NCBI GenBank assembly: GCA_043800255.1
Contig: JAZDNF010000009.1
Location: 60,813 to 124,812, forward strand
DNA length: 64,000 nucleotides
Reading direction: 5' to 3'
Source of the DNA: Candidatus Altiarchaeota archaeon
Lineage (GTDB): Archaea > Altiarchaeota > Altiarchaeia > IMC4 > SCGC-AAA252-I15
Part shown: positions 1 to 64,000 of the stretch, piece by piece
How positions within the stretch are numbered: position 1 is the stretch's first letter
How the letters are laid out: each line of letters opens with the position of its first letter
The notes under the pieces: generated by a model
What the model saw: only the letters and a program-made list of their open reading frames with translations
What the model was told of the DNA's origin: nothing
Database searches by the model: none
Program-made: the position numbers and the translations under genes

Positions 1-563
1 GCTGCGGTTAGGTCAGAGTCAGTATGGAGGAGAGCGAGAACCCTTCCCTGAGTCCCGACTGGGAGCCCTCCCATCCCATCAATCCTTTTGGAGTAGACGT
101 ATGCTGTATCGCCTGAGACGTCGATGCTGACAGTCACGTCAGGGTTTTCCAGGTCTACCTTGGCTTTGCAGTTCACCCGTATTATGTCGCCAACCTCCGA
201 CTCAATAGCTCTCCCGGATATGCTCCGGTCTCCCATCTTGTTGACTCGTACTGCGAACGTGTCGCCCTCTGAGAGCTCAGCCTTGGCCAGCCTCAGGGCA
301 GCATCATTCAACCCGCTGACCTCGGACTCCAGGGACGGGCTCGTTGATGTTACGCCAAAGGCCCTGGCAGCCCGCTCAGCCACCCTCCCAGGGTCATCGG
401 CCTTTATGTAAATCCTGTGCCTCTTCTGGTACAATCTCGCGTCCAAGCCCTCCTTCTCCAGGGAATGCTGTAGGTTCCCTGAGAGCTTGTCCATGAACCG
501 TCTCCTCACCGGATCGCTCTTCAAGAAAATCTCGCCATACCTTACGATAACGGTGTCGTACAT
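1..563 (-). CDS. thiI: ThiI-like THUMP-domain tRNA-modification protein (runs off the window start; not in the ORF track)
   Basis: Manual translation from ATG at 563: MYDTVIVRYGEIFLKS... and ...GGLPVGTQGRVLALL, both typical of ThiI. The PP-loop is degenerate (LLHTDSD instead of LLSGGIDS). Confidence 0.8.
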   Translation of the reverse strand, partial: MYDTVIVRYGEIFLKSDPVRRRFMDKLSGNLQHSLEKEGLDARLYQKRHRIYIKADDPGRVAERAARAFGVTSTSPSLESEVSGLNDAALRLAKAELSEGDTFAVRVNKMGDRSISGRAIESEVGDIIRVNCKAKVDLENPDVTVSIDVSGDTAYVYSKRIDGMGGLPVGTQGRVLALLHTDSDLTA

Positions 564-578
564 TCGAACTGAGAAGAA

Positions 579-938
579 TCAACCAGCATCCTTCGGCTTC
601 GAGTATCCTTTCAAGGCGCCTTCAAGCTCCTCGCGCATCTCCTTCGACTTCTCAGTCAGCTTGGCTTCCTGCTTCTCGATGAGTTTTATGCGCGCGTCGT
701 TCGTCTCCCTGGTCTCCTTGACGTCCTTCTGGCTCTCATCCTTGCGGGTCTCGATGAAAAGCGGGCCGGAAGCCTTGTAAACTTTGCCGACGCCCGGCTT
801 TTCCAGCTCGCTTGCGGCGTTCTCAAGCTCGTTGTTCTGCATTATGAGCTGCTGCTTCTGGTAGACTATCATCTGCAGCTGGTTCTGGATGTTCTGGAAC
901 TGCATCAGCCTGTCCTGCACCTGTTTTGGTAGGTCCAT
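579..938 (-). CDS. pfdB: Prefoldin beta subunit
   Basis: Coiled-coil arms around VYKASGPLFIE; position in the exosome superoperon. Confidence 0.93.
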   Translation of the reverse strand: MDLPKQVQDRLMQFQNIQNQLQMIVYQKQQLIMQNNELENAASELEKPGVGKVYKASGPLFIETRKDESQKDVKETRETNDARIKLIEKQEAKLTEKSKEMREELEGALKGYSKPKDAG

Positions 939-939
939 C

Positions 940-1170
940 TTATCTCACTATATCGCCCGCCATCATCACCCACCTGAGGTAGGTGTTAAGCGACGCCCTG
1001 AGGGCGTGTAGGTCGTCGGCTGTGATGTCCAACTGCAGGCCGTCGCCAAGCGGTGTTACTTTGACGGCCGACCGGCGCTGCATGTCGCTCCCAGCCTCCA
1101 ACGCCAGCGCGGACGCGATTATCTTCGCGTCCGAAGCCGGCATGCTAATCTTGATGTCAAGTTCGTTCAT
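940..1170 (-). CDS. pcc1: KEOPS complex subunit Pcc1 (start re-set to ATG 1170)
   Basis: ITADDLHALRASLNTYLRW motif; ATG 1170 overlaps the rpoP stop (ATGA). Confidence 0.88.
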   Translation of the reverse strand: MNELDIKISMPASDAKIIASALALEAGSDMQRRSAVKVTPLGDGLQLDITADDLHALRASLNTYLRWVMMAGDIVR

Positions 1171-1319
1171 CTGGCTATTATGGACTTCACGACGTTTGTC
1201 GGCCGCTTCTTGACCCAGATGTTCGACCTCTTCTCCTTGCACTTCGAGCACTTAAGCTTGTTTGACAATATCTTCGCGTAATCTTCCTCTGATCCGCATT
1301 CCATGCAAACGTAACTCAT
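1167..1319 (-). CDS. rpoP: RNA polymerase subunit P (Rpo12), 50 aa; below the ORF-track cutoff
   Basis: Manual translation MSYVCMECG...KCSKC...IWVKKRP (Zn ribbon); ATGA overlaps with both neighbours; canonical position after rpl37ae. Confidence 0.92.
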   Translation of the reverse strand: MSYVCMECGSEEDYAKILSNKLKCSKCKEKRSNIWVKKRPTNVVKSIIAR

Positions 1320-1561
1320 TCTGTCTCCTCCACTGATTTAGTCTCACGGGTTAAGAGGAACGCTCCGCCTGAGAACCTGTTCTTGCATGACCTGCACTCC
1401 CAGATTCCCTTCGACACCCTCTTGATCTTGATCTTCCCGCAGGAGGGGCATCTGACGTTCTTGGACTTCTCCTCTATCTTGAGGTTCTGGTCTCTGAGCT
1501 TCCTGCCCACCCGGATACCATACCTCCCCATGCTGCCTACCTTTTTCGTGTGGCTGTACAT
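1316..1561 (-). CDS. rpl37ae: 50S ribosomal protein L37ae (eL43)
   Basis: GRYG...CPSC...GIWECRSC...GGA motif. Confidence 0.95.
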   Translation of the reverse strand: MYSHTKKVGSMGRYGIRVGRKLRDQNLKIEEKSKNVRCPSCGKIKIKRVSKGIWECRSCKNRFSGGAFLLTRETKSVEETE

Positions 1562-1600
1562 TTTCTAGTCCTATAATTTAAGGAAAGGGTATTAAAAAAC

Positions 1601-2374
1601 CTAACCTTCGACCAGTTTCCTTATATCGGCTGCCTTTTCGAACGCCATATCGATGATGCTCTCTATTTCAGCCTCCGTGAACGAGCCGTCGCCCCCCTTC
1701 TGCATCGCGTTTATTGTGTCGCTGGTCGCAACGGTCAGCCTCGCATCTGTCGCATATTCCTCGTCCAGGTTAGGGTCGAAAAGCACCCTGCCAGCTATCT
1801 TAGAGGCTGTGACCGAGAGAGGCAGGCACGTCAGGTTCAGGTCCCTGTCAGGCTCTCTCACCACAATGCCGTCCTCGAATTTCGGGATTTTCGCATTGTA
1901 CAATGCCGTTACAGAAGCCATGTTCGCTGCATCAAACAGGTTCCCGTCGTTATCGAGAACGTGTATGTCCAAGTAGACGACCCAGACATTCTCATCGTCT
2001 ATCTTCAGCTTCTCGAAGTCTATCGCTCCAGACTCGCGGATGCCCCTGTCGACTACCCTCGCAAGCTCTATCGAATCCTCCCTCGGAGGACCGGTCTCGA
2101 AATTCGGATCCGCTAAGGGTCTGAGTTCGACACTGGTCGTAAGAACGCCCGAATCCGGCGAATCAGAGTACGGTTCCCCGGCATCGAAGCTGACTCCTGC
2201 AAGAACCTGCGTGTCGCCCAGTTTCACGAGGGCTGAGCCCTCAGCCTTAGACTCCACGTAGTCCTTTAATAGTTCTATCCGGCGGAACTCGTCCATAGCC
2301 CTGCCGTCGACCCTTTTTCCGTCCAGCACAATGTTGGTTATGTAATCCTTTTTAAGGTGTTTTTCGATGTTCAT
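1601..2374 (-). CDS. rrp42: Exosome subunit Rrp42
   Basis: RNase PH fold: [39 protein letters not shown]. Confidence 0.95.
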
Positions 2375-3102
2375 TCTTGCTCACCCTCGTTTTTCAGACT
2401 CTCGCACAGAGCCGCATTCTGCAGCTCGTTTATCTTCCTGCAGCCGTCCAGCGCCATGCCGAACGCCTTCTTGAACTCGTCCTTCGAAAGCTTCCCGTCC
2501 ATCTGAAGCAGGACTATCTCCCCCGTATGGGGGTTCAAGGCTACGGGGACGTCGCTTTCGCCGAAGTTGTCCTCCTCCTTAGCGAGGTCGACTACTATTT
2601 CACCGCCCACCTTGCCTGCAGCGCAGGACGCGATTATGCCCTTCATAGGGATTCCGGCATCCACCAGCGCGAGGGCTGCGGTCGTCAGGCCGGCGCATCT
2701 CGTGCCAGCGTCAGCTTGCAGTATCTCGATGAAGACGTCAACGACGGCGTTCGGAAAACGTTCCAAAAGCACGACGTTGTTCAACGCCTCAGTCGTTATC
2801 TTCGATATCTCAACGGACCTTCGGTCAGGCCCAGGCCGCTTCCTGTCGTCCACAGAGAACGGCGCCATGTTGTAGACGCACCTGACGATGCACTTCGTCG
2901 GGTCCTGCAGGAACTTAGGGTACAGGTAGCGGGGACCGTATACGGCAGCCAGCACCTTGTTGTTGCCCCATTCAACGTAGGCGGACCCGTTAGCCCTCTT
3001 CAGCACGCCCACCTTCATCTTAACATCCCTTAGCTCGTCAGGTTTCCTTCCGTCCAACCTGACTCCGTCCTTTATCAGGACAATGTCATGTTTCTTTGCC
3101 AT
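2371..3102 (-). CDS. rrp41: Exosome subunit Rrp41 (start probably MAKK at 3102)
   Basis: [32 protein letters not shown]. Confidence 0.95.
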
Positions 3103-3106
3103 CTTA

Positions 3107-3748
3107 TTACCTCTCATCTAATAATCGTGATATTCTGTCTGTCAGGCCTGAACTCTGCGCCTCAGCCTCTATCTTCTTGACGACTGACGCAACGTATGCT
3201 GCATTCTCGCCCTTGATCCACACGTAGCCGTTCTGGCCGACAACCATCCTGGAATTTGTTTTTTCCCGTATCATGTTAAGCATCGACCTCTTCCTGCCTA
3301 TCACGCGGGGTATCCTCCTCGGGTTCACCTCGACTATGAGCCCGCCTTCAAGCTTGAAAGGGCCCTCGATCAGCGACTCGTGAACCTCGTTCACTGAGGT
3401 TATCTTCCCGCTCAGTATGTCACCAACGTTGTAGAATCTGGTAAGATCCTCCTCCAGCGGCCGTCTGGTCACAGCCTCCCCGAACATCGTGCACTGGTAG
3501 GGCGAATTCATGTCGATGGCCCACCTGCCGGTGAGAACGGTCTTCACCACGCCTATTATAACGTCGTTGACCTTCGGGACGTACGCCCCTGAGGAGGGCA
3601 TTATACTGACATTTTTTCCGTCAACCCGCGCTATCCCGAAGCGCGTCGAGTAGAACTTACCGGCCGCCCTGATGCAGTTGTCGTCGCATATGATATCGGT
3701 ACCCAGAAACTGTCCAGGCAGCACTATTTCCCTGTCGTTTATTTCCAT
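3107..3748 (-). CDS. rrp4: Exosome RNA-binding subunit Rrp4
   Basis: S1 plus KH domains ([28 protein letters not shown]). Confidence 0.93.
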
Positions 3749-3751
3749 TTT

Positions 3752-4444
3752 TTATTTTAGGATTTTTATCTTAATCTCGCCGTGAGTCGCGTTGTTCAGC
3801 TTTTCGAACATTTCGTCCCTGATTCCCGCGGGAATCTCGATCTTACAGTACTGTTCGCCGCTGACCCACTGCTCCTGCCTGACCTCGCCGAACTCCTTTA
3901 GGACGTGATAGAGTTTGCCGGCATAGTTTGCAGGTATCTTTATCGCAACCTCGGTGGTCTCGAACTTTATCGGTATGATTGGCTTCAGCTCCTTCAATAT
4001 TTTTTCGATCTGCTCCTCCGCCGACTTCGCGGCGTCAACCTTTACCTTGGCCTCCTCCATCGCCTTCTCGATCCTCGAAGGCGGATGCGGGAGCTTGGTC
4101 TGCGGGTTTATCGAATTCCTCGCTATTATGTTGATTATCTTTTTCCTTCGCTCTTCGAGAATCCTTGCCTTCTGCTGAGTGGTCAGGTGCAGCTCCCCCT
4201 TCTTGAGGATCTTCGTGACTGCTGTGTTCAGCTGCGCGTCTCCGAAGACCTCCTTCATAACCTCCTCTGAGGCTTTCTCCCCGCTCGCAGCGTCCTTGAA
4301 TACGCTTTCCGCGGCCAGAATCTCGTCCAAGGGGATATTAACACCAGACCGGTATTCTAAAGCCTTGTCAGGATCGACAAAGATTTCAAACGTGTGACCG
4401 TGTGTTTTGAGCCTGGCGATGACCGCGTCATCCAGACTTGTCAT
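3752..4444 (-). CDS. sdo1: Ribosome maturation factor SBDS/Sdo1
   Basis: VIARLKTHGHTFEIFVDP, INPQTKLPHPPSRIE. Confidence 0.95.
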   Translation of the reverse strand: MTSLDDAVIARLKTHGHTFEIFVDPDKALEYRSGVNIPLDEILAAESVFKDAASGEKASEEVMKEVFGDAQLNTAVTKILKKGELHLTTQQKARILEERRKKIINIIARNSINPQTKLPHPPSRIEKAMEEAKVKVDAAKSAEEQIEKILKELKPIIPIKFETTEVAIKIPANYAGKLYHVLKEFGEVRQEQWVSGEQYCKIEIPAGIRDEMFEKLNNATHGEIKIKILK

Positions 4445-5213
4445 CTTCTACTTTTTCTGATTCTGATTTCTTTTTTCCCTTCCTTCTGCTCTCCAACTCG
4501 CTCTTCAAATCATCAAGTGATTTTCCGATCTCGTCTGCAGACACTCTTGTATATTTGTTCTTCGATTCTATGGATATCATGTCAATGTTCTCTTTCTTCA
4601 GCTTGCTCTCGCTTACCGCGTTCAATCCGAAGAGGGCGACCTCCAATGCCTGCTTCCTGCTCAGCCCGTCCTTGTATTTCTCCTCGAACACCTTCTCGAC
4701 GTCCCTCTTGCCCATGCCAATGGACGTTGCCTTGTACTCGGTGTAGGCGCCGCTCGGGTCTGACTCGAAAACGTGAGGCCTATTGTTGACTCCAGCTATC
4801 AAGAGCGCGGTTCCGAACGGCCTGGCGCCGCCGAACTGCGTATAAAGCTGCTTTATGTCACACAGTTCCCTCGTAAGCTGCGATACTGTGATAGGCTCAT
4901 TGTACGCGAGCCTGTGCCTCTGCGCCTTAATCCTGGCCTCCTCTATAAGCCTTCTGGCGTCCGCAACCAGTCCCGATGTGGCTATACCAATATGGTCGTC
5001 TATCTTGAATATCTTCTCGACGGAGCTAGGTATTATCAGTGATGTGGCGACGTTCTTGTCCACCGCCAGGAGCACGCCCCCCGCATAGGATATGCCAACA
5101 GCGGTGGTGCCTCTCTTGACAGCCTCCCTCGCGTATTCTACCTGGAATAGACGCCCATCAGGGCTGAAAACCGTTATAGCTCTATCATAAGCAGCCGGAC
5201 CTTGCGGATACAT
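4428..5213 (-). CDS. psmA: Proteasome alpha subunit
   Basis: YDRAITVFSPDGRLFQVEYAREAV signature. Confidence 0.97.
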   Translation of the reverse strand: MYPQGPAAYDRAITVFSPDGRLFQVEYAREAVKRGTTAVGISYAGGVLLAVDKNVATSLIIPSSVEKIFKIDDHIGIATSGLVADARRLIEEARIKAQRHRLAYNEPITVSQLTRELCDIKQLYTQFGGARPFGTALLIAGVNNRPHVFESDPSGAYTEYKATSIGMGKRDVEKVFEEKYKDGLSRKQALEVALFGLNAVSESKLKKENIDMISIESKNKYTRVSADEIGKSLDDLKSELESRRKGKKKSESEKVEDDKSG

Positions 5214-5260
5214 TTTATCACAAATACCTTAATATTTACACATTATAGCTTATATATACA

Positions 5261-5776
5261 TCATCCGTCCAGAATGCGTTTTCTGTAGATTGCAAACGCT
5301 TTTATGAATCCTGGGGCGAATTTTGAAGGTCGCTCCCTGATAAGCCGTATGATCTGTCCAGGTTCCATGAATTCAATGCTTTTTATCTCCTCCGGGTTGA
5401 AGGTGAACGGGCCGCTGTGCCGTGCGACATATAGCATGCTGTTCTCCCTGTCGGTTCTAGTGTACTTTCTGAACCATCCCACCTCCTCCAGATGTACTTC
5501 TGTCCCAGGCAGCTCCTCCTTAAGTTCCCTCTCCGCCGCCTCCCTGTAGGTTTCACCAGGCATGGGATGCCCTGAGACCGAGCAGCCGTAGAGGCCTGGT
5601 GATACGTCCTTCAGGTCGCTCCTCTCCGCCAGCAGTATCCTCCCCTCATTATCCACTATGAGGATGTGAGAGCATCTGTGGATTTTCCCATTGGTTGAGT
5701 GGCATTCTCCCCTGGTTGAGAAACCGACATGCCTGTCGTCTGCGTCAAATACTTCGAACACTTCATCTGATGGCAT
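5261..5776 (-). CDS. NUDIX hydrolase (YfcD/IDI-1-like)
   Basis: Nudix box GHPMPGETYREAAERELKEELPG. Confidence 0.85.
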   Translation of the reverse strand: MPSDEVFEVFDADDRHVGFSTRGECHSTNGKIHRCSHILIVDNEGRILLAERSDLKDVSPGLYGCSVSGHPMPGETYREAAERELKEELPGTEVHLEEVGWFRKYTRTDRENSMLYVARHSGPFTFNPEEIKSIEFMEPGQIIRLIRERPSKFAPGFIKAFAIYRKRILDG

Positions 5777-5794
5777 CTTCTGTCTGCAGAAACC

Positions 5795-6289
5795 CTAATC
5801 GAACAGCCTTCTGACGACGGCAACCCTCTCCCCCAGGGATTTGTGCCTTGTCTCCTCATCGCCTTTCGTGTAGCCTGAATACTCCAGTATCTCGGATACC
5901 TTGATGTCCACTAGGCTTGCAGCCTGCGTGAGGGATATTCCTGACGAGTACATCCTAGAGCCTACCTTAACCCTCGCCTTGTACACGAGGTTGCCGTGGA
6001 ATAGGCCGTGCTCCTCGTCAAACGACTCTATGGAGGATATGGCTCCAGCGAGGTCGCCCTTCTCCAGCTTCTCCCTGACATAGTATATCAAAGTGTCTAT
6101 TTTCTCAGAAAAGTGTACTTTGGACAGCACCTTGTTCAGGCAGTAGGATATTATCGCAAGATTTATGATGTCGTCAGACTGTTCGACGACTGCCTCCATG
6201 CTGTATCTCTTGGAAAGCTTCCTCAGTTCAAGGGCGTCCCTGGAGTCTATCGCCTTCTTCAGGCCTGTGATGTCAGTCTTATTTTCCAT
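5795..6289 (-). CDS. Hypothetical protein with C-terminal HTH-like segment
   Basis: Overlaps the upstream isomerase stop; GISLTQAASLVDI helix-turn-helix-like motif. Confidence 0.6.
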   Translation of the reverse strand: MENKTDITGLKKAIDSRDALELRKLSKRYSMEAVVEQSDDIINLAIISYCLNKVLSKVHFSEKIDTLIYYVREKLEKGDLAGAISSIESFDEEHGLFHGNLVYKARVKVGSRMYSSGISLTQAASLVDIKVSEILEYSGYTKGDEETRHKSLGERVAVVRRLFD

Positions 6290-7184
6290 GTTTGAGGCCC
6301 CAGCTGAATTTTTCAGTCAGGAGGTGGAAGGCCTCCTGCGGCGGCATTATGCCTTCCTCAGTTATTATGACGTCAACGTACTCTGACTGCGTGATGTCGA
6401 ACGCCGGGTTCCTTATCTTCACCTTCGGGATCCTGGTCACCTCGTCCGGGTCCCTCTCCTCTATCTTGACCATCTTGCCTATGATGCTCTCAGGCGAGAA
6501 TTTTATCGACTCGGCTGCGACAATCAATGGGATGTTCATCTTCTTCGCCGCCAATGCTATCTGCGCGGTCCCTATCTTGTTGACGATGTCGCCGTCAGAG
6601 TATATGGTGTCTGCTCCGACGATGACCTTGTCCACGTTCAATTCCTGCATCATATAGTAGACTGCGGAGTCTATTATGAGGGTTGTGGGGATGCCGTGCT
6701 TTGACAGCAGGCTCGCGGTGATATAACCCTGGTGTCTGGGCCTGGCTTCGGTGCACACCGCCTTTATCTTCTTGCCCTGGTCCCACGCTTTCATCAGGAT
6801 CTGGGCGACTGTGTCGCTCTGGCAGTGGGTGAGTATCGTCTCCCCTGGGTTTATTATGCTCGCGCCTATGGTCGCTATCCTCTCAAGAGACTCGTTCAGA
6901 CGCCTCAGGTAGTCTGCTATCTCCGCCGCCGTCTTCTGCCTGAAGTCTTCCTCGTCCCTGTTCTTATCGACTAGGTATAGCACATAGTTGACCGCGTTCG
7001 GCAGGCTTATGGCGGACGGCCTGGCTTTTTTGAGCTTGGAGCCAGCGCGTCTCATGTCAGCAGGGCTTCCGCCTTCCCTCATGACAGCTTCCAGAGCCTC
7101 TACAGCCGCTATCGCGATGTCTCTTGCGCCTCTGACCTTCATGCTCCTGATCTTCTCAGCGACAACGTCTACCTTCGCCTTCAC
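6279..7184 (-). CDS. Ribose-1,5-bisphosphate isomerase (eIF2B-like family)
   Basis: VRGARDIA, RPSAISLPNAVNY, THCQS, NKIGT, NPAFDIT; GTG start. Confidence 0.85.
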   Translation of the reverse strand: MKAKVDVVAEKIRSMKVRGARDIAIAAVEALEAVMREGGSPADMRRAGSKLKKARPSAISLPNAVNYVLYLVDKNRDEEDFRQKTAAEIADYLRRLNESLERIATIGASIINPGETILTHCQSDTVAQILMKAWDQGKKIKAVCTEARPRHQGYITASLLSKHGIPTTLIIDSAVYYMMQELNVDKVIVGADTIYSDGDIVNKIGTAQIALAAKKMNIPLIVAAESIKFSPESIIGKMVKIEERDPDEVTRIPKVKIRNPAFDITQSEYVDVIITEEGIMPPQEAFHLLTEKFSWGLKHGK

Positions 7185-7219
7185 ACTTAACTATGGTATT
7201 GTGTCATATATAACGGGGC

Positions 7220-8365
7220 ATGAAATCTGAACTGTCAAGCGTTGACATCTACGTTCTCACTCGAGAATTGGACCAGCAGCTTAGGGGCAGGAGGTTCGAC
7301 AAGTTCTACCAGATAGCTGAGAAGACGCTGAAGATAAGGCTGAGGCAGGTCAAACAGGACCTCATAATAGCGAAAAATTATCTGTGCCTGTCAGACTTCG
7401 ATAGGAAGTCGCCGGAGCGGCCGTCATCCTTTGCCATGCAGCTGAGGAAGCACCTCTCCGGCGGAATCATAGAATCAGTCAGCCAGCACAGCTTCGACAG
7501 GATTGTCATATTCTCCGTCAACGTGGGAGATAGAAGATACAGCCTCGTGGCCGAGCTCTTCTCTAAGGGCAACATCTTCCTGTTGGATTCAGAGTGGACT
7601 ATACTAGGGCTTCTGGAATGGCAGAAGTGGAGGGACAGAACGCTCGGCGTCGGAGTGAAATACAGTTTCCCACCAAGCCAGATGAACCCCTTCGAATCCG
7701 ATCCAGATGCTGTTGGCGTGGTGATTCTGAAATCTGACAAAAGGCTTGCCGCAACAATTGCAACAGAGTTGAACCTGGGAGGCTCCTATGCTGAGGAGAT
7801 GTGCATCCTCTCCGGCGTTGACAAGAACAGGACGGCGTCAGATTTGACCAAGTACGAGGGTGAGAGCATCCTCAAAGCATTGGGCGAGTTCTCGAAGACA
7901 GTCAAAGAGGCCGGGAACCCGGTTATAGTATTAGACGGGGGTGAGCCGGCTGACATCTCACCCATGATGCTGAAAAAGTTCGAACGCCTTGAGGTGAGAA
8001 AAACAGAAACATTTAACCAGGCTGTTGATGAATTGTTCAGCCCCAGGGATATGATGCAATCACAGTCTGCAGCAGAATCAGAGGCAACCGAGAAGGAGGA
8101 GAAGCTGGCGAGGATCAGAAGCGAGCAGGAGTCAGCCATAAAAAAACTGGAGGAGAAGGCCAGAGTGTCAAAAAATCGGGGAGACCTAATCTACCAGAGC
8201 CTGAACGAGATACAAACAGTAGTCGACCAGATAAGAAAAGCCAGAGACGCAGGCCTCTCAGACAAGGACATAATGGAAAAATTCGAACAAGGAAAAAAGA
8301 AAGACATAATCGAGGCCAAACTCGTGAAAAGCCTCAAAAAAGACAAACTCGTCCTAGACCTGTAG
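7220..8365 (+). CDS. rqc2: NFACT/Rqc2 (ribosome quality control) N-terminal half only, 381 aa
   Basis: PSSFAMQLRKHL, FDRIV, ELFSKGNIFLLD, LNLGGSYAEE, ETFNQAVDELF; the ORF ends after the first coiled coil. Confidence 0.8.
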   Translation: MKSELSSVDIYVLTRELDQQLRGRRFDKFYQIAEKTLKIRLRQVKQDLIIAKNYLCLSDFDRKSPERPSSFAMQLRKHLSGGIIESVSQHSFDRIVIFSVNVGDRRYSLVAELFSKGNIFLLDSEWTILGLLEWQKWRDRTLGVGVKYSFPPSQMNPFESDPDAVGVVILKSDKRLAATIATELNLGGSYAEEMCILSGVDKNRTASDLTKYEGESILKALGEFSKTVKEAGNPVIVLDGGEPADISPMMLKKFERLEVRKTETFNQAVDELFSPRDMMQSQSAAESEATEKEEKLARIRSEQESAIKKLEEKARVSKNRGDLIYQSLNEIQTVVDQIRKARDAGLSDKDIMEKFEQGKKKDIIEAKLVKSLKKDKLVLDL

Positions 8366-8366
8366 C

Positions 8367-8423
8367 TCACTTCTTCTCCCACTGTCGGAGTTTCCCGACG
8401 AGAAAGAGGCGGCATTCCGCCTT
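8367..8423 (-). repeat. Degenerate copy of the last ~18 codons of the hps-rraA gene, overlapping two short stem-loops
   Basis: Reads K-----L--V--L--WEKK* in register with the true gene end; the last 17 nt match at 15 positions; hairpins at 8384-8399 and 8407-8422. Confidence 0.45.
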
Positions 8424-8445
8424 CGGCTCCAGCCACCTTGACGCA

Positions 8446-9720
8446 TTACTTTTTCTCCCACTTAAGGAGGTGTGTGACTTTGCTCAGGGTTGAGCCTTCC
8501 TTGATCTCCTTCCGGATTCGATTTTCTTTTTCCAAAATGTCCATCGCCCTGTTCGCTGTTTCAACAGCCTTTTCCTTGGGGATGACTACCACGCCATCCG
8601 AGTCGCCTATAATCCAGTCGCCTGGTTTCACTGGGACGCCTGAGACCATGATGGGAACGTCAATCTCCCCCAAACCTCTGGGCTCGCCGGCTGTCGGAAT
8701 CATCAACCTAGCGTAAACTGGGAGGCCGAGCTTCTGGATTTCCTCCGTGTCACGGCAGGCGCCGTCTATCACAACACCTGACAGCTTCTTCTGGACTGCG
8801 GACTGCGATGCCAGTTCGCCCCACACTGCCGGGCCGACTCCGCCTGCGTCTATGACGATGACATCGCCCTTCTTCGCAACATCTATGGCCTCAACAGTCT
8901 TCGCCCAGTCGCCGGGATACACTCTGACCGTGACAGCCTCGCCGACCATCTTCCCCTCGGATAGGGGGTAAATCCCTTTCAGCTCGCCGGACCTGTGCAT
9001 CGCATCGGATATGTTGGCTGCGGAGACCTTCAGTAGTATTGACCTCACGTCCGTCGACCTTTTGAAGAGCGCGGTCTTCACCCCTCTCTTGGACAGCATC
9101 GCCCTCCTGATGGTTGAAGCAGCCTTCCCAGGGTCCTCTGCTTTGGTGATTGCTCCGCCGACTATTACAATAGAGGCGCCTGACTTTACGACGTCGACCA
9201 CTGTCTCAGAGTTTATGCCGCCGGCGGCTGCTATCTGAACTTGAATCTCCTTCGCAACCTGTCGGACTCTCTCAGCAGCGTCGATGCCGAGCATCTGCTC
9301 GTCTATCGGCGTGTGGACTCCAACGTAGTCTGGATTGAATTTTGCGACCTCCTCCGCCCTTCTGACGTAATCCCTCACGCCTATCAGGTCGACTATGATC
9401 TCGGCGCCGAAGTGCCTGCCGGCGTCTATCGACTCTTTTATTGTCTGGTCTGAGGCGGCGGCGCACACGTTCACTATGTCGGCGCCTGCCTTCGCTGCCG
9501 ACTCCACCTCAACCCGGCCGGCGTCCATGATCTTCATGTCAGCGACGATAGTGTGCTTCGGGAATCTCTCCCTCAGCGCTCTGACGACGTCAAGGCCTTC
9601 AGCCTTTATCAGCGGCGTTCCAGCCTCGATTATGTCAACGTGTTTCGCAGCCTTCTCTGCCACCTTCAATGCCCGGTCAAGGTCGACAAAATCCAGAGCA
9701 AGCTGTAGGCGCGGTTTCAT
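8446..9720 (-). CDS. hxlA: 3-hexulose-6-phosphate synthase fused to an RraA/HMG-aldolase-like domain
   Basis: LQLALD, IIEAGTPLIK, ADMKIMDAG, then NISDAMHR, AVWGEL, IIGDSDGVVVIP. Confidence 0.9.
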   Translation of the reverse strand: MKPRLQLALDFVDLDRALKVAEKAAKHVDIIEAGTPLIKAEGLDVVRALRERFPKHTIVADMKIMDAGRVEVESAAKAGADIVNVCAAASDQTIKESIDAGRHFGAEIIVDLIGVRDYVRRAEEVAKFNPDYVGVHTPIDEQMLGIDAAERVRQVAKEIQVQIAAAGGINSETVVDVVKSGASIVIVGGAITKAEDPGKAASTIRRAMLSKRGVKTALFKRSTDVRSILLKVSAANISDAMHRSGELKGIYPLSEGKMVGEAVTVRVYPGDWAKTVEAIDVAKKGDVIVIDAGGVGPAVWGELASQSAVQKKLSGVVIDGACRDTEEIQKLGLPVYARLMIPTAGEPRGLGEIDVPIMVSGVPVKPGDWIIGDSDGVVVIPKEKAVETANRAMDILEKENRIRKEIKEGSTLSKVTHLLKWEKK

Positions 9721-9721
9721 C

Positions 9722-10087
9722 TTATAGTAACTTTAGCCTTCCGGTTATCTTATCTATCCTGTCTGAGGGTGCTGGGCCTATCCCAACGCACGTTTTCGTG
9801 CCAGGCTCCACCTGAGTGTGGCCTGCGTCCTCTATCAGCGCGGTCGGAAGCCCCATATCCTTGGCCAATTGGGTCAACTGCAGCAGCTCCTTCTCGCCCT
9901 CGCACTTGAGGACTGACTTTTTCATGCCCTGGTTCACCCACTTGCCCCTGTCAGGGCTCTTGTCTGCGGCAGCCAGCGACGCGTGACTGACCTGCGCCGC
10001 GATCTTACCCTTGCCCATCTTCAAGTCCACTCGGACGACAATCACCTGCTTCAAATCCGCCCCAGCGAGAAAATCCTTCAACCCCAT
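9722..10087 (-). CDS. pth2: Peptidyl-tRNA hydrolase 2
   Basis: KQVIVVRVDLKMGKGKIAAQVSHA, DAGHTQV. Confidence 0.96.
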   Translation of the reverse strand: MGLKDFLAGADLKQVIVVRVDLKMGKGKIAAQVSHASLAAADKSPDRGKWVNQGMKKSVLKCEGEKELLQLTQLAKDMGLPTALIEDAGHTQVEPGTKTCVGIGPAPSDRIDKITGRLKLL

Positions 10088-10123
10088 AACATAAACTCTT
10101 AGAGAAGACAGAATAAAAACAGT

Positions 10124-11410
10124 CTATCTGAGGTAGCCCCACGTGTGGAGTCGGTCGCTGTCTTCAGCCCATCGTTCGCCGATGTCGTCCCTGAAATACA
10201 TGTTAGGGAGGAGTATGTTGTTGACCCTGTTGTATGCTCTGGTTCTGGCCTGCTCCATCGTCTGCCCGCATCCGACAACAGTCAATACGACGCCGCCGGT
10301 TCCTGTGACGACCCATTGGCTGTCGACTTTTTTCACGTCCTCGATGTGGACTCCGTCTGTGTTCGGCCTCTTGAATATGACCACAGCCTCCTTGGAATGG
10401 GTTTCGAAGGCTTCGGTGTCGTCGAACGGGTACGGGGACATCAGGATTCTGACGCCCACCTGGAATCCGCTCCTCACCTTGAACGGGCCCTTCTCGCCTT
10501 TGGCAAGATTGTGCAGGAACTCGCCCATCGGGATTACCATGCCCTCCTGCTGTATGAAGATTGTGGGATAGCCGAAACGGGATGTGAACTCCAACGGATA
10601 AACGCCGTAGTTGTTGACGATGCAGTTTATGTCAATGTAGCCGACATATTTTTCCTCCTTCAGCTTAGGTTCCATCTTCAGGAGGGTGGAATTGAAGAGC
10701 GTGTTAGGGTCGCTCCAGAACATGCTCGTCCCCATCTCCCCTGTCGACGGTCCGATGTTACCCGGGAACAGCTTCTTGTGCTCGAAGTTCACGTTGATGG
10801 GGTGGATGAACTCGCTACCGTTGAAGAATGCGCCGACCGCGACCTCGACGCCGCTTATCCTCTTCTGGAGCTGGAACTCCTGGATCCTGCCGGACCACAG
10901 GCTCTTATAATGCTCGAGAACCTGTATGACGTCGCGCCCTGTGTCCTCCTCTCCCACGAACAGGAGCTGCTTCCTGTTCTGCGCCTCGCCGCTCGGCTTT
11001 ATCACGTACTTGTTAGGGTTCTCATGGACGAACTGTATCGCCTCGTCGAATGATGTGAAGTTCTTTTGAGGTATTATGGACACGCCTGCCTTTTTCAGCT
11101 CCTCCTGGCCGAACGCCCTGTCATCCTCGAGCTTGTCGGTGTAGGGCGTTCCGCCGACGACGAGCTTGCCCTCGTCCCTCAGCTTCTTGGCCTTCTCGCC
11201 CTGGCCTAAGACGTCGTCGAATACTATGACATCGGCCCAGTCGACCTCGGCATTCCAGTCGTCAGTCTTGGGGACGAACCCGTCGGCAATCTCCTTCTGG
11301 GTTTTATCGTCTATGTAGTATTTTACGTCATGGCCTTCCTTCAGGACCTGCCAGGCGGTGTCGCCTATCAGGGCGTCAAGCGAGACAAAAAGGAATTTCT
11401 TAGGCTCCAT
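10124..11410 (-). CDS. PurD-like ATP-grasp ligase with an atypical N-terminus
   Basis: YVIKPSG, NFEHKKLFPGNIGPSTGEMG, LEFTSRFGYP, YFRDDIG; lacks the GSGGREHAL start of canonical PurD. Confidence 0.75.
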   Translation of the reverse strand: MEPKKFLFVSLDALIGDTAWQVLKEGHDVKYYIDDKTQKEIADGFVPKTDDWNAEVDWADVIVFDDVLGQGEKAKKLRDEGKLVVGGTPYTDKLEDDRAFGQEELKKAGVSIIPQKNFTSFDEAIQFVHENPNKYVIKPSGEAQNRKQLLFVGEEDTGRDVIQVLEHYKSLWSGRIQEFQLQKRISGVEVAVGAFFNGSEFIHPINVNFEHKKLFPGNIGPSTGEMGTSMFWSDPNTLFNSTLLKMEPKLKEEKYVGYIDINCIVNNYGVYPLEFTSRFGYPTIFIQQEGMVIPMGEFLHNLAKGEKGPFKVRSGFQVGVRILMSPYPFDDTEAFETHSKEAVVIFKRPNTDGVHIEDVKKVDSQWVVTGTGGVVLTVVGCGQTMEQARTRAYNRVNNILLPNMYFRDDIGERWAEDSDRLHTWGYLR

Positions 11411-11520
11411 CAAAAGCAGTCGACCCCAGTTGAAACAATCTCCACCATGTTTTATCATTAATCAATGTGTCGAAGCTAAATAAAAACATTTTTATCCTGC
11501 CTGTGTTAATATAGTAGAGT

Positions 11521-12549
11521 ATGGCTAAGCTTTTCTGGGTGCGAGCTGACCAGGACCAGCCCTGGGAGAAGAGGAAGAAGCTGGTGACGACAGCCCTGGA
11601 GTCCGGAGCTGACGCCGTTATGGTGAAGCCCGGCGAGGTCGAGACTGTGAAAGGCCTGGGACTGATTCATGTCATCTCAAACGACAGGAGTGCGGACATC
11701 AGGCTGGCGAAGGACGCATGCTACAAGGAGATTCACAACAAGGAGGATGAGCAGGATATCGTGAAACTTGGTAAAAACTCCAGGTACGTCATAGTGAACG
11801 CCAGGAACTGGAAGATAATCCCGTTGGAGAACATCATCGCAGCGCTGCGAGGCAAATGCAAAATCATCGTCGAGGTCGCTAACGCGAAAGAGGCTAAGGT
11901 CGCGTTGGAGACCCTTGAGGTGGGAGCGGACGGCGTCCTCGTCAACGCCGGTTTCTCTGAGATAAAAGGCGTTAAAACAATAATAGATGAGATGGCAACC
12001 GAGAAGCTTACCCTCGTCCCGGCCAGGATAACCAGGATAGAGCCTGCAGGCATGGGAGACCGCGTCTGCGTTGACACCACAAGCATGCTCAATGTCGGAG
12101 AGGGCATGCTCGTCGGCTCCCAGTCAAACGGCATGTTCCTCGTGCACTCCGAGAGCATAGAGACGGAGTATGTGGCAAGCAGGCCGTTCAGGGTGAATGC
12201 AGGAGCAGTGCACGCTTACGTGAGGATGCCTGAGGGCAGAACATCATACCTGAGCGAGCTCAAAGCAGGCAGCGACATTCTAGCAGTCGACTGGAAAGGC
12301 AGGACTAGGAAGGTCACGGTAGGACGCTCGAAGATAGAGAAGAGGCCGCTGATACTGGTCGAAGCCAAAGCAGAGAAGAGGAGCATAAGCACGATGCTCC
12401 AGAATGCTGAGACGATACTGCTTGTGGACAAAACGGGCAAACCTGTTTCAATCTCAAGGCTGAAGAAAGACGACGAAGTCCTGGCCTACGTAGAAGATGC
12501 CGGCAGGCACTTCGGGATGAAGGTCAAGGAGAGCATAGAGGAGAAATGA
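11521..12549 (+). CDS. aroB': 3-dehydroquinate synthase II (archaeal AroB')
   Basis: WKIIPLENIIA, GMGDRVCVDT, RPFRVNAGAVHAY, LQNAETI. Confidence 0.95.
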   Translation: MAKLFWVRADQDQPWEKRKKLVTTALESGADAVMVKPGEVETVKGLGLIHVISNDRSADIRLAKDACYKEIHNKEDEQDIVKLGKNSRYVIVNARNWKIIPLENIIAALRGKCKIIVEVANAKEAKVALETLEVGADGVLVNAGFSEIKGVKTIIDEMATEKLTLVPARITRIEPAGMGDRVCVDTTSMLNVGEGMLVGSQSNGMFLVHSESIETEYVASRPFRVNAGAVHAYVRMPEGRTSYLSELKAGSDILAVDWKGRTRKVTVGRSKIEKRPLILVEAKAEKRSISTMLQNAETILLVDKTGKPVSISRLKKDDEVLAYVEDAGRHFGMKVKESIEEK

Positions 12550-13508
12550 CCAAACTTGAGAGGGTCTCTGACATCATGATCAGGGACGTTAAGACAACAT
12601 CAGGAGATTCCGCAGTAGTGGACGCCGCCAGGATGATGACAGATGAGGGCATAAGCTCTGTCGTGGTTGTCGAGAAGGGCAAACTGGCTGGAATACTGAC
12701 CGAGAAGGACCTTGCGACAAAGGTTGTGGCCCTCGGGAAAACGCCATCCAAGGTCAAGGTGAAAGACGTTATGAGCTCTCCAGTGCTGTCCGCCAGCCCG
12801 GAGACGAGCATACTCGAGGCTGCGAAGCTTTTGGACAGGAAAGGCTACAAGAAGCTGCCGATAGTCTCCGATGGAAAGCTCATTGGCATAGTGACCGAGA
12901 CAGACCTGGCTCACGCGCTCAGATCAAAGGTCATTGAGATATCACCGGCAACTGAGAAGGGCGTGAAACCATCCAAATCTATCTGCGAACTCTCTCCTGG
13001 GATGTCTTATCTCATAAAGGAGCCGAAATCTGAGAGGAGCTTTGACGTATTCACAAACTGCCTTTCGCATGGTGTGCCAGGCCTCGTCTTCACGAGGACG
13101 CATCCGAAGAGGGTCAGGGAAACGTACGGGCTGAAGGACACGCCCGTATTGTGGCTTACGAACCTGACCAGCGAGGAGCGTTCGATATCGCCTTACAGTT
13201 TCAGCGAGCTCTCGATACTGGTCAGCAAATTCCTGAAGGAGGTTGACAAGTGCGTCATACTGTTGGACGGCCTCGAGTATCTGATAACCCATAACAGCTA
13301 CAATCAGACTCTCAAGCTGATACAGAACCTCAGGGACAAGGTGTCAGCCACGAACTCCCACCTGGTGATCTCCGTTGACGACAGGACGCTGAGCGACCAG
13401 CAGATCAAGCTGCTGGAGCAGGAGATGGACGTCATACTCTCCGAGCTGAAGACTGAGGAAGAGAAACTCGAATCCCTCAGGGATGAACTGAAGGGGTTAG
13501 ATAGGTAA
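12546..13508 (+). CDS. CBS-pair plus DUF835 (KaiC/RecA-like) fusion protein
   Basis: Two CBS domains, then GLVFTRTHP...VILLDGLEYLITHN; ATGA overlap with aroB'. Confidence 0.8.
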   Translation: MTKLERVSDIMIRDVKTTSGDSAVVDAARMMTDEGISSVVVVEKGKLAGILTEKDLATKVVALGKTPSKVKVKDVMSSPVLSASPETSILEAAKLLDRKGYKKLPIVSDGKLIGIVTETDLAHALRSKVIEISPATEKGVKPSKSICELSPGMSYLIKEPKSERSFDVFTNCLSHGVPGLVFTRTHPKRVRETYGLKDTPVLWLTNLTSEERSISPYSFSELSILVSKFLKEVDKCVILLDGLEYLITHNSYNQTLKLIQNLRDKVSATNSHLVISVDDRTLSDQQIKLLEQEMDVILSELKTEEEKLESLRDELKGLDR

Positions 13509-14219
13509 GTCCTCAAGCGACGCTCTCAGAACGCCGCGGATGTCCTCCCCCCCTGACGTGAGATTGTACATTGGCACTGACGTTTTCGAGGCTGCTTCCT
13601 CTATCAGCCGTTTGCCGATTGCCAGTTTTTTCAATTTCTTCTCCAGCACGTATCTCCCCGAGTATCTGCCAACCCTCTGACCGAAGTCCATCCCAGCCAG
13701 CAGTATCAGCTTGGGCTTGTAGTATAATGCGATGCGGACAGCCCTGTCGCCGTCGGTGAAGCCGCCGTAGTTCAGAATCTTCTCCGTGGGCTCCACCTGC
13801 GTCGAGCCCATGACAGTCCCGACGAGTTTGGGTATGACATCCCCGAGGAGACCGATGTTGTCTCCGTGGGCGTGGACTACGGTGAGAGTGCCCATCCGGT
13901 TCGCCTTCAGTATTGCGTCGATGTCACCGTCCAAATCAGTAACGTTGACGTGAACTGGAACTCTGCTCTCAAGCAGCGCCTTCACGGAACCGTCGGCTGC
14001 TATCACGACAGTATCATCAAAAATGTGTGAGTACTTCAGCTTCCTGATGTCCTCCACGAGGGATGGGCCGCAGCCGAAGACCAGAACAGCCTTATCGCAT
14101 ATCAGACTCTTCAGAACCCTCCTATGATGTCCCTCCAACAGGGAATCCAGGATATCCCTGGCCCGCTCATCCCTGCCCCGATTCAAACCCAACAAACCAG
14201 CGATGTCTGGATAATCCAT
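13497..14219 (-). CDS. mptE: 6-hydroxymethyl-7,8-dihydropterin pyrophosphokinase (MptE-like)
   Basis: FGCGPSL, AADGS, VTDLDG, VHAHGDN, GGFTDGDRA, LAGMDFG. Confidence 0.88.
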   Translation of the reverse strand: MDYPDIAGLLGLNRGRDERARDILDSLLEGHHRRVLKSLICDKAVLVFGCGPSLVEDIRKLKYSHIFDDTVVIAADGSVKALLESRVPVHVNVTDLDGDIDAILKANRMGTLTVVHAHGDNIGLLGDVIPKLVGTVMGSTQVEPTEKILNYGGFTDGDRAVRIALYYKPKLILLAGMDFGQRVGRYSGRYVLEKKLKKLAIGKRLIEEAASKTSVPMYNLTSGGEDIRGVLRASLEDLPI

Positions 14220-14251
14220 CTTAAAACTATTGTCTTGCATATTATAATGTC

Positions 14252-14944
14252 ATGTTTAAGCCGCATGGGGACAAGCATTTCATGGTGGATGAGGCGCTTC
14301 TGGATAGGTTGGCAGGCTATGCCAATCTCGCAGATGATGATGTTGTCCTGGAGGTCGGCCCCGGCACAGGCAACCTGACAGGGCATCTGGTTGGGAGGTG
14401 CAGTCAGGTGATAGCTGTGGAGAAGGACAGGACCCTGTCCAGGAGTCTGGCGAAAAAGTTCGGAAACAGGATAAAATTGCTTGAGGGTGATGTCCTGAAG
14501 ATGAGACTGCCGGAGTTCGACAAGTGCGTGTCGAATCTGCCGTACAGCATATCAAGGAAGTTCATGGTGAAGCTCCTGACCTTGGACTTCGAGGCTGCAG
14601 TCCTGGTCGTCCAGTCGGAGTTCGCGGATAAATTGAATGCGAAACCAGGAAATGACAACTACAGAATGATAAGCGCGCTGGCGCAGTCAACCGCTGAGAT
14701 AGAGATTCTGGAGAGAATCCCGCAGGAAGCCTTCGACCCGAAACCGAACGTGACCTCGACAGCAGTCAGGATAAGACCGAAACGCAGAGCCGGACAGGAG
14801 TACATAAACTTCCTCAACAACCTCTTCAACCACAAGAACAAAAAACTGAGGAATATAATGGACGGTTTAAGCGAGAGCGTGGGCGAGAAACGGCCGGTAG
14901 AACTTGAGCCAGAAGAACTAGTTTCTATTTATGAGAGCCTATGA
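14252..14944 (+). CDS. rsmA: 16S rRNA m6,2A dimethyltransferase (RsmA/KsgA)
   Basis: HF, VLEVGPGTG, VEKD, VSNLPYSIS, AFDPKPNVTS. Confidence 0.93.
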   Translation: MFKPHGDKHFMVDEALLDRLAGYANLADDDVVLEVGPGTGNLTGHLVGRCSQVIAVEKDRTLSRSLAKKFGNRIKLLEGDVLKMRLPEFDKCVSNLPYSISRKFMVKLLTLDFEAAVLVVQSEFADKLNAKPGNDNYRMISALAQSTAEIEILERIPQEAFDPKPNVTSTAVRIRPKRRAGQEYINFLNNLFNHKNKKLRNIMDGLSESVGEKRPVELEPEELVSIYESL

Positions 14945-16741
14945 GCCGCGCATGCTATCCCACTCTTGGGTGAGGCTCGTCTCCTGCCTCAAAAGGTCCG
15001 TCTGCGCCTTCTGCCGGTCTAACGCCAACTGCTCCATCCTCTTGCTGTGCTCTCCCTCGTTTATCTGACCCTGCCTCCTGGCCTGCTCCAGCTTCTCCCG
15101 CTCCTCCACAACCTGCCTCTCCATCTGCAGGGTCTCGGTCTGCCACTTGGTCTGCTTCTTAAGCCACGCGTTCCACTCCTCAGGGTCGACTGCCATCTCC
15201 TCCGCAGCAGAAGCCATCTTCTTCACCAGCCGGGGCTTTTCCACAGCATCAATCTGATGCGACAGCTGAGGAGCTTTCGCTCCAACGATGTTGGCAATGT
15301 TGATCGCCTTATGATAGTATCCCTTCTGCTCGAATCCCTTCATAGCATCCATCAGGTTGCTGACTCCAATCCGGACCTTAACTGCATCATTTGAGTCTAT
15401 CAATTTCTCGGCATCGTCAACAGTCTTCTGAAGCTCTGCGCCATAAGCCGTTTCCCTGGCTTCTGTCATCTTCTGGGGAGTCATCTCCTCAGGGGACTTC
15501 TGCTCGTCCTTCACGGCTTTTATCGCTTCGTCGACGACCTTCTTCTCGCCTTCAGTCAGAGCTTCGCCCTGCTTCTTCTTGAACAGTTGCTTTTTAGCAA
15601 TATCCTCGATGATTCCAGGCATAGCCTCCTGCTCGTAAGCCTTTCCAACAGCATCCGCAGCCTTCAGGTTTATCCTGGCCTGGATCTCCTTTATCCTGTC
15701 CGCTATGGTGACAGCAGGCTTGGCTGCCTCGACCGTTTTCTGTTCAGGTGCCGGAGGCTCGGCAGAAGTCTTCCCTGTCATGCCGCCTGCGACGGTAGCG
15801 GCAATTATAGTAGCGGCGGCAGCGACGCCCAACTTCCCGGCCAGCCTGCCTCTGCCTGGCTTTTCTTCGGATGCCTTCTTGTGGAGTTCGGGCGGCACTT
15901 CCATGATTGGAACAGACTCGGAAACCGCTCTCCTGTCCGTTTGCCCCGTCCTCTCGACTTCAAGGACTTTCGTTTTGACTCCGAGCTGCTTGGCCCACCC
16001 TCCGAGGACTGCCCTCTCATCGTCTGTGTAGAATATTCCTCCCTCATCCCCCTTTCTGTTGAGCTCGTCAACCGCCTTGCTGCTGTAGTCCAAGGACTTG
16101 TCCTTCTTCCCGAACTGGTACTCGAAGACTGAATGGTTATGCCATAGGAGGGCGTTGCTCTTGAAATTTGATGTGGCCTCATGATGCAGGTCGCTGATAT
16201 TCTTGATCTCATCTTCGCCTAACGTCCCCTTCTCCTTGACGATGTCCCTCGTCAGCGCGTAGGCGAGCTGTCCTGAAGCGACGCCGTGCAGGCGTTCATT
16301 CCCCCCGGAGAGGTCGTATGCGGATTTGGCATAGCCTATCGCGTCACTGAAGTTACCGCCCTTAGAAGAGACTACGGAGAGTATATGAAGACCCTGCGCC
16401 TTAGAGTGCGTTACATCCTGGCTCGCGCCCTCACGGTTAGCAAGTGATGCACCCAGATTCCAAGCCTCCTCAAGGAGTCTGGCCCTCTCATCGCCCTTGA
16501 CAGACTTGGCGGTTTCGAACAGCGATCGAGCATATAAGTTAGAGTACCTGTACCGCTCTTGCTCGCTCATCGAGTCAACGCTCTCTGACATGCCCCGGAA
16601 GTGGTCTAAAGCGCCTAGGAAGTCCTGGCTGGCAAGAAGTTTCCTGCCCTCAAGGATGCCGCTCCGGGTATCAGCTCCTCTGACCGCGTCACTGGTTTGG
16701 TCTTCGGCAGGCCTTTGGCGTCTAATCTTCTGCTCGGGCAT
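14939..16741 (-). CDS. Orphan: N-terminal TPR-like helices, one central hydrophobic segment, helical/coiled-coil C-terminus
   Basis: 600-aa ORF filling the gap; TPR-like A/G periodicity; LGVAAAATIIAATVAGG. Confidence 0.7.
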   Translation of the reverse strand: MPEQKIRRQRPAEDQTSDAVRGADTRSGILEGRKLLASQDFLGALDHFRGMSESVDSMSEQERYRYSNLYARSLFETAKSVKGDERARLLEEAWNLGASLANREGASQDVTHSKAQGLHILSVVSSKGGNFSDAIGYAKSAYDLSGGNERLHGVASGQLAYALTRDIVKEKGTLGEDEIKNISDLHHEATSNFKSNALLWHNHSVFEYQFGKKDKSLDYSSKAVDELNRKGDEGGIFYTDDERAVLGGWAKQLGVKTKVLEVERTGQTDRRAVSESVPIMEVPPELHKKASEEKPGRGRLAGKLGVAAAATIIAATVAGGMTGKTSAEPPAPEQKTVEAAKPAVTIADRIKEIQARINLKAADAVGKAYEQEAMPGIIEDIAKKQLFKKKQGEALTEGEKKVVDEAIKAVKDEQKSPEEMTPQKMTEARETAYGAELQKTVDDAEKLIDSNDAVKVRIGVSNLMDAMKGFEQKGYYHKAINIANIVGAKAPQLSHQIDAVEKPRLVKKMASAAEEMAVDPEEWNAWLKKQTKWQTETLQMERQVVEEREKLEQARRQGQINEGEHSKRMEQLALDRQKAQTDLLRQETSLTQEWDSMRGS

Positions 16742-16804
16742 TTTGAATATTGTACGATTTTAGGGAGTACTAGATTAAATACTTGAAAAAAAGGCTGCGA
16801 ACGC

Positions 16805-17104
16805 CTAATAATCCCGCCCTTTAAGGTTCACAGTCCGGTATTTTTTCACGGACCTTATCTTAGGCCTCGTCATCTTCCTGCTCCCAATGCGCTTCCTCTC
16901 GCCGCGGGTCATGCCCTCCCGCCTCTGTCTCATCAGTTCCCGCTTATGGGAAGGGCCGCCCCCAGTCCGGTGGGATTCGACAATCCTGAAATACACTCCC
17001 AACGGGTCAATGAACAGGTCATACTTGGAGTCACAGCCGAGAAAATGAGCCAAATGCTTTATTATCTCCTCAGACGTTTGGTTCCTGAAGAACTTGCCGC
17101 TCAT
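16805..17104 (-). CDS. Small hypothetical protein with a very basic C-terminus
   Basis: 99-aa ATG ORF divergent from pdxS; no family recognised. Confidence 0.4.
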   Translation of the reverse strand: MSGKFFRNQTSEEIIKHLAHFLGCDSKYDLFIDPLGVYFRIVESHRTGGGPSHKRELMRQRREGMTRGERKRIGSRKMTRPKIRSVKKYRTVNLKGRDY

Positions 17105-17158
17105 GTTAATAACAGAGGCCTCCCTATTTATTTAGGCAGATGTAATTTGTAAGGCACT

Positions 17159-18046
17159 ATGGTTAAGAAGGTTGGAACTGACTTGTTGAAGAAGGGTTTC
17201 GCTAAGATGGTCAAGGGCGGCGTGGTGATGGACGTCACCAACGCCGAGCAGGCTATCATCGCCGAGGATGCCGGAGCCGTTGCAGTGATGGCGTTGGAGA
17301 GGGTGCCTGCAGACATCAGGGCAGTAGGCGGAGTTGCGAGGATGGCCGACCCGCAGAAGATACTCGAGATAATGGATGCTGTCACCATCCCAGTCATGGC
17401 GAAGGTGAGGATAGGGCATTTCGTCGAGGCTCAGATAATCGAAGCCCTGGGAGTCGACATGATAGACGAATCAGAAGTCCTCACGCCGGCTGACGAGTAC
17501 AATCACATCGACAAGACCAAATTCAAGATACCGTTCGTCTGCGGGGCAAGAGACCTGGGAGAGGCTCTCAGGAGGATATCGGAGGGAGCTGCCATGATAC
17601 GGACCAAGGGCGAAGCAGGCACAGGCAACATCGTCGAGGCGGTGAGGCACATGAGAGCAGTCCAGGGAGAGATAAGGAAGATAGTAGGCATGAGCGACGA
17701 CGAGATATACAAGGAGGCCAAGGACCTGCAGGCTCCAGTTGACCTGGTCTTCAAGGTGAGGGAGATGAAGAGGCTGCCTGTCGTGAACTTCTCAGCTGGG
17801 GGGATAGCGACGCCAGCCGACGCCGCGCTGATGATGCAGCTCGGAGCCGACGGCAACTTCGTAGGCTCAGGCATCTTCAAGTCAAAAGACCCTGAGGCTA
17901 GGGCGAAGGCGATAGTCAGCGCGACAATGCACTACGACGACCCTAAGATACTCGCAAAAGTCTCGAAAGGGCTGTCAGAGCCTATGAAGGGCATAGACAT
18001 GAAAGAGCTCAGCGAGGCTGAGAGGCTCCAGACCAGAGGAGTTTGA
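17159..18046 (+). CDS. pdxS: Pyridoxal 5'-phosphate synthase lyase subunit
   Basis: [42 protein letters not shown]. Confidence 0.97.
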
Positions 18047-18047
18047 G

Positions 18048-18833
18048 ATGCATGCGAATGACATCGTAGAAGAGGAGATTCTGACCGTCAGCCCTGAGGA
18101 TAATCCGGTTGACGTCGGGAACCGGATGCTGGAGAAGAGGATTTCTAACGCCGCAGTGATGGAAGACGGCAAGCTTATTGGACTGGTCAGCAAGGTCACT
18201 TTCGTCCTCAGCCTGGAGCAGATAGGGCAGAAGCCGCTTGAGGAGTTCAAAGTCAGGGACCTGATGGAGAAAAAGTACAGATGGATCGAGGCTGACGCCA
18301 CCCTCGAGGAGGTTGTCGGACGAATGATGGAGATGCCGTCCAGGATGGACAGGATTCTCGTCATGGACGAGGGAAGACTGCGGGGAACGATACCGAAGGC
18401 GAACATCGTCAGACTCTTCGCCAGGGACTGCAGGAAGAGGTTCAAAGTCAAAGACCTGATGGAATACAAGCCCTCAGTGGTTTACGACTATGTCACGATA
18501 CCGAAGCTGATAAAGGAGCTGACCATGTCAAGCGACAAGAAGCTCATAGTCTGCTCCGGTGAAATGGTTGCCGGCATAATAACGGTGCTCGACCTCGCTG
18601 AGAAGATATTCAAGAAGATGAGGGCGGGGGAGGACTACAAAGAGCTCACCGCCGCCGACATGATGACAAAAGACCCCATAACAATATCAAGCCGCGAGGA
18701 CTCCGCGAAGGCCGCTGACATAATGCTCAAGGAGAGCATCGGGGGGCTGCCAGCAGTCGACAAGAAGCTCGAAGGCATCATAACAAAATCCGACATAGTG
18801 AAAGGCTACCAGATCGTGCTGCAGAAGATTTAA
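18048..18833 (+). CDS. Four-CBS-domain protein
   Basis: Repeated CBS motifs (V.DLM, GIIT..DI). Confidence 0.85.
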   Translation: MHANDIVEEEILTVSPEDNPVDVGNRMLEKRISNAAVMEDGKLIGLVSKVTFVLSLEQIGQKPLEEFKVRDLMEKKYRWIEADATLEEVVGRMMEMPSRMDRILVMDEGRLRGTIPKANIVRLFARDCRKRFKVKDLMEYKPSVVYDYVTIPKLIKELTMSSDKKLIVCSGEMVAGIITVLDLAEKIFKKMRAGEDYKELTAADMMTKDPITISSREDSAKAADIMLKESIGGLPAVDKKLEGIITKSDIVKGYQIVLQKI

Positions 18834-19441
18834 GCCCCTGACGGGCTTCCGAAGAATCTTGCGATGATGAAACTGGCGGCGACCGTCAGCAAGCCCACCA
18901 TCAGCATCGTAACCCCGTAGACTAGGACGTTCTCATAGCTTATTCTCGCGAGGAATGCTCCCAGAGAGAACAGTATCAGCGCTGAGATGGCAAGTGAAAC
19001 CCTGAAGGCCGCATCCAAGCCCATAAATCCAAGATTAACCGCGATAAAGGGCGACAGTATTATTATTGCAGCCAACGCCGGGCTGATGCCGTCAACCAAC
19101 GCGGTCACAATGGCGGCGAACCTCGAGGCCTCGCCATGAACGGTATTGTCAAGCTTGCTCAGCATCTTCCGCTCAAGCTTCCTGAGCTCCCTCATCCTCT
19201 CAGCCCTTTCAGTCATGAAAGCCCCCGTGAACCCTGATATCCCCATCGCCACGCTTCCCGCGATTCCCGCGCTCACTATTATCATAGGGTCTTTCAAGCC
19301 GGAGATGAACGCGCCGACTATGACGCCAAGCATGGTGAGCGCCCCGTCGAATGCGTTCATTATGAAATAACGCCTCGCGATGTGGGAGATCTTCGAGATT
19401 CTAGCATAGGTCGAATACTTTTCGAACATTTTCCAGACCAA
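18830..19441 (-). CDS. VIT1/CCC1-family metal transporter
   Basis: NAFDGALTMLG, AMGISG..GAFMTERAE; multiple TM helices. Confidence 0.8.
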   Translation of the reverse strand: MVWKMFEKYSTYARISKISHIARRYFIMNAFDGALTMLGVIVGAFISGLKDPMIIVSAGIAGSVAMGISGFTGAFMTERAERMRELRKLERKMLSKLDNTVHGEASRFAAIVTALVDGISPALAAIIILSPFIAVNLGFMGLDAAFRVSLAISALILFSLGAFLARISYENVLVYGVTMLMVGLLTVAASFIIARFFGSPSGA

Positions 19442-19472
19442 CGTTTTATTTTAGCCCTCTAATATATGAAGT

Positions 19473-22151
19473 ATGGCGGATAAAAAGGGATGGCATTGTC
19501 TCAACGTAAAAGACGTTCTAAGCGGGTTGAACGCATCCGAGCAGGGTCTAAGTTCTGAGGAAGCTGCCGAGCGCCTCAGAGCATACGGGCTGAACGAGAT
19601 AACGGCTGAGAAGCGCGAAACCGCATTGAGCATATTCCTCGCGCAGTTCAAGAATTTCCTGATAATAATACTGGCGATAGCAGCGCTGGTGTCGGGGGCC
19701 ATAGGATACCTGCAAGGCAGCTCCGAGGAAATCCTGGAGGCCGCGGCGATAGCGGCAGTCATAGTATTCATAGCAGCCATAGGGTTCGTGCAGGAGTACA
19801 GGGCTGCGAAGGAGCTGGAAGCCCTCAGGAAGATGGTGTCGCCGACTGCCATGACCATCAGGGACGGCAGAAAAGTGAAGGTTGACGCGAGAACGCTCGT
19901 CCCTGGAGACATCATAATATTGGAGTCAGGAGACAAGGTTCCCGCAGACGCAAGGCTTCTGAGAGTGGTCGACCTGAAGGTTGACGAGGCCGCCCTGACC
20001 GGAGAGTCAACACCCGTGATGAAGAAAGTAGACGAAGTGGGTGCTGAAACATCGCTCGCAGACAGGCAGAACATGCTCTACCTCGGGACGAACGTGACGT
20101 ACGGCAAAGCCCAAGCCGTCGTCGTCGCAACCGGGAAGTCAACGGAATTCGGCAGGATAGCTGAGAGCATCCAGGTCATGGAGAAGGAGCAGACTCCGCT
20201 GCAGATGAGACTAGACCGTGTTGGAAAACAGATTGGCGCCATAGTTATCGCCCTGTCTGTGATAATGTTCGTTGCCGGCATAATGTTCGACATCGGGAAG
20301 CCGGTGGAGATATTCCTAGCAGCCGTCGCCTTGGCCGTCGCTGCAGTGCCTGAGGGACTGCCTGCTGTGGTGACGGTCACGCTTGCCAGGGGGATGAGGC
20401 AGATGGTGAAGAAGAACGCGATAGTGAAAAAGCTGACAGCGGTGGAAACGCTCGGCAGCACAACTGTAATATGCTCCGACAAGACTGGAACGCTGACAAA
20501 GAACGAGATGACCGTCAGGAGAGTCTACGTTAACGGCAGGTTCCTGGAGGTTACAGGAGCAGGATACGCCCCAGAAGGGGAATTCAAGGATGATGGAAGG
20601 GAGTATACGGCCGACGGCACCCTCATGATTCTACTGCAGGCAGGCGCCCTCTGCAACGACTCAACGCTGGCAGAGTCGGAAGATGGTTACGCCATAACCG
20701 GGGACCCGACGGAGGCAAGCCTCGTCGTGCTGGCGTCGAAGGCAGGATTGAACCAGGACGAGCTGAACAGGAAGTGTCCGAGAGTCAGGGAGGTCCCATT
20801 CAGCTCAGAGCGCAAGAGGATGACCACAGTCCACAGGATGGAGGACGGCAGGCTCGTTGCCTATGTAAAGGGGGCTGCTGACGTCATACTCCCATTGTGC
20901 GATAAGATTATGATTGACGGGAAAGAGTCGAATATCGATGAAAAGAGTAGGGCAAAGATTCTGGAGCAGAACGACAGGATGGCTGCCGAAGCCCTGAGAG
21001 TGCTGGGCCTGGCCTACAAGAGAGCGAATGATAGCGAGACCGATGACAGCCTCGAAAAGGGCCTTATCTTCCTGGGGATGGTGGGGATGATAGACCCGCC
21101 GAGAGAGGACGCGATAATGTCGGTCAAGGAGTGCAAGGATGCCGGCATAAGGGCGATCATGATAACAGGCGACCACAAGCTGACTGCGGTGGCAATCGCC
21201 AGGGAGATGGGCATCATGAGAGAAGGCGAGGATGTCCTCACAGGCCTTGAGCTTGACAGGCTGTCGGACGATGAACTGGATAGCAGAGTGGAACATACTT
21301 CAGTCTACGCTAGGGTCTCACCCGAACATAAGATAAGAATCGTCAACGCGTTCAAAAGTAAGAACCACATAGTCGCGATGACAGGCGACGGCGTCAACGA
21401 CGCCCCAGCCCTGAAGAGGTCTGACATAGGGATCGCGATGGGCATAACAGGGACGGACGTCACTAAGGAGGCTTCGGACATGGTCCTCACAGACGACAAC
21501 TTCACGAGCATAGTCTCAGCCGTGAGGGAGGGCAGGGGGATATACGACAACATAAAGCTCTTCATAAAGTACCTCCTCTCCTGCAACATTGGCGAGGTGA
21601 TAACCATATTCGTCGGCATAACGGTCTTCGCCAGGCTCCCGCTCCAGCCGCTGCAGATACTTTGGATGAACCTCCTGACGGACGTCGCCCCCGCCCTTGC
21701 ACTGGGCTTCAACCCGGCAGACCCTGACGTCATGCAGAGGAAGCCCAGAGACCCTAAGGAGACCATCATAAACAGGAAAACTGTCGGAGGGTTCATGGGA
21801 GTCGGGCTGCTCATGGCAGCCGGCACGCTGGGGATGTTCGTCAACGCAATGGAACACCACCCTGAGAAAGCCCAGAGTATCGCCTTCACCACGCTCGTCA
21901 TGTTCCAGATGTTCTACGTCCTGAGCTGCAGGTCAGAGAGGTTCACCATATTCAGGACAGGATTATTCTCGAACAGCTACCTCATACCGGCGGTCCTACT
22001 GTCGGCCATGATGCAGATTGCGGTCCTGAATCTGCCGCTGTTCCAGACGGTATTCGACACCGTCCCGCTGAGCGCCGCCGACTGGGCCGGTGCGCTGGCC
22101 GTCTCCTCGACAGCCTTTATTATACCAGAACTTCTTAAGATAAGGAGATGA
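19473..22151 (+). CDS. P2A-type cation (Ca2+-like) P-type ATPase
   Basis: TGES, AVPEGLP, DKTGTLT, MTGDGVNDAPAL, WMNLLTD. Confidence 0.95.
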   Translation: MADKKGWHCLNVKDVLSGLNASEQGLSSEEAAERLRAYGLNEITAEKRETALSIFLAQFKNFLIIILAIAALVSGAIGYLQGSSEEILEAAAIAAVIVFIAAIGFVQEYRAAKELEALRKMVSPTAMTIRDGRKVKVDARTLVPGDIIILESGDKVPADARLLRVVDLKVDEAALTGESTPVMKKVDEVGAETSLADRQNMLYLGTNVTYGKAQAVVVATGKSTEFGRIAESIQVMEKEQTPLQMRLDRVGKQIGAIVIALSVIMFVAGIMFDIGKPVEIFLAAVALAVAAVPEGLPAVVTVTLARGMRQMVKKNAIVKKLTAVETLGSTTVICSDKTGTLTKNEMTVRRVYVNGRFLEVTGAGYAPEGEFKDDGREYTADGTLMILLQAGALCNDSTLAESEDGYAITGDPTEASLVVLASKAGLNQDELNRKCPRVREVPFSSERKRMTTVHRMEDGRLVAYVKGAADVILPLCDKIMIDGKESNIDEKSRAKILEQNDRMAAEALRVLGLAYKRANDSETDDSLEKGLIFLGMVGMIDPPREDAIMSVKECKDAGIRAIMITGDHKLTAVAIAREMGIMREGEDVLTGLELDRLSDDELDSRVEHTSVYARVSPEHKIRIVNAFKSKNHIVAMTGDGVNDAPALKRSDIGIAMGITGTDVTKEASDMVLTDDNFTSIVSAVREGRGIYDNIKLFIKYLLSCNIGEVITIFVGITVFARLPLQPLQILWMNLLTDVAPALALGFNPADPDVMQRKPRDPKETIINRKTVGGFMGVGLLMAAGTLGMFVNAMEHHPEKAQSIAFTTLVMFQMFYVLSCRSERFTIFRTGLFSNSYLIPAVLLSAMMQIAVLNLPLFQTVFDTVPLSAADWAGALAVSSTAFIIPELLKIRR

Positions 22152-22759
22152 TTGCCGTAGGAGTGCTGGACGTGCAGGGTGACGTCAGCGAGCATTTAGA
22201 CTCTTTGGAAGCTGCCCTGAAGGAGTTAAAAGTAAAAGGCAACGTCAGAAGGGTTAAGAGGGCTTCGGATTTCAAAGGCCTGCACGCGCTTGTCATACCA
22301 GGCGGCGAGAGCACAACCACGGGAAAGCTGCTGAGAGAGTACGGTCTGGACTCTGAGATAGCGAGACTGTGTGATAGGAAGGTTCCGATACTTGGGACAT
22401 GCACTGGGCTTATACTGCTGGCAAAGGAGGGAGACAACCAGTCTGGGAGGACATGCTCGCCTCGTCTAGGGCTGATGGACATCAAGGTCAGGAGGAACGC
22501 CTTCGGAAGGCAGAGAGAGAGCTTCGAATCTTACATCAGGATACCTGCTCTGGGGAAAAAACCATACCGGTGCGTCTTCATAAGGGCTCCTGTGATAGAG
22601 GAAGCCGGCAGGCAGGTTAAGGTAATGGCAGAATACGAAGGCAAGCCTGTGATGGCGCGCCAGGACAACCTTCTCGCGGTTGCCTTCCATCCCGAGCTCA
22701 CAGAGGACACCAGGGTACACGCTTACTTTCTGAGGATGATAGGCGATGGCAGACCTTAG
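22148..22759 (+). CDS. pdxT: PLP synthase glutaminase subunit
   Basis: QGDVSEH, IPGGESTT, GTCTGLI, RNAFGRQRESFE, FIRAP, FHPEL. Confidence 0.95.
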   Translation: MIAVGVLDVQGDVSEHLDSLEAALKELKVKGNVRRVKRASDFKGLHALVIPGGESTTTGKLLREYGLDSEIARLCDRKVPILGTCTGLILLAKEGDNQSGRTCSPRLGLMDIKVRRNAFGRQRESFESYIRIPALGKKPYRCVFIRAPVIEEAGRQVKVMAEYEGKPVMARQDNLLAVAFHPELTEDTRVHAYFLRMIGDGRP

Positions 22760-23258
22760 AGGATACGGCTTCATGAGGGGCTGGATTTACGAGGCCATCG
22801 CGATCACTGGAGGAGGACGGCACCAGGCTCCCATGGGAGTCTCAACTCCGGACTACAGGAGAGTGGTGTTGGAAGTCTACAGGACGGCCGAGACCTGCGA
22901 AAACCTGATGGACGACGGAATGCTCGTGATAGTTTTCCCCAGAAACGTGTTGGACTTCGAGAGGGCGCTCTCCGGTAGAAGGCCTAGCATGCTGAAGGAT
23001 TTCCTGAAGCTGCGGGTCGCTTCGAGAAAGCGCCTGAAGGAAAAAGTGAGGTTCGAATGCGAGGTCAAGGAATCGCATCTGCGTGAGGGCCTCAGGCTTA
23101 TCAACAGGGCGGAGTCCCTTGTCCTCGAATCCCTCATAGAGGCTACGAAGCCGAGACCCAGAAGGCAGCTGATAGCCGAGAACCTGAGGCTGGTGAAAAG
23201 AGTCGCTAAGGATTCCGAATATCAAAGACTGCTCGAGAGACTGTTGAACCGACGCTAG
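22746..23258 (+). CDS. DUF447-like split-barrel protein
   Basis: IYEAIA...APMGV...TCENL, INRA..LVLESLIEAT. Confidence 0.6.
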   Translation: MADLRGYGFMRGWIYEAIAITGGGRHQAPMGVSTPDYRRVVLEVYRTAETCENLMDDGMLVIVFPRNVLDFERALSGRRPSMLKDFLKLRVASRKRLKEKVRFECEVKESHLREGLRLINRAESLVLESLIEATKPRPRRQLIAENLRLVKRVAKDSEYQRLLERLLNRR

Positions 23259-24253
23259 AACTGCATCATATTCCCGAGGGTTGAATCGAGTATGAAGCGC
23301 CCTATCAGGAACAGGGATACTGAGATTACCAGCAGGACCGGGAAATATTTTACCCCGAGCTTCTCCTCGCCTTTGAGTATCAGCCCTATCACAAGCGACC
23401 CGAAAAAAGACGAGGCCACCAGAGATATTATCGAATAGGTCCTTATGAACTCGGATGTTATCGTGATTTTGCCGACCGCTATGGGCATCGCCGCAGTCCC
23501 GCCCATCTCGGAAAACGAGGGCATGTCGGCTGCTATCATCGCCATGTTCTTAGCAAGAAGTTCGACTAGGAAGGACGACATCGAGAAGAGGAGGGGAGCC
23601 CCCAACCCGACTGCGATGAATATGAATATCACGTACATCAGGACCGATGCGCTGATCTCCTTCTGGATTATCTGCTGGTCGCGGAGGTCGTTGGCTGTCT
23701 GGTCAAGCAGGTCAGCCAGCTTGCCGCCGGATTTCAGGCTCTGGACGATGAGGTCTATGGCGCGCTGCAGGTTCTTGGACCTTATCTTCCGGTCAGTCTT
23801 CTGAAGCGATTCTGTCAAGTTCACGCCGGCCATCGTCTCCTTGCCGATGCGCCTGATCTCCTGCTCCAGGGGCCCGAATTCAGGCCTGGCCGCCAGGATC
23901 AAAGCCTTGTCGGTTGTCATGCCAGCCCGTATGTTGGACGACATCAGCTGCAGGGCGTCAGGTAAGGCTTCGTCGACGAATTTAGCCTTCGAGTCGGCTG
24001 ACAGATTAAGCCATATGTACAGCATGAACTCTACCAGGAACAGCGATATCGGAAACGCGAACTCGAAGGGGAGGACATCATAGTAGTTCAGCGCATAGGC
24101 CATCACCACACCCAGACCGATGCCGAAGAATACTGCGAAGCCGAGGAAAGTGTCCGCGTCTATGCTGAAGTTCGAGTATCTGATCTCCTGCGCCAGCCTT
24201 CTTCGTATGTTCTTCGGGAACAGTATCCCTATCGGCTTGTACGGGTCCATCAT
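23255..24253 (-). CDS. Type II secretion F / TadC-like platform protein
   Basis: LPDALQLMSSNIRAG, FGPLEQEI, LKSGGKLADLL; TM helices. Confidence 0.9.
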   Translation of the reverse strand: MMDPYKPIGILFPKNIRRRLAQEIRYSNFSIDADTFLGFAVFFGIGLGVVMAYALNYYDVLPFEFAFPISLFLVEFMLYIWLNLSADSKAKFVDEALPDALQLMSSNIRAGMTTDKALILAARPEFGPLEQEIRRIGKETMAGVNLTESLQKTDRKIRSKNLQRAIDLIVQSLKSGGKLADLLDQTANDLRDQQIIQKEISASVLMYVIFIFIAVGLGAPLLFSMSSFLVELLAKNMAMIAADMPSFSEMGGTAAMPIAVGKITITSEFIRTYSIISLVASSFFGSLVIGLILKGEEKLGVKYFPVLLVISVSLFLIGRFILDSTLGNMMQF

Positions 24254-25149
24254 GCTCCTATCAGATTAGGCCTCCTGGACCTTATGATGCCAATGAAGAT
24301 TACCTGCATCACTATTATGGCCGAAAGCAGTATCCAGAACGTCCGCTCGGAGCCGATTTCCTCCATGCCGGGGAATGACGAGAGAACGATGAGCATGGTT
24401 ATGCCGAGGGATGGCATGATGACAGCGACCATCATGTACATCATGGCCAACGGGTTCAACACGGATTTGTACTTTCTGACCTCCACGAGCTGCTCCTTCG
24501 AGAGCGACGATATGACTTCTGACAGGTTGTCGCCGACGTCGCTTCCCGATTTCATGCTGTTGACCATCTGCCAGAGCGCCCGCCTGAAGTACATCGACGG
24601 GTTCCGGATTGCCAGCTCCTCCAAAGAGGCGACCACATCCTTGCCGGCGTTGACCTTCTCGACGACTATGTGCATCTCCTTGGATATGGGGCCGTAATCG
24701 CCGTTAGCCAGGGCAACCAGGGTGTCGAAGACGGGAACGCCGCTCCTTATCTGTATCAGGATGCTGCGGAGCGCGAAAAGCAGGTTCCGCTCGATGTACT
24801 TTACCCTGCTGTTCACGATCTGCTTGGGGAAGTAGGTTATGTAGAGGTACATGACGACACCGACGACGGCTCCAATGAGGGGGCCGATGACATAGTTGGG
24901 GTTGCCGGCGGCGTGAAAGACCGCTATTATTGCGGAACTGAAGGCGATAAAGACGACTAGCGACATAAAGAATGCGACGCTGAGGTAGCCTCTCGCGTTT
25001 ATCTGGTACTCCTCAGCCACGCCCGACTGCTTGAGCAGCAGCTCCATGTAGGGGGATGTCTTCGAGAGGACGTCACCCATCCACAGGAAGATTCTCGATA
25101 TTTTCCTTATGCGGGGATTGCCTATGAAAGGTATTCTCTTGGACACCAT
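24250..25149 (-). CDS. Type II secretion F / TadC-like platform protein (second paralog)
   Basis: NLLFALRSILIQIRSGVP, DYGPISKE, MKSGSDV, LNPLAMMY. Confidence 0.88.
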   Translation of the reverse strand: MVSKRIPFIGNPRIRKISRIFLWMGDVLSKTSPYMELLLKQSGVAEEYQINARGYLSVAFFMSLVVFIAFSSAIIAVFHAAGNPNYVIGPLIGAVVGVVMYLYITYFPKQIVNSRVKYIERNLLFALRSILIQIRSGVPVFDTLVALANGDYGPISKEMHIVVEKVNAGKDVVASLEELAIRNPSMYFRRALWQMVNSMKSGSDVGDNLSEVISSLSKEQLVEVRKYKSVLNPLAMMYMMVAVIMPSLGITMLIVLSSFPGMEEIGSERTFWILLSAIIVMQVIFIGIIRSRRPNLIGA

Positions 25150-25150
25150 C

Positions 25151-26665
25151 TTAGCTCAGCAGCTTCTCAGGCTTTAAGTTCTTGTTGACGACGCTCAATA
25201 CCAGGTCTAGGTCCATGTAGTAGTTGTTCATGACCTTCCCCACATCATCCACCTGTCTGACCTTGTTGTCCACCATCCACTGGAGGACCTTCTTCTTGGT
25301 TTCGATGTCATCGCTGAGCTCCTTCTGCGTCAGGCCAGTGTGCCTTTCCAGCTCGTGGAAGAGCCTGTAAGGCTCGTCCTTCTCCTCGATTACGTCGCTG
25401 CGGGCATTCCATACGTGAATCAGATGGCTCTTGTACCTTATCTTGCCGTGAGTATTGGCTTCCTCGTCAGGGATGAACTCGCCAACCTCGAAGACCCGCC
25501 TTATGCCCCTCCGCCTGTCGCGGAACATTACAACGTTGAGGTGCACGGAATCCAGCATGCTGTGCGGGATGTCTATGGGAGGGTTAGTAAGCCGCGTTAT
25601 TGTCTGCTCGCACGTGTCAGCGTGTATCGTGGAATAGACTGAGTGGCCGGTGTGCATCGCCTCGAACAGGACTTCAGCCTCCCTCTGCTTTCTGATCTCG
25701 CCCATCACTATCCTGTCAGGCCTCATCCTGAGGGAGTTGACCAGCAGGTTCAGCATCGAGACCTCGCCCTTGCCTTCGGGGTTCGGGTCTCTTGTAGTCA
25801 GAGGGCACCAGAACAGGAACTCGGGCAGCTGAAGCTCTCGGGTGTCCTCTATGGAGATTATCCTCTGGTTGGGCTGTATGAAGGGCATGCATATGTTCAG
25901 GAAGCTCGTCTTGCCGCTGCCGGTTCCCCCGGATATTATCATGTTCATCTCGTATTGCATGACCAGCCATATGAGGGAGGTCACGTCAAGGCTCGTGGTC
26001 TTGTTCATTATGAAGTCTGGGGCGGTCCACGGGTCGCGGGAGAATTTCCTGATGGTGATGGTGTTGCCTTTGCTGGCTATGGGGCTTATTATCGCGTTAG
26101 CCCTGTCCTTTGACATCAGGTGGGCGTCAAGGAGCGGGCTCAGGGTTGTTATCTCCCTCCCGACGCGGCGGGCTATTGTATTGGCATAATTCAGTATCTT
26201 CCCCTCAGAGGCAAGAGTTATGTTGGTGGTCAGCCATCCGATCTTCTTGTGGAATACCCTCACAGGCTCCTTCGACGAGTTGACGACTATCTCCTCAAGG
26301 CGCTCGTCTGCGAGAAGGTATTCAAGCTGCTCGAGGCCGAGAAGCTCGTTCACGAGGCCCTGTATGAAATAGTCCTTCGTCTTCTCTTCTATGTTAGGAA
26401 GCTCTGCGGATATCAATGTGCTGGCATTATCCCTGAATTCCTTCTTAAGCTCGTCCATGAGCTTCGGCTCGAATATCTCGGAGGTCTTCATCTCAACGCC
26501 GGATATCAGGCGCTCCTTTATGTCGTCAAGCAACGCCGCAGTCGCAACGTCAACATGCGGGAGGACGAGGACGTATTTCTTAGTATGGTCCTCGGTGACT
26601 ATCTTTATATGCACCGGCTTGCCTTCCATGTCAACGTCGTACTCTTCTATCAGTTTCTCCGGCAT
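25151..26665 (-). CDS. Pilus assembly ATPase (TadA/CpaF/VirB11 family)
   Basis: Walker A GGTGSGKTS, SIEDTREL, RMRPDRIVMGEIR, HTGH. Confidence 0.95.
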   Translation of the reverse strand: MPEKLIEEYDVDMEGKPVHIKIVTEDHTKKYVLVLPHVDVATAALLDDIKERLISGVEMKTSEIFEPKLMDELKKEFRDNASTLISAELPNIEEKTKDYFIQGLVNELLGLEQLEYLLADERLEEIVVNSSKEPVRVFHKKIGWLTTNITLASEGKILNYANTIARRVGREITTLSPLLDAHLMSKDRANAIISPIASKGNTITIRKFSRDPWTAPDFIMNKTTSLDVTSLIWLVMQYEMNMIISGGTGSGKTSFLNICMPFIQPNQRIISIEDTRELQLPEFLFWCPLTTRDPNPEGKGEVSMLNLLVNSLRMRPDRIVMGEIRKQREAEVLFEAMHTGHSVYSTIHADTCEQTITRLTNPPIDIPHSMLDSVHLNVVMFRDRRRGIRRVFEVGEFIPDEEANTHGKIRYKSHLIHVWNARSDVIEEKDEPYRLFHELERHTGLTQKELSDDIETKKKVLQWMVDNKVRQVDDVGKVMNNYYMDLDLVLSVVNKNLKPEKLLS

Positions 26666-26669
26666 ATGC

Positions 26670-27722
26670 TCACCTGTCCTTTTTTTCAACCTTCCTGATT
26701 TCAGGCTCCCCCAGGGTCGGATAATGCAATTCCACCAGATTGTGCTCCTCAAGGATCATGGCCCACTCCTCGATCTGAGTCTTAGGAACCTTCAACTGAG
26801 TTGAAAGCTTGTCGTTAATTTTTACTACATTATCCTTATTAACGATGTCATACAGCTTGTCTATGTTGGTGGCTATCGTATCCCAGCCCGGCACGGCTCC
26901 CGCAACATTCGTGTCCTTGCCGATCAGCTTCTCTATCTTCTCCATCCGCTTCTCCTTGATGGCCTGTATCCTCGAATCCTTTATGACGTCTGATGGACCC
27001 TGGGATGGGGCACCGCTCTTTGGCAGGCCTATGGACTGCTTGTCAGGCCTGCTCTGGGGGATGCCAATGCGCAGTCTGTCTTCCTTTTCAATGGCCGACG
27101 GCCTTTCGGATTCATGGACTCGGTCTCCGGACTCCTTTTCCCTGCCCTTGGTCTCGTCAGAAGACGCCGCATGCTTGTCCAGTATCCTGTCCCGGAATCC
27201 TTCGGCGGATTTTACCTCGTCTTTCGGAATCCTCGAGCTTTTTATCTCATCCAGCCTGTCCGCCTTCCTGTCCGCAGACGGCGACTTGAAGAAGGAGATT
27301 ATTCGTGAGAAAATGCCGAGTTTAACGGGTTTCTTCTTTATGACCGTCGACTTTATCCTGACGCCGAGCTCATTCACAGGTATCTCGTTCTCAAGGAGGG
27401 ATGTCTCATTTAATTCAATAGAGCGCTTCATCTCCTCAGGGGAGAACTCGAATATGTCAAGCTTCCCGCTCGAGCCTGCCAGCTTGTCCTGTATCATTGC
27501 GAGACCCTCCTCCCTCGCCCAAGACTGGCCATCAGCCACCTTTTTTATTGAAGCCCCGATGACCTTACCCTCCTGTATCAGCAGGTCTGCCATGAAAATG
27601 TCCTCCCCAGACTTCCCCTTGAGCCTCAAGGCCCCGTTGAAAGCGGTGCTCAGTTCACCGCATATCTTGTAGAAGTTCTCGGTCTTTTCAGGCCTTACGA
27701 TGGAACCTCTGGGCAGTTTCAT
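26670..27722 (-). CDS. DUF2226-like N-domain, disordered linker and C-terminal winged helix
   Basis: MKLPRG start, GKVIGA, LDIFEFS; C-terminal IDKLYD...QIEEWAMILEEHNLVELHYP. Confidence 0.55.
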   Translation of the reverse strand: MKLPRGSIVRPEKTENFYKICGELSTAFNGALRLKGKSGEDIFMADLLIQEGKVIGASIKKVADGQSWAREEGLAMIQDKLAGSSGKLDIFEFSPEEMKRSIELNETSLLENEIPVNELGVRIKSTVIKKKPVKLGIFSRIISFFKSPSADRKADRLDEIKSSRIPKDEVKSAEGFRDRILDKHAASSDETKGREKESGDRVHESERPSAIEKEDRLRIGIPQSRPDKQSIGLPKSGAPSQGPSDVIKDSRIQAIKEKRMEKIEKLIGKDTNVAGAVPGWDTIATNIDKLYDIVNKDNVVKINDKLSTQLKVPKTQIEEWAMILEEHNLVELHYPTLGEPEIRKVEKKDR

Positions 27723-27757
27723 GTCAGTAGATATTAAAAATACGGGCTAAAAAGAGG

Positions 27758-29947
27758 TCATGAGCAGGACACGCTGAAGTCATCCACGTAGAGCCCCTGG
27801 AAGGTTATCCAACCGTCTGATTCAAGTCTGAACCTGATTCTCACGATGCTGCCGGCGTAATCTGTAAGGCTTATGCTATTCTGAGTCCAGCTGCTCTGCC
27901 AGCCTGAAATGGTCATCAAATTCTCCCAAGGACCGTTATCCGCTGAGATTTCAACGTATGCGCTGTCTCCGAACCATTCCAGCCGGTGCTTCTCCCAGAG
28001 CGTCAGGGAAGGTGCTGATGCAGTTGTCAGGTCAATCATCGGAGACATAAGCCACTCGTTCGCATTATTGTTATAGTATGAACTAAGGTCAGTCCCCCAG
28101 CAGTTGCCAGCCGAATGGCAGCTTCCCCAGTCGGGGTCGCCAAGTTCCCACTCGTTTTGTGAGCCGCCGTTAGTCCAGCCATCCTCGCCAGCCTCCATAT
28201 CGTCCGAGAAGCCTGTGCACGGCTGTAGCGACGTCGTGGTTGACGAGGTCGTCGTAGACGATGACGTGGACGTCGTAGAAGTCGACGTTATCGATGTCGT
28301 AGAAGTCGTCGAACCTACGATGGTAGTGGACGTGCTCGTTGACGATGTCGTGGTCTCTACTGTGGTTGTAGTCGTTGACGTGGTTGTCACATTCGATTGC
28401 ATGCATGTGGATGCGTTCACGCATTCCGTGTCTATGGAATACGTGTAGGCATGGAAGCAATCCATCATCAGATCGTATGCGCCATCCGCACAAGAGCCCA
28501 CAGCCTTGCAGCCGTCGACGTCCTGCCAGTAGAGGTAGTCGACCCACGTCCTGTTGTCGTCAACGACGATGCCGAAGCTGTCGAGTATGTACGGGTCAAC
28601 GAGGGTTTCCAACCCGATTGCGGTCGTGTTATAGTAAAGCCTTGACTGGTTGACGTATTTTTCAGACAGGTTATAGTTTCCGTCCAGCCTGTCGAAGAAG
28701 CTAGGTCCGTTGACAGCGTACTCCAAACATCCGACTCCCAATGAGGTCACATTGCTCACGGAATAGCATGATGTAGTAATGTTAGCTGTCGACATTCCCA
28801 TGAGAACGTCGTGTTGACTGCATGAATCATCGTTTTTTATCATCACGCACGCATCAGTCCCTATGAGTGACTCATTGCAGCCGTCAGGCCTCTCGCAGCC
28901 GCCTCCGGGACCGAAGCCGGTTTCGTTGTCGAGTTTGCACGTGTGCGTGATCCAGGGTATCGTGAGTTCGCATTTCTCCCACGACTCCGGGTTAGTCGGC
29001 CCATAGTTGATGACTCCGGAAAAATGGTAGGGGCAGCTAGCGTTGAAACAGCACTGCTCGAAGCTGTTGCAGTTCCCGAAGGCCGTGTCAGTCACGAGAA
29101 TCTTGTCATTGACGTATTCCCCAAAGGTGCTGCAGTAGGTCTGCCTCTCCGCAGGAGTTGTGCTGTCCTTGAGGTTAGACCAGAATAGGACCCTCCCCGA
29201 TGCTATCCCCTCGCCTCCGTACGTAAGGCTGCAACCTGCGACTGTCTCCAGGTCAAGGTCGGTTGTACAGTTGGTTATGAACTTTATCAGGCGGCCGTCA
29301 GAGTTCAGCGGATACAGAACGTCTTCTAGGCCGAGTATCGAACTGAACGATTCGATACTGACCATGTCACCCCTGTAATAGCATAGGCCTGAATCGTCTG
29401 AAACGTCTATGATAGTATCGACTATGACCGCAAAATTCCACGCATCGTTCTGGACGACGGTTATGTTAGCCAGCGTTATGTTGACCTCGAAGTTCATGTT
29501 ACTGCCTGCAACGTTTATCCTGGAAACCCACTCCGAGAGGGTGTGATTCAACATATATGTCACATTCTCACCGTGAAATGTCCCGCAGAGCGCTAATTCG
29601 GCGATAGCCGCCTCCGAGCCGTTCATGCTAAAATCGAATGCATTGCAGTCGACGCCGCACATTTCAGTGCAGTTGAAGCTGTAGTCCCCCAAGGCGGTCC
29701 CTGAGGTTATGACCTGGTCTATGGAGTATATCGCGGCCCGCCTGCCGAAGATTACAATCCCGCGCCGCATGTCCTCCTTCAGGTCGTTGATGAGATAGTG
29801 CAGCTCATCGCAGCGTATCTTGCCGACGGTGTCCTCGGATTTCGTATGGGACATGCTGATGTAGTATGAGACGAGGAATATGAGGGGGAGTATCAGCAGG
29901 ATGACACCGATTGTGAACAGGTACCCTCTTCTATTTTTGACATTCAT
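27758..29947 (-). CDS. Large pilin-like (class III signal peptide) adhesin: Cys-rich body, Thr/Ser stalk, C-terminal beta-sandwich (immune inhibitor A/MAM-like)
   Basis: KNRRG|YLFTIGVILLI; many Cys; FSDDMEAG...W...SPMIDL...FRLESD...GLYVDD. Confidence 0.75.
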   Translation of the reverse strand: MNVKNRRGYLFTIGVILLILPLIFLVSYYISMSHTKSEDTVGKIRCDELHYLINDLKEDMRRGIVIFGRRAAIYSIDQVITSGTALGDYSFNCTEMCGVDCNAFDFSMNGSEAAIAELALCGTFHGENVTYMLNHTLSEWVSRINVAGSNMNFEVNITLANITVVQNDAWNFAVIVDTIIDVSDDSGLCYYRGDMVSIESFSSILGLEDVLYPLNSDGRLIKFITNCTTDLDLETVAGCSLTYGGEGIASGRVLFWSNLKDSTTPAERQTYCSTFGEYVNDKILVTDTAFGNCNSFEQCCFNASCPYHFSGVINYGPTNPESWEKCELTIPWITHTCKLDNETGFGPGGGCERPDGCNESLIGTDACVMIKNDDSCSQHDVLMGMSTANITTSCYSVSNVTSLGVGCLEYAVNGPSFFDRLDGNYNLSEKYVNQSRLYYNTTAIGLETLVDPYILDSFGIVVDDNRTWVDYLYWQDVDGCKAVGSCADGAYDLMMDCFHAYTYSIDTECVNASTCMQSNVTTTSTTTTTVETTTSSTSTSTTIVGSTTSTTSITSTSTTSTSSSTTTSSTTTSLQPCTGFSDDMEAGEDGWTNGGSQNEWELGDPDWGSCHSAGNCWGTDLSSYYNNNANEWLMSPMIDLTTASAPSLTLWEKHRLEWFGDSAYVEISADNGPWENLMTISGWQSSWTQNSISLTDYAGSIVRIRFRLESDGWITFQGLYVDDFSVSCS
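28230..28390 (-). repeat. Low-complexity Thr/Ser-rich coding tract (mucin-like linker)
   Basis: TTTSTTTTTVETTTSSTSTSTT...; GTC/GTG-rich on the + strand. Confidence 0.9.
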
Positions 29948-29948
29948 T

Positions 29949-32591
29949 TTATATCCACACCACCAGGTTGAACTCGACAGGGCCCCACAGGGACTGAACC
30001 CCGCCTGCGCTGCCATATTCGAAATTCACCATCTCAGTGTCGAATAGGAAGTCGACTCGCCCATCGTCGTCCAAATCCAGATGGTCTAAAAGCCTGTGCA
30101 TCGAATCCGAAATCGCGTCGTCCTCGGTATAGTATCTTGACATGTTGGTATAATAGCACGTCTCATTGGAGACGTATCCTTCAACAGTCACGGGTTTTGT
30201 GATGTTACTCATGTCCTCGAATTCTATGGTCCAGTTGCACCCCATATTGTTCAAAAAGACGTTGCCGTATCCTATCAGGCTCTGTATTCTCAGCGTGTAT
30301 ATCCCCCGGTTGTCTGGAGAGCATGACGTCCTCTCAGTCTGGGAGTCGCCAGTTTCCAAAAAGACGGTGTTGTTCGCGCCTGAGCTGAGAAGACTGGCCG
30401 GTATTTGAACGACGTATGGGTCCCCCATCAACAGATAGTCCGGTCCGTAATCCCAGAGCCTGTAGACGGTCGAACCTTCGAATACCGAGTAGTCGGTCCA
30501 GTGCTCGCTTGAATATGATGTGACTTTGGCATCGGATACCCTGGCCTCCGGAGGAATCCATAATATTCCCTCGCAGCCTTCCGTGTCGTTGAACGCGTCA
30601 GTCCACAGCGTGAGGGATATTTCGCCGTAGCCCGACAGGTTAATGGAAGTAAAGTTGTATTCGATGTACGATGTCGGGTAAAGGTTCGACTCGACCAAGC
30701 TGCCGCTCACATTTACCAGCTGGGCTTTCAGGCTGACGTTTATTATCTCCTCGGCGAAGCTCTCGTATATCTGTTCAAGTGCCAGAGTATCATTGCTTGC
30801 TGTGTAGTTTCCGTTCCCGCATTCTGAGATGTTCCTGAGAGAATCCACGGCATATTGGCAGTTTATCGCCCCTGAGCCGAAGCCGATGGTGTGGACGACT
30901 GCGCCCTGCTCGCTGTTCGCCCTGCACGAGTCGTTAACCGCATTCTCGCTCGCGGTGTCATCAAGGTAGTCATCGCAGGTCCCGCTCCAGTAGAGGCCGT
31001 TTCCGCAGTAGGGGGAATTGCAGTTCCCCGTGTCCGTGCAGCAGCTGACGCGGTCCAGCTGGGCCTCATCGCACCTCAGGTTGGCGATTCCGTCGGTCAT
31101 CACTATGACGAACTTGTTTCTCGTCGGGTCGCTCTGGTTTTCCAGCATCAGCTTGGCCTCCCTTATCGCACAGCAGAGGCATGTCCCGCCGCTCGGAGCA
31201 GGGAAGCCGTCTATCGTGCTGTTCAGGCTGCTTTCGTTGTCGCTGAGGTCGTGCCGGTTTGTCGCGAGGTTGCTGTATGAGACGAGCCCAATCCTGTTGC
31301 CTGATGAGTTCAGGACGATGCTCACGAACTTCTTGTCAAGCTCCAGCGCGAGGTCCCACCTGCAGTCAGAGTCGGGGCAGCCTGTGGAGCAGTCGTCATT
31401 GCTGTTCACGCAGCGGTCCATGCTCCCGGACCTGTCGGTTATCAGGATGACGTCAGCGTTTCCGACGTACTGTATTCCGGACACGTTTCCAGTGCCGAAG
31501 CGCACGGGGATAGTCCTCTCGCTTAGGCTGTCATAGTTCAGGATGGAACTGAGGTTCGAATCGGACACGTCAATTGTCTGGTTGGAGTCGCTGCCCGAGC
31601 TGTTGAATATCAGCGTCGAGCCGATGGTCATGAAAGTAGAATAATTGCTTTGGAACTCCATGTGGACTGCCATCGAGGTGAGGTCGCCGGGGACATAGAA
31701 TGACGCGTAATGGTTTATGAGGCCATCAATCCCCGAGAACCAGTACCTCTCGGTCTTTACTATTGGATCCGTATCCATCTCGGACGTGTTGAATGTCACC
31801 CTCATGTATCCGCCGCCGATGTACTGCAGATTAAGGTCCACGCCCGTGAAGACCAGCTTTATCTTATTGTCGGAGCCTGGCACGAAGTAGGATAGCGCCT
31901 CGGAGCTAACGCATCCGTCAGAGCCTTTGACCGATGCCAGCATGCTTCCAGCGGAGGGCGTGAACGATTCTGCGAAATTGTCGTTTATGTAGAGGTCAAA
32001 ATCGCCCGGAGTGTTGAGTTCGAGGCATGCCTGTTTTACTGTTGCATCAGAGGGTATGTCCCTCAAGAAGGCGGTTATGTTCCCCTGGCCCACGAACCCG
32101 CCGAAAAACACGTATTCTGAAGTTGATTTCTCCTTTATGTTTGTCAGGAAGGCCCTGGCAACGTGCCCCCTGATGGGCAGGCCGGCACCGTAGCCGACTA
32201 GGAGCCGGCTGGAATGGGTCTTCGCAACGGCGTCTTCCTCCGGAATGCGGGTAGCGTTTTCGAGTATCGTATGATTGACGAAATTCTCGATGACCTCGAC
32301 GCGGTATCCGACGGAGGGAGGTATCATGATTTCAAGATAATCTCTTATCGCATCTGCAGCCTCAGTGCCAGTAGACTCGTTAGCCCACAATTCTCCGACG
32401 ATGTCCAGCACGCCCTGGCGATTCAGCGTGTCAAGCACGTCCTCTGAGAGGTAGTGGAGGTTCTTGTAGGCGAAGTTCGACGTCTGAGTCATCTTGAACG
32501 TGTAGTTCCCGTAGAATGCTGTGGCAACCAGGATGACGAAAGTCAGAGCGACCATAGCATCGAGTATGACCGCCACACCCTTGCCCTTCAT
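29949..32591 (-). CDS. Pilin-like protein with a vWA domain
   Basis: MKGKG|VAVILDAMVAL; MIDAS DRSGSM, VSYS, GGTCL, VMTDG, VHTIGFG. Confidence 0.85.
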   Translation of the reverse strand: MKGKGVAVILDAMVALTFVILVATAFYGNYTFKMTQTSNFAYKNLHYLSEDVLDTLNRQGVLDIVGELWANESTGTEAADAIRDYLEIMIPPSVGYRVEVIENFVNHTILENATRIPEEDAVAKTHSSRLLVGYGAGLPIRGHVARAFLTNIKEKSTSEYVFFGGFVGQGNITAFLRDIPSDATVKQACLELNTPGDFDLYINDNFAESFTPSAGSMLASVKGSDGCVSSEALSYFVPGSDNKIKLVFTGVDLNLQYIGGGYMRVTFNTSEMDTDPIVKTERYWFSGIDGLINHYASFYVPGDLTSMAVHMEFQSNYSTFMTIGSTLIFNSSGSDSNQTIDVSDSNLSSILNYDSLSERTIPVRFGTGNVSGIQYVGNADVILITDRSGSMDRCVNSNDDCSTGCPDSDCRWDLALELDKKFVSIVLNSSGNRIGLVSYSNLATNRHDLSDNESSLNSTIDGFPAPSGGTCLCCAIREAKLMLENQSDPTRNKFVIVMTDGIANLRCDEAQLDRVSCCTDTGNCNSPYCGNGLYWSGTCDDYLDDTASENAVNDSCRANSEQGAVVHTIGFGSGAINCQYAVDSLRNISECGNGNYTASNDTLALEQIYESFAEEIINVSLKAQLVNVSGSLVESNLYPTSYIEYNFTSINLSGYGEISLTLWTDAFNDTEGCEGILWIPPEARVSDAKVTSYSSEHWTDYSVFEGSTVYRLWDYGPDYLLMGDPYVVQIPASLLSSGANNTVFLETGDSQTERTSCSPDNRGIYTLRIQSLIGYGNVFLNNMGCNWTIEFEDMSNITKPVTVEGYVSNETCYYTNMSRYYTEDDAISDSMHRLLDHLDLDDDGRVDFLFDTEMVNFEYGSAGGVQSLWGPVEFNLVVWI

Positions 32592-33139
32592 GTCGGGCCT
32601 CCGTACCATAGTGTCAGAACTATCCTGACTATCTGGCTCTCGTATAATGCGCTTCTCTGGACGGTTATTATGTTAGTCTCGTTCACAGCTTCCATCCCGG
32701 TTATGGCATCCCTGCCGTATACCTGGAAAACGGTCCCGTTAAGGTATGTCATTTGGAAATGGAAATCGTACTTGCCGACTCCTAGAAGATACTTCGAGCA
32801 GTAGTAGTTGCTGATGTTGCCTGCGCATGAGTTATCATACTTTGACTGGTCCATCATGTCAATGAACCGGAGTATCTTGTCACCGACAAGGTTTCTGCTC
32901 TCATTGGACAGCCCGACTGAGATAGCATTCGCTGCAGTCCAGTTCTCAGGGTTCCCCGGCGTCCTGAGAAGCTGCTCTCCGATGTTGACAGCCGTCTCCT
33001 GCATGTCAACAAAGTCATTTGACTTTCGGATTTCCCTGAGAGTGTAAGACCACATGAAAAAGATGATTGTCAGTATCATCATGAAGATGAAGAATGCGAA
33101 GAAAAACTCGCCGCCGAAAAGTTGACTTCTCGTTTTCAT
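32588..33139 (-). CDS. Minor pilin-like protein
   Basis: MKTRS|QLFGGEFFFAFFIF; LLRTPGNPENW; ATGA coupling to the next gene. Confidence 0.75.
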   Translation of the reverse strand: MKTRSQLFGGEFFFAFFIFMMILTIIFFMWSYTLREIRKSNDFVDMQETAVNIGEQLLRTPGNPENWTAANAISVGLSNESRNLVGDKILRFIDMMDQSKYDNSCAGNISNYYCSKYLLGVGKYDFHFQMTYLNGTVFQVYGRDAITGMEAVNETNIITVQRSALYESQIVRIVLTLWYGGPT

Positions 33140-33142
33140 CGT

Positions 33143-34186
33143 CTAGTCACATCGGAACCTGAAATTCAGATACTTTATCACGTTTTCGAACATGTCCCGG
33201 TTCGCAGGATCATATGAGGGGTCGCTTCCAGTATCCACGCTGCTTATTAGATAGGTGCCTTTGCCGTAATCCAGCTGTAGGAGATGAGCGTATTCCGTCG
33301 TGTCCTGAACATAAGCCAGGACGTCATACTCGGGAGGGAGATACATGAACGGTTCGCCCATCCTCAGATCGTCTGGATCGATTACGTTAGGATGCGAGAA
33401 CAGAGGCGTCTGTATTGCGACGTCGGTGTCATTGTCCTCGAAGGCTGCTAGGCCAAGGTAGTGGGGAAGCCACTGCCATGAGTTGTTCCAGTTTTCATAG
33501 TCCTGCGAGCTTGACCAGAGTTTCCCGCCTGCAAGGACAAAGTTCTTTATCGAGTCTTCCGCGGCGGAGGAGAGGTTACCGCCTGATGAAGCGTTGATGC
33601 TGTTCTGGGCCAGCCACAGGATATCGAAGCAACCGAGTCTGTTATAGTCTTCCAGGTAGGAGACGTTATCTGTGAAGGTGACGTTGATGTTACATGACTG
33701 GGAGATTCCGTCAAGCAGCAGCGGATCCATTCCATCCTCGTAGGGGCTGTAGAGGAGGACGTTGATATTGCCGCAGTTGGAGCGTATGCAAACTCTCCCG
33801 TCCTTGTTCATCACGCAGTTCCTCTCCGTTTCGCCCATTTTCAGGTCCAGGATGCTGACGTTCGAGACTATGACAGGCGTCGAAAGAACGTAGTTCTCCC
33901 AGGTTATCTCTACGATATTCTCGTACGCGCTTATATTATAGTCCCTGTAGCCGAAGATCCTCTCAGGGATCGAGAAGTACAGGTAGAAGCCGGAACCCTG
34001 CTCGCTTATGGTGTTGATATTGTCGGCGACGCTGGTCATAATCCGTCTCGCATCCAAGAACATCTTCACCTCATCGCTCTCCCTGCTCTTCTCAATGGAA
34101 GTCAGAACAACGACCACGAAGATGAGCATTATAATCCCGATAGTGAGGATAAGCTCCATGCTGGCCTGGGAGAGGTTGCTTTTCAT
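33143..34186 (-). CDS. Pilin-like protein with a C-terminal glutamine-amidotransferase-like fold
   Basis: MKSNLS|QASMELILTIGII; GGAGGT RBS upstream of 34186; FDILW...IKNFVLAGG...YGKGTYLI. Confidence 0.7.
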   Translation of the reverse strand: MKSNLSQASMELILTIGIIMLIFVVVVLTSIEKSRESDEVKMFLDARRIMTSVADNINTISEQGSGFYLYFSIPERIFGYRDYNISAYENIVEITWENYVLSTPVIVSNVSILDLKMGETERNCVMNKDGRVCIRSNCGNINVLLYSPYEDGMDPLLLDGISQSCNINVTFTDNVSYLEDYNRLGCFDILWLAQNSINASSGGNLSSAAEDSIKNFVLAGGKLWSSSQDYENWNNSWQWLPHYLGLAAFEDNDTDVAIQTPLFSHPNVIDPDDLRMGEPFMYLPPEYDVLAYVQDTTEYAHLLQLDYGKGTYLISSVDTGSDPSYDPANRDMFENVIKYLNFRFRCD

Positions 34187-34220
34187 GTGTTTTATACCTC
34201 CAATTGGATTTATTAGTAAT

Positions 34221-37133
34221 ATGAGGACAACCAAAAAAAACACCGTTTTCGTGGGCCTGTTTGTTGTTCTCATATGCCTGCAAAACGCTGCAGGCAGCCA
34301 GGACTGGCCGACATTCAAGCACGACCTGACCAGAACAGGATATAACGACTATTACTCTAACTTCTCCCTGAACGATTTAGACCTTATCTGGAGCTTCAAG
34401 ACAGGGGACATGGTAAGGTCCTCGCCTGTTGCAGCCGACTTCAACGGCGACGGGACGCTTGAGATAATAGTGTGCTCCTTCGACGGGAAATTGTACGGTT
34501 TAGACCATCAGGGGAACCTCCTGAAGACTTTTGACACTGGGAGCAGCATAAGGTCGACCCCAACCATAGACGACATAGACGGGGACGGCTGCAAGGAGAT
34601 AGCATTCGGAGCAGACAACGGAATATTCTATCTCCTTAACTGCACCGGAGACCTCCTATGGAACTTTCCAACGGCAGGGCCGATAGAATCATCGCCGCTG
34701 ATGTATAATTTCGACCAGACGAGCCAGAAGGAGATGATATTCGGGTCAGGTGACGGCAACCTGTACGCCCTCAACCATGAGGGGAAGTTAAAATGGAAGT
34801 ACCGCACGCAGGATATGATAAAGTCTTCCGTGGCTTTGGGCGACGCGACGGGGGACGGGGAAAGGAAACTCGTATTCGGGTCAGGTGACGGCATACTCTA
34901 CATCGTCTCTTACCCTCCTTACAAGATATGGCAGTTCCAGACGTCTGGTGCCGTGCAATCGACGCCGACCATATCAGACTACGATATCGACGGGAGAGTT
35001 GAGGTCATCCTGACGTCGACAGACTGGAAGGCGCAGGCAATCTACTATCACACTTACGCCGGAATCGGGGAGACGGGCCCAAGAGTCCTGAGAAAAGTCG
35101 GCAACAAGACGACGGTAACGCGGGAGGAGTATGTCTACTCAAAGTTCTCTTCCGAGTGGAATTACACGACAGGCAGCCACATAATCTCCTCCCCAGCTGT
35201 CGCCGACCTGGATGACGACGGCTACTACGAGATAATATTCGGATCAAACGACAACGTCTTATACGTCATCAACGCCTCGGGCTGGAAGGTCATGAGGTAC
35301 ACGACCAACGACCCCATCGAATCTACTCCCGCGATTGCAGACCTCAACGGCGACGGGACGCTTGAGATAATAGTGGGGTCGAACGACAGGAGACTGTATG
35401 TGCTGAACTATCCGATAGGCGGCAGATGGCTTTACACAACCAACGGTTCTGTCAGGTCATCCCCAGCCGTCGCTGACATCAACGGCGACGGATCGCTTGA
35501 GATAATAGTTGGATCAGACGACGGCAGCGTTTACGTTTTCGGGAGCAGGATGCTGTTCAGGCAGAGCAATGCGACCGCCTACTATCTTCTGGCTGAGGCA
35601 GCCTATAAGCAGAAGAAGACGGAGAACGTCAGAGAGTACCTGAACAGATCATTGGCAGCATATGATGACATAAAGGACCGGGCAGGGATATCGAAGATTA
35701 ACGCCTTCTACAAGAGGCTGGAAGCGGACGAGTATGCGAACATAGCGCTGGATTTCTACAACAGAAGCGATGTCGAAAACGCGACAGAGTACATAGAGAA
35801 GGCTGCGATAATCTACTCGTCCATAAACTATCAGGATGGGATCAACAAGGTCAAGACGCTCCTGCAGAGGTCATACGCAGACGCCGTCTACCTTGATGCC
35901 GATTACTATTACAGTATAGGCGACTTCGACAACTCCACATCCTATGCCCAGAGATCAGAGAACATATCGAAGGAGGTGCAATACACTGAGGGAGTCAACC
36001 GGGCGTTCAGGCTTGTCAACAGAACACAGAAGCACATGGAAGCTGACGGAATCTACTCGAACGCGATAAGAAGATACTATGAGAGGGGTTACAACGAGTC
36101 AATAACAAAAGATTTGGAATACGCGAGGTCGATCTATGTCGAGATAGACTTCGAGCTGGGTTTGAACGCGACAGACCGCCTCATAAAAAGGATGGACGCT
36201 GACAGGTATTACGATGCCAGCGTCCAACAGTACGCTGAGAAGGAGTATGTCGACGCGAAGGACCTGTCAGAGAGCTCAGTCCTGTTGTACGAGGAGATAA
36301 ACTACTCCAATGGCATTGAGAGGTCAAGACAGCTGCTTAATACAACCGAAAGCCACCTGCAGGCTGAGAACTATTATAACGATGCTGAGAGCCTCTACAA
36401 GGCGACGGACTTCATAAGCGCGCTGGAGGACGCCGAGAAGGCGAGGCTGCTTTACTTCCATGTCAAAGATGAGGAGGGGATACTGAAATCGCAACTCCTG
36501 ATACAAAGGTCTGAGGAGAGGATAAACGAAGAGGAGTCCAGGACGCCGAACATGGCCGAGATTGCCGTGATAGTGGTTGCTCTGGCATTCGCAGCCCTGC
36601 GGGTTAGGAAGTATAGGGCAGTGCACAGGAAACTTAAGAAAGATGATACAAGGCCTAAGGATGCGATAAGCGGAGAGACGCTGGGACGCAAAATCGTCGA
36701 GTCGCTCGACAAAAAGCCTTCTGAGACTGCCGATGCGCAGGAGCCTCAAATGGAGGCCGACCAGAAGGCACGTGAGGCCATTAAGCCACCGCCATCCGGG
36801 AGAAGGCTCCCCGTTTGGGTCGCCTCATTCTGGACGGAATTGAAGCTGGGTTTCCCAAGGTTAAGGTCTAACCCGCCGAAATTTGGCAGACCAGGCATGC
36901 CAGCCTGGATTGACAGGTTCAAGTATGAAGTGCTGGGCGGTTTCCCAGAATTAAAGCGCAATCCGCCGAAGATTTCAGCCCCTGAGATACCGCCGTGGAC
37001 TAAGAATTTCTACAAGCTGGCGAAGAAGAAGCTCGCTGGCAGGAGAAAGAGGACCCGCCTTGAGGGGAAGCCATTAGATGAGACGATAGATGAGATCCTT
37101 TCAAAGCACGAGAAAGGGCTTAGGGAACTGTAA
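34221..37133 (+). CDS. Secreted FG-GAP/PQQ-like beta-propeller, helical TPR-like stalk, single TM and cytoplasmic tail
   Basis: Signal peptide then DWPTFKHD; repeated SSPAVADxDGDG.LEIIVGS; TM AEIAVIVVALAFAAL followed by RVRKYR. Confidence 0.85.
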   Translation: MRTTKKNTVFVGLFVVLICLQNAAGSQDWPTFKHDLTRTGYNDYYSNFSLNDLDLIWSFKTGDMVRSSPVAADFNGDGTLEIIVCSFDGKLYGLDHQGNLLKTFDTGSSIRSTPTIDDIDGDGCKEIAFGADNGIFYLLNCTGDLLWNFPTAGPIESSPLMYNFDQTSQKEMIFGSGDGNLYALNHEGKLKWKYRTQDMIKSSVALGDATGDGERKLVFGSGDGILYIVSYPPYKIWQFQTSGAVQSTPTISDYDIDGRVEVILTSTDWKAQAIYYHTYAGIGETGPRVLRKVGNKTTVTREEYVYSKFSSEWNYTTGSHIISSPAVADLDDDGYYEIIFGSNDNVLYVINASGWKVMRYTTNDPIESTPAIADLNGDGTLEIIVGSNDRRLYVLNYPIGGRWLYTTNGSVRSSPAVADINGDGSLEIIVGSDDGSVYVFGSRMLFRQSNATAYYLLAEAAYKQKKTENVREYLNRSLAAYDDIKDRAGISKINAFYKRLEADEYANIALDFYNRSDVENATEYIEKAAIIYSSINYQDGINKVKTLLQRSYADAVYLDADYYYSIGDFDNSTSYAQRSENISKEVQYTEGVNRAFRLVNRTQKHMEADGIYSNAIRRYYERGYNESITKDLEYARSIYVEIDFELGLNATDRLIKRMDADRYYDASVQQYAEKEYVDAKDLSESSVLLYEEINYSNGIERSRQLLNTTESHLQAENYYNDAESLYKATDFISALEDAEKARLLYFHVKDEEGILKSQLLIQRSEERINEEESRTPNMAEIAVIVVALAFAALRVRKYRAVHRKLKKDDTRPKDAISGETLGRKIVESLDKKPSETADAQEPQMEADQKAREAIKPPPSGRRLPVWVASFWTELKLGFPRLRSNPPKFGRPGMPAWIDRFKYEVLGGFPELKRNPPKISAPEIPPWTKNFYKLAKKKLAGRRKRTRLEGKPLDETIDEILSKHEKGLREL
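36810..37019 (+). repeat. About 2.3 copies of a 30-aa repeat in the cytoplasmic tail
   Basis: PVWVASFWTELKLGFPRLRSNPPKFGRPGM / PAWIDRFKYEVLGGFPELKRNPPKISAPEI / PPWTKNFYKL. Confidence 0.85.
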
Positions 37134-37146
37134 TCTGATTCATTAG

Positions 37147-38130
37147 TCAGTATCGCGCCTTCCCCTTAAGCGCTTCGACGTTCTCCGAGCCTGTCAGGAA
37201 CATCGCTATCCTGAATTCCTTTAACGTTTTCTGCACGTACTCCCTGACTCCTCCCTTCTTCTTCCTTTCCCATGCCTTCAGCAGCGGCAGTGCAATCCCA
37301 GCGCATGACGCTCCCATCGAAACAGCCTTGGCAATGTCTATCCCGGACCTCACGCCCCCGGAGGCGACTAATGGCATTCCAATGTCCTTCAGCTGGATTA
37401 TGCAATCCGCGGTCGGCATTCCCCAGCCTGCGAACGACATGCCGACGTCGTTCCCGCTCCGGTAGCTCTCGACCACGCTCCATGATGTGCCGCCTACGCC
37501 GCCAACGTCTATGGCCGATACTTTCAGTTTCTTGGCGTCGTCTAATGAGACGCCGCTGCCGACGCCCTTCACTATCAGGGGCACGTCCAGCTTCTTCGCA
37601 ATCTCGTTTATCTTCTTCGTCAGGCCTTCGAAGTTGGTGTCGCCCTCAGGCTGCACCGCCTCCTGCAGGGGGTTGACGTGCAACGCCAGCGCGTCGGCGC
37701 CTATCATCTCAACCGCTTTCCTGCACTCTTCCAGCCCGTAGCCGCAGTTCAGCTGCACTGCTCCGAGGTTTGCTATCAGGAAGGCACCGGGAGCGACATC
37801 CCTCACACGATAGGTGTCCGCGACCTTAGGGTCTTCCAGGGCCGCCCGCTGGCTTCCGACTCCGAAGCCTATCCCGAACTCCTGAGCAACCGCAGCCAAG
37901 TCCCTGTTTATCCTCTTTGACATTTTAGTGCCGCCGGTCAACGCCTCGATTATTAGGGGAAATCTGAGGCTCTTGCCCAGGAAACTGGCTTCCGTGCTTA
38001 TCTTGTCTAAGTCCAGTTCCGGAAGCTCCGTGTGCGGCAGGCTCACCTTCTCGAAGCCTGCGCTGCCTGCCTCAACGTCCCTGCTGAGGCATATCCTCAG
38101 GTGCTCTGTCTTCCGGTCTGTCGTAGCCAT
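37147..38130 (-). CDS. fni: Type 2 isopentenyl-diphosphate isomerase
   Basis: RKTEHL, ALTGG, GVGSQR, NLGAVQ, HVNPLQE, GGTSWS. Confidence 0.96.
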   Translation of the reverse strand: MATTDRKTEHLRICLSRDVEAGSAGFEKVSLPHTELPELDLDKISTEASFLGKSLRFPLIIEALTGGTKMSKRINRDLAAVAQEFGIGFGVGSQRAALEDPKVADTYRVRDVAPGAFLIANLGAVQLNCGYGLEECRKAVEMIGADALALHVNPLQEAVQPEGDTNFEGLTKKINEIAKKLDVPLIVKGVGSGVSLDDAKKLKVSAIDVGGVGGTSWSVVESYRSGNDVGMSFAGWGMPTADCIIQLKDIGMPLVASGGVRSGIDIAKAVSMGASCAGIALPLLKAWERKKKGGVREYVQKTLKEFRIAMFLTGSENVEALKGKARY

Positions 38131-38136
38131 TCGTTA

Positions 38137-39126
38137 CTAATAGTTCCTCTCTATTATATAATCAGCCACATCAAGGAGGTTGCTTTTCGCCTCAGAGTCC
38201 TTGAGAACCTTCAGCCTGCCTTTTGCGTCCTCTGTCATGCTCTTGACCATATTCTGGGCGTATTCTATCGCCCCGCTATCAGTTATCAGTTCTATCGCTT
38301 CCCTGACCGCCTGCTCGCTTTTGCTGCTTCTCTCCATGAGACCAATAAGCTGCTTTTTCTCTTTAGCTTTCAGGTTGTTCAGCGCATAGATGACTAGAAT
38401 GCTCTTCTTTTTCTTCCTGATGTCGCTTCCTATCGGTTTGCCGAGCTTCTTCTGGTCTGCGATGACGTCCAAGAGGTCGTCGTGCATCTGGAATGCGGTC
38501 CCTATAGAGTCTCCGAAGGATGATAGCGCATTTATCTCCTCTCTCGAGCCGCCTCCGAGTATGGAGCCTATCCTCAGCGACGCATTCAGCATCACCCCCG
38601 TCTTCTTCCGTATCATCTCCATATAGTCGTCGATGCCGATCCGGTCCATGTTCTCGAACATCATGTCAAGTATCTGGCCTTCATGTATTTCGGAGTTGGC
38701 CCAGTTGAGGACTCCAAGGGCGTCAAGCACCTTGCCGTCTGATATGCCATTCTCCCTCACATCGACGAGAGCCGCATAGGCTTTGGAGTAGAGCGTGTCC
38801 CCGACGATGATTGCCATGTCAACCCCCCATTTGGCGTGCACTGTCGGCTTGCCTCGCCTCTCAAGGTCCCTGTCGACTATGTCGTCATGGACCAATGTAA
38901 AAGTGTGCAGCAGCTCTATCGATGCAGCCGCAGGAAGCACCTTCATCACGTCTCCGCCGACGGCCTCGCATGCGAGCATCGTAAGCACAGGCCGTATCCT
39001 CTTGCCGCCAGCCCCGACCGTGTGCTGGAGCATCGTCTCTATCTTCTTGTTCTCGCTTCTCGTGTATTCGAGAAGCACCGGCTGCACCAGCTCCGCCTTC
39101 CTCCTGATGAAATCTCTGACGTCCAT
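38137..39126 (-). CDS. idsA: Geranylgeranyl diphosphate synthase
   Basis: GGKRIRP; FARM HTFTLVHDDIVD with Phe at -5; SARM FQMHDDLLD. Confidence 0.93.
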   Translation of the reverse strand: MDVRDFIRRKAELVQPVLLEYTRSENKKIETMLQHTVGAGGKRIRPVLTMLACEAVGGDVMKVLPAAASIELLHTFTLVHDDIVDRDLERRGKPTVHAKWGVDMAIIVGDTLYSKAYAALVDVRENGISDGKVLDALGVLNWANSEIHEGQILDMMFENMDRIGIDDYMEMIRKKTGVMLNASLRIGSILGGGSREEINALSSFGDSIGTAFQMHDDLLDVIADQKKLGKPIGSDIRKKKKSILVIYALNNLKAKEKKQLIGLMERSSKSEQAVREAIELITDSGAIEYAQNMVKSMTEDAKGRLKVLKDSEAKSNLLDVADYIIERNY

Positions 39127-39145
39127 TGTAAGTTATTGGTAGAAC

Positions 39146-39805
39146 TTAAAATAAACCCTCAAGGACGTGAACGTTGACGACCTCGAGGGTGTCGACGATC
39201 ATGTTCGGCTTCTCTTTTTTCAGATGCTCTCTCCTGTGGTTTCCTGTGGTCACTGCTATGACCTTCATCTTCGCCCTCCTGGCGGCCTGAACTCCGAATG
39301 GTGAGTCTTCAAGGACAACGCAGTCTTCTGGCTTTGCTCCTAACCTCTCGGCGGCCTTCAGGAAGATGTCCGGGTTGGGTTTGCCGTTCTCGACATCGTT
39401 GAATGTTGCTATCGCGTCAAAGTACTGCCAGAGGCCTGCGGCTTTCAGCACCAACTCTGTTGTGGACGTATTCGATGATGTGCCGACCGCGGTTTTGATG
39501 CCTTTCTCTCTCAGCTCCTTGAGGAGTTCGCGGACGCCGGGCAGCACTTTAACATCGTCGCCCAGCGTCTGTTCAACAATCCTTGAACGTTCCAGCGCCA
39601 GCTTCCTCGTGTCAGCCTTGATGTCCTTTTCCTCGAAGAACATGTCCATGATCTGGTCGCCTCTTAGCCCATAACCTTTCATCAGGTCTTCTGCCGTGAA
39701 GTTCAGGTTGAACTGCTCTTCTATGACTCTCTGGAACGCCTTCAGATGGGTTTCGAATATGTCAACGGTCGTCCCGTCCAGGTCGAATATCACAGCCTTC
39801 AGCAT
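39146..39805 (-). CDS. HAD-superfamily phosphatase (beta-PGM/CbbY-like)
   Basis: DLDGT, GKPNPDIF, EDSPFG. Confidence 0.9.
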   Translation of the reverse strand: MLKAVIFDLDGTTVDIFETHLKAFQRVIEEQFNLNFTAEDLMKGYGLRGDQIMDMFFEEKDIKADTRKLALERSRIVEQTLGDDVKVLPGVRELLKELREKGIKTAVGTSSNTSTTELVLKAAGLWQYFDAIATFNDVENGKPNPDIFLKAAERLGAKPEDCVVLEDSPFGVQAARRAKMKVIAVTTGNHRREHLKKEKPNMIVDTLEVVNVHVLEGLF

Positions 39806-39871
39806 AGTTCTAAAGTAATCAAAGTACAATATTAAATGCTGTTCCAATCGTCTAAAGTCTTGCTGAGATGC

Positions 39872-41920
39872 TCAGATGAACAGCGGCGCCAACACCAGCG
39901 TGAGGGTGCTGAGCAGTTTTATCAGTACGTGGATTGACGGCCCCGCGGTGTCCTTGAACGGGTCGCCTAGGGTGTCGCCTATGACAGCAGCCTTGTGCGC
40001 GTCGCTCCCCTTCCCGCCGTAAGTCCCCTCCTCGATGTACTTTTTTGCGTTGTCCCATGCGCCGCCGCCCGTGTTAAGCATCAAAGCCATCAGTATGCCC
40101 GTGATCGTGCTTGTCATCAGATAGGCTCCAACAGCTTCGGCATGCAGCAGTAGGCCGACGATTATTGTCAGGACAACCACGAATACGCCTGGCAAAACCA
40201 TCCCCTTCAACGCGGTTTTAGCGCAGATGTCGACGCATTTGGCATAGTCTGGCTTTGCTTTCCCTTCCATAAGCCCTTCAATCTCCCTGAACTGCCTTCT
40301 GACCTCGTTGACAACTTCAAACGCCGTGTTGCTGACCGCCCTTATCGCGAATGATGCGAACAGGAACACCAGCATCGCCCCGAACATGCCGCCGACGAAC
40401 ACAGGAACCTTTGACAGGTCTATTACCGGAACGCTTCCGGTGTACTTCGCAACCTCGTCCAGATACGCTGAGAACAGTAGGAACGCTGCCAGAGCTGCTG
40501 AGCCTATCGCATACCCTTTTGTCAGAGCCTTTGTCGTGTTCCCGACAGCATCCAACCTGTCGGTTATCTTTCTGAATTTGTCAGCCTGCCCTGACATCTG
40601 GTTTATGCCGCCCGCGTTGTCTGTGATCGGGCCGAAACTGTCCATAGCCAGTATGAAAGCGCACGTGCTCAGCATGCCCATGGTGGCGATCGCCGTCCCG
40701 TACAGGCCGCCGTTGGATATTCCAGACCACATTCCAAAATCGTAGGCCAGTAGTAATGCTATGCCCAAAACGATTATGGGCAGAGCTGTTGTCTCCAGCG
40801 CGACGGCGAAGCCTGCGATTATGTTTGTGGCGCTGCCTGTCAGAGACGCCTTCGCTATTGACTTTACAGGAGCGTAAGACTGCTCGGTGTAGTAGACCGT
40901 TATCCAGACTATCAGGATTGACGTGATTATTCCCAGCAGCCCGGACATGAAAAACCAGAACCAGTAATCCTTCAACATTACGTACGTTGTGATCGCAAAG
41001 AGCACCGCAGCCAATGCCGCGGTTACGTAGTAGCCCCTGTTCAGCGAAGTCATCGGGTCCTCGTCTTTTTTGTTGTACACCGAGAGTATTCCGATTATGC
41101 TGGCTACCAGCCCGGACGCCCTTGCCACCAGCGGGAACAGGATTCCAGCGATTCCGAAAATCGGGTACAATGCCACGCCCAGGATCATGGCGCCTATGTT
41201 CTCAGCAGCCGTTGACTCGAAGAGGTCTGCGCCTCTGCCGGCGCAGTCTCCGACGTTGTCGCCGACGAGGTCGGCTATGACAGCGGGATTTCTCGGGTCG
41301 TCTTCTGGTATGCCCTGCTCGACTTTTCCGACGAGGTCGGCGCCGACATCAGCCCCTTTGGTGTAGATTCCGCCGCCGAGCTGCGCGAACAAGGCGACGA
41401 ATGACGCCCCGAAGCCGAACCCGACAATCATGAACGGGACCTCTGTGATCGGCAGAGTCAGCGAATAGAGATGGTAGATTATGCTGACGCCAAACAGTGA
41501 CATCGCCACTATTATTATCCCGGAAACTGCCCCGCCCCTCAATGCTATCTTCAGCGCCTCGTCCAGGCTTCTTCTGGATGCTGCCGCAACTCGTATGTTC
41601 GCCCTGACCGATATCCACATGCCGATGATTCCCGCCAGTCCGGAGCAGAACGCACCGAAGAGGAATGCAATCGCCGTCTTAAAACCGAAATCAGACTTTC
41701 CGATAAAAGCGTATACCGCAATGATTAGGATTCCGACAACCAGCGACATTACCGCTATTGTGGTGTACTGTCTCCTGACAAACGCGTTCGCGCCATCCTT
41801 GATGGCATTAGAGATATCCTGCATCTCCTTGGTTCCGGAGTCCTTTTGGAGAACATGGTAAGCCAGATATCCTGCGAACAAAAAGGAAAGGATGCTTATC
41901 CCAAAGACCAGTTCTAACAA
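39872..41920 (-). CDS. hppA: Membrane H+-translocating pyrophosphatase, probably K+-independent
   Basis: GGGIYTKGADVGADLVGKVE, DNVGD; GNTTKALTKG (Lys variant linked to K+ independence); TTG start with GGTGA RBS. Confidence 0.95.
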   Translation of the reverse strand: MLELVFGISILSFLFAGYLAYHVLQKDSGTKEMQDISNAIKDGANAFVRRQYTTIAVMSLVVGILIIAVYAFIGKSDFGFKTAIAFLFGAFCSGLAGIIGMWISVRANIRVAAASRRSLDEALKIALRGGAVSGIIIVAMSLFGVSIIYHLYSLTLPITEVPFMIVGFGFGASFVALFAQLGGGIYTKGADVGADLVGKVEQGIPEDDPRNPAVIADLVGDNVGDCAGRGADLFESTAAENIGAMILGVALYPIFGIAGILFPLVARASGLVASIIGILSVYNKKDEDPMTSLNRGYYVTAALAAVLFAITTYVMLKDYWFWFFMSGLLGIITSILIVWITVYYTEQSYAPVKSIAKASLTGSATNIIAGFAVALETTALPIIVLGIALLLAYDFGMWSGISNGGLYGTAIATMGMLSTCAFILAMDSFGPITDNAGGINQMSGQADKFRKITDRLDAVGNTTKALTKGYAIGSAALAAFLLFSAYLDEVAKYTGSVPVIDLSKVPVFVGGMFGAMLVFLFASFAIRAVSNTAFEVVNEVRRQFREIEGLMEGKAKPDYAKCVDICAKTALKGMVLPGVFVVVLTIIVGLLLHAEAVGAYLMTSTITGILMALMLNTGGGAWDNAKKYIEEGTYGGKGSDAHKAAVIGDTLGDPFKDTAGPSIHVLIKLLSTLTLVLAPLFI

Positions 41921-41949
41921 AGTATCACCCCACGACAGCCATGTTCTAT

Positions 41950-41968
41950 TATGACATAGTATGACATA
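41950..41968. promoter_or_regulatory. Tandem TATGACATA x2 (10-bp period) between the TATA-like box and the start of hppA; candidate operator
   Basis: Two exact 9-mers at 41950 and 41960, each a near-palindrome; TTTAAATA on the minus strand near 41983-41990. Confidence 0.45.
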
Positions 41969-42022
41969 ACATATTGTAATGATATTTAAAAATCACGTTC
42001 AGGGAAACTATTCTGGAAAAGA

Positions 42023-43984
42023 TCAGCCCTTTATGCCGAACGATTCTCTGACGTATCTGTCCATCGCCTGCGTGGCAGTCTCATCGGCGTCGGTTGAACT
42101 GGTTATCCTGTCCTTCAGCCCGCTGATGACGTTCGTGAGCTTCTTGTACCCTTTCTCAGCTCTCTCCTTCAGGTTCACGTCGGTTATCGTCCTGAGTTCA
42201 GCTCCTACTGGCCCGGCCTTCAACGCTGCCCTTAGTATGAGCTGCGTCTTTGTCGTAGGCGTCTTAAGCGCATCCCTTAGCTCTGTGACGTCCTCACCGA
42301 GGGCTTCAAGCCCGTCGGCGACATCCGGGAGAACCTTTGCTAGCTGCTCTATGAACCCTCTCTGCTCGTCAGGCCTCAGCTGCCCGAAGTAGTCTGCCAT
42401 CAGCTCCTGCCCCCTTCGCACCTCATCTCTGGTCTTCTCACTCTCTTCTCTCACAACCTCTCTTGTCCTCTCGCCTTCACCTTTACCAACCTGCTCGACA
42501 GTCCGTCTGGTCTTCTCGCTCTCCAGGGTTATCTGATTGCTTATCTGGTAGAGCTTTTGAAGCAGTTCTGATGTGCCGCCTTCTGAGACCGATTCAAGCT
42601 TTGATTTGGCGTCCTTCCACATCTGCACGAACCGGCTGGAGTCTTCTAGCACGTAGGACAGGTTCGTGGCCTGCTCGGAGGTTATCTTGAGCGCGCTCCT
42701 GAACAGCTTCGAGTAGGAGTACCCTTTGACACCCTCCGGAGCGTCCGGCATTTCAGCGAGCGATCTCTTCAGTTTTACCGTGAGCGCTATCTCATTAGCC
42801 CTTGAGGATATGAACCTCTCCTTCACCTCGTCGACTTCAGCGTTCCGGCCTGATTTCTTCATCTCAACGATGTCAGGGTCTACGGAGACTATGCCATCCA
42901 CCGCATCTCGGATGTCATCCTGCCGGACATCATAGCGTAGGGATATTTCCTTTACCATGTCGCCGTAGGGTCTGTCCAGCTTCGCCCCGAAGTACTGGGG
43001 TTCAACGTGTATGCCGAATCTGGTCTTCCCTAATCTTCCAACCGCTGCCGGCCTCTCAGTTATCCTGTGAAGCGACTCGACCTCGCCGTTCTTCAGCCTG
43101 AAGCCGTACTTTGCCGTTCTGCCCTCCTCAGTCACCTCGTGTATTTCCAGGTCGTCCCTCCCTTTTATCGGCATGCTCCCCCTCAGCTTCGACAGACCAT
43201 TCTTTCTCATCAGCCTAAGCCATGCGGCGTCTGACTGGCTGACCTCGCCGCCGACTTCCATCCTCCTGTAGTAGTTGTCTTCGGGGGAGACGATGAACAG
43301 GTAGGCGTCGAATGCTGAGCGTATCTTTCCCCCATCCTCGGCCCAGTTCTCTGAGATGCCGGTCACCTCCCCTTCGCTGTTGAATTTCAGGGCGACCGCT
43401 ACGTTGCCGGACTTGAAGGGTATCTCCTTCCTGTTGGGAGTGGTCTCGCTCACCGGGAGGTGAGCCAGCAGGTAGCATCCTTGGTCAGTGTTGATCGGAT
43501 TCTTGGTGACGTCGGGGTTTATCCTGATGAATCTGAAAGTGTTGATGTCTCCCAGACTGTTGGCGAATCCGTGGGCTGTCAGCTGGGCGAGAGCTTTCTC
43601 AACGCGGGGGTTTATGAAGTCCGGATTGGTGAGAGCCTGATACAGTTCGAGGTTCGAGGTCGCGCTGCCTTGGGGGTAAAGCGACCGGGGGTGGTTTCTC
43701 ACTCCCATCATCTTCTGGTCCTTCAGCAGAGCCTCCTCTTCTGAAATCGGGGCGAGAGTTGCCTTGTCTGCTTGCAGGACTCCTAGTTCTTTTGTCCTGA
43801 TGTTAGGGTCCTGCGAGAGGTAGTGTTTGAGCCTGTCAGTCGGCATGCGCGGTGATAGAAGTTCCCCGATCGGCTTCTCTGTTATCTCTCTCAGCAGGCT
43901 GGTCAGCTTTCCGACTTCCTCGGCCTGCTCTTCTTTTGGGAGGTCCTTTATTCTGGCGTTCCTGTCAACAGTCCTCTCGGCCAT
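42023..43984 (-). CDS. Orphan 653-aa protein with a coiled-coil C-terminus
   Basis: Long ORF filling the gap; 11-residue E(S/G)E(K/R)TR repeats. Confidence 0.7.
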   Translation of the reverse strand: MAERTVDRNARIKDLPKEEQAEEVGKLTSLLREITEKPIGELLSPRMPTDRLKHYLSQDPNIRTKELGVLQADKATLAPISEEEALLKDQKMMGVRNHPRSLYPQGSATSNLELYQALTNPDFINPRVEKALAQLTAHGFANSLGDINTFRFIRINPDVTKNPINTDQGCYLLAHLPVSETTPNRKEIPFKSGNVAVALKFNSEGEVTGISENWAEDGGKIRSAFDAYLFIVSPEDNYYRRMEVGGEVSQSDAAWLRLMRKNGLSKLRGSMPIKGRDDLEIHEVTEEGRTAKYGFRLKNGEVESLHRITERPAAVGRLGKTRFGIHVEPQYFGAKLDRPYGDMVKEISLRYDVRQDDIRDAVDGIVSVDPDIVEMKKSGRNAEVDEVKERFISSRANEIALTVKLKRSLAEMPDAPEGVKGYSYSKLFRSALKITSEQATNLSYVLEDSSRFVQMWKDAKSKLESVSEGGTSELLQKLYQISNQITLESEKTRRTVEQVGKGEGERTREVVREESEKTRDEVRRGQELMADYFGQLRPDEQRGFIEQLAKVLPDVADGLEALGEDVTELRDALKTPTTKTQLILRAALKAGPVGAELRTITDVNLKERAEKGYKKLTNVISGLKDRITSSTDADETATQAMDRYVRESFGIKG

Positions 43985-44072
43985 TGTACAATGTATATAC
44001 TAGTCTTTAGAAGATAAAAACCATTCATAAACCCATAGTAACATATGATAAATTGTCCTACTGACACATAAG

Positions 44073-44402
44073 ATGGATGCCAATAACCTTGAGATTATTC
44101 CAGAGGCCATAACCGTGCTAATCGTTGGCAGCGGCCTGCTCTCGAGCATGTACGTGCTCAGGAGGCTTATGGATTTCGAAGACTCAAAGGAGCAGATCAG
44201 GTTTTTTCTTCCCGTGATCTTAGGCATGATCTTGTTCCTGCTGGAGACGGTGGGAAATGCTGCCCACACGTTAGACTCAAACATCCTCGGCAGCTACGCC
44301 AAACTCTGGGAGGACGTTTTCCTGCTGGGAGAGGCTGTCTGCTTCGGGGCGTTCCTTTTCCAGATGAAAAAGGCCTTGATGCCGGCGCATCCTGGCGGCT
44401 AG
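44073..44402 (+). CDS. Small membrane protein (about 3 TM)
   Basis: Three hydrophobic segments; fills the gap before the GHMP kinase gene. Confidence 0.6.
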   Translation: MDANNLEIIPEAITVLIVGSGLLSSMYVLRRLMDFEDSKEQIRFFLPVILGMILFLLETVGNAAHTLDSNILGSYAKLWEDVFLLGEAVCFGAFLFQMKKALMPAHPGG

Positions 44403-44441
44403 CGGATTTAAATCGTCTGCCTTTTAATATTCTCTCACATT

Positions 44442-45380
44442 ATGGGCTACAGGAAGGTTAAGTCTGTCGCATATCCGGGGCTGCCGGTCATTTTCGCCGA
44501 AGGCTACAGGAAGACCAAGGGCAGGGTATCATATCATGACTCTGTCGGATTGTGCATTACAGACCTGAAGAGGCAGGTCAGGACTGAGACTGTCGTTGAG
44601 GGCGCTGACGATGGCGTGAGCTTCACTGTGGACGGTGAGGAACTTTCAGGCAACAGGGGCAGGGGCATGCTCAAAATCATCGAAATCATGCTCGAGAAGT
44701 CAGACTACAGAGGAGGGCTCAACGTAGAGTCCAAAAATCATGGGATACTGACAGGCAGCTCTGACTCGGGAGCTGCTGCACTTCTGACAGCCTTGGACTC
44801 TTTCCTAGGCCTCAATCTCCCGGATGATGAGCTCCTCGTCATCGGGCTCTGCGGCAGCGAGACCGTCTTCAGGAGCCTCTATGGGGGGCTCACAGAGTAC
44901 CGCGTTGGAGGGAGCAAGCCTGAGGCTGAGGTGCTGTCTGAAAGGCTTGGCGTTTCTATTTTCGCAGTCCCGTTCGATGTCGAACGCTATCCTGCGGATA
45001 AACTCCACAGGAGCGTGGTATCACATCCAGAGTATCCTAGGAGGGAGTCGTCAGTGAGGGAGAGGATAGACACGCTTAAGGCTTACGTTCGAAAAGGCAA
45101 CGTCGTCGGAGTCTTACAGTTGATGGAAGACGACGCGAGAGACTGCCACAGGATGTTCACCGAGACAGGCCATGAGGTGATAAAGCCAGAAATGCAGGAG
45201 CTCTGCGACCACGTTGAAAGCCTGAGGAAGAAGGGCCTGAACTCCTACTGGAACGTCTCGGGCGGCAGCGTCGTGTACGTCTTCTGCCCTGCTGATGAGG
45301 GTGAGAAGGTCGCTGGAGAGTTAGGCGGCAGGTGGAAGTGCGCCCAATACAAAACTGCTGTAGCGTCTAGGATTATTTAA
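44442..45380 (+). CDS. Mevalonate 3-kinase-like GHMP protein (MVD superfamily, no decarboxylase Asp)
   Basis: AYP, NHGILTGSSDSGAA, SETVFRSLYGGLT, ERYPADKLH, VSGGSVVYV. These parallel T. acidophilum Ta1305 motifs as I recall them. Confidence 0.75.
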   Translation: MGYRKVKSVAYPGLPVIFAEGYRKTKGRVSYHDSVGLCITDLKRQVRTETVVEGADDGVSFTVDGEELSGNRGRGMLKIIEIMLEKSDYRGGLNVESKNHGILTGSSDSGAAALLTALDSFLGLNLPDDELLVIGLCGSETVFRSLYGGLTEYRVGGSKPEAEVLSERLGVSIFAVPFDVERYPADKLHRSVVSHPEYPRRESSVRERIDTLKAYVRKGNVVGVLQLMEDDARDCHRMFTETGHEVIKPEMQELCDHVESLRKKGLNSYWNVSGGSVVYVFCPADEGEKVAGELGGRWKCAQYKTAVASRII

Positions 45381-45413
45381 TATCCCTGATCTAATCTCTA
45401 AAATCGGTGGTTT

Positions 45414-46349
45414 ATGATGGCTGAAGGCTACGGTTACGGGAAGACGATACTTTTCGGGGAGCATTTTGTCGTGTACGGTCTGCCTGCCATCGCCTCGGCG
45501 TTGGGCAGCAGGACCATTGCAACAGTCGAGAATTCGAAAAAGTACGAGCTGGTTGACAACAGGCCTGCGACGCCAGGCTACAAGAAGGAGAAGTACGACG
45601 AGCAGGTCGTGTCCAACGAGAACATCTTCAGATCATGTGGAGTCGACGTTCAGAGGACTCCAATCAGGATCACCCTAGGGGGCGACCTGACCGCAGCCTC
45701 CGGCGTTGGAGCTTCCGCAGCCTCTGCTGCCGCAATCGCGCGGGCGCTAAATGGGCACTTCAGTCTGGGGTTTAATGATGAGAATATCAATCAGATTGCT
45801 TATGAAGGCGAGAAGGGCTATCATGGTAAGCCGTCAGGCATAGATAACACTGCCGCAGTCTACGGGGGGCTCATCTGGTTCGTCAAAAATCTGGAGGGCG
45901 GCTCGAACACCATGGAAAGATTGGGTATGAAGGAGCCCTGCGAAATCGTCCTCGGCAACACTGGCCTAACCTCCAGCACCAAAAAAGTCGTCGCCGACGT
46001 CAAGGCCGACAAGGAGGCTGCGCCTGAAAAGTACAGGAGGATATTCGCAGACTACAGTGACATTGTGAGCTCCGCGAGGAAGGCTCTAACGTCAGGCAAA
46101 CTGGATAGGGTCGGCGAACTCATGAGCCAGAATCACAAGCTGCTTCAGGAGATTACAGTATCCTGCGAGGAGCTTGACCTCCTAGTGGAGACTGCGCTTA
46201 AGGCTGGAGCCTTCGGAGCGAAGCTTACTGGCACGGGCCGCGGCGGGCTGATGCAGGCTCTGACGCCCGGCAGGAAGCTGCAGGAGAAGGTTGCGAATGC
46301 TATCGAGGCGAAAGGATTCGCAACGTTCAGAACCAAGATTGGAGTCTAA
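45414..46349 (+). CDS. mvk: Mevalonate kinase
   Basis: GKTILFGEHFVVYG, SGVGASAA, HGKPSGIDN, GAKLTGTGRGG. Confidence 0.93.
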   Translation: MMAEGYGYGKTILFGEHFVVYGLPAIASALGSRTIATVENSKKYELVDNRPATPGYKKEKYDEQVVSNENIFRSCGVDVQRTPIRITLGGDLTAASGVGASAASAAAIARALNGHFSLGFNDENINQIAYEGEKGYHGKPSGIDNTAAVYGGLIWFVKNLEGGSNTMERLGMKEPCEIVLGNTGLTSSTKKVVADVKADKEAAPEKYRRIFADYSDIVSSARKALTSGKLDRVGELMSQNHKLLQEITVSCEELDLLVETALKAGAFGAKLTGTGRGGLMQALTPGRKLQEKVANAIEAKGFATFRTKIGV

Positions 46350-47185
46350 ACCCTGTGGTTGTCTGAGTATATGAGATGCGCTATCTCGGAGACTGAGTTT
46401 CTGTCCCAACCTGGTCCTTTCCTTCGGACTACATGCAGGGAGACTCCGCTGGCTTCGGAGATTCTTCTGATGATGGTTTCGTCAACCTTCTGATGGACTT
46501 TCTTGTCTGTGAGATCTTTTCCAGGCCTCTTCTCGAGTATCAGCTCAGGGTCCTGTGAGACCATCAGTATCGCATTAGGCCGGATAGTGTTGAAAGCTTC
46601 GGAATCCAAGGATACTATAAAACCATTTTTTCCGTAGAGTGTTGCATGAGATTCTATACAGTATGCCTTGCGGGGGTCGTCGCACATTTTCGCAACCTTT
46701 TTCGCAGTCCTTACCCTCAGGCGCTCCTGTTCGACAGGTGACATGTCCTTTATCTGACCTTTTCTGATGTTCTTTTCCTCCAGCGTCAGGTTCTGCATTT
46801 CATCGCCGAAGTTGATTGTTACAATCTTTTCGCCGCCTAATAGTTCGGTTGCCTTTCTCGTGGAGAGCGTCTTCCCTGCGCCTGAAACCCCCAGCAGTAG
46901 GAACACCTTAGGGCCGCCTGCCCGGGGTTCGAATTTTCCGTATTCTTTAAGTCCCATTTCAAACCCGTCCCTGTCCTCCAAGAGCGAGAGAGCTTCATCG
47001 TCTGTCAGCGTTTGCCCGCGCGCCTCCGCCTCCTCCAGCATCCGCCTGCCGAGGCCATGGGTTGGATCCTTCTTGTTCTTCAGGACGTCTCTCAGGGTTA
47101 TCGACTCAAAAGCCTGTCTGAAGAGCCTCTCATCGTCAGTCTCATCAGGGGAGTTTGGCTTCGGGCCTTTTCCTACTGTTTTCAT
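46346..47185 (-). CDS. Divergent archaeal adenylate-kinase (AdkA)-like P-loop kinase with an ~90-aa N-terminal extension
   Basis: GVSGAGKT, INFGDEM, Q.RL...AKKVA, IESHAT, PNAILMV. Confidence 0.7.
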   Translation of the reverse strand: MKTVGKGPKPNSPDETDDERLFRQAFESITLRDVLKNKKDPTHGLGRRMLEEAEARGQTLTDDEALSLLEDRDGFEMGLKEYGKFEPRAGGPKVFLLLGVSGAGKTLSTRKATELLGGEKIVTINFGDEMQNLTLEEKNIRKGQIKDMSPVEQERLRVRTAKKVAKMCDDPRKAYCIESHATLYGKNGFIVSLDSEAFNTIRPNAILMVSQDPELILEKRPGKDLTDKKVHQKVDETIIRRISEASGVSLHVVRRKGPGWDRNSVSEIAHLIYSDNHRV

Positions 47186-47190
47186 GGTGG

Positions 47191-47601
47191 TTAGAACTCT
47201 TTCGGCTTTTTCGCGTCAGGCAGCTCTTTCATGCTCGGCGGCGTAGCAGCCTCTTTTATCTCCGTGAACAAGCCCTTATTCACGCGATCAAGCAGGTTGG
47301 CTGCGAGGTTAGGTTCCATCTCCTTCAAGATGGGATTTTGCGGTTCTCTTGGGTTGTGGGCCGCGGTTTCCTGCAGCAGCTCGATGCCCTTCAGCAGTGT
47401 CAACTTATCTTCAACCGGAAGGCGGCTCGCATAATCGAGCACTCTGCCTTTGGACGGCTGCCTCAGAGAGTATACGATGTTCTGGATGCCTGATTCTCCA
47501 ACACTCCTCCCGATGAAGAATAGGAACCCGTTTATCGCGTTCCTGTCCTGGCCGCTGATCCTGTCAGTGCTCGAGTCCTCTTTAGTTTGCTGTACGGTCA
47601 T
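47191..47601 (-). CDS. Hypothetical protein
   Basis: 136-aa ORF co-oriented with, and 5 bp from, the kinase gene. Confidence 0.55.
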   Translation of the reverse strand: MTVQQTKEDSSTDRISGQDRNAINGFLFFIGRSVGESGIQNIVYSLRQPSKGRVLDYASRLPVEDKLTLLKGIELLQETAAHNPREPQNPILKEMEPNLAANLLDRVNKGLFTEIKEAATPPSMKELPDAKKPKEF

Positions 47602-47654
47602 CCTGATAACTAACTACTAGGTAAAACAAATCTAAAAGTAGTCTGGCAGGGGAA

Positions 47655-48038
47655 TTATCTGACGGTTACAGTGCCGCCGTCTATCCTGACAGTGGCGCCT
47701 GTCTTGATCTTATTGACATCAATCTTGTCAACTGCTGGGATGTCGCTGATTATGCACCCGACTGCGACTATCGTCTCCGCTTCAGAGTTTATCATCGCCT
47801 TCGGGGCTTTACCGTTCTTTGCAAGCTGGTAGATTGTATAAGGCGCTACAGTCGAGCCTTTGCCGTAGGGGAACACCAGAATCTTCCCTGTTATGCACTG
47901 CCCGTTGATGTCGCTGTCCTTGTCTGACATGATACCTGTCACAGGATCAACTCCGCCGTAGAAGCTTATCGGGTTCTTGCTGACCAAAGCCTCACCCTCC
48001 ACCGTCCCCTTGTTGATTATCCTGCCCTTCAGTTCCAT
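47655..48038 (-). CDS. Phosphomevalonate dehydratase small subunit (DUF126/AcnX swivel)
   Basis: ISFYGGVDPVTG, GKILVFPYGKGST, AETIVAVG; start MELKGR overlaps the large-subunit stop region. Confidence 0.9.
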   Translation of the reverse strand: MELKGRIINKGTVEGEALVSKNPISFYGGVDPVTGIMSDKDSDINGQCITGKILVFPYGKGSTVAPYTIYQLAKNGKAPKAMINSEAETIVAVGCIISDIPAVDKIDVNKIKTGATVRIDGGTVTVR

Positions 48039-49228
48039 TTTCCTGTCACCGCCGTGTTCAGGCACTGTTTGAAGTCGCCTATGTGGACGTTCAATTTGTT
48101 CTTGCCTCTCGCGTAGAAGCATGCTTTCGCACTTGTGGTGGCCATCGTCTTGAACCTGCCTTTTATGGGGGCGACGACCATGCAGGTGTCGACTGCCATC
48201 TTCCCGCCAGCCTGTTCGATCACTTGGGTGTAGCCTCTCTCGTCTGCGATATCCTTTGTCGGGCGGGCGGTGGCAACCCAGAGTTCAACGCCGTCCCTCA
48301 CCTTCCTGTTCTTCAGATAATCTGAAATCTCAGCTATCTCCTGGATTGACGCGTGCGGGCACCCCAGCGAGACGAAATCGACATCAGCCGCATCATCGTT
48401 CAATGCCTTATACGCTTCCTTCATGTCCTTGTCTGCCACAGTCACAGTCTCCTTGGGAGGCTTGTGCTGTGAGGCTTCAGGCGTTATCCCTCTTATGTGG
48501 TACAGGGGCGGGCTGCCGTAGGTTATAGCCGATGCTCCGAAGCTTTTCAGACTGTCTGTTGACGCCTGCTTCAGACCTGTGATATAAGGAACCTTGCCAT
48601 CGCTTGCCTTGCCAATCACGTAACCCAAGGCGCCCCAATCAGAAAGCGACTCTACTTTCGCGTCGACTTTGACATGAAATTTCGGAGCCCGATTCTCATC
48701 CAGATGCAGCCCATACGCTGGGGTCTTGCCTATCATCGCAGCAGCTATCGCTGAGGGGCCGCCTTCCCTGTTACTGCGGGCGCCTATGACGGAGTTCACG
48801 AAGGTTACCGCGCTGGATTCGGCCCAGGCGACGTGCTCTCCGAATGCTGGGAGGTTTCCGATCAGGTAGGGCGTGCACGTGCACGTCGTAATAACGCCCA
48901 TCTTCGCGAACGCCTCAACAACCTTCTTCTGCTTTGCCGCGAACTCGTCTGATATGCCGAGCTTCTTCCACTCGCGCATGTCCATCCCCGCAGGATTCAA
49001 CGTCGTGAGAACCTTCACCTGTCCGTCCCTGGCAAGCTCAGACAGGTACTCCAGACCAGCATCTCCGAGGTTGTCGTAGGATACGCCGGCAATCTGAACG
49101 CTTCCAACAGGGATAAGCCGCTCGGCGCCGTAGATCTCGCCCAATGCTATGAGAATCTTCATCGACTTCGCAGCTGCATTACCCTGCCCGCCCCCTAGGA
49201 TTTTCTCCTCCTCCCTTGTGAGTTCCAT
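48029..49228 (-). CDS. Phosphomevalonate dehydratase large subunit (DUF521/AcnX)
   Basis: TTLNP, CTCTPY, WAESSA...NSVIGARSNREGG, LGCPH, DTCMVV, TSAK. Confidence 0.92.
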   Translation of the reverse strand: MELTREEEKILGGGQGNAAAKSMKILIALGEIYGAERLIPVGSVQIAGVSYDNLGDAGLEYLSELARDGQVKVLTTLNPAGMDMREWKKLGISDEFAAKQKKVVEAFAKMGVITTCTCTPYLIGNLPAFGEHVAWAESSAVTFVNSVIGARSNREGGPSAIAAAMIGKTPAYGLHLDENRAPKFHVKVDAKVESLSDWGALGYVIGKASDGKVPYITGLKQASTDSLKSFGASAITYGSPPLYHIRGITPEASQHKPPKETVTVADKDMKEAYKALNDDAADVDFVSLGCPHASIQEIAEISDYLKNRKVRDGVELWVATARPTKDIADERGYTQVIEQAGGKMAVDTCMVVAPIKGRFKTMATTSAKACFYARGKNKLNVHIGDFKQCLNTAVTGKWN

Positions 49229-49293
49229 CCCCAGTTAAATTATTACCGGCCAAATAAAAAGCTTTTAAGCTTAGGAGGGGGATATTAACCACT

Positions 49294-50109
49294 ATGTCTG
49301 AGATAAAAGAACGTAGGGAAAAGTCCGTTGACATACGTACTGATCAGCTTCCTGATTCGATAGCCATCAAGAAGCCAGCCTCTGACTTCGACCAGCTTGT
49401 CAGCACCATCAGAGGCGATGCTGATTCTAAAGTCAAGGAGGACGCCTTGCATGAGTTAAGAAATATCGGCGCAGATCGTGAAAGCGGCAAAAGTTCTGAC
49501 GCTGCCCAGGCGATTGTAGATTTTGTAAGAGATGACACGAAGGATTCTAGGCTTAAAAGCGGGGTTATGCAGGACCTGGCATATGTCGTGTGGAGCGGCC
49601 CCAAGGATTCTTCAACTGTGGCAGAGAGGGGCTTGGTCTCATTCATGAATGACGAGAAATTTGACTCTGATACAAGGAAGGCTGCTATCCGGTGGCTGGG
49701 TGAGACATCATCACCTGGAGCGACTAGTGAGTTGATAAAATTCGCAAAAAACAGGAAAATTGACTCTGATCTCAGGGATGATGCAACAACATCCTTAGCT
49801 TATATCGGCCGTTGGGGGCGCCGTTCTGAGGGTAGGAAAGCGGTGAACGCTCTTGTCGACATCATGAAAGACGTGGGAGAGGATGTAAATCTAAGAAAGG
49901 AGGTTATAATGGATGTCAGCAGGATCGGCTACCATGGCGAAAACGAGGCGACGTCTTTGGATGCAGTCACTGGTTTGAGAGAATTCATCGGAGAAACCGA
50001 TAACAGGAATCTGAAAAAAATTGCTAGGGAACGACTTAACACTGTCGGCGAATGGTCCCGCAAGGATGATGTGCGCGCAAGAGCGAAAGAGAGCCTGAGA
50101 CTTAAGTAA
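49294..50109 (+). CDS. HEAT/PBS-lyase-like repeat protein
   Basis: About 7 repeats such as DTRKAAIRWLG, DLRDDATTSLAYIG, DVRARAKESL. Confidence 0.75.
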   Translation: MSEIKERREKSVDIRTDQLPDSIAIKKPASDFDQLVSTIRGDADSKVKEDALHELRNIGADRESGKSSDAAQAIVDFVRDDTKDSRLKSGVMQDLAYVVWSGPKDSSTVAERGLVSFMNDEKFDSDTRKAAIRWLGETSSPGATSELIKFAKNRKIDSDLRDDATTSLAYIGRWGRRSEGRKAVNALVDIMKDVGEDVNLRKEVIMDVSRIGYHGENEATSLDAVTGLREFIGETDNRNLKKIARERLNTVGEWSRKDDVRARAKESLRLK

Positions 50110-50130
50110 GGCAGGCGTTCTCTGTGAGGA

Positions 50131-51417
50131 TTATTCTCCGAGTTTTACTTTCAGGAATTTTTGTTTGTTCTTTGATGAGGGTATGGTTGCGTCTAATGCG
50201 ACTTTGGCTGTCTGCCGTCTGTCTGAGCCTTCCATGCATTCTGCGGTGCAGTCCAATGATGAGCCCGGGCCTTTGAATATGTTCGCCCTCTTGTCGGCCT
50301 GGACTCGGGTCGCTATCGCCCATTCTATCTCATCCGGGCTGTAGATGTTGATATCGTCGTCTACCACGATGCAGTGTTTGAGGCTGCCGTGTCCTTTGAA
50401 GGCTGCGTCAGCAGCCTTTTTTCCGTCGTCATCGTTCTTCTTTGATATCTGGACTATGGCATGGAACCATGAGCAGCCTCCGACAGTGAGGAGCACGTTC
50501 TTCACGTCAGCGACCTCTTTTACCGCATTGTATATTGTCGGCTCCTTGGGCATTCCCATCAGCAGCCTGTGCTCATTATAAGCAGGGAGGAGGCCCTGAT
50601 AGATCGGGTCCTTCCGGTGGGTTATGCAGTTGATTGTGACTACTGGCTCCTCTCTGACGACGTCCGCAGTCCCGGTGATGTCCGGGAACGGGCCCTCCTT
50701 GGCGCGTTCCTTCTGCGTGAGAGTTCCCTCGAGTATTATCTCAGCGTCTGCCGGCACCAATAAGTCGTTGGTTTTGCACTTGACCAGCTCGACCGGCTTC
50801 ATCGTGTTCGCGATGTCATACTCACTCAAGTCTGATTTCGCGGAAATTGATGCCGCCAGCGATATTGTCGGATGCAACCCCAAACAGATTGCAACAGGCA
50901 GCGGATCCTGAGCCTGAAGGTTCTTGTAGGTGTCCCGGTGGCATATCCTCGCAACCAGCTTGTTCTTCGCTATGGGTGAGGCCCTGTGATATGCCAGGTT
51001 CAGTATGCTGTCCTTGTTAGAGCTGACCCAGACTCCGGCGCTAACGTAAGGCCCTAGATCGTTGGTGCAGTGGGTGAGTATCGGCATCTTCGAAAGATCA
51101 ACGTCTTTTTCCACGACCTCCTGGCAGGCGCCCTTCTTCACAGCCTTCGGTTTCGTGGGTTTGCCTATTACGTCGGCTATCTTGAACAGCAGGTCTTCTT
51201 TTTTTATCCCCAATGCCTTCGCGAAGTTCTCCCTGCTGCTGCATAAGCCGGCGGCAACCTTGTACTCGGAGCCTTTGACCTTGGTGAATAGCACGGCTTT
51301 GCCGTCGTATTCCATCAGGACCCTAGCCATCTCAAGGTAGGGGTCAACTTCCCTGTCGAATTTAACGAGCTGTCCTGCCCTGTCAAGCTCGTCCAAAAAG
51401 GCGCGCATGCTCATCAC
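50131..51417 (-). CDS. UbiD-family decarboxylase, likely anhydromevalonate-phosphate decarboxylase (AMPD)
   Basis: EGPF motif, VDDDINIYSP..IEWAIATR, GSSLD; clustered with PMDh, IPK and UbiX. Confidence 0.85.
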   Translation of the reverse strand: MMSMRAFLDELDRAGQLVKFDREVDPYLEMARVLMEYDGKAVLFTKVKGSEYKVAAGLCSSRENFAKALGIKKEDLLFKIADVIGKPTKPKAVKKGACQEVVEKDVDLSKMPILTHCTNDLGPYVSAGVWVSSNKDSILNLAYHRASPIAKNKLVARICHRDTYKNLQAQDPLPVAICLGLHPTISLAASISAKSDLSEYDIANTMKPVELVKCKTNDLLVPADAEIILEGTLTQKERAKEGPFPDITGTADVVREEPVVTINCITHRKDPIYQGLLPAYNEHRLLMGMPKEPTIYNAVKEVADVKNVLLTVGGCSWFHAIVQISKKNDDDGKKAADAAFKGHGSLKHCIVVDDDINIYSPDEIEWAIATRVQADKRANIFKGPGSSLDCTAECMEGSDRRQTAKVALDATIPSSKNKQKFLKVKLGE

Positions 51418-51500
51418 AAATCACCCGCTTAGATATAGTCTTTAAAAAAAATAAGCGATATAATATGTCCCAATGGACCTGTTCACCGAAGCCATTGCAT

Positions 51501-52283
51501 TCAACATCTGATTACCGTGCCTTTGACTTTCTTCCCTAGGAGGGCATCCCTGACGTTGCCTCTTTTGAGGGCGCTTATGATTTTGGCTTCGGTCTCTGAT
51601 GACATGATCTCCCTGACTTTGCCTTCCATCCCTCCTGTGACGTCGGTCGCCTTCGAGCCGGATAGTTTGATCCTGGAGATGTTCTTTTTGGTTATCAGCG
51701 GGATGTGCATTCCGCCGCCATTTTTCGGGTCTCTGTCGTATATGCCGTCGACGTCGGTCGCAATTACCATCCTCTTGGCTTTCAGCTTTTTGGCGATGTA
51801 GGGCGCAAGCTGGTCTCCTGAGAGTATCCCCACCCCCCGTTTTATGTCTATGAGCACGTCGCCGTAGGATACGGGGACCATCCCTATCTGGAGCATCATC
51901 CTGATTGTGTTCACCGGGAACTGCACTAGCTTCCCGTCTTCGAGGATGCCGCCTGCTGAGGGTTGGAATGATATGGCGTTCACGCCATTCTTCTGGAGCG
52001 TTTCGACGACGTCCTGGTTGAGCTTCTCCATCGACTGGTGCGTTATCGAGAAGCCTATGACCTGCCTCTTTGATTTCAGCCCCCCTTTCAGCTTGTGCTT
52101 TTTGGCGGGGACGTGTCCGAAGGGCCCTGCGCCGTGGACTATCACCAGCCGGGTCCTCTTCTCATTCAATGCTGAGGCTATCTCCGACGATAGCCTGCCC
52201 AGGTTCTTCTTGTTGATTTCCAGCTTATCCTGCGACTTTTTGGTTATCACCGAGCCGCCGAGCTTCAGCACCACGGTCTCCAT
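51501..52283 (-). CDS. ipk: Isopentenyl phosphate kinase
   Basis: VLKLGGSVITKK, HGAGPFGH, YGDV, LSGDQL, TDVDGIY, DVTGGM.GK. Confidence 0.93.
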   Translation of the reverse strand: METVVLKLGGSVITKKSQDKLEINKKNLGRLSSEIASALNEKRTRLVIVHGAGPFGHVPAKKHKLKGGLKSKRQVIGFSITHQSMEKLNQDVVETLQKNGVNAISFQPSAGGILEDGKLVQFPVNTIRMMLQIGMVPVSYGDVLIDIKRGVGILSGDQLAPYIAKKLKAKRMVIATDVDGIYDRDPKNGGGMHIPLITKKNISRIKLSGSKATDVTGGMEGKVREIMSSETEAKIISALKRGNVRDALLGKKVKGTVIRC

Positions 52284-52306
52284 TGTAATGAATTTTGAAT
52301 GAGGGA

Positions 52307-53149
52307 TTATATACCTTCTGTGAGCTTCCGGTACTGCCTGTGAACGGCCTCAGTCATCTTACCTAGCTTCCCTTTCCCGATTTTTTCGCCGTCTACTTCC
52401 ACTATGGGGCTTATCTCAGCGACGGAGCTGGTTTGGAAGCATTCGTCGGATTTCAGCAGCCGTTCAAGTTTGAAGTCCTCTTCGCTGGCTGTCAGTCCGA
52501 GTCCGCCTGCGATTCCCATCACAGTCTCCCTGGTTATGCCGTTCAGGATTCCCGCACTCTCTGGCGGCGTTATCAGCTGCTCCCCGGACACGATGAACAC
52601 GTTCGAGGTTGTTCCCTCAGCAACGTTGCCGTCGCAGTTCAAGAGGAGGGCATCGTCGTATCCTCTCTCCTGGGCGTTCTTCCTCGCCAGCGCGCTGTCC
52701 AGGCAGTTCAATGTCTTGATCCTGGAGATTGGAGAATGGTTGTTCCTCCTGTTCTCCGCTACCGTGACTCTTATGCCGTTCTCATACCTTTTGGAGTAGT
52801 CCGGTATTTTGGATGCGATTATTATCATGTTCGGCTTTTCTTTTCCTGTGAATCTCATCCCCCCAGGCCCTTTTCCATAGGTTACGATGATCTTCAGCGA
52901 TGCGTCTTTCAGTCTGTTCTCTGTTAGGGTTGAATCCAATGCAGCAGATAGTTGTTCCTTGTTCAGGCCCACGCTTATCCCCAACGTCTCAGCTCCCCTG
53001 AGCAGCCGACTGATATGCTCTTCTTCTTTGAATATTCTTCCATGGTAGGCTCTCATGGTCTCGTACAGGCCGTAGCCGTACGTGAGGCCGTAGTCGTCTG
53101 CCGGGATTCTCGCATCCGTTATGAGTTTTCCGTTCAGGTAGGCTTTCAT
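52307..53149 (-). CDS. pabC: Class IV PLP enzyme, likely aminodeoxychorismate lyase
   Basis: YGYGLYETMR, KTLNCL, EGTTSNVF, GILNGITR; coupled to pabB. Confidence 0.7.
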   Translation of the reverse strand: MKAYLNGKLITDARIPADDYGLTYGYGLYETMRAYHGRIFKEEEHISRLLRGAETLGISVGLNKEQLSAALDSTLTENRLKDASLKIIVTYGKGPGGMRFTGKEKPNMIIIASKIPDYSKRYENGIRVTVAENRRNNHSPISRIKTLNCLDSALARKNAQERGYDDALLLNCDGNVAEGTTSNVFIVSGEQLITPPESAGILNGITRETVMGIAGGLGLTASEEDFKLERLLKSDECFQTSSVAEISPIVEVDGEKIGKGKLGKMTEAVHRQYRKLTEGI

Positions 53150-54492
53150 TTCAGCGCTTCCATCAGTGCTTTTGCCTTGTCCAAGGTCTCCTGGTATTCT
53201 TTCTCAGGGTCTGAGTCTGCCACTATGCCGCCTCCGACTTGGAAGTAGGCTCTCCCATCTTTTAGGATATATGATCTTATTATGATATTCAGGTCCATGT
53301 TGCCGTTGAAGCTCAGGTAACCTATGGCTCCGGTGTAGGCGCTCCTCTTGGTCGGTTCAAGTTCGTCTATTATTTCCATGGCTCTGACTTTGGGCGCGCC
53401 GGTGATGGACCCCCCTGGAAAAGTTGCCCGGAGTATGTCCACCTGATTTACGTCTTCCCTGAGTCTGCCTTCTACTGCGGAGACCATCTGGAACACTGTC
53501 GCATATTCTTCTATTATCTCAAACTCTGACACCTTGACTGTCCCATATTCGCACACCTTTCCCAGGTCGTTTCTTTCCAAGTCTACTATCATGATATTCT
53601 CAGCCCGGTCTTTTTCGCTCTCCTCCAACTCTTCTTTCAGTTTCCTGTCTTCTTCCCTGTCCTTTCCTCTCGGCCTCGTCCCCTTTATGGGGCGTGTCTC
53701 GATATGCCTGCCTTCCACTTTGAGGAATCTTTCAGGGGATGCGCTCACAACTTGCACGTCTCCGAAGTTCAGGAAAGCTGCGAATGGAGCAGGGTTTATC
53801 TCTCTCAGCCTCTTGTAGAGCTGCCAGAGGTCTGCTTCTGTTTCTGCTGTGAATCTCTGTGACAGGTTCACCTGGTATATGTCTCCTTTTCTGATGTATT
53901 CTTTAGCCTTTGTTATCGCTTTCAGGTAGTCTTCTTTTCTGAAGTTGGATTCCACATTGGGCGGTTTCAGAGTCGCCTCTCCCTTCTTTTCCGCTGGCTG
54001 GGAGGCCAGCTTCAGCAGCTCTTCTTTTCCATCTTCCGACTGTGAGATGAGAGTGTATTCCCTTTTGAGGTTATCGTAGGCTATTATGCTGTCGTAGAAT
54101 CCCAGGCAGCAGTCCCACGCTCTTATGTCGTCTGCCGCTTTGTTGGGCAGGCCTTTTATCGTGAATTTTCCGAGGTCGTATCCGAAGTACCCTACGGCAC
54201 CGCATTGGAAGGGGAATCTTTTTTTCTCGTATCTTTTCCCGTGTCTTTTGAGCAGCTTTCTCAGGACATCGAATGGGTTTCCTCTGGTCTCTTCTGCTTC
54301 CCCGTCCTTTTCGATCAGTATCCTGTCGTCTTTCGTCTTCAGGACTAGGAAGGGGTTGCAGCTCATGTAGCTGTTCCTTCCCAGCTTCTCGTGGTTCATC
54401 CCGCTGTCCAGGAAAAAGCTGTTAGCCTCGCCTGAGATTCTTTCGAATATCTCTGCAGGAGGTTGTCCCAGTCTTATCTTCTCCTCTGTCAT
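53146..54492 (-). CDS. pabB: Aminodeoxychorismate synthase component I
   Basis: SPERFL, PIKGTRPRG, IVDLERNDLG, FPGGSITGAPK (PabB-like rather than TrpE-like). Confidence 0.88.
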   Translation of the reverse strand: MTEEKIRLGQPPAEIFERISGEANSFFLDSGMNHEKLGRNSYMSCNPFLVLKTKDDRILIEKDGEAEETRGNPFDVLRKLLKRHGKRYEKKRFPFQCGAVGYFGYDLGKFTIKGLPNKAADDIRAWDCCLGFYDSIIAYDNLKREYTLISQSEDGKEELLKLASQPAEKKGEATLKPPNVESNFRKEDYLKAITKAKEYIRKGDIYQVNLSQRFTAETEADLWQLYKRLREINPAPFAAFLNFGDVQVVSASPERFLKVEGRHIETRPIKGTRPRGKDREEDRKLKEELEESEKDRAENIMIVDLERNDLGKVCEYGTVKVSEFEIIEEYATVFQMVSAVEGRLREDVNQVDILRATFPGGSITGAPKVRAMEIIDELEPTKRSAYTGAIGYLSFNGNMDLNIIIRSYILKDGRAYFQVGGGIVADSDPEKEYQETLDKAKALMEALK

Positions 54493-55043
54493 CACTTGCC
54501 TTCCCATTTCCTGTAGAGTTTGTGTTCTATTCCGAGGACGTCGAGTATCTTTCCCACGATGAAGGCTGACATGTCGTCTGCCGTCTCAGGCTTGTGGTAG
54601 TATGCGACTTCGGGTGGGAGTATTATGGCTCCTCCCATCTTCAGCTTTCTCATGTTCTCTATGGCTGCCAGCGTGAGTGGGGTTTCTCTTGGCACTACTA
54701 TCAGCTTCCATCCCATCTTGAGCATGTTCTCCGCGGCCCTCGTCACCAGGTTATCGGAGTAGCCGTTCGCGACTCCTGAGAGCGTCTTCATCGAGCATGG
54801 CACTATGACCATCCCGTCAACCTTGTATGAGGAGGAGGCTATCTTCGCCATCAGGTTGTCCTCATCGTATGAGCGTGATGCTAGCTTCCTTATCTCCTTC
54901 GGGCTCTTGTTCTCCTCGAACCGGGCGACATCCTCCGCTGCTGAGGTCATTATCAGGTGAGTCTCATGGCCTCTGAGCTCTTCCAGCAGCCTCTGACCTA
55001 GTATTATCCCTGAGGCGCCGGTGATGGCTATTATCAGCTTCAT
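54492..55043 (-). CDS. ubiX: Flavin prenyltransferase UbiX
   Basis: AITGASG, ASSS, PCSMKTL, RETPL, AYYHKP. Confidence 0.95.
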   Translation of the reverse strand: MKLIIAITGASGIILGQRLLEELRGHETHLIMTSAAEDVARFEENKSPKEIRKLASRSYDEDNLMAKIASSSYKVDGMVIVPCSMKTLSGVANGYSDNLVTRAAENMLKMGWKLIVVPRETPLTLAAIENMRKLKMGGAIILPPEVAYYHKPETADDMSAFIVGKILDVLGIEHKLYRKWEGK

Positions 55044-55103
55044 CCTTCATTATTATGGTGAGGGGTTATTTATTCTTGTCCTCCTGTGATTATTCAATAG
55101 ACT

Positions 55104-56453
55104 ATGGAGAAGCAGGTCAGGTGGGTTTACAGGGCTGGAAAGGGCGGCAGTATGGAGAGCATCCAGGAGGAGGCTGGCCTGTTCAAGCCTATGGGAGATG
55201 CGCAGAAGTGGTATCGTAAGAGGTTTGTCAGCCCCATTGCCGTGGAGAGCCTGCCTGCCATCAAGGAGCATCCTGGTGAGTTCTTCCAGAAGCAGGCTGA
55301 TGGATTGTATCATAAGCTCGAGGTCGAGCCGTATGACATCAGAGAGGAGTTTGCGAGGGTGAGGCCTGATGACATCCTCAACCCGGGGGAGGAGCAGCAG
55401 GTCTCATGGAGTCCGTCTGACAGGGGAGTGCAATCTTCACCAGAGTTGGCCTCTGCCAGCGGCGTGGAGTCTTCCAGCGGGTTGATTTCCGACAGGGAGA
55501 GGGGGTATATCGGCAGTTTCCTGTCGGGTTTGAGGGGGTCGATAAAGTCGGAGCCTGACGGCGTGAGAAAGAGCGTTTCGAAGCTTATCAAACAGATCGA
55601 TAAGGCGTTTGGTAGGCGTGAGACCTTGGATGAGTTCGAGGCCGGCCTGTCTAAACTGTCAGTGGACGATCAGTTGAAGCTGTCGGCAGCCTTGAGTGGG
55701 GAGGTCCGGTCTGACAGTTGGTTCAGCGGCAGCCAGGATAAGGCTGATAGGAGCGGGTTCATGTCAAGGTTGTATAACATCAACCTGAAGTCCATCGGCG
55801 GTAAGTCGAAGATAAAGGCTGACATCCCTGACGAGTTTAAGGGGGCGTTTGAGGTCTTGAGGCCTGATTTTTTCAGCATGATGGATCGGGACTCTTTAGC
55901 TCTCATAGAGCAGATGGAGAGGGCGAGGTCTGCGAACATAGCATCCTCCGATCCTTCGGCGGTGAATGCCATGATGGAGCTTTCGCTTCCGATGTTGAGG
56001 GCGCAGATTGAGGAGTCTTTGCGGTTCTTGGACAGGCCTGACATTGGGAAGAGCACGGGGGATGAGTTTGACAATATCATGGGAATCTACGGCATCGCTA
56101 AGACGGCGGGCATAACGCATAAGAACGAGCTGAGCCTTTTGAAGCTTTCGGAGAGGCCGGAGCATCTGGTGGGGGTTTTCAAGTTTTTTGACAGCCGGAT
56201 TAAGGGAGTGCAGGAGGAGGCCGGCGTCGGCGATGATTTCGTGAGTTCTTTCATGAGGAGGAGGGCGTTCTTCTTTGACTCGAATGGGATGCCTTATAAG
56301 CTGTCGGCTGAAGACTTGAAGGAGATAGTAAAGTCTAAGCGGGGGGAGGATGATGTCCGGCGGATTGGCACTAATCGGGAGGCTGATGACGTGCATCGTC
56401 TCGGCACCAACTTCAAAGCCTTGGGGAAGCTGATAAAGGTCTATTCCCGCTGA
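55104..56453 (+). CDS. Orphan 449-aa protein
   Basis: Long ORF whose stop overlaps the trm1 start; no family recognised. Confidence 0.65.
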   Translation: MEKQVRWVYRAGKGGSMESIQEEAGLFKPMGDAQKWYRKRFVSPIAVESLPAIKEHPGEFFQKQADGLYHKLEVEPYDIREEFARVRPDDILNPGEEQQVSWSPSDRGVQSSPELASASGVESSSGLISDRERGYIGSFLSGLRGSIKSEPDGVRKSVSKLIKQIDKAFGRRETLDEFEAGLSKLSVDDQLKLSAALSGEVRSDSWFSGSQDKADRSGFMSRLYNINLKSIGGKSKIKADIPDEFKGAFEVLRPDFFSMMDRDSLALIEQMERARSANIASSDPSAVNAMMELSLPMLRAQIEESLRFLDRPDIGKSTGDEFDNIMGIYGIAKTAGITHKNELSLLKLSERPEHLVGVFKFFDSRIKGVQEEAGVGDDFVSSFMRRRAFFFDSNGMPYKLSAEDLKEIVKSKRGEDDVRRIGTNREADDVHRLGTNFKALGKLIKVYSR

Positions 56454-57562
56454 TGATGGACGTTTCCGAGTTTTCTGAGGGCAGCGTTCGGCTGAAGATC
56501 CCCGCAGTCGAGAGGCTCCTTAGGAAGAACCCGGTCTTCTTTAATCCTCTTATGGAGTTGAACCGTGATATCTCTGTAGCCTCCTGCAGACTTCTTAAAC
56601 CAAATGACTTCTGCGACGCTCTCGCGGGGAGCGGGGCGAGGGGCTTCCGTGTCGCCAGGGAGGCTGGCGTCGACGTCACCTTGGTTGACATGAATTCCAC
56701 GGCTTGTGAATTCATGGAGGAGAACGCGAAACTTAACAAGTTAAAGGTGAATGTCGTCAACGATGACTGCACTCATTTCTTGTCGGGGAGGAAGTTCGAT
56801 TATATCGACGTTGACCCGTTCGGCCCTCCGGTCCGCTATCTGGACTCTGCCATCCGAGCCTGCAGGAAGAGGTCTTTTCTCGGCGTCGCCGCCACGGACA
56901 CCAGCGCTCTCTGCGGCACCTATCCGCGGGCGTGCAAACGGAAGTATGATTCCGTCTCTCTCCGGACTGACTGTTATGATGAGCTTGGTCTTCGCATCCT
57001 TCTCGGTTTCATCGCCCGGTCTGCGGTCCGTTATGATTATGGCGTCTCGTTTCTCTTTTCCCACTGTACGAGGCATTATTTTAGGACTTACGCGGAGTTG
57101 AACCGCGGCCGTTCTCATGTTAGAAAATCTCAGGACAGTCTCGGCTTCGTCCAGCATTGTTTCAAGTGCCTTTGGAGAGGTTACAGGAAACTTGAGGAGC
57201 TGGAGCAAACGTGCAAGTGTGGTTCTCCTCTCTCGACTGCAGGCCCCTTATGGACTGCCGAATTCGCCGACCCTGTCTTCTGCGGGAACCTCATAGGGGA
57301 GCTTGAGTCCGGGTCTTATGGCACAAAGTCCTCAGCTGTGAAGCTCATCAGCGCAGTCTCCGATGAGCAGCCTATCCTCACACCCTATTATGACCTGCAC
57401 AAGATAGCTAAGCGGGAGAGGAAGCCTGCACCAGCCCGGGACGCCTTCTTCAAGAAGGTAACCGGTGGAGGCCACAGGATAACGCGGACTCATTTCTCAG
57501 ACCTCGGCATCAGGTCTGACGCTGACGTGGACGAGATTGCAGGATATCTGGGCAAACTTTAG
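56453..57562 (+). CDS. trm1: tRNA (guanine26-N2)-dimethyltransferase
   Basis: FFNP.MELNRD, LAGSGARG.R, DVDPFG, TDTSALCG, CKCG, GPLW, RTHF. Confidence 0.95.
   Translation: MMDVSEFSEGSVRLKIPAVERLLRKNPVFFNPLMELNRDISVASCRLLKPNDFCDALAGSGARGFRVAREAGVDVTLVDMNSTACEFMEENAKLNKLKVNVVNDDCTHFLSGRKFDYIDVDPFGPPVRYLDSAIRACRKRSFLGVAATDTSALCGTYPRACKRKYDSVSLRTDCYDELGLRILLGFIARSAVRYDYGVSFLFSHCTRHYFRTYAELNRGRSHVRKSQDSLGFVQHCFKCLWRGYRKLEELEQTCKCGSPLSTAGPLWTAEFADPVFCGNLIGELESGSYGTKSSAVKLISAVSDEQPILTPYYDLHKIAKRERKPAPARDAFFKKVTGGGHRITRTHFSDLGIRSDADVDEIAGYLGKL
57424..57562 (+). repeat. Copy 1 of the trm1 3'-end direct repeat (in-gene copy)
   Basis: 99/118 nt identical to 59095-59212 by manual alignment. Confidence 0.92.
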
Positions 57563-58224
57563 CTCATGCGCATCGCTTTTCTTATCTTTCCGAGGTTGAA
57601 GTTGGGATGGGTTCTATTCTTGTCTTTGATCATCTTCAGTTCATTCAGCGCCATCTCCGGGCTTTTATCCCATTTTTTGAGGCTGCTTTTTATGACCGTC
57701 CAGTCAAATGTGGGGGAGTTGTAGTTCACGATGATATTGTATATGTCTTCCATATCCTGGGATTTCGCATGGTATACCAGGTCTGCTGAGCTTCTCTCCA
57801 GGAGCATCTTCGTCGCCAGCAGGTCCTCAACTCTCGGGAGTGGTAGGCTGTCCAGTATCTGGCTGCGGTCCCATAGTTCCGAGTCGAATTCCAGGGTGTC
57901 GCATACGCCTCCAACCCACAGTTCAACGTAGTTTTTTATCTCTTCTTCGAGGGGCGACTTGGAGAACAGGTATCTCTTGAAATGGTATTCAGTGTTCTCT
58001 CCCTCGAAATGCCAGCCGATCCTCCTCAGGTTGTTTTTGATCTTCCGCAGAACGTCTTTTGGTACATCCTCTCTGATGACGAAGTCGATGTCCTTGGTCG
58101 ACCGGGGTTGGACTAGGGCGGACACGGCCACGCCGCCTATGATGACGTGTTCTATGTGGAATCTTTTGAGTATCCTTGATATCCGTATGGCTGTCTCCTG
58201 CGCTTTGTCGGCTTCGATTTTCAT
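57559..58224 (-). CDS. Nucleotidyltransferase, AbiEii/DUF6036-like (putative toxin)
   Basis: IIGGVAV...PRSTKDIDF; PRVEDLLATKM; QDMEDI. Confidence 0.75.
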   Translation of the reverse strand: MKIEADKAQETAIRISRILKRFHIEHVIIGGVAVSALVQPRSTKDIDFVIREDVPKDVLRKIKNNLRRIGWHFEGENTEYHFKRYLFSKSPLEEEIKNYVELWVGGVCDTLEFDSELWDRSQILDSLPLPRVEDLLATKMLLERSSADLVYHAKSQDMEDIYNIIVNYNSPTFDWTVIKSSLKKWDKSPEMALNELKMIKDKNRTHPNFNLGKIRKAMRMS

Positions 58225-58994
58225 AGGATGCCAAGCTTTTCTTTTATCGGTTTTATCAGCTCTGGGGGGAGGCCCATCCTCTTCTTATCGGCATGAGAGA
58301 GGTCTGGGAGGTTCGGCGCATATGGTCTCAGCCCGGATAGGATGCCGATGATGAAGTCTTTGACGTGCCATTTTTCTGATCTTTCGATCACGTATGCCCA
58401 GTCGGTGTTTTGTTCCCGGAGCATGATGGAGAGCAGGTCTTCTAGGGGGAGCTGGCCTTTTTGTACTAGGTGCGCGTATGCGAGTATCGCGTCTTCGCGT
58501 TCGGGTATTCGGACGCCTCCGTAGTCTGTTTTTTTGTAGAAGAGTTTGTATTCTCTGACGTAGTCGGCCTTTTTGTCCTTGGTTTGTTTTTCTGCGAATA
58601 CAAAGACGCGCTCGTCGTATCTGTCGAACCCGTACAGTTTCGTCAGAAAGGGCCCGACGAGGACCGTGTCTATCCCCTCTCTTCTGAATTTGCCCGACAT
58701 CTCCAGCAGCCTGTCTTCGATCCCTGTTGTCTGTTCTTTTGAGGTTTCGATGAGTTCTTTGAATTTTCGCATGAATTTTGAGCCCATCACCGGCTGGTAT
58801 TTGGGGTATAGGCCTTCTCCGACGGGCTCTACGAGGCCTGCTTCTGCGAGGGTGTCTATCGCAGTTGCCGCCGTCGACGTGCTTGTCTTCGTCTGCGACG
58901 CGTAGTCTTTCTTGTGCATCGGCTGCGGGTGCTCTACCATGTACGCCAGGATCTTTACCGTGGGTTTTTCCCCTAATATGTCGGAAACCTGCAT
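58221..58994 (-). CDS. Winged-HTH plus degenerate NTase-like protein (putative antitoxin/regulator); start re-set to 58994
   Basis: wHTH (TSTAATAIDTLAEAGLVE); TTTAAATA box about 30 nt upstream of ATG 58994; ATGA overlap with the NTase gene. Confidence 0.65.
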   Translation of the reverse strand: MQVSDILGEKPTVKILAYMVEHPQPMHKKDYASQTKTSTSTAATAIDTLAEAGLVEPVGEGLYPKYQPVMGSKFMRKFKELIETSKEQTTGIEDRLLEMSGKFRREGIDTVLVGPFLTKLYGFDRYDERVFVFAEKQTKDKKADYVREYKLFYKKTDYGGVRIPEREDAILAYAHLVQKGQLPLEDLLSIMLREQNTDWAYVIERSEKWHVKDFIIGILSGLRPYAPNLPDLSHADKKRMGLPPELIKPIKEKLGIL

Positions 58995-59094
58995 CTTGCG
59001 TATATACATAGGGTGAGGCGAGTATTTAAATGTTTCGATTTTAAGAAACAATTGTTTTCGAACATGAAAACATTCTCGGACAGCGTAAGAAGAG

Positions 59095-59224
59095 GCCTGC
59101 ACCAGCCCGGAACACCTTCTTCAAGAAGGTAACGGATGGCGGCTACAAGATAACGCGAACACACTTCTCAGACTTGGGCATACGATGCGACGCCGATGTG
59201 GACGAGATTGCAAAACTAATCTGA
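59095..59224 (+). pseudogene. trm1: Displaced, diverged trm1 3' end (copy 2), with no start codon
   Basis: Encodes PAPARNTFFKKVTDGGYKITRTHFSDLGIRCDADVDEIAKLI*; in-frame stop upstream at 59042-59044. Confidence 0.9.
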
Positions 59225-59246
59225 ACAACAAAAGAAGGTTCATAGT

Positions 59247-59594
59247 TTGGCTGAGACTGCGGGCAAGGGGGGCGAAAAGTATAAGGTCAAAATCTGTCCC
59301 AGGTGCGATGAGAAGAATTCTCCGAGTGTTGATGTCTGCCAGAAGTGCGGGACCACATTGGACATAAAAACCCTCCTGGAAGAGGATGAAAGAAGAAACA
59401 CTACTATGGGCGTGTTGTCGACGATACTCTCGGATGACCGGGTTAAGGAGGCGATAGCTGCCAGCATAAAATCGCAGGAAGAACACGCCCGAAAAACCCA
59501 ACAGGAGACAATATCAGACCAACTCATCAAACTACTCAACCCCGGAGCATACGACCTACAACTGACAACACAACCCACAAAAACCAAAAAATGA
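59247..59594 (+). CDS. Double zinc-ribbon protein resembling the C-terminal tail of archaeal tyrosine integrases (possible remnant)
   Basis: KICPRCDEKN...CQKCGTTLD followed by a helical tail; TTG start; lies just after the repeat copy. Confidence 0.5.
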   Translation: MAETAGKGGEKYKVKICPRCDEKNSPSVDVCQKCGTTLDIKTLLEEDERRNTTMGVLSTILSDDRVKEAIAASIKSQEEHARKTQQETISDQLIKLLNPGAYDLQLTTQPTKTKK

Positions 59595-59693
59595 TAAAAA
59601 CAGAGTCCCGGGAGAGGTTTTACTGTTGCTTTAAACCCCTAGTTATTACTTTAGTTTCCATATATAAATACGTATATGCTAAAGTTTATACTA

Positions 59694-59852
59694 ATGAAAC
59701 TCCAAGAATCAAAGGGCAAGTACAGCATATTCCTACCGACAAGAATAGTCGAAGGATTTAGTTGGAAGAAAGGCCAAGAGCTTGAGGTTAAGATACTTGG
59801 TAAAGATAGATTAGAAATTAGGAAAAGACCGCTTAGAACTCAAGAGAGTTAA
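59694..59852 (+). CDS. AbrB/MazE/SpoVT-like small DNA-binding protein (52 aa; not in the ORF track)
   Basis: MKLQESKGKYSIFLPTRIVEGFSWKKGQELEVKI pattern; TATATAAATA at 59661-59670. Confidence 0.7.
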   Translation: MKLQESKGKYSIFLPTRIVEGFSWKKGQELEVKILGKDRLEIRKRPLRTQES

Positions 59853-59927
59853 ATAAACAGATTTTAATTAAAGTATTCTCTAATCTTTTAAGGATATAGT
59901 TTTTTTATAACACTTGGAGGGGTTGGA

Positions 59928-60920
59928 TTGGCAAAGGAATTTAAGAAAAAAACTGATTTTTCAGTCCCTAGAGGTTCAACAGAAGTAGATTCTGATAAAT
60001 GGGAGGATGACACATATGCTTCAAAAATATCCTATGAGATTACCCAACAAGGACGAGAAGGGATAAGAGTATTGTCAGCTAAAAAAACAAACTATACTCC
60101 TCATTATGGAGTATGGTTAGACAAAAAAATAGATTATTCTAATTGGTATAAGTGGTTCTCTTCTGCTTTTAAAAAATTAGCCAGAATATTTGGAAAAAAG
60201 ATAGAAACAGCGGAAGATATAGTCCAAAGATATGAAAAGGAATTGCAAGATATGTCAAAAACAATCACTGAACTTACTTTAAAATATGAAAGAGCAAAAA
60301 ACGAATTGGAACAAAATAAAAAAGACTTTGAATTAGCAAGAAAATTAGTTGACAATATTGATGTGTATGAGAAAGGATTAGAGGAAATACGAGATGCTAT
60401 TAATAAGTCATATGATGAGAATTCAAGACTAGAGGGATTAATAAAACAAAAAATCATCGAGAATAGATGGGTTCTTGGACTAGACTGTGAAGTTCAAGCC
60501 AAAGAAAGACGTATAGACAATCAGACTTCACTTGATTTGCATATTAAAACTGATTTAGGAGAAGATAGAGTTTTTGAATTCAAAAGTCCGAATATCCGTC
60601 CTTTCTTTAAAGAGAATCAGCAGGGTAGGTTTCACATAAATTCTGAAATTGCCGAGGGATTAAATCAATTAATGATATATCTAACAAAAATTGATTTTTG
60701 GGGTAGAATCAAAGAGGGTGGCATTTATGGAGTGACAAAACCTGCAGGGGTTGTAATAACGGGCTATAAACTTCCGGAGGAAGATATTGATGTTCTTAAA
60801 ACATGGAATTTTCATTTAAGACCACATATAAGATTCGTTACTTACGATGAACTCATAAGAAGTGCTGAAAATAATCTGGACATTATTAGAAAAGCCAGGC
60901 AATTGGACAAGGTAGATTAA
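59928..60920 (+). CDS. sduA: Shedu (SduA/DUF4263)-like nuclease with an N-terminal domain and coiled coil
   Basis: NRWVLG, D...VFEFKSP, GLNQLMIY, GVVITG, HIRFVTYDELI; GGAGG RBS and TTG start. Confidence 0.75.
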   Translation: MAKEFKKKTDFSVPRGSTEVDSDKWEDDTYASKISYEITQQGREGIRVLSAKKTNYTPHYGVWLDKKIDYSNWYKWFSSAFKKLARIFGKKIETAEDIVQRYEKELQDMSKTITELTLKYERAKNELEQNKKDFELARKLVDNIDVYEKGLEEIRDAINKSYDENSRLEGLIKQKIIENRWVLGLDCEVQAKERRIDNQTSLDLHIKTDLGEDRVFEFKSPNIRPFFKENQQGRFHINSEIAEGLNQLMIYLTKIDFWGRIKEGGIYGVTKPAGVVITGYKLPEEDIDVLKTWNFHLRPHIRFVTYDELIRSAENNLDIIRKARQLDKVD

Positions 60921-62149
60921 TGATTGAAGATAAATCTAAAATTGGGGTTCTCTGTAGAAAATTCATTGAGAATTATGATGAGTATACGAAAGTAGATTTC
61001 AAGTCTACGCTTGATTTATCCTCCTCTGAGAATAAAGCCGAACTCTGTAAATTGATTTGTGCGATTGGTAACTCAAATAGCCCTAAATATGATAACATTG
61101 GCTATATAATCCTAGGTGCTAAACGTGGTGAACTCATTGGCGGTATTAATGAACTAGCTAAGGATTCTACCTCAGCTAGTATCCGTCAGATTGTTGCTTC
61201 TTTTTTAGATTATCCCGTAAAGTTTGAGATTCTGGCCTTTAAGGATGAGGTAAAAGGGTTATGGGGAGCTATTGAAATCTTCGATGACCCCCAGAATCGA
61301 CCTCTTAAATTCAAGCGTTCTGTTGGGACATTGGGCATAAAAAAAGATGATGCATTCATCCGGGATGGTGACTCAATTAGACTAGCAAATCCTCGGGAGA
61401 TAGAAGAAATTACTAGTCGAAAATTCACATTAAGAGTTCCGTCACTCAATATTGCCTTCTTTGATGGTAAGGATTACACTAAATTCCTACTCGTTGAGCC
61501 AGAAGTAGTAAAAATTATTGAAAAAAAGATGCCAGAAACACCTCTTCTAAAGCCGTCTCCAATGATAGAGCGATTCTCTGGGCTATCAGAGACAGTTAAT
61601 AGGATTAATGCTGTTTGTGCCATTATCCCTAGACCATTATGGGTGGGTAAAAGCCAAAGCGAATATGAAGCTGAGATGGGAGAATATAGAGAGTTAATGC
61701 GACAACTGCCAATCCTCACTTTGGTTTTGAGGAATGACGGAACAGCTCGTGCGAGAGATATTGATGTAACAATAAGTTTTCCACGAGAGATTGAAATTAT
61801 GTTGGAGGACGATATTCCAGATGAACCATCTAAACCTGGGCGTTCTCTATTACTGAAACCGTCATATACTCCCTTACCCGACTTTCTTGGTATTAGCCCC
61901 ACATTAGAAGAACTAGATGAAGAAAAGTTACTGTCATTTTATGTTAAAACGCTAAAGCATACAAATAAAGCAGAGTGTAGATTTGCCATAACAAATGAAA
62001 CTCCTGAGGGGAATTATTCTATTAAGTATGAGGTTCATTGTGAGGAGGATATCAAACCCACAAAGGGAGAGTTAAAGCTAATTGTTAAAAAGAAAATTAG
62101 AGAAGAAATTAAATGGATTTCAGATGGGGGGATACACTTAAGTAAATGA
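60920..62149 (+). CDS. Schlafen/AlbA_2 domain protein with a C-terminal Ig-like domain
   Basis: EYTKVDFK, ELCKLICAIGN, GYIILG, FIRDGDSIRLA; C-terminal LVLRNDGTARARDIDVTISFP...YSIKYEVHCE; TAATG coupling. Confidence 0.8.
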   Translation: MIEDKSKIGVLCRKFIENYDEYTKVDFKSTLDLSSSENKAELCKLICAIGNSNSPKYDNIGYIILGAKRGELIGGINELAKDSTSASIRQIVASFLDYPVKFEILAFKDEVKGLWGAIEIFDDPQNRPLKFKRSVGTLGIKKDDAFIRDGDSIRLANPREIEEITSRKFTLRVPSLNIAFFDGKDYTKFLLVEPEVVKIIEKKMPETPLLKPSPMIERFSGLSETVNRINAVCAIIPRPLWVGKSQSEYEAEMGEYRELMRQLPILTLVLRNDGTARARDIDVTISFPREIEIMLEDDIPDEPSKPGRSLLLKPSYTPLPDFLGISPTLEELDEEKLLSFYVKTLKHTNKAECRFAITNETPEGNYSIKYEVHCEEDIKPTKGELKLIVKKKIREEIKWISDGGIHLSK

Positions 62150-62379
62150 ACCCCTGACAATTCTATTTATTGGGTGGGTTCTTTGGCACTTTGTCCCTGG
62201 CTTTGGGTGCAATCCTTCTGTGGAAGGGCAACGTCCTTGGGTGGGGTCTTGTTGCAGTCGGAATTGCGAACTACGTAAGAATCTGGTCGGGGATTAAGGA
62301 GATGAAGCATGAGGCATCCGTTTATTTAGATTTTTCATCTCCTCTTTTGCCGTGTCAACAAGCAGATCATTTACCGTAA
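62146..62379 (+). pseudogene. Small 2-TM membrane protein gene with an in-frame TGA at codon 4
   Basis: ATG 62146 overlaps the Schlafen stop; reads MNP*QFYLLGGFFGTLSLALGAILLWKGNVLGWGLVAVGIANYVRIWS. Confidence 0.55.
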
Positions 62380-62827
62380 CACTCATAACTATGGAGATAA
62401 ATATAACCATCAATAATCCATGGATAGTAGCCCTCTTGTCTAGAGGTGTCGGAAGGTCATCAATCAATATCTGTGTCATTATGACAGCCACTAATAGTGT
62501 CATTGGGATTATGTAAATGAACATTATCTTCAAGATTAGGTTTTTTTCCCAATACACCCAATACTCATTCTTCATACCCCCCAGCATCTTGTGGGTAAAC
62601 ATGACACAGAAAACAAAGCAATCTACAATATAAATCGATACAAAGATGAAAGTACTTATCAAAATAGATATTATAAGTTGAGAACTATCTAGTGGTTTGA
62701 AACCAAAGAATGCACCGTGCAGAACATATCCCACCGCAACAAATCCAAAGATTATAAAAGGTATGGAAATCAGCTTGTCTGGTTCTTTAAATACCTCCTG
62801 GAAATTTTTGAGAGATTCGTCCCACAT
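62294..62827 (-). CDS. Multi-pass membrane protein (about 4 TM) inserted between duplicated gene ends
   Basis: MWDESLKNF start with an AT-rich upstream region; four hydrophobic segments. Confidence 0.65.
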   Translation of the reverse strand: MWDESLKNFQEVFKEPDKLISIPFIIFGFVAVGYVLHGAFFGFKPLDSSQLIISILISTFIFVSIYIVDCFVFCVMFTHKMLGGMKNEYWVYWEKNLILKIMFIYIIPMTLLVAVIMTQILIDDLPTPLDKRATIHGLLMVIFISIVMSVTVNDLLVDTAKEEMKNLNKRMPHASSP

Positions 62828-62888
62828 AGTATATACTGAATATTTCGTGTATAAAAAACTCTTCACACATACGATAATCCTATTGTTG

Positions 62889-62984
62889 AAAGACAATGTC
62901 ATCGGCTGGGGTCTTATCGCCGTCGGGATTGCGAACTATGTGAGGATCTGGTCGAGAACTAAGATGGAAAAATCTGGAGATTGA
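62889..62984 (+). repeat. Second, diverged copy of the 3' half of the small membrane gene
   Basis: 62889-62954 vs 62224-62289: 53/66 nt identical; KDNVIGWGLIAVGIANYVRIWS vs KGNVLGWGLVAVGIANYVRIWS. Confidence 0.88.
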
Positions 62985-62993
62985 GGATTAGAG

Positions 62994-63179
62994 ATGGAAG
63001 TTAAGATTGAAAAATGTAGTTATCCGAACTGTAATGATAGCGCTGAACATAAGCATCATATTCTTGGAAAAGATAACCTTGACCCAAAGAAGCGGATGAG
63101 AATAGCAGGGTTATGTAAACGTCATCATGAAGACATCACATACTTAAATGGCTTTTGTGTAGTGATAATTCTGCATTAG
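62994..63179 (+). CDS. Small HNH-like Zn-binding protein (possibly truncated)
   Basis: CSYPNC...HKHHILG...LCKRHH. Confidence 0.5.
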   Translation: MEVKIEKCSYPNCNDSAEHKHHILGKDNLDPKKRMRIAGLCKRHHEDITYLNGFCVVIILH

Positions 63180-63181
63180 AA

Positions 63182-64000
63182 TTATATTGTGCAGGGATTA
63201 TCTTCTAACGTATGAGAGTCTACCATACTTACTAATTTTTGAAATGCGCATAAACCCTTAGTAGTACAGTATGGATCATATATCACCTTAACGGGAGATA
63301 ATGATCTACATTCAATCTTCTCGTAACTTTGACCACAATCTAAATTAGTACGACAAGGGATTTCACCAGGTTCTCTTTCTATTGGTGATGCTACACCATC
63401 AGCTTTAGCAATCTCTTCAACATACCATTCTATGTCCTTAGAAGCCTGGGTTGCATAATAGGTTCCAGTTGTAATATGGTCTTGTATAAAATCATCACAG
63501 TATTCGTCCAATTCATACAAGGCTAAGTAAAGACCTGCTGAACCCTCTGTTAAATATTCATGCACCGTTGAATACTTCGCTGGAGCTTTCAGTTCCTTAA
63601 CTTTATCTGCTATCATGAGTGACCTACCAGACAAACCATTGGTCAGGATACCACCTTCAATTACTTTGCACATTTCTGTTCTGGTTATTCCGCCTGATGC
63701 ATAGGTAGTAAGAACTCCAACAGTACTGGTTGAAATACTGTTTATCTCATCTAAAAGGACACGAACGTTGTTTTTGTAAGTACTGGCTTCCTGTTCTAGA
63801 GTTAGACTGGTAGTCTGTTCCATCGTAGTTTGCCTTACAGTGTTGGTGTGGGTCGGAGTTGGATCATCTCTCCCAAGCAACGCAAATATTACCATAATCG
63901 CCATAATTATAAGACCTACTTTCAGCAGATTCTGAACCGATTGTGCAAAACTTATTCTCTTTTTTGGAGTCCCTAGTTTTTTAGATGGTTCAACATCTTC
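63182..64000 (-). CDS. Membrane-anchored extracellular protein with a Cys-rich C-terminus (5' end outside the window)
   Basis: Frame stays open to 64000; TM LLKVGLIIMAIMVIFALLG; CRTNLDCG...C...PYC...C. Confidence 0.7.
   Translation of the reverse strand, partial: EDVEPSKKLGTPKKRISFAQSVQNLLKVGLIIMAIMVIFALLGRDDPTPTHTNTVRQTTMEQTTSLTLEQEASTYKNNVRVLLDEINSISTSTVGVLTTYASGGITRTEMCKVIEGGILTNGLSGRSLMIADKVKELKAPAKYSTVHEYLTEGSAGLYLALYELDEYCDDFIQDHITTGTYYATQASKDIEWYVEEIAKADGVASPIEREPGEIPCRTNLDCGQSYEKIECRSLSPVKVIYDPYCTTKGLCAFQKLVSMVDSHTLEDNPCTI

Follow-up and report, generated by a model that had tools for sequence, protein, structure and literature searches.

The window (the whole stretch of DNA analysed, 64 kb, probably from a member of the Altiarchaeota) carries a GHMP-type kinase gene immediately ahead of a mevalonate kinase gene (mvk), in a cluster of isoprenoid genes. 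The features are listed below, with bit scores compared with family cut-offs where given.

37147–38130, minus strand: type 2 IPP isomerase (IDI2), last gene of the HAD–GGPPS–IDI2 unit (TIGR02151, 391 bits, cut-off 281)
38137–39126, minus strand: short-chain (GGPP-type) polyprenyl diphosphate synthase
39146–39847, minus strand: HAD-IA/beta-phosphoglucomutase-family phosphatase, first gene of the HAD–GGPPS–IDI2 unit
44405–44441, plus strand: possible archaeal promoter for the M3K-like gene and mvk, AT-rich, with TATA-like boxes (TTTAAAT, TTTTAATATT)
44442–45380, plus strand: M3K-family GHMP kinase of the Altiarchaeota 'FAEG' subfamily, 312 aa (assigned by Pfam/NCBIfam, structure and tree)
45414–46349, plus strand: mevalonate kinase (5-kinase), mvk, 311 aa (TIGR00549, 230.5 bits, cut-off 163)
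47655–48038, minus strand: AcnX small (swivel) subunit, putative PMDh small subunit (NF003046, 179.5 bits, cut-off 163)
48029–49228, minus strand: AcnX large subunit, putative PMDh large subunit (PF04412, 514 bits)
[quoted passage not shown]
51501–52283, minus strand: isopentenyl phosphate kinase (IPK; NF040647, 240.9 bits, cut-off 120)
54492–55043, minus strand: UbiX flavin prenyltransferase, supplying prFMN to the UbiD enzyme (NF004685, 217.8 bits, cut-off 188)

The M3K-like ORF and mvk are separated by 33 nt, with a Shine–Dalgarno-like motif (GGTGG) before the mvk ATG, and the two genes are likely to be co-transcribed as one operon. TATA-like boxes, read directly from the sequence, are located approximately 20–35 nt upstream of the M3K-like ATG, and the segment that contains them is a possible promoter of the pair. 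The AcnX small-subunit ORF was called as 47655–48122 (155 aa); its profile match begins at Met29, and the start is therefore probably at 48038, overlapping the stop of the large-subunit gene. The gene set of the archaeal (PMDh/AMPD) pathway (MVK, two-subunit AcnX, UbiD with UbiX, IPK, IDI) is contained within 37147–55043, and the PMDh subunits, UbiD, IPK, UbiX, IDI2 and GGPPS all lie within approximately 10 kb of the M3K-like gene and mvk. The equation of AcnX with PMDh and of UbiD with AMPD is putative and is based on family membership and synteny (UbiD lies between AcnX and IPK). The preliminary description of this DNA had placed the ORF directly upstream of mvk, with PMDh-L/S, UbiD, UbiX and IPK within 10 kb, and had pointed to its co-occurrence with MVK and the PMDh/AMPD route; the intergenic distance, the mvk score and the family profiles bear this out, all of these genes being present in the window.

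The conserved cluster order in related loci is HAD–GGPPS–IDI2, then M3K-like–MVK, then AcnX–AcnX–UbiD, the AcnX/UbiD genes lying downstream. The M3K-like gene adjoins mvk in 11 loci (the window and 10 others), and the HAD gene is found directly upstream of it, in divergent orientation, in 17 related loci; in the window, the two are kept apart by a Na+/H+-pyrophosphatase gene and by ORFs of 653 and 109 aa. M3K-like gene and mvk are apart in two loci (L008 and L014), where nothing mevalonate-related was found among the intervening genes (aminotransferase IV, chorismate-binding enzyme, PEMT-like protein, spermidine synthase, radical SAM protein, TatC). The HAD phosphatase was also considered as a specific partner and set aside, its family assignment (beta-PGM/PpaX-like) being too generic to point to a substrate.

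The family of the ORF at 44442–45380 was determined with profiles, structures and a tree. In Pfam, M3K_C (PF21433) was matched with 71 bits (cut-off 27) and MVD-like_N (PF22700) with 57 bits. The top NCBIfam model was mevalonate-3-kinase (158.5 bits), followed by phosphomevalonate decarboxylase (77.8 bits) and diphosphomevalonate decarboxylase (34.1 bits). The score misses the equivalog cut-off of the mevalonate-3-kinase model (NF040848, 440 bits), a threshold that also excludes the homologues in M3K–M3P5K operons of Micrarchaeota and other DPANN (114–214 bits) and a naturally fused M3P5K::M3K protein (369 bits). The closest solved structure is Ta1305 of T. acidophilum (4rkp, E 6.3e-33, approximately 28% identity), and when an AlphaFold2 model of the protein (mean pLDDT 95) was used in a fold search, the top PDB matches were again Ta1305 (4rkz/4rkp, TM 0.90). 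On its sequence and its modelled fold, the ORF is an M3K-family protein.

A set of 56 homologues with 35–60% identity and 22 invariant columns was collected; the nearest in the species-representative genome collection is 49% identical. These homologues and invariant columns, with the pLDDT of 95, show that the ORF is a real gene. That it is a catalytically inactive or degenerating remnant of an older pathway, as the lack of an obvious pathway role and its patchy occurrence in Altiarchaeota (two of the four genomes in Table S3 of PMC11052028) might suggest, is extremely improbable: the ORF is intact, its operon position is conserved, and the invariant columns include the whole P-loop, Arg144 and Glu140.

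A neighbour-joining tree (69 sequences, 309 columns, Kimura distances; distance method only) recovered the M3K family as monophyletic against the decarboxylases in 99 of 100 bootstrap replicates and the Altiarchaeota clade in 97 of 100; the branching order of the M3K subclades was not resolved in it. In a profile search, M3K representatives of the Thermoplasmatales type were recovered at 1e-44 to 1e-63. The homologues that bear organism names are nearly all from Altiarchaeota, and both subfamily genomes with a published GTDB assignment belong to the order IMC4. By alignment and tree, the FAEG proteins are a separate M3K subfamily, seen here in Altiarchaeota only. Its relatives in Micrarchaeota and other DPANN ('FVAS/FVSS' and 'LLLCG' types) are members of the same M3K family and likewise occur outside the Thermoplasmatales.

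Ta1305 (4RKP/4RKS/4RKZ) and P. torridus M3K (EC 2.7.1.185) are the characterised systems with which the protein was compared. Ta1305 shares with it the MVD-like GHMP fold with M3K_C, the GSSD P-loop (GSSDSGAAA in the window protein), Glu140, Arg144, the [S/A]DxxH motif, a hydrophobic residue in place of the catalytic Lys, the lack of a catalytic Asp, and a position in the same clade as opposed to the decarboxylases. The segment GSETVFRS aligns with VSESAGRS of Ta1305, so that Glu140 and Arg144 are retained. The numbering of these two residues is identical in both proteins by coincidence. At residues 271–275, VSGGS aligns with VTGGS of Ta1305 (Thr275) and with DAGPN/DTGAT of the decarboxylases, and the catalytic Asp is therefore absent; Ser272 is found at the Thr275/catalytic-Asp position (Ala in most relatives), and Phe18 occupies the position of the decarboxylase catalytic Lys. 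Thr275 and Leu18 of Ta1305 were reportedly assigned to the positions of this Asp/Lys pair by Vinokur in 2015, and Glu140 of M3K is said by Motoyama et al. (2019) to contact the substrate and to keep out 5-phosphorylated substrates.

The window protein and Ta1305 differ in the N-terminal loop, where VIFAEG, with an extra Glu20, aligns with VVLLGG (IKYWGK in decarboxylases), and at Gly143 and Thr275, which are Tyr/Phe and Ala/Ser in the FAEG subfamily. The near-invariant subfamily signature against Ta1305 is thus L19→A, G20→E, G143→Y/F and T275→A/S. All 38 sequences of a subfamily alignment have Glu140, Arg144 and an unchanged P-loop, and at least 90% of them have Glu20. The motifs GSSD[SA], SE[ST]xxRS and [SA]DxxH are common to Ta1305 and to the Thermoplasmatales and Altiarchaeota proteins, and none of the M3K-family members aligned has Asp at position 275; the decarboxylases aligned carry IKYWGK, SGSAxRS and DAGPN/DTGAT instead. 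The alignments and the tree thus agree with the preliminary description in its reading of a GHMP/MVD-superfamily ORF with VSGGS and no catalytic Asp, of a retained Glu140 equivalent and of a changed N-terminal loop; the comparison by phylogeny that it proposed groups the protein with M3K, away from the decarboxylases, and its guess at a DPANN source fits the organism names of the homologues.

The substitutions bear directly on whether the protein might be an atypical phosphomevalonate or mevalonate decarboxylase that works without the canonical Asp. PMD and DMD (e.g., 6N0X, 3QT5) have the same fold, ATP site and Arg144 equivalent, and the decarboxylase models give weaker but real matches; unlike the window protein, they have Lys in IKYWG[KN], SGS for SE[ST], and Asp in DAGPN/DTGAT, at 18–20% identity. 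M3K lacks the catalytic Asp of the decarboxylases, DMD and MBD no longer decarboxylate once this Asp is mutated, and the exchange D281T/V converts S. solfataricus DMD to a 3-kinase (PMC9254496). With Ser/Ala at the Asp position, Phe at the Lys position, Glu140 and Glu20 where the phosphate would bind, and the protein placed inside the strongly supported M3K clade, decarboxylation is very improbable.

The protein is predicted instead to be a non-decarboxylating, ATP-dependent 3-OH kinase. Arg144 would hold the C1 carboxylate of the substrate, and the GSSDSGAAA loop would bind ATP, the gamma-phosphate of which would be transferred to the tertiary 3-OH group. Because the Asp/Lys pair of the decarboxylases is replaced by Ser272/Phe18, the 3-phosphate product would be released rather than eliminated together with CO2. 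In classical MVDs, the diphosphate is bound by the regions at positions 17–21, 139–141 and 192–196 (PMC4357925). The window protein has Glu140 and the Glu20 peculiar to its subfamily in the regions where decarboxylases bind the (di)phosphate, and its substrate would therefore carry no phosphate at C5: (R)-mevalonate or a closely similar compound, rather than mevalonate 5-phosphate.

The partner enzymes were sought in the 64-kb window and in 23 Altiarchaeota loci (flanks of up to 10 kb for loci outside the window). In this material, no tblastn match to M3P5K (Ta0762-like, NF008996) was obtained, and no second MVD-superfamily gene or MBD (NF040847) was found; among the best 120 M3P5K-like proteins, the named matches include no Altiarchaeota. 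A P-loop kinase at 46346–47185, convergent with mvk, was tried as M3P5K and rejected: its sole match is a weak one to archaeal adenylate kinase (66 bits, cut-off 155), the Walker A motif alone aligns with the M3P5K profile (hhalign probability 3%), and its position is not conserved, the counterpart in L032 being a genuine adenylate kinase. In Thermoplasmatales, MVK is absent and M3P5K and MBD are present, whereas the window gene stands beside MVK in a complete MVK-based pathway; a replacement of MVK by M3K does not apply here, a genuine mvk lying 33 nt downstream. On this evidence, the enzyme is not an arm of a complete Thermoplasma-type pathway, because M3P5K and MBD are missing from the loci searched, and the second, Thermoplasma-type lower route that the preliminary description had envisaged finds no counterpart in the window, the 23 loci or the published Table S3 discussed below.

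Other DPANN loci have a recognisable Thermoplasma-type or mixed gene set, unlike those of the Altiarchaeota subfamily. An M3P5K-like gene adjoins the M3K homologue in seven non-Altiarchaeota DPANN loci, often with an IPK or an MVD-like decarboxylase (in L024, the order is M3K–M3P5K–DMD-like–x–MVK). The only M3K-family fusion found is M3P5K::M3K, from a Thermoplasmatales-like lineage; none was found for the FAEG subfamily. The other fusions found were MVK::DMD or DMD::PMK.

These neighbourhoods give some weight to a hybrid route, in which the M3K-like enzyme and MVK together make mevalonate 3,5-bisphosphate, MVK standing in for M3P5K. The 3-phosphate would then be removed by another activity to give trans-anhydromevalonate 5-phosphate (which feeds UbiD) or isopentenyl phosphate, and such a route would offer an ATP-driven way around the Fe-S dehydratase. 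Throughout the M3K family, M3K is adjoined by a 5-kinase gene (M3P5K in Micrarchaeota and other DPANN, MVK in Altiarchaeota), the M3P5K::M3K fusion exists, and the M3K-like/mvk pair is operon-like, with AcnX/UbiD and IPK next in the cluster. However, neither an MBD-like enzyme nor any other candidate for the elimination turned up in the window, the 23 Altiarchaeota loci or Table S3; putative acceptance of mevalonate 3-phosphate by MVK would be needed, and the adjacency to MVK may merely reflect the clustering of all mevalonate-pathway genes. A further point against the route is LFW-28, which carries the same FAEG subfamily and is scored with MVK, PMK and DMD and without AcnX, AMPD or IPK (PMC11052028, Table S3). 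As the subfamily occurs there without AcnX/AMPD, its role is not tied to PMDh, and the O2-tolerant bypass of PMDh suggested earlier finds no support. The hybrid route as a whole (the joint formation of the bisphosphate, the removal of the 3-phosphate, the by-passing of the dehydratase) is judged distinctly unlikely, and it is quite doubtful that FAEG-type M3K and MVK constitute a fifth, hybrid lower mevalonate route, a living intermediate between the MVK-based and Thermoplasma-type pathways.

The same published table establishes what was already on record. For two high-quality IMC4 genomes, Table S3 gives M3K = 1, M3P5K = 0, MBD = 0 and PMD = 0, one MAG having MVK + AcnX + AMPD and the other MVK + PMK + DMD; in the Altiarchaeota MAG GCA_014727915, MVK, IPK, AcnX1/2, AMPD and M3K are present, and M3P5K and MBD are absent (PMC11052028). 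The M3K homologue of that MAG belongs to the FAEG subfamily (locus L009, 44% identical), with the same gene set, and Altiarchaeota M3K homologues are included in the tree of Fig. 3a (PMC11052028, 2024). The co-occurrence of M3K, MVK and AcnX/AMPD, whose prior documentation the preliminary description had named among the grounds for refuting its reading, is thus in part on record, being already tabulated for an Altiarchaeota MAG, where the protein is filed as an M3K homologue; it is neither discussed nor explained, the paper being silent on the mvk operon, the signature and the missing partners (PMC11052028).

The independence of the gene from the type of lower pathway, seen in that table, is also what would be expected of a neofunctionalised paralogue acting on another small hydroxy acid or mevalonate derivative, or having an isoprenoid-related function besides IPP synthesis. 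The near-invariant changes (FAEG, Tyr/Phe143, Ala/Ser275) lie in regions with which homologous proteins touch the C5 end of their substrate, and mevalonate is possibly not the substrate of the FAEG subfamily, because the pocket is remodelled at all four signature positions; 3-hydroxyisovalerate and 3-hydroxybutyrate, moreover, are both accepted by P. torridus M3K. However, the close linkage with mvk and the isoprenoid cluster, which is conserved, points to a mevalonate-related substrate, and the carboxylate-binding Arg144 is retained together with Glu140; a changed function of this kind, which the preliminary description had also put forward as an M3K paralogue with a new substrate, is considered rather unlikely. 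The reading we prefer, and hold to be probably correct, is a kinase that phosphorylates the 3-OH group of unphosphorylated mevalonate, or of a closely similar compound, in an auxiliary or side-branch role. Since the gene is present independently of the lower-pathway type, the step would be an auxiliary one that draws on the free mevalonate pool, and it would not be a second IPP route. To our knowledge, an organism that lacks M3P5K and MBD has no use for mevalonate 3-phosphate, and the proposed physiological role is therefore a default and not a demonstrated one.

The first descriptions of M3K confined it to the acidophilic Thermoplasmatales, in which it substitutes for MVK. A distinct and conserved M3K subfamily is encountered here beside MVK in neutrophilic Altiarchaeota, in which the lower pathway is already complete, and without both of the enzymes that give M3K its known purpose. 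The value of the observation is limited, because the co-occurrence was already tabulated and the function given above is a prediction. Two answers are in view: mevalonate 3-phosphate meets a fate or serves a function not yet recognised, or the FAEG proteins act on a new substrate. Whichever holds would matter for current models of how each of the four variants of the mevalonate pathway arose from the others, and pathway engineering could gain a new 3-hydroxy-acid kinase from the subfamily.

Both open reading frames were found where the preliminary description had placed them, with the M3K-like gene upstream of mvk:

44442–45380, plus strand: M3K-like gene, 312 aa
45414–46349, plus strand: mvk, mevalonate kinase, 311 aa (TIGR00549, 230.5 bits against a cut-off of 163)

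The two genes are separated by 33 nt, with GGTGG nine bases before the mvk ATG, and TATA-like AT-rich boxes are located 20–35 nt 5′ of the M3K-like ATG; because of the short gap and these boxes, co-transcription of the pair is plausible. The proposed identity as a relative of mevalonate 3-kinase (M3K) was borne out by family and structure comparisons. The top NCBIfam model was mevalonate-3-kinase (158.5 bits, which falls below the equivalog cut-off of 440 bits), followed by phosphomevalonate decarboxylase (77.8 bits) and diphosphomevalonate decarboxylase (34.1), and the Pfam matches were M3K_C (71 bits) and MVD-like_N. The closest solved structure was the M3K of T. acidophilum, Ta1305 (E 6.3e-33; runner-up 1.5e-07). 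An AlphaFold2 model calculated with 38 homologues as input (mean pLDDT 95) gave Ta1305 structures as best PDB matches (TM 0.90, 27% identity), above DMD and PMD.

A word-indexed search returned 56 homologues at 35–60% identity, and those named by organism were nearly all from Candidatus Altiarchaeota. Their alignment contained 22 invariant columns, among them the GSSDS P-loop, Glu140, and Arg144; FAEG and WNVAGG were near-invariant. When 1.84 billion representatives were searched with a profile, 49 proteins matched at E up to 1e-30; those carrying the Thermoplasmatales M3K signature scored 1e-44 to 1e-63, and decarboxylases from 6e-39 downwards. A distance-based neighbor-joining tree was built from 69 sequences over 309 columns, with 100 bootstraps. 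In it the protein grouped with M3K, and the M3K family was recovered without the decarboxylases at 99% bootstrap. The Altiarchaeota and Thermoplasmatales clades received 97% and 81%, respectively; the tree did not resolve the branching order of the M3K subclades.

For the active site, Ta1305 residues 1–291 were reconstructed from a printed alignment, and 182 family members and then every fetched locus were aligned. Ser272 (VSGGS) corresponded to Thr275 of Ta1305 and to the Asp of the decarboxylase motif DAGPN/DTGAT, in agreement with the described lack of a catalytic Asp. [quoted passage not shown] SETVFRS aligned with SESAGRS of Ta1305, both Glu140, as the preliminary description had suggested, and Arg144 being retained. 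Glu140 is said to keep mevalonate 5-phosphate out, an observation attributed to Motoyama et al. 2019. The N-terminal loop differs, as had been noticed: VIFAEG aligned with VVLLGG (Ta1305) and IKYWGK (decarboxylases), and Phe18 therefore occupies the position of the decarboxylase catalytic Lys; Glu20 is an additional acidic residue in the FAEG loop. Classical MVDs bind the diphosphate in the regions 17–21, 139–141, and 192–196; positions 12, 101–111, and 144 belong to ATP/carboxylate regions common to MVDs and M3K (PMC4357925). The evidence speaks for a 3-OH kinase that does not decarboxylate; it would act on a substrate unphosphorylated at C5, most simply mevalonate. The remodelled pocket (Glu20, Tyr/Phe143, Ala/Ser272) may mark a new substrate.

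Fifty genome loci were fetched, 23 of them from Altiarchaeota, where the arrangement was HAD-GGPPS-IDI2 (minus) / M3K-like-MVK (plus) / AcnX small-AcnX large-UbiD (minus). The M3K-like gene lay directly beside mvk in 10 Altiarchaeota loci and the window, and 2–6 kb from it in four; two loci had no mvk within the flank covered, and the remaining Altiarchaeota contigs end too early to score. HAD stood immediately 5′ of the M3K-like gene, divergently, in 17 loci. In the window, a 109-aa ORF and the following two genes are inserted between them:

39872–41920, minus strand: Na+-translocating (Na+/H+) pyrophosphatase (NF001953, 1027 bits), an insertion relative to 17 related loci
42023–43984, minus strand: 653-aa ORF without family match, an insertion relative to the same loci

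HAD, GGPPS, and IDI2 form a compact unit in the window (gaps of 19 and 6 nt); HAD and the two inserted genes occupy 39146–43984 (minus). The HAD phosphatase is also similar to PpaX-type pyrophosphatases, so its substrate may be PPi and not a mevalonate phosphate. The AcnX small-subunit ORF as listed (47655–48122, minus) overlaps the large subunit (48029–49228, minus) by 94 nt; since its profile match begins at Met29, the true start is probably 48038, which would shorten the overlap to 10 nt, as is typical of translationally coupled genes. IPK and UbiX are separated by a class IV aminotransferase and a chorismate-binding enzyme (PabB/ADC-lyase-like pair; 52307–54507, minus). The same genes are found beside the M3K-like gene in another fetched locus (L008, 4145–8609), where 2.2 kb and three intervening ORFs separate them; the pair is a syntenic block travelling with the isoprenoid cluster.

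Elsewhere in the window, a surface/pilus gene block (23255–37133) encodes a T2SS-E ATPase, two T2SS-F proteins, a DUF2226 protein, a VWA-domain protein (886 aa), a 752-aa protein, and a 1041-aa FG-GAP/beta-propeller protein with a C-terminal membrane anchor. At 57559–64000, where the GC content falls from ~0.53 to 0.36–0.46, several ORFs without family accompany the last three of these features:

8446–9720, minus strand: OMP-decarboxylase/HUMPS-family domain fused to an RraA-like domain, 424 aa
57559–58224: AbiEii-like nucleotidyltransferase (weak match)
59928–60920: Shedu SduA_C nuclease domain
60920–62149: Schlafen/AlbA_2 protein

By gene content, region 57559–64000 looks like a defence island, and it was probably acquired horizontally.

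The partner enzymes of the Thermoplasma-type route were represented by the NCBIfam models NF008996 (M3P 5-kinase, M3P5K) and NF040847 (bisphosphomevalonate decarboxylase). An M3P5K-like gene adjoins the M3K homologue in seven loci, all non-Altiarchaeota (L021, L024, L026, L027, L030, L031, L036). In L024 (9992–14224) the order is M3K-like, M3P5K-like, DMD-like decarboxylase (TIGR01240, 259 bits), 157-aa ORF, MVK; this uncultured DPANN-like archaeon, which mixes Thermoplasma-type and classical enzymes, is another case of M3K with MVK. A library protein of 547 aa (P0079) is a natural M3P5K::M3K fusion (M3P5K, residues 8–201, NF008996, 213 bits; M3K, residues 220–545, 369 bits). Loop signature matched gene context exactly across the fetched loci: the FVAS/FVSS and LLLCG types adjoin an M3P5K gene, the LLGG/VTGG type is that of Thermoplasmatales, and the FAEG type, all in Altiarchaeota loci, adjoins none. 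A tblastn search with partner proteins from non-Altiarchaeota gave no match in the 64-kb window or any of the 23 Altiarchaeota loci. Named matches in an M3P5K profile database search came only from Micrarchaeota, Aenigmarchaeota, and Thermoplasmatales, a weak negative, as few matches carry names. The parallel Thermoplasma-type route put forward in the preliminary description is thus unsupported, because both partner enzymes were missing wherever searched. One neighbor was considered as M3P5K and rejected, only the Walker A motif being in common with the profile:

46346–47185, minus strand: P-loop protein, 279 aa (66 bits for an archaeal adenylate-kinase-like domain; cut-off 155)

Its divergent adenylate-kinase-like domain follows an N-terminal extension of ~90 aa, and the gene is convergent with mvk, the 3′ ends overlapping by 4 nt. 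In LFW-28 (L032), the M3K-like gene is followed, after ~1 kb, by a genuine adenylate kinase gene.

In 2016, M3K was without detectable homologue beyond Thermoplasmatales (PMC5177888); a few Micrarchaeota were added in 2018 (PMC6107057), and an M3K tree of 2024 includes Altiarchaeota sequences (PMC11052028). Table S3 of the latter lists MVK, IPK, AcnX1/2, AMPD, and M3K as present and M3P5K, MBD, PMD, and DMD as absent in GCA_014727915 (L009, IMC4); for GCA_902384455 (LFW-28, IMC4), MVK, PMK, DMD, and M3K are present and AcnX, AMPD, and IPK absent (PMC11052028). LFW-28, which uses PMK/DMD instead, also retains this subfamily, and the suggested bypass specific to the Fe-S dehydratase PMDh is therefore unlikely. 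The product of the M3K-like enzyme may be a side-branch metabolite, may have a regulatory role, or may belong to a hybrid route that passes through mevalonate 3,5-bisphosphate. Neither IMC4 case is taken up in the text of PMC11052028, and further literature searches gave nothing more specific. The co-occurrence with the MVK/PMDh pathway is already tabulated there, though neither discussed nor explained. The M3K-like gene, probably expressed together with mvk, is conserved across a clade of Altiarchaeota; it is a real feature, which by subfamily and context constitutes a new variant of a known enzyme family.

Follow-up and report, generated by a model that had tools for sequence, protein, structure and literature searches.

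A diverged copy of the trm1 3' end bounds a two-gene cassette without a recombinase in a genome of the Altiarchaeota

Background

Gene ends that are duplicated around an insert are usually read as the footprint of an integrase. Bacterial elements with a dusA-specific integrase insert in the 3' end of the gene and restore it. In the case of CIMEs and integrase-less satellites, like those of the streptococcal ICESt-type accretion and the tycheposon islands, the same site is known to harbour a partner that bears the cognate integrase. In the rhs/cdiA polymorphic-toxin loci, a core-gene fragment precedes each orphan tip, and their displacement is thought to be homologous recombination without a dedicated recombinase. 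The mobile ORFs at the 3' ends of fungal mitochondrial genes (e.g. atp6 of Allomyces) duplicate a C-terminal coding segment and have a homing endonuclease as cargo. Within the Thaumarchaeota, 14 of 68 integrated elements were located in the 3'-distal parts of protein-coding genes, tandem arrays are known and the median att site measures 17 bp (PMC6563490).

Here we describe a locus on a contig of an uncultured Altiarchaeote, analyzed within a stretch of 64,000 nucleotides (the window), where such a footprint is clear and the insert consists of a single operon without a recombinase. The likeness to the dusA and thaumarchaeal elements comprises a direct repeat at the gene 3' end, a substituted tail that would keep the gene intact, what appears to be the old tail at the far end and, at analogous loci, empty sites in relatives and tandem arrays. 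The differences are that no integrase was found in or near the insert, that the insert is a 1.5-kb single operon, that one cassette family occurs with the tails of two genes, and that the repeat measures 131 nt at 82% identity against the median att length of 17 bp. With the CIMEs and satellites the locus shares att-flanked cargo that lacks its own recombinase and stands in series at one gene end, but no integrase-bearing partner was seen in the window or at five analogous loci. Like in rhs/cdiA displacement, an incoming copy of the resident gene end would have brought new downstream genes and pushed the previous end downstream as an accumulating vestige; there, however, the exchanged tip is itself functional (toxin and immunity), whereas here the gene encodes a housekeeping enzyme and its tail would merely be a handle for unrelated cargo. 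The mobile ORFs of the Allomyces atp6 type similarly combine a foreign allele of the last codons with an ORF at the gene end and a native end that is kept downstream. Their homing endonuclease explains its own spread, whereas the cargo found here and at analogous loci comprises a putative toxin-antitoxin pair, an ATPase and proteins with no known function.

Duplication of the trm1 3' end

The trm1 gene (56453-57562, plus strand) is intact and encodes a tRNA (guanine26-N2)-dimethyltransferase of 369 amino acids, which matches positions 1-372 of the 376 in the PFAM TRM profile (PF02005, E = 4e-87). Its nearest relatives are Altiarchaeota proteins with identities of 73%, 66% and 63%. The public data searched contained no Trm1 closer than 73%, nor a donor genome, a circular form or an empty site of this very species. 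Exact look-ups of Trm1 and of the protein from the last ORF, aimed at the remainder of the 357,846-bp contig, returned no entry.

A repeat search connected 57411-57541 within trm1 (tail A, plus strand, direct repeat D1) to 59082-59212, over 131 nt at 82% identity and with an offset of 1671. The ungapped count was 108 of 131 nt and self-blastn of the window gave E = 3.9e-31, which rules out a chance match. The direct repeat at the end of trm1 is thereby confirmed, and the identity of 99/118 nt that an earlier note on this DNA had given for 57424-57541 was obtained again in an ungapped recount. From tail A the ORF continues to the trm1 stop codon (57560-57562). The distal copy, tail B (59082-59224, plus strand), ends at a stop codon of its own (59222-59224) and reads ...RKKRPAPARNTFFKKVTDGGYKITRTHFSDLGIRCDADVDEIAKLI* in the frame of tail A. 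Given the upstream stop codons and the lack of an in-frame start, tail B is an untranslatable in-frame relic, probably the displaced 3' end of trm1.

The copies are most similar at 57424-57462 (plus strand), where 37 of 39 nt match and uninterrupted identity extends over blocks of 16 and 19 nt. The two mismatches that the earlier note had counted here were borne out, but the contrast with the rest of the repeat (2/39 versus 17/79) is marginal (Fisher p = 0.03) and the stretch is at most a tentative candidate for the crossover region. It holds the palindrome CCTTCTT-C-AAGAAGG (57444-57458), present again at 59115 as had been reported. This palindrome is unremarkable: it represents the codons for FFKK and thus has no significance in itself, and the window contains six other perfect 7+1+7 palindromes, or eight of that type with both repeat copies included. 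Its use as a recognition site is unsupported and a palindromic core site near 57424-57462 is therefore not established.

Divergence of the two tails

Within the 40 aligned codons, 23 are the same in both tails, 10 carry synonymous and 7 non-synonymous changes; the earlier count had been 10 versus 6, and six of the seven lie inside the range used for it. For this pair pS was 0.41 and pN 0.088 (NG86), resulting in a pN/pS of 0.21, and the same ratio was obtained when six analogous tail pairs were pooled. These values agree with the earlier proposal that both copies evolved as coding ends.

The fact that the insert is bounded by direct repeats could also point to an insertion by transposition, NHEJ or replication slippage that copied ~130 nt of trm1 in situ, after which the distal copy decayed. 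In that case neutral decay predicts a pN/pS of at least 0.5, and in a binomial test the observed values deviated from this expectation with p = 1.3e-4 for the pooled pairs and p = 0.048 for the window pair alone. Tails A and B are each identical to an outgroup at 80 of 120 positions, with 9 versus 9 derived sites, so the rate of evolution was no higher in the distal than in the functional copy. Moreover, the 44 codons of tail B show neither indel nor internal stop, the extreme C-termini of the two tails differ like those of orthologues, and terminal inverted repeats and a transposase are both absent. At a GTPase gene of another archaeal MAG (L054) the two tails resemble one another more than they do the sister species, and the distal tail carries a frameshift, which suggests that some cases may be local duplications. 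For trm1, such an origin is already disfavoured and in our opinion very improbable.

Coding-type substitutions and equal distance to the outgroup thus argue for two alleles and not for duplication on the spot followed by decay, and on this pattern we regard both tails as alleles under purifying selection. As the tails are equidistant, the outgroup does not discriminate the native from the imported one.

The cassette and its genes

The DNA between the repeat copies holds only a gene for an AbiEii-like nucleotidyltransferase (NTase), the gene of a winged-helix (wHTH) partner and their promoter. On the basis of its predicted genes we consider the cargo a complete operon of 1.5 kb, putatively toxin-antitoxin-like, rather than a decayed island. 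The NTase gene (57559-58224, minus strand) lies tail-to-tail with trm1 and the two stop codons overlap (TTAG). Its product of 221 aa is a putative AbiEii/MenT-like toxin, with matches near threshold to the PFAM AbiEii profile (22.8 bits at a cut-off of 22.5, E = 9.7e-5) and NTP_transf_5 (E = 3e-4), a weak match to the PADLOC AbiEii model (E = 0.002) and one to PDB entry 8an4, an AbiEii/AbiGii toxin, that spans only ~50 residues (E = 8.7e-4). A GG...DID motif is present. The family is rare: a search of 1.84 billion representatives returned 15 proteins at E <= 1e-3.

The wHTH gene (58221-58994, minus strand) encodes a putative antitoxin or regulator of ~257 aa with weak HTH matches (DUF7342, HTH_IclR and Csa3-like). 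The mechanically called ORF extends up to 59102, and the start was set by homology to the 258-aa partner in related cassettes (L083-L091). Its end overlaps the NTase start in the sequence ATGA, which suggests translational coupling, and the pairing of NTase and wHTH is kept in the same gene order in all four homologue clusters. The predicted promoter/operator region (58995-59081, minus strand) shows a TATA-like element, TTTAAATA, at ~59023-59031, roughly 28 nt 5' of the ATG, and an imperfect palindrome at 59029-59074 (inverted repeat I3). In the L083 cassette described below, ATTTAAATACT is conserved with the same spacing.

The organization resembles that of the AbiE/MenAT type IV toxin-antitoxin systems (AbiEii/MenT NTase toxin and wHTH AbiEi antitoxin), which likewise are two-gene operons with the wHTH gene first, a 4-nt overlap, a GG...DxD motif and a palindrome over the promoter. 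It differs in that the profile matches are at threshold level only and the family is very rare; the toxin-antitoxin activity of the pair is putative. Structure models were unusable (NTase pLDDT 37 with AF2 and a 4-sequence alignment; wHTH pLDDT 41 from a single sequence). The GC3 of the cassette (0.64-0.67) is like that of trm1 (0.65), which fits a closely related donor.

The downstream region and the search for a recombinase

Directly 3' of tail B lies an ORF of 115 aa with PFAM zinc-ribbon matches (59247-59594, plus strand). It has near-host GC (GC3 0.55) and could be native here or else mark the start of another element; no homologue was found downstream of trm1 in 80 other loci. At ~400 nt after tail B the GC content falls sharply, and from 59600 to 64000 an island of 32-41% GC (host 53%) runs off the window, with matches to Shedu SduA_C, Schlafen AlbA_2 and MazE/AbrB. 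Judged by these features, more foreign DNA is situated downstream of trm1, beyond tail B. The conserved gene that follows trm1 in Altiarchaeota, which encodes a wHTH protein of 120 aa, is not in the window, and the variable region extends to the right past position 64000, outside the part that was scanned. Among the 57 ORFs scanned across the 64-kb window there was no integrase, transposase or other recombinase, and the same was true for integrases and recombinases adjoining tail-flanked inserts in the available flanks of five analogous loci. An Rfam search of 55000-64000 yielded nothing relevant.

Considering that the contig derives from an uncultured Altiarchaeote and that GC drops so sharply after tail B, the metagenome assembly might have joined in series two strains with different trm1 ends and downstream regions. 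The junction at 59081/59082, however, has no sequence in common with trm1 upstream of 57411 through which a de Bruijn graph could have been bridged. Identical blocks are 16 and 19 nt at the longest, and a mis-join through such a block swaps contexts and gives no duplication. In addition, the architecture recurs in nine contigs from different samples at another gene, MTHFR, and in unrelated MAGs. A chimera is therefore hardly probable.

Related layouts in other archaea

In another Altiarchaeote (L083), a cassette that is ~70% identical (69-71% at the amino acid level, with the same promoter motif) is found at the stop codon of MTHFR. Here three allelic MTHFR tails bound two cassettes, one of the AbiEii-like family and one with HicAB, and the array was recovered in the nine contigs mentioned above at >99% identity (L083-L090). 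A related strain carries one cassette at this site and five related lineages carry none. The independent distal MTHFR tails all start ~60 nt before the stop codon, which points to a defined site more than to fragments with random ends. A reading of the distal tail of L091 as a hybrid of tails 2 and 3 of L083 was dropped: the tail is a mosaic and informative sites are too few.

Tail-flanked cargo was also recovered from other, DPANN-like archaeal MAGs, at trm1, GTPase and M50 protease genes. A second, independent case of a trm1 tail duplicate is that of a distant archaeon (L052), around an AAA_14/DUF4143 ATPase gene and without a recombinase. The same layout occurs at the GTPase gene of L054 and the M50 protease gene of L062, in both cases with unrelated cargo that lacks a recombinase. 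Across the cases, tail length ranges from ~55 to 365 nt. Empty sites were identified by comparing L052 to L045 and L051, L054 to L045, and L083 and L091 to L095, L094, L096 and L100. Native genes follow directly after the distal tail in L052, L054 and L091; for the first two, the empty site of L045 shows that the tail abuts the native downstream gene. Insertions at the same intergenic spots also occur without a tail duplicate (L003 versus L005; L103), as in the 4.16-kb insert after trm1 in L003, which is expected of general recombination beside conserved genes and not of one dedicated site.

The array of small promoter-bearing cassettes in series between repeats at MTHFR, toxin-antitoxin modules included, calls to mind an integron, with the repeated tails as attC-type folded recombination sites, and integrons from archaeal MAGs have been reported (PMC9668308). 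Yet the repeats are gene-specific alleles of host coding sequence and no IntI-like gene was present among the ORFs scanned. Folding of the tails as single strands did not surpass that of shuffled sequence (z from -0.9 to +1.8), the R'/R'' core motifs having been checked by eye only. This reading is already disfavoured and we give it next to no credence.

trm1 as a target gene

The earlier note had proposed trm1 as an archaeal integration hotspot. A tblastn search of 113 Trm1 tails against 80 trm1 loci other than that of the window returned a single credible second copy, that of L052 (E = 0.001), which was confirmed by self-blastn; the suggested survey for partial duplicates thus yielded one, with no integrase beside it in the available flanks. 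A frequency of 1/80 does not exceed the background rate of other genes in the same loci (0.29 expected, P(>=1) = 0.25). Degenerate DNA patterns representing the trm1 tail had 0 matches in viral contigs (a 15-tail alignment was too variable to be used there), for the cassette proteins these contigs offered at best motif matches of 33 aa (L098, L099), and a scan of the JGI metagenomes with a 4-tail alignment returned no trm1-tail attP. Its single match, L092, is a chance match on a high-GC bacterial contig. One publication that seemed to link 'trm1' to 'integration site' (PMC11529989) concerns Trm11 on an unrelated element.

Comparison with related MAGs brought up empty sites at analogous loci only; the data searched had no relative closer than 73% in Trm1. 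What did stand is that the layout matches attL/attR with a restored gene, given the distal tail beside a native downstream gene and the empty sites of relatives at the analogous loci. The layout is real and att-like but not specific for trm1, since the same cassette family occurs at MTHFR and trm1 is not enriched. With no integrase among the window ORFs scanned, with a cassette at MTHFR and with one case in 80 loci, a trm1-specific hotspot is not established.

Origin of the cassette

We tentatively favour, at somewhat below even chance, a Campbell-type single crossover by host homologous recombination, in which a cassette with a foreign trm1 tail recombined into the end of the gene ('C-terminal displacement'). 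The incoming module of ~1.67 kb would have consisted of a foreign allele of the last ~45-47 trm1 codons and the two-gene operon with its promoter, and would have recombined with the resident trm1 via the homology of the gene tail. The gene would then have been completed by an at least partly imported tail (copy A), followed tail-to-tail by the cassette with the stop codons overlapping, while the resident tail (copy B) would have been pushed 1.67 kb downstream to remain as an untranslated relic, if this direction is correct. The module itself encodes no recombinase and the crossover would have been made by the homologous-recombination machinery of the host. A fragment from a related Altiarchaeote, perhaps circularised or else one-sided, may have been the substrate, rather than a dedicated trm1-specific attachment site. 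The native tail, the circular intermediate and the crossover enzyme are thus parts of the scheme that we infer; for the enzyme, the best reading is host enzymes or an integrase acting in trans. Against host recombination it can be argued that homologous recombination over 131 nt at 82% identity should be inefficient, that the 37/39 near-identity of the 5' stretch resembles an att core, that the distal MTHFR tails have a fixed start at ~60 nt, and that the variable region ends to the right of the window, where an integrase may be encoded.

The last points are in line with site-specific integration, in which the trm1 tail would serve as a dedicated attB. The cassette would then be a mini-element between attL and attR, either cis-mobilisable or decayed, whose integrase acts in trans, has been lost or is located past the window, e.g. 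in a tandem array where the low-GC island ends. The att-like direct repeats, the restored gene and the near-identical 39-nt stretch fit such a scheme, as do the coinciding tail boundaries at ~60 nt in the MTHFR array, the foreign DNA that continues past tail B and off the window, and the second trm1 case in L052. Insertion into the 3'-distal part of a protein-coding gene, and tandem arrangement, are both documented for archaeal elements (PMC6563490). Nevertheless, no integrase was detected among the window ORFs scanned or in the available flanks of the five analogous loci, and the distal tails of L052, L054 and L091 run straight into native genes, so that no tandem partner element exists there. 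One cassette family has the tails of two different genes, tail length varies from ~55 to 365 nt, trm1 is not enriched as a target, and viral contigs and JGI metagenomes yielded no trm1-tail attP. We therefore hold site-specific integration to be possible but rather unlikely.

Displacement of gene ends by host recombination may extend beyond this locus. In Altiarchaeota and DPANN-like archaea, small, self-contained modules like toxin-antitoxin pairs, ATPases and membrane proteins might each carry an allelic copy of the last 20-50 codons of a host gene as a recombination handle and pop in and out by host recombination, leaving the host gene intact and building integron-like arrays that are separated by gene tails. 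Such integrase-free cassette mobility would be a general way for compact archaeal genomes to acquire genes, with trm1 as one instance; we offer this as a speculative extension that is more doubtful than not. A diverged copy of the last codons of a gene within a few kb downstream provides the signature to search for, with the caution that one case is not enough to name the target gene a 'hotspot'. If general, the mechanism would represent a route by which small defence or addiction modules move into compact archaeal genomes with few recognisable mobile elements and are maintained there.

The repeated 3' end of trm1

On this Altiarchaeota contig trm1 (56453-57562, plus strand) has its full length, with a Pfam TRM match (E = 4e-87) that covers positions 1-372 of the 376 in the profile. 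The closest relatives of its product share 73%, 66% and 63% identity and, where named, belong to Altiarchaeota or Altiarchaeales; no Trm1 relative above 73% identity was present in the data searched. The 3' end of the gene is repeated 1671 nt downstream, where 59082-59212 (tail B) matches 57411-57541 (tail A) at 108/131 nt (self-blastn, E = 3.9e-31). The in-frame translation of tail B ends in RKKRPAPARNTFFKKVTDGGYKITRTHFSDLGIRCDADVDEIAKLI followed by the stop, and since this copy is preceded by stop codons and lacks any start that could be used, it is a relic. An earlier note had described the repeat as identical at 99/118 nt, and that observation is borne out in every detail, including the 39-nt stretch with only two mismatches (57424-57462) and the palindrome inside it. 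As a pointer to a core recombination site, for which the note took this stretch, the palindrome is weak, being one of eight perfect 7+1+7 palindromes in the window and consisting simply of FFKK codons. The excess of identity within the first 39 nt is present but marginal (Fisher p = 0.03), and the single-stranded tails fold no better than shuffled sequence.

Had the repeat been produced by local duplication, the relic would have decayed neutrally and the functional copy would have taken synonymous changes only; under this model pN/pS should be 0.5 or more and the relic should evolve faster. The window pair yields a ratio of 0.21 (pS = 0.41, pN = 0.088) and the same ratio was found for six such pairs pooled (pS = 0.45, pN = 0.096); tested binomially against 0.5, the ratio gave p = 1.3e-4 with the pooled pairs and p = 0.048 with the window pair on its own. 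Both tails are identical to the closest outgroup, the archaeal locus L081, at 80/120 positions, and of the sites that differ between them 9 are derived on each side. Both the ratio and the equal number of derived sites show that the divergence arose mostly while the two copies were functional gene ends in separate lineages, which bears out the earlier proposal that both evolved as coding ends.

The cassette between the tails

There is no spare DNA between the tails, as the interval consists of two overlapping minus-strand genes and an 87-nt promoter region. The first gene (57559-58224), whose stop codon overlaps that of trm1, encodes a nucleotidyltransferase (NTase) of 221 aa that matches AbiEii at threshold level (Pfam 22.8 bits with a cut-off of 22.5; PADLOC E = 0.002; AbiEii/AbiGii toxin of PDB 8an4, E = 8.7e-4). 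An ATGA overlap joins its start to the gene of a winged-helix (wHTH) partner of ~257 aa (58221-58994, start set by homology). Judged by these weak profile matches, the pair is a putative toxin-antitoxin system. The promoter region (58995-59081) extends up to tail B and carries a TATA-like box, TTTAAATA, ~28 nt before the ATG. This box is overlapped by a 46-nt imperfect palindrome (59029-59074), plausibly an autoregulatory operator. The cassette and trm1 have equal GC3 (0.64-0.67 and 0.65).

A related cassette at MTHFR

Homologues of the NTase are rare: only three clusters, at 69-71% identity, were recovered among 5.8 billion proteins, and a search of 1.84 billion representatives gave 15 relatives at E <= 1e-3. 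In all three clusters the NTase is paired with a 258-aa wHTH gene. The locus L083 (Logan SRR12400136), which also belongs to Altiarchaeota according to its MTHFR relatives, contains a cassette that shares 69% nucleotide identity and the promoter motif ATTTAAATACT with the one in the window, and has a different repeat (TTTTTTTATTTTTGrTAA, twice) in place of the 46-nt palindrome. This cassette adjoins the stop codon of MTHFR, not that of trm1.

L083 carries three copies of the final ~60 nt of MTHFR (6415-6474, 4846-4905 and 4197-4256), which bound first the NTase/wHTH cassette and then a HicA/HicB-like pair. The array (4197-6474) thus reads MTHFR, tail 1, wHTH/NTase cassette, tail 2, HicB/HicA-like pair, tail 3, after which follow a 167-aa secreted-looking ORF and the native 86-aa gene. 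An 8-nt CATCTAAT before the latter is a possible remnant of a fourth tail. The three tails are all in frame, with the consensus MPAGK..ALVKILEN(I/M) followed by the stop, and each resembles the tails of different related lineages. Nine contigs (L083-L090), from different samples, carry the array at >99% identity, and a strain that is 88% identical in nucleotides (L091) has a single cassette with two tails. In five related lineages (74-90% MTHFR identity) the tail is present only once, and in several (L095, L094/L093, L096/L097, L100-102) it is directly followed by the conserved neighbour of 86-89 aa. In L103 a 364-aa gene occupies the insertion spot without a tail duplicate.

Tail duplicates around other cargo

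A self-blastn of 92 sequences (1.12 Mb) for direct repeats of 35-400 nt spaced 150-10,000 nt, which outside the window covered trm1 and MTHFR neighbourhoods, recovered further cases. In L052, from an AT-rich unclassified archaeon, trm1 (9932-11116) is followed on the opposite strand by an AAA_14/DUF4143 ATPase gene (11113-12444), the stops overlapping, and by a second trm1 tail (12526-12609) that is in frame and 79-83% identical; the structure, an independent duplication, spans 11033-12609 and its tails are equidistant from three outgroups. The empty site is represented by L045, where trm1 is directly followed by a homologue of the gene found after the distal tail of L052. Natively, trm1 and this convergent 234-aa gene lie end to end, with a ~30-nt overlap in L051 (6624-6654) and a 26-nt spacer in L045 (5358-5384), and the displaced tail of L052 keeps the overlap.

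In L054 (Nanobdellati, 10130-11541) a ~365-nt GTPase tail is duplicated around a 118-aa ORF, the distal copy being frameshifted and AT-drifted. Here too L045 provides the empty site, its GTPase gene being directly followed by the zinc-ribbon gene found after the distal tail. The tails of L054 are nearer to each other than either is to L045, which makes the event recent, or possibly local. In L062 (2638-4084) a 62-nt M50 protease tail, 92% identical, surrounds ORFs of 232 and 91 aa. The cargo of L054 and L062 gave no family matches.

A further repeat of this type lies within the window, in a low-GC island (32-41% versus 53% for the host) that starts at about 59600, just after a zinc-ribbon ORF (59247-59594) downstream of tail B, and runs off the window end (64000). 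The island encodes a MazE/AbrB-like protein (59676-59852), a Shedu SduA_C nuclease-like protein (59928-60920), a Schlafen/AlbA_2 protein (60920-62149) and several proteins of no assigned family, and looks like a foreign defence island with its right end past the window. The repeat (62211-62298 versus 62876-62963; 88 nt, 78% identical, pN/pS 0.15) has about 51% GC within DNA of 35% GC, corresponds to the end of a small membrane ORF with two helices and flanks a gene for a 202-aa membrane protein, which is on the opposite strand (62294-62902). As its own stop has been lost, the proximal copy is read through into this gene. No recombinase was found near this repeat or near the duplicates of L052, L054 and L062. 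Likewise, a Pfam scan of 57 ORFs spanning the window gave no match to integrases, transposases or other recombinases, and the window contains no tRNA gene; save for a few without Pfam match, the ORFs are otherwise housekeeping. The internal 59-62-nt repeats at 34413-35509 (80-84% identical) are ordinary domain repeats of a 1041-aa FG-GAP/beta-propeller gene (34008-37133).

Is trm1 a special target?

Among 80 trm1 loci, one genome per species and ~40 from Altiarchaeota, a second trm1 tail within 10 kb was found in L052 only. Given a background of four events at other genes in ~1,100 genes, 0.29 events are expected among 80 (P(>=1) = 0.25), and these counts do not establish trm1 as a dedicated attachment site or hotspot. 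The variable cargo downstream of trm1 is real. In Altiarchaeota ubiX is the conserved upstream neighbour and a 120-aa wHTH gene (FWKEP...YHNMLKRL(K/R)xAGMIEK) usually lies downstream (21 loci; ~100-200 nt off in L001-L040); this gene is absent throughout the window. Comparison of L003 (11080-15243) with L005 (4035-4057), from genomes 87-92% identical, reveals in L003 a 4.16-kb insert directly after the trm1 stop and before the 120-aa gene, which encodes glycosyltransferase- and methyltransferase-like proteins and contains no tail duplicate and no recombinase. Hence trm1 sits at a variable spot in Altiarchaeota. The upstream side is also variable, since a 449-aa ORF without family match (55104-56453, its stop overlapping the trm1 start) separates ubiX and trm1 in the window, while the two are directly adjacent in many Altiarchaeota loci; homologues upstream of trm1 were found only in L081, distant ones at 25-28% identity.

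Mechanism and relation to known systems

The layout is probably the product of a single crossover, whether made by the host or by an integrase. A resident gene end would recombine with incoming DNA carrying a homologous end, so that the proximal tail becomes a resident/imported hybrid followed by the cargo, and the distal tail the reciprocal hybrid followed by native downstream DNA. We tentatively prefer host homologous recombination, at somewhat under even chances, because six loci lack a recombinase in cis or nearby, one cassette family occurs with the tails of two different genes, the cargo is unrelated between cases, tail lengths vary and the same spots take insertions without duplicates. 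A trans-acting integrase, which we consider somewhat less likely, would account for the near-identical stretch at 57424-57462 and for the ~60-nt boundaries shared by independent MTHFR tails; moreover, homologous exchange at 80% identity is expected to be inefficient, and archaeal elements are known to integrate in 3'-distal gene regions and to form arrays (PMC6563490). The ~80% identity of the tails may reflect survivorship, as near-identical repeats would lose the insert by recombination, and toxin-antitoxin cargo would penalise such loss.

The architecture is of a known kind, namely gene-end duplication by insertion with the gene restored. A limited literature search recovered no description of tail-flanked recombinase-less cassettes. 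Among named systems the nearest are integrase-less cis-mobilisable elements, C-terminal displacement in rhs/cdi loci and, in fungal mitochondria, mobile ORFs with duplicated gene ends. Unlike these, the unit described here is a minimal recombinase-less operon, its tails are long, diverged and allelic, cassettes occur in series between tails, and the arrangement recurs in Altiarchaeota and DPANN-like MAGs, where it affects several housekeeping genes.

Follow-up and report, generated by a model that had tools for sequence, protein, structure and literature searches.

Overlapping Shedu and Schlafen-Ig genes in a foreign island of an altiarchaeal chromosome: probably two single-gene defenses packed together

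An archaeal chromosome carries, in immediate succession on the forward strand, a gene for a Shedu (SduA) PD-(D/E)xK nuclease (gene 1, 59928..60920) and a gene for a Schlafen (Slfn) nuclease with an Ig-like C-terminus (gene 2, 60920..62149). This arrangement raises the question of whether the two constitute a single antiviral system with two effectors, as proposed by an earlier sequence-only reading, or two separate systems that share a location. Both ORFs lie exactly where that reading had placed them, and the junction between them (...GTAGATTAATGATT) contains the TAATG stop/start overlap that it had described (60918..60922, forward strand). The TAA of gene 1 ends, and the ATG of gene 2 begins, at position 60920, giving a 1-nt overlap with a Shine-Dalgarno-like AAGGT about 8 nt upstream. 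Given this overlap and the common strand, the two genes are almost certainly expressed together and, judging from the junction, probably also translationally coupled. From such an overlap it does not follow that the products are physical or regulatory partners.

The two genes are embedded in an AT-rich, horizontally acquired island (59595..64000) that runs off the end of the window, i.e., the entire stretch of 64,000 nucleotides analyzed here. The GC content stays at 0.32-0.41 beyond about 59.6 kb, as against 0.50-0.57 elsewhere (0.30-0.41 against about 0.53 for the island as delimited here), and the GC3 values tell the same story (gene 1, 0.24; gene 2, 0.31; island ORFs, 0.24-0.40; six host genes, 0.60-0.71, about 0.67), bearing out the AT-rich island previously noted in this region and its foreign nature. 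The difference between the GC3 values of gene 1 and gene 2 is estimated at about 2 standard errors, and a separate origin of the two genes on this basis was rejected. A 58-aa SpoVT/AbrB (MazE-like) protein is encoded on the forward strand 76 nt upstream of gene 1 (59676..59852), with a match to the Pfam MazE_antitoxin profile under the cut-off (E=2.6e-4; 21.3 against 24.7 bits) and an island-like GC3 of 0.36. No conserved counterpart of it was found beside the sduA homologs in related loci; it is possibly a transcriptional regulator or the first cistron of the gene 1/gene 2 transcript, with uncertain membership.

On the other side, a TTG-initiated 69-aa ORF with two TM helices (62170-62379) begins 21 nt past gene 2 and forms one of the copies of a duplicated 88-nt segment (62211-62298 and 62876-62963, 78% identity); further downstream lies a 61-aa ORF with a CxxC...HH pattern (62994-63179). 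Both had been entertained as additional parts of a defense module, the latter as an HNH-like protein. Profile searches provided no HNH support for it, and no counterpart of either ORF was found in any related locus. With neither profile support nor conservation, we rejected the HNH identity as well as any role of the 2-TM ORF in a system, and neither ORF is supported as a part of one. An AbiEii/AbiEi-like pair adjoins the island, as do attachment-like repeats that are duplicated. The gene content gives the host an archaeal look: Trm1 and a 3-dehydroquinate synthase II are encoded, both above the curated cut-offs, and there is a match to the archaeal RqcH under the cut-off. Rfam and tRNA scans of the window returned nothing, and there is thus no tRNA attachment site in it; a scan for sigma-70 promoters and intrinsic terminators, which is unsuited to archaea, performed no better than on shuffled sequences.

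Gene 1 is an intact ORF of 330 aa with a TTG start, which is the first start codon past an in-frame TAA (59889-59891) and is preceded at 5 nt, on our reading of the sequence, by a Shine-Dalgarno-like GGAGGGG (59916..59922, forward strand). In the alignment, the predicted N-terminus, MAKEFKK..., lines up with Met-Ala N-termini in the homologs. Profile, motifs, and fold all identify the product as a Shedu (SduA/DUF4263) nuclease, in agreement with the initial assignment. It is recovered by the Pfam SduA_C profile (PF14082), at 36 bits over aa 172-310 and thus above the cut-off of 27, and by four PADLOC SduA models (best E=1.7e-7). Its AF2 model (pLDDT 82.7) retrieves the E. coli SduA structure (8ps4_A) as the top Foldseek match in the PDB (E=1.2e-6), followed by the B. 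cereus Shedu structures (8ti9, E=1.5e-5, with 8ti8 also among the matches); the best six PDB matches are all Shedu, with target-normalized TM-scores of up to 0.62. A search of PDB sequences with the gene 1 family profile yielded coiled-coil noise only, and hence the link to Shedu needed the Pfam and fold comparisons. The D...EFK, NQLMIY, and VTYDELI motifs are all found in gene 1, and D203, E217, K219, and Y251 do not vary across 16 aligned family members, in which Q247 is almost invariant as well. The PD-(D/E)xK residues (motif II Asp, motif III ExK, and motif IV Q/Y) are thus present and conserved, with their correspondence to the B. cereus residues (D249, etc.) established by motif order rather than superposition.

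The nuclease domain of gene 1 (aa ~170-330) is preceded by an N-terminal domain (aa ~1-90) and a helical hairpin linker (aa ~95-163). The sequence-only reading had described these regions as an unrecognized domain and a coiled coil. In the AF2 model the former is a β4-α unit (strands 18-22, 30-38, 44-52, and 62-65, and helix 70-87), followed by the hairpin over residues 95-163. This would fit the sPC4/Whirly-type N-domain and helical linker of the Type 1A Shedu proteins, although the fold matches of the N-domain are weak (Pur-alpha, SP_0782, and EF_3132; Foldseek probability about 0.5-0.66, E about 0.4-1.1). Gene 1 resembles the Type 1A proteins (B. cereus 8ti8/8ti9 and E. coli 8ps4) in the profile and fold of its C-terminal DUF4263 PD-(D/E)xK domain, in the succession of N-terminal domain, helical linker, and nuclease, in the modeled β-β-β-β-α unit, and in its location in a defense island, its relatives being embedded in restriction-modification (R-M) loci, a setting also reported for Shedu. 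It differs in its archaeal host, in belonging to a small subfamily, and in having only 12-17% identity to the solved structures.

Gene 2 is an intact, ATG-initiated ORF of 409 aa. It comprises an N-terminal Schlafen (AlbA_2) nuclease domain (aa 1-170; 60920..61429, forward strand) and a C-terminal putative sensor module (aa 171-409; 61430..62149, forward strand), the latter made up of a short β element, a helical insert, and an Ig-like β-sandwich (aa ~265-400). The N-terminal domain is recovered by the Pfam SLFN_AlbA_2 profile (PF04326) at 30.5 bits over aa 21-156, the cut-off being 25.3, and the gene 2 family profile matches the solved structure of CbCash (9ylu; E=2.8e-7, aa 7-160). The Ex4DxK motif, formed by E21/D26/K28, reads E21-YTKV-D26-F-K28; E21 and K28 are invariant in the relatives, which have D or E at position 26, and Ex4(E/D)xK is also seen in about 30 further family representatives. 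The AF2 model has strands over aa 265-400, with a pLDDT of about 90 across the β-sandwich, and Foldseek matches this region to the Ig-like domains of the integrin αX/αV ectodomains (E=1.9e-6), with other matches of the C-terminal domain including cobra venom factor, cohesin, and YcnI. These results confirm the earlier view of a Schlafen domain with an Ig-like C-terminus, and gene 2 is a member of the Schlafen nuclease family with an intact Ex4DxK motif, a predicted nuclease activity, and an Ig-like C-terminal β-sandwich.

Gene 2, like gene 1, is a genuine gene judging by its homologs, which were recovered with E-values of 1e-31 to 1e-40. Of the 62 representative clusters with its C-terminal domain, 54 have an Slfn N-domain, and many of these 54 are about 380 aa long with the motif at positions 13-17. 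The remaining clusters have PIN_4, DUF4062, or TM N-domains, or are fragments. Genes combining Slfn with a gene 2-type C-terminal domain are also carried by bacterial plasmids, and a tblastn search of plasmids with gene 2 itself gave a single match, weak and partial.

The composition of gene 2 is that of pSlfn5, a published class of phage-sensing tRNases exemplified by RorSlfn5 of Raoultella ornithinolytica (PMC13056530), and by this analogy a tRNase activity is predicted for it; the earlier statement that Schlafen-Ig fusions have been described as anti-phage proteins is thereby substantiated. The likeness extends to the N-terminal Slfn/AlbA_2 domain with Ex4DxK close to the N-terminus (E21/D26 in gene 2; E15/D20 in RorSlfn5), the similar size (409 against about 380 aa), the stand-alone occurrence of the gene 2 relatives, and the C-terminal Ig-like sandwich, which in RorSlfn5 is reported to be similar to integrin ectodomains and complement C5 (PMC13056530) and is likened here by description rather than by sequence. 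Gene 2 differs in possessing the helical insert (aa ~205-262) ahead of the sandwich, and since its host is archaeal, any trigger would be an archaeal-virus protein, unlike in the case of RorSlfn5. CbCash, the best solved-structure sequence match of the Slfn domain, including the catalytic stretch E..KVDLK, belongs to Cash, a CRISPR-associated Schlafen tRNase fused to a Csx15 cA4 sensor, which acts downstream of type III CRISPR (PMC13462974); gene 2 instead has the Ig-like module and shows no CRISPR association within the window.

The bicistronic KELShedu (PMC12577705) offers a parallel to the gene arrangement, with a DUF4263 nuclease and almost zero intergenic space. The partner there is KELA, a dsDNA-binding protein of 110 aa whose gene lies upstream (PMC12577705), whereas in the present pair the overlapping gene lies downstream and codes for a 409-aa nuclease that carries a putative sensor of its own. 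The upstream AbrB-like ORF can be set beside KELA by description, though it is separated by 76 nt and not conserved in the relatives. The suggestion that such a module was not described in archaea stands only for the combination: surveys count 47 Shedu proteins in archaea and place pSlfn in four archaeal phyla, so that both kinds of defense are already catalogued there, and among the papers covered by our search none describes a Shedu-Schlafen pair. The two genes are, accordingly, new members of two known single-gene defense kinds.

The loci of the relatives bear directly on whether the pairing is conserved. For the gene 1 family, with homologs at E-values down to about 1e-80, about 40 loci were found, of which 33 non-redundant ones with 202 flanking genes were compared. 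The adjacent genes belong to many unrelated families: those at +1 code for 2-TM proteins, a multi-TM protein, a Zn-ribbon protein, an N6_N4 methylase, ResIII, HTH-M78, a TIR-like protein, DUF5677, and a wHTH protein, and in one locus (L036) the sduA homolog is followed, after about 170 nt, by a gene for an SMC-like ATPase. With neighbors so variable, these 33 loci reveal no obligatory conserved partner, as is characteristic of Shedu as a single-gene system. Schlafen genes occur in two of them, a Slfn-only gene at +1 (L041) and a wHTH-Slfn gene about 480 nt upstream (L029). These are the only two among the 202 flanking genes, and their position within 0.5 kb of an sduA homolog gives a weak hint of preferential proximity. 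Neither shows pairwise similarity to gene 2, and they are related to it at the family level only, not as orthologs. Conversely, no SduA ORF is present anywhere in the seven distinct loci with a relative of gene 2 (the SduA-less loci being L001/L002, L003-L006, L007, L008, L018, and L057), and most of these relatives have an upstream intergenic region of their own (88 nt to 0.6 kb). The adjacency expected of a two-effector system is, therefore, not conserved, and what is observed is essentially what chance accretion in an island would produce.

Tight spacing downstream of sduA is itself widespread in the subfamily. About 16 of the 27 gene 1-family loci with downstream sequence (about 60%) have a same-strand gene whose start is no more than about 20 nt from the stop codon of sduA, in many cases with an overlap, and TAATG, ATGA, GTGA, and TAAATG overlaps or abutments link sduA homologs to unrelated downstream genes (L022, L040, L044, L009, L019, and L049), while several other loci have a convergent gene downstream, or none. 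R-M and other defense genes are abundant around the relatives. Scans of viral contigs for both families produced no confirmed relatives, and a third homolog search with a mixed alignment gave 7 matches among 8,000 candidates scored.

One set of loci connects the two families through a common carrier. The closest ortholog of gene 2 (L057; about 41-50% identity, one frameshift) lies 13 nt after the gene for an 884-aa protein, in a backbone that also encodes Cas1, a wHTH protein, and small proteins; the available sequence stops 40 nt past the Schlafen gene. The same backbone is seen in L010, L019, and L020, where the closest homologs of gene 1 together with a 2-TM gene occupy the same end, and gene 1 and gene 2 are thus alternative cargo in these relatives. 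The 884-aa protein (L057/L010) shows no more than a faint resemblance to DNA polymerases (Pfam, E=0.039; PHROG, E=0.0023) and matches nothing in the PDB; hence, "casposon" is used here as a label of resemblance only.

The Shedu and pSlfn families each possess a sensor module of their own and are each documented as single-gene systems. As the relatives of gene 1 and gene 2 occur apart, the pair is most likely two known single-gene defenses packed together, and we consider it likely that two self-sufficient antiviral systems stand back to back in a horizontally acquired archaeal defense island, probably co-transcribed and translationally coupled. The TAATG coupling without intergenic space, the co-expression that it suggests, and the shared foreign composition would equally be the look of a true two-component system, in which the proteins interact or signal and both are needed for defense. 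In such a system the Ig-like module of gene 2 might sense the virus and license not only the tRNase but also the Shedu DNase; alternatively, the Schlafen protein might be activated by the products of Shedu cleavage. The existence of KELShedu (PMC12577705) as a two-gene precedent and the recurrence of Schlafen-domain genes beside Shedu-family genes in L041 and L029 are in line with this, but orthologs of either gene are found without the other and the same style of overlap joins sduA to unrelated genes. Moreover, the L041 and L029 genes differ in architecture and position and are not similar to gene 2, both proteins come with a sensor-like domain of their own, and in KELShedu the partner is not a downstream nuclease but a small DNA-binding protein from an upstream gene. 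We therefore regard a true two-component system as quite unlikely.

The frequency of closely spaced downstream genes could, on the other hand, mean that the subfamily favors a partner, and that Shedu holds a fixed first place in a modular bicistronic cassette, with effectors or accessories swapped in and out of the second, gene 2 being one of many. Effector-like second genes do occur, viz., those for 2-TM (L010/L019), multi-TM (L009), TIR-like (L042, a weak match of 18 bits), and Schlafen (L041) proteins, but others (the N6_N4 methylase and ResIII of type III R-M, HTH-M78, and wHTH regulators) are not effectors, and the loci with a convergent downstream gene or none do not conform. Shedu within R-M systems and defense islands is already documented as co-localization, and tight spacing is common in compact genomes, the spacing figure here being a raw count. 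Such a cassette is very unlikely on this evidence. A reading that joins the two ideas, with a Shedu subfamily that is not strictly autonomous but serves as the constant first cistron of a coupled cassette with a swappable effector/sensor second (Schlafen-Ig here, Schlafen-only in L041, TIR-like in L042, and small TM in L010/L019/L009), would make the present pair a cooperating DNase and tRNase module, in which, e.g., the Ig-like sensor detecting a virion protein gates both nucleases; we consider it unlikely. Finally, the pair, or gene 2 alone, could serve no defensive role, with gene 2 as an AlbA_2 nucleic-acid-binding regulator or the genes functioning in maintenance or addiction of a selfish element. 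The location of 30.4% of prokaryotic Schlafen genes away from known defense genes, the neighboring AbiEii/AbiEi-like pair and attachment-like repeats, and the carriage of relatives by Cas1-bearing mobile elements would accommodate this. Nevertheless, the intact and conserved Ex4DxK and PD-(D/E)xK residues, the match of both architectures to experimentally validated defense proteins, and the abundance of defense genes near the relatives make it highly improbable.

Returning to two single-gene defenses packed together, we propose that gene 1, as a Type-1 Shedu, would form a homo-oligomer via its DUF4263 domain, by analogy with the B. cereus and E. coli proteins. Its β4-α N-domain and helical linker would hold the nuclease inactive until invader nucleic acid (ssDNA or free DNA ends) is sensed, whereupon it would cut the invader DNA. 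By analogy with RorSlfn5, the Ig-like module of gene 2 may bind a viral protein and thereby switch on the metal-dependent Ex4DxK RNase, which would then cut tRNA anticodon arms, with a predicted fall in virus yield. The overlap, through co-expression, could in this way provide a layered defense at the DNA and translation levels.

To our knowledge, neither Shedu nor a prokaryotic Schlafen has been experimentally characterized in an archaeon. The locus, an intact and probably co-expressed Shedu and Schlafen in an archaeal chromosome, would thus be useful for asking if the bacterial mechanisms hold against archaeal viruses. Should the two genes turn out to cooperate, this would be the first case of a Shedu working together with a second nuclease. 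Two other findings may be more useful than the gene pair itself. The occurrence of the closest relatives of the two genes as alternative cargo at one and the same end of a Cas1-bearing, casposon-like element points to such elements shuttling defense genes between archaea. The Ig-like C-terminal module of gene 2, for its part, is a portable unit also found on PIN, DUF4062 (TIR-like), and TM-bearing N-domains, and this portability is the signature of a common virus sensor with exchangeable effectors.

Both genes lie exactly where the sequence-only reading had placed them. Gene 1 (59928-60920, forward strand) codes for 330 aa from a TTG start, a well-supported assignment since this is the first start downstream of an in-frame stop; GGAGGGG lies 5 nt ahead of it, and in the alignment the resulting N-terminus matches the Met-Ala N-termini of homologs. 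Gene 2 (60920-62149, forward strand) codes for 409 aa from an ATG, which, as had been noted, overlaps the TAA stop of gene 1 by one common base in the junction sequence GTAGATTAATGATT. Gene 1 encodes a Shedu nuclease, and the initial Shedu/DUF4263 assignment is borne out by profile (36 bits against Pfam SduA_C, cut-off 27; four PADLOC SduA models), motif set and fold. D203, E217, K219 and Y251 are invariant and Q247 nearly so in 16 full-length family members, and these residues make up the PD-(D/E)xK motif set. The six best PDB matches of the AlphaFold2 model (pLDDT 82.7) are E. coli SduA (8ps4, E=1.2e-6) and B. cereus Shedu (8ti9/8ti8). In this model, the first 90 residues form a beta-beta-beta-beta-alpha unit, and behind it a long helical hairpin spans aa 95-163, corresponding to the coiled coil seen initially. 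The domain order of beta4-alpha N-region, helical linker and DUF4263 resembles the Type 1A Shedu layout of an sPC4/Whirly-type N-domain, linker and DUF4263 (Gu et al.). The N-domain, at first left unrecognized, might tentatively be assigned to that type, with weak Foldseek matches (probability ~0.5) to Pur-alpha and PC4-like ssDNA binders.

Gene 2 encodes a Schlafen nuclease whose C-terminus is Ig-like; here too, profile, motif and fold agree with the AlbA_2/Schlafen and Ig-like call. It matches Pfam SLFN_AlbA_2 with 30.5 bits (cut-off 25.3), its catalytic Ex4(E/D)xK motif (E21-x4-D26-x-K28) is kept in relatives, and the family profile recovers the solved CRISPR-associated Schlafen tRNase CbCash (9ylu, E=2.8e-7). 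The AlphaFold2 model (pLDDT 82.1) has a confident beta-sandwich at ~aa 265-400, preceded by a short beta element and a helical insert, with the Ig-like domains of the integrin alpha ectodomain as best PDB matches (E=1.9e-6) and cobra venom factor and cohesin also among the matches. A similar structural resemblance is reported for RorSlfn5, a validated phage-sensing tRNase of class pSlfn5 (PMC13056530). The Ig-like module (61430-62149), with the conserved motif N-x-G...A-x-D-I-D-V...F-P, has no Pfam model and is carried by the proteins P0023, P0075, P0110, P0127, P0139 and P0152. In an exhaustive representative search, a Slfn domain is also present in 54 of the 62 clusters bearing this C-domain, an architecture that is not rare; genes similar to gene 2 occur on bacterial plasmids, annotated there as 'ATP-binding protein'. 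Other clusters fuse the C-domain to PIN_4, DUF4062 or a TM-bearing N-domain (the PIN_4 partners are nucleases and DUF4062 is TIR-like). Judged by these architectures, the C-domain appears to behave as expected for a portable sensor with exchangeable effectors, and the Ig-like module appears to be a putative virus-sensor domain whose effectors can be swapped.

The genes sit in an AT-rich block that begins at ~59.6 kb and continues past the window end, with a GC of 0.30-0.41 versus ~0.53 in the rest of the window and a GC3 of 0.24 (gene 1) and 0.31 (gene 2) versus 0.60-0.71 in six host genes; the AT-rich island of the initial reading is thus upheld, and both genes are recent foreign DNA. Gene content points to an archaeal host: its Trm1 and 3-dehydroquinate synthase II exceed curated cut-offs, and an archaeal RqcH match falls under its cut-off. 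Just before the start of the island, a site-specific integration has left its footprint at the 3' end of trm1 (56453-57562), namely a 131-nt direct repeat of 82% identity (57411-57541 and 59082-59212), in which a relic of that 3' end, still in register, makes up the second copy. The copies enclose 1.67 kb of inserted DNA that carries genes for an AbiEii-like nucleotidyltransferase (57559-58224, reverse strand) and an HTH/AbiEi-like protein (58221-59102, reverse strand). Between the relic and the AT-rich block lies a 115-aa zinc-ribbon protein (59247-59594; GC3 intermediate, 0.55) with weak matches to OapC-like proteins and the phage family phrog_13558.

The downstream genes had been proposed as further module parts, and none has a counterpart in related loci. 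The '2-TM' ORF at 62170 represents one of the two copies in an 88-nt direct duplication (62211-62298 and 62876-62963, 78% identity), and the supposed HNH-like gene is a 61-aa CxxC...HH ORF that matches no HNH profile. The repeat encodes the second TM segment of the small 2-TM protein; its copies enclose a 202-aa multi-TM membrane ORF (62294-62902, reverse strand), and the distal copy stops 9 nt short of the CxxC...HH ORF, looking as if a 2-TM and Zn-finger gene pair had been split by insertion or duplication.

The central proposal of the initial reading, a two-effector system, is not supported by comparison with the loci of relatives, in which the pairing is not conserved: by this evidence, gene 1 and gene 2 are not one system. 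None of seven distinct loci of gene 2 relatives (P0002-P0005, a Nannocystineae MAG locus, P0024+P0022) has an SduA ORF, and in most the gene has its own upstream intergenic region. Protein and metagenome searches yielded 33 non-redundant loci of gene 1 relatives with 202 flanking genes. The +1 genes include 2-TM, multi-TM, Zn-ribbon, HTH-M78, TIR-like, DUF5677 and wHTH genes, an N6_N4 methylase followed by ResIII, and a ResIII helicase; in other loci a convergent gene lies downstream, and in one (L036) an SMC-like ATPase gene lies ~170 nt downstream. TAATG, ATGA, GTGA or TAAATG junctions connect sduA homologs with no fewer than six downstream genes that are unrelated; such overlap with the next gene is generic. 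A Schlafen gene is near sduA in only two of the 33 loci, as a 224-aa Slfn-only gene at +1 (L041) and as a wHTH-Slfn gene that precedes sduA by ~480 nt, next to a type III R-M system (L029), and neither has pairwise similarity to gene 2. A genuine two-component system is improbable in our estimate, and a cassette in which Shedu is joined by interchangeable second genes slightly more so, the weak hints for either being that the two Schlafen genes counted among those 202 neighbors are each no more than 0.5 kb from sduA and that ~60% of gene 1-family loci have an abutting downstream gene. We regard a non-defence role as very unlikely.

Some of these neighborhoods have features of their own. In L041 (372-3154), alone among the other loci, a Schlafen gene immediately follows a member of this Shedu subfamily; tightly packed there are the C-terminal portion of a TaqI_C-type methylase/specificity protein, the SduA homolog, the Schlafen-only gene (Ex4ExK intact) and, 9 nt beyond, a 234-aa gene whose product might act as the Schlafen's separate sensor. 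In L029 (1940-10791), the SduA homolog lies immediately 5' of the type III R-M pair (N6_N4 methylase and ResIII), with a large serine recombinase beyond the wHTH-Schlafen gene; together these form a compact mobile defence island. The SduA homolog of L054 (6103-6921) is a degraded copy in at least four reading-frame pieces. L001 (542-5980) may be another defence neighborhood, with the gene 2 relative P0003 near an 867-aa PHP and SMC/AAA_21-like protein and a dual-specificity-phosphatase-like gene.

The closest ortholog of gene 2 (~41-50% identity) is in L057 (6001-7214), where one frameshift near 6385-6400 breaks it into two ORF calls (P0024, P0022), so that it is a pseudogene or else was misassembled. 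It starts 13 nt past an 884-aa gene, part of a backbone (1-7254) of Cas1, a wHTH protein, three small proteins and the 884-aa protein, which gives only faint DNA-polymerase signals. This backbone recurs in L010, L019 and L020 (about 3400-9085; large protein 876-884 aa across the backbone) with E-values from 1e-8 (smallest protein) to 1e-246 (largest), and at the same backbone end these loci carry, convergently oriented, the closest homologs of gene 1 together with a 2-TM gene. A single slot of a Cas1-bearing element, casposon-like in appearance (Cas1-solo), thus appears to hold the nearest relatives of either gene separately, as alternative cargo; the window has both cargo types brought together.

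In the literature, Shedu is a one-gene system, often within R-M or BREX loci and mobile elements, with 47 archaeal instances on record, and prokaryotic Schlafens are recorded in four archaeal phyla, with an Ig-like fusion in 3.9% of prokaryotic Schlafens (PMC13056530). Gene 1 and gene 2, themselves newly seen, therefore belong to two already known kinds of system. The suggestion of a module not described in archaea is only partly borne out: both components are on record there, and no description of a Shedu-Schlafen system was found in the literature searched. The two-gene KELShedu has a small DNA-binding partner upstream (PMC12577705), whereas here a 409-aa Schlafen lies downstream. On present evidence, the juxtaposition is one of island accretion. 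The analysis itself shows how the genes are built, their domains and catalytic motifs, the folds predicted for their products, their foreign composition and the lack of conserved pairing; by analogy to characterized relatives, the gene 1 product would be a homo-oligomer kept inactive by its N-domain and linker, which would cut invader DNA upon sensing nucleic-acid cues, and the Ig-like module of the gene 2 product would bind a viral protein, upon which the enzyme would cleave tRNA anticodon arms. We consider it likely that co-transcription and coupled translation of the two genes would provide a layered defence that need not involve an interaction between their products.
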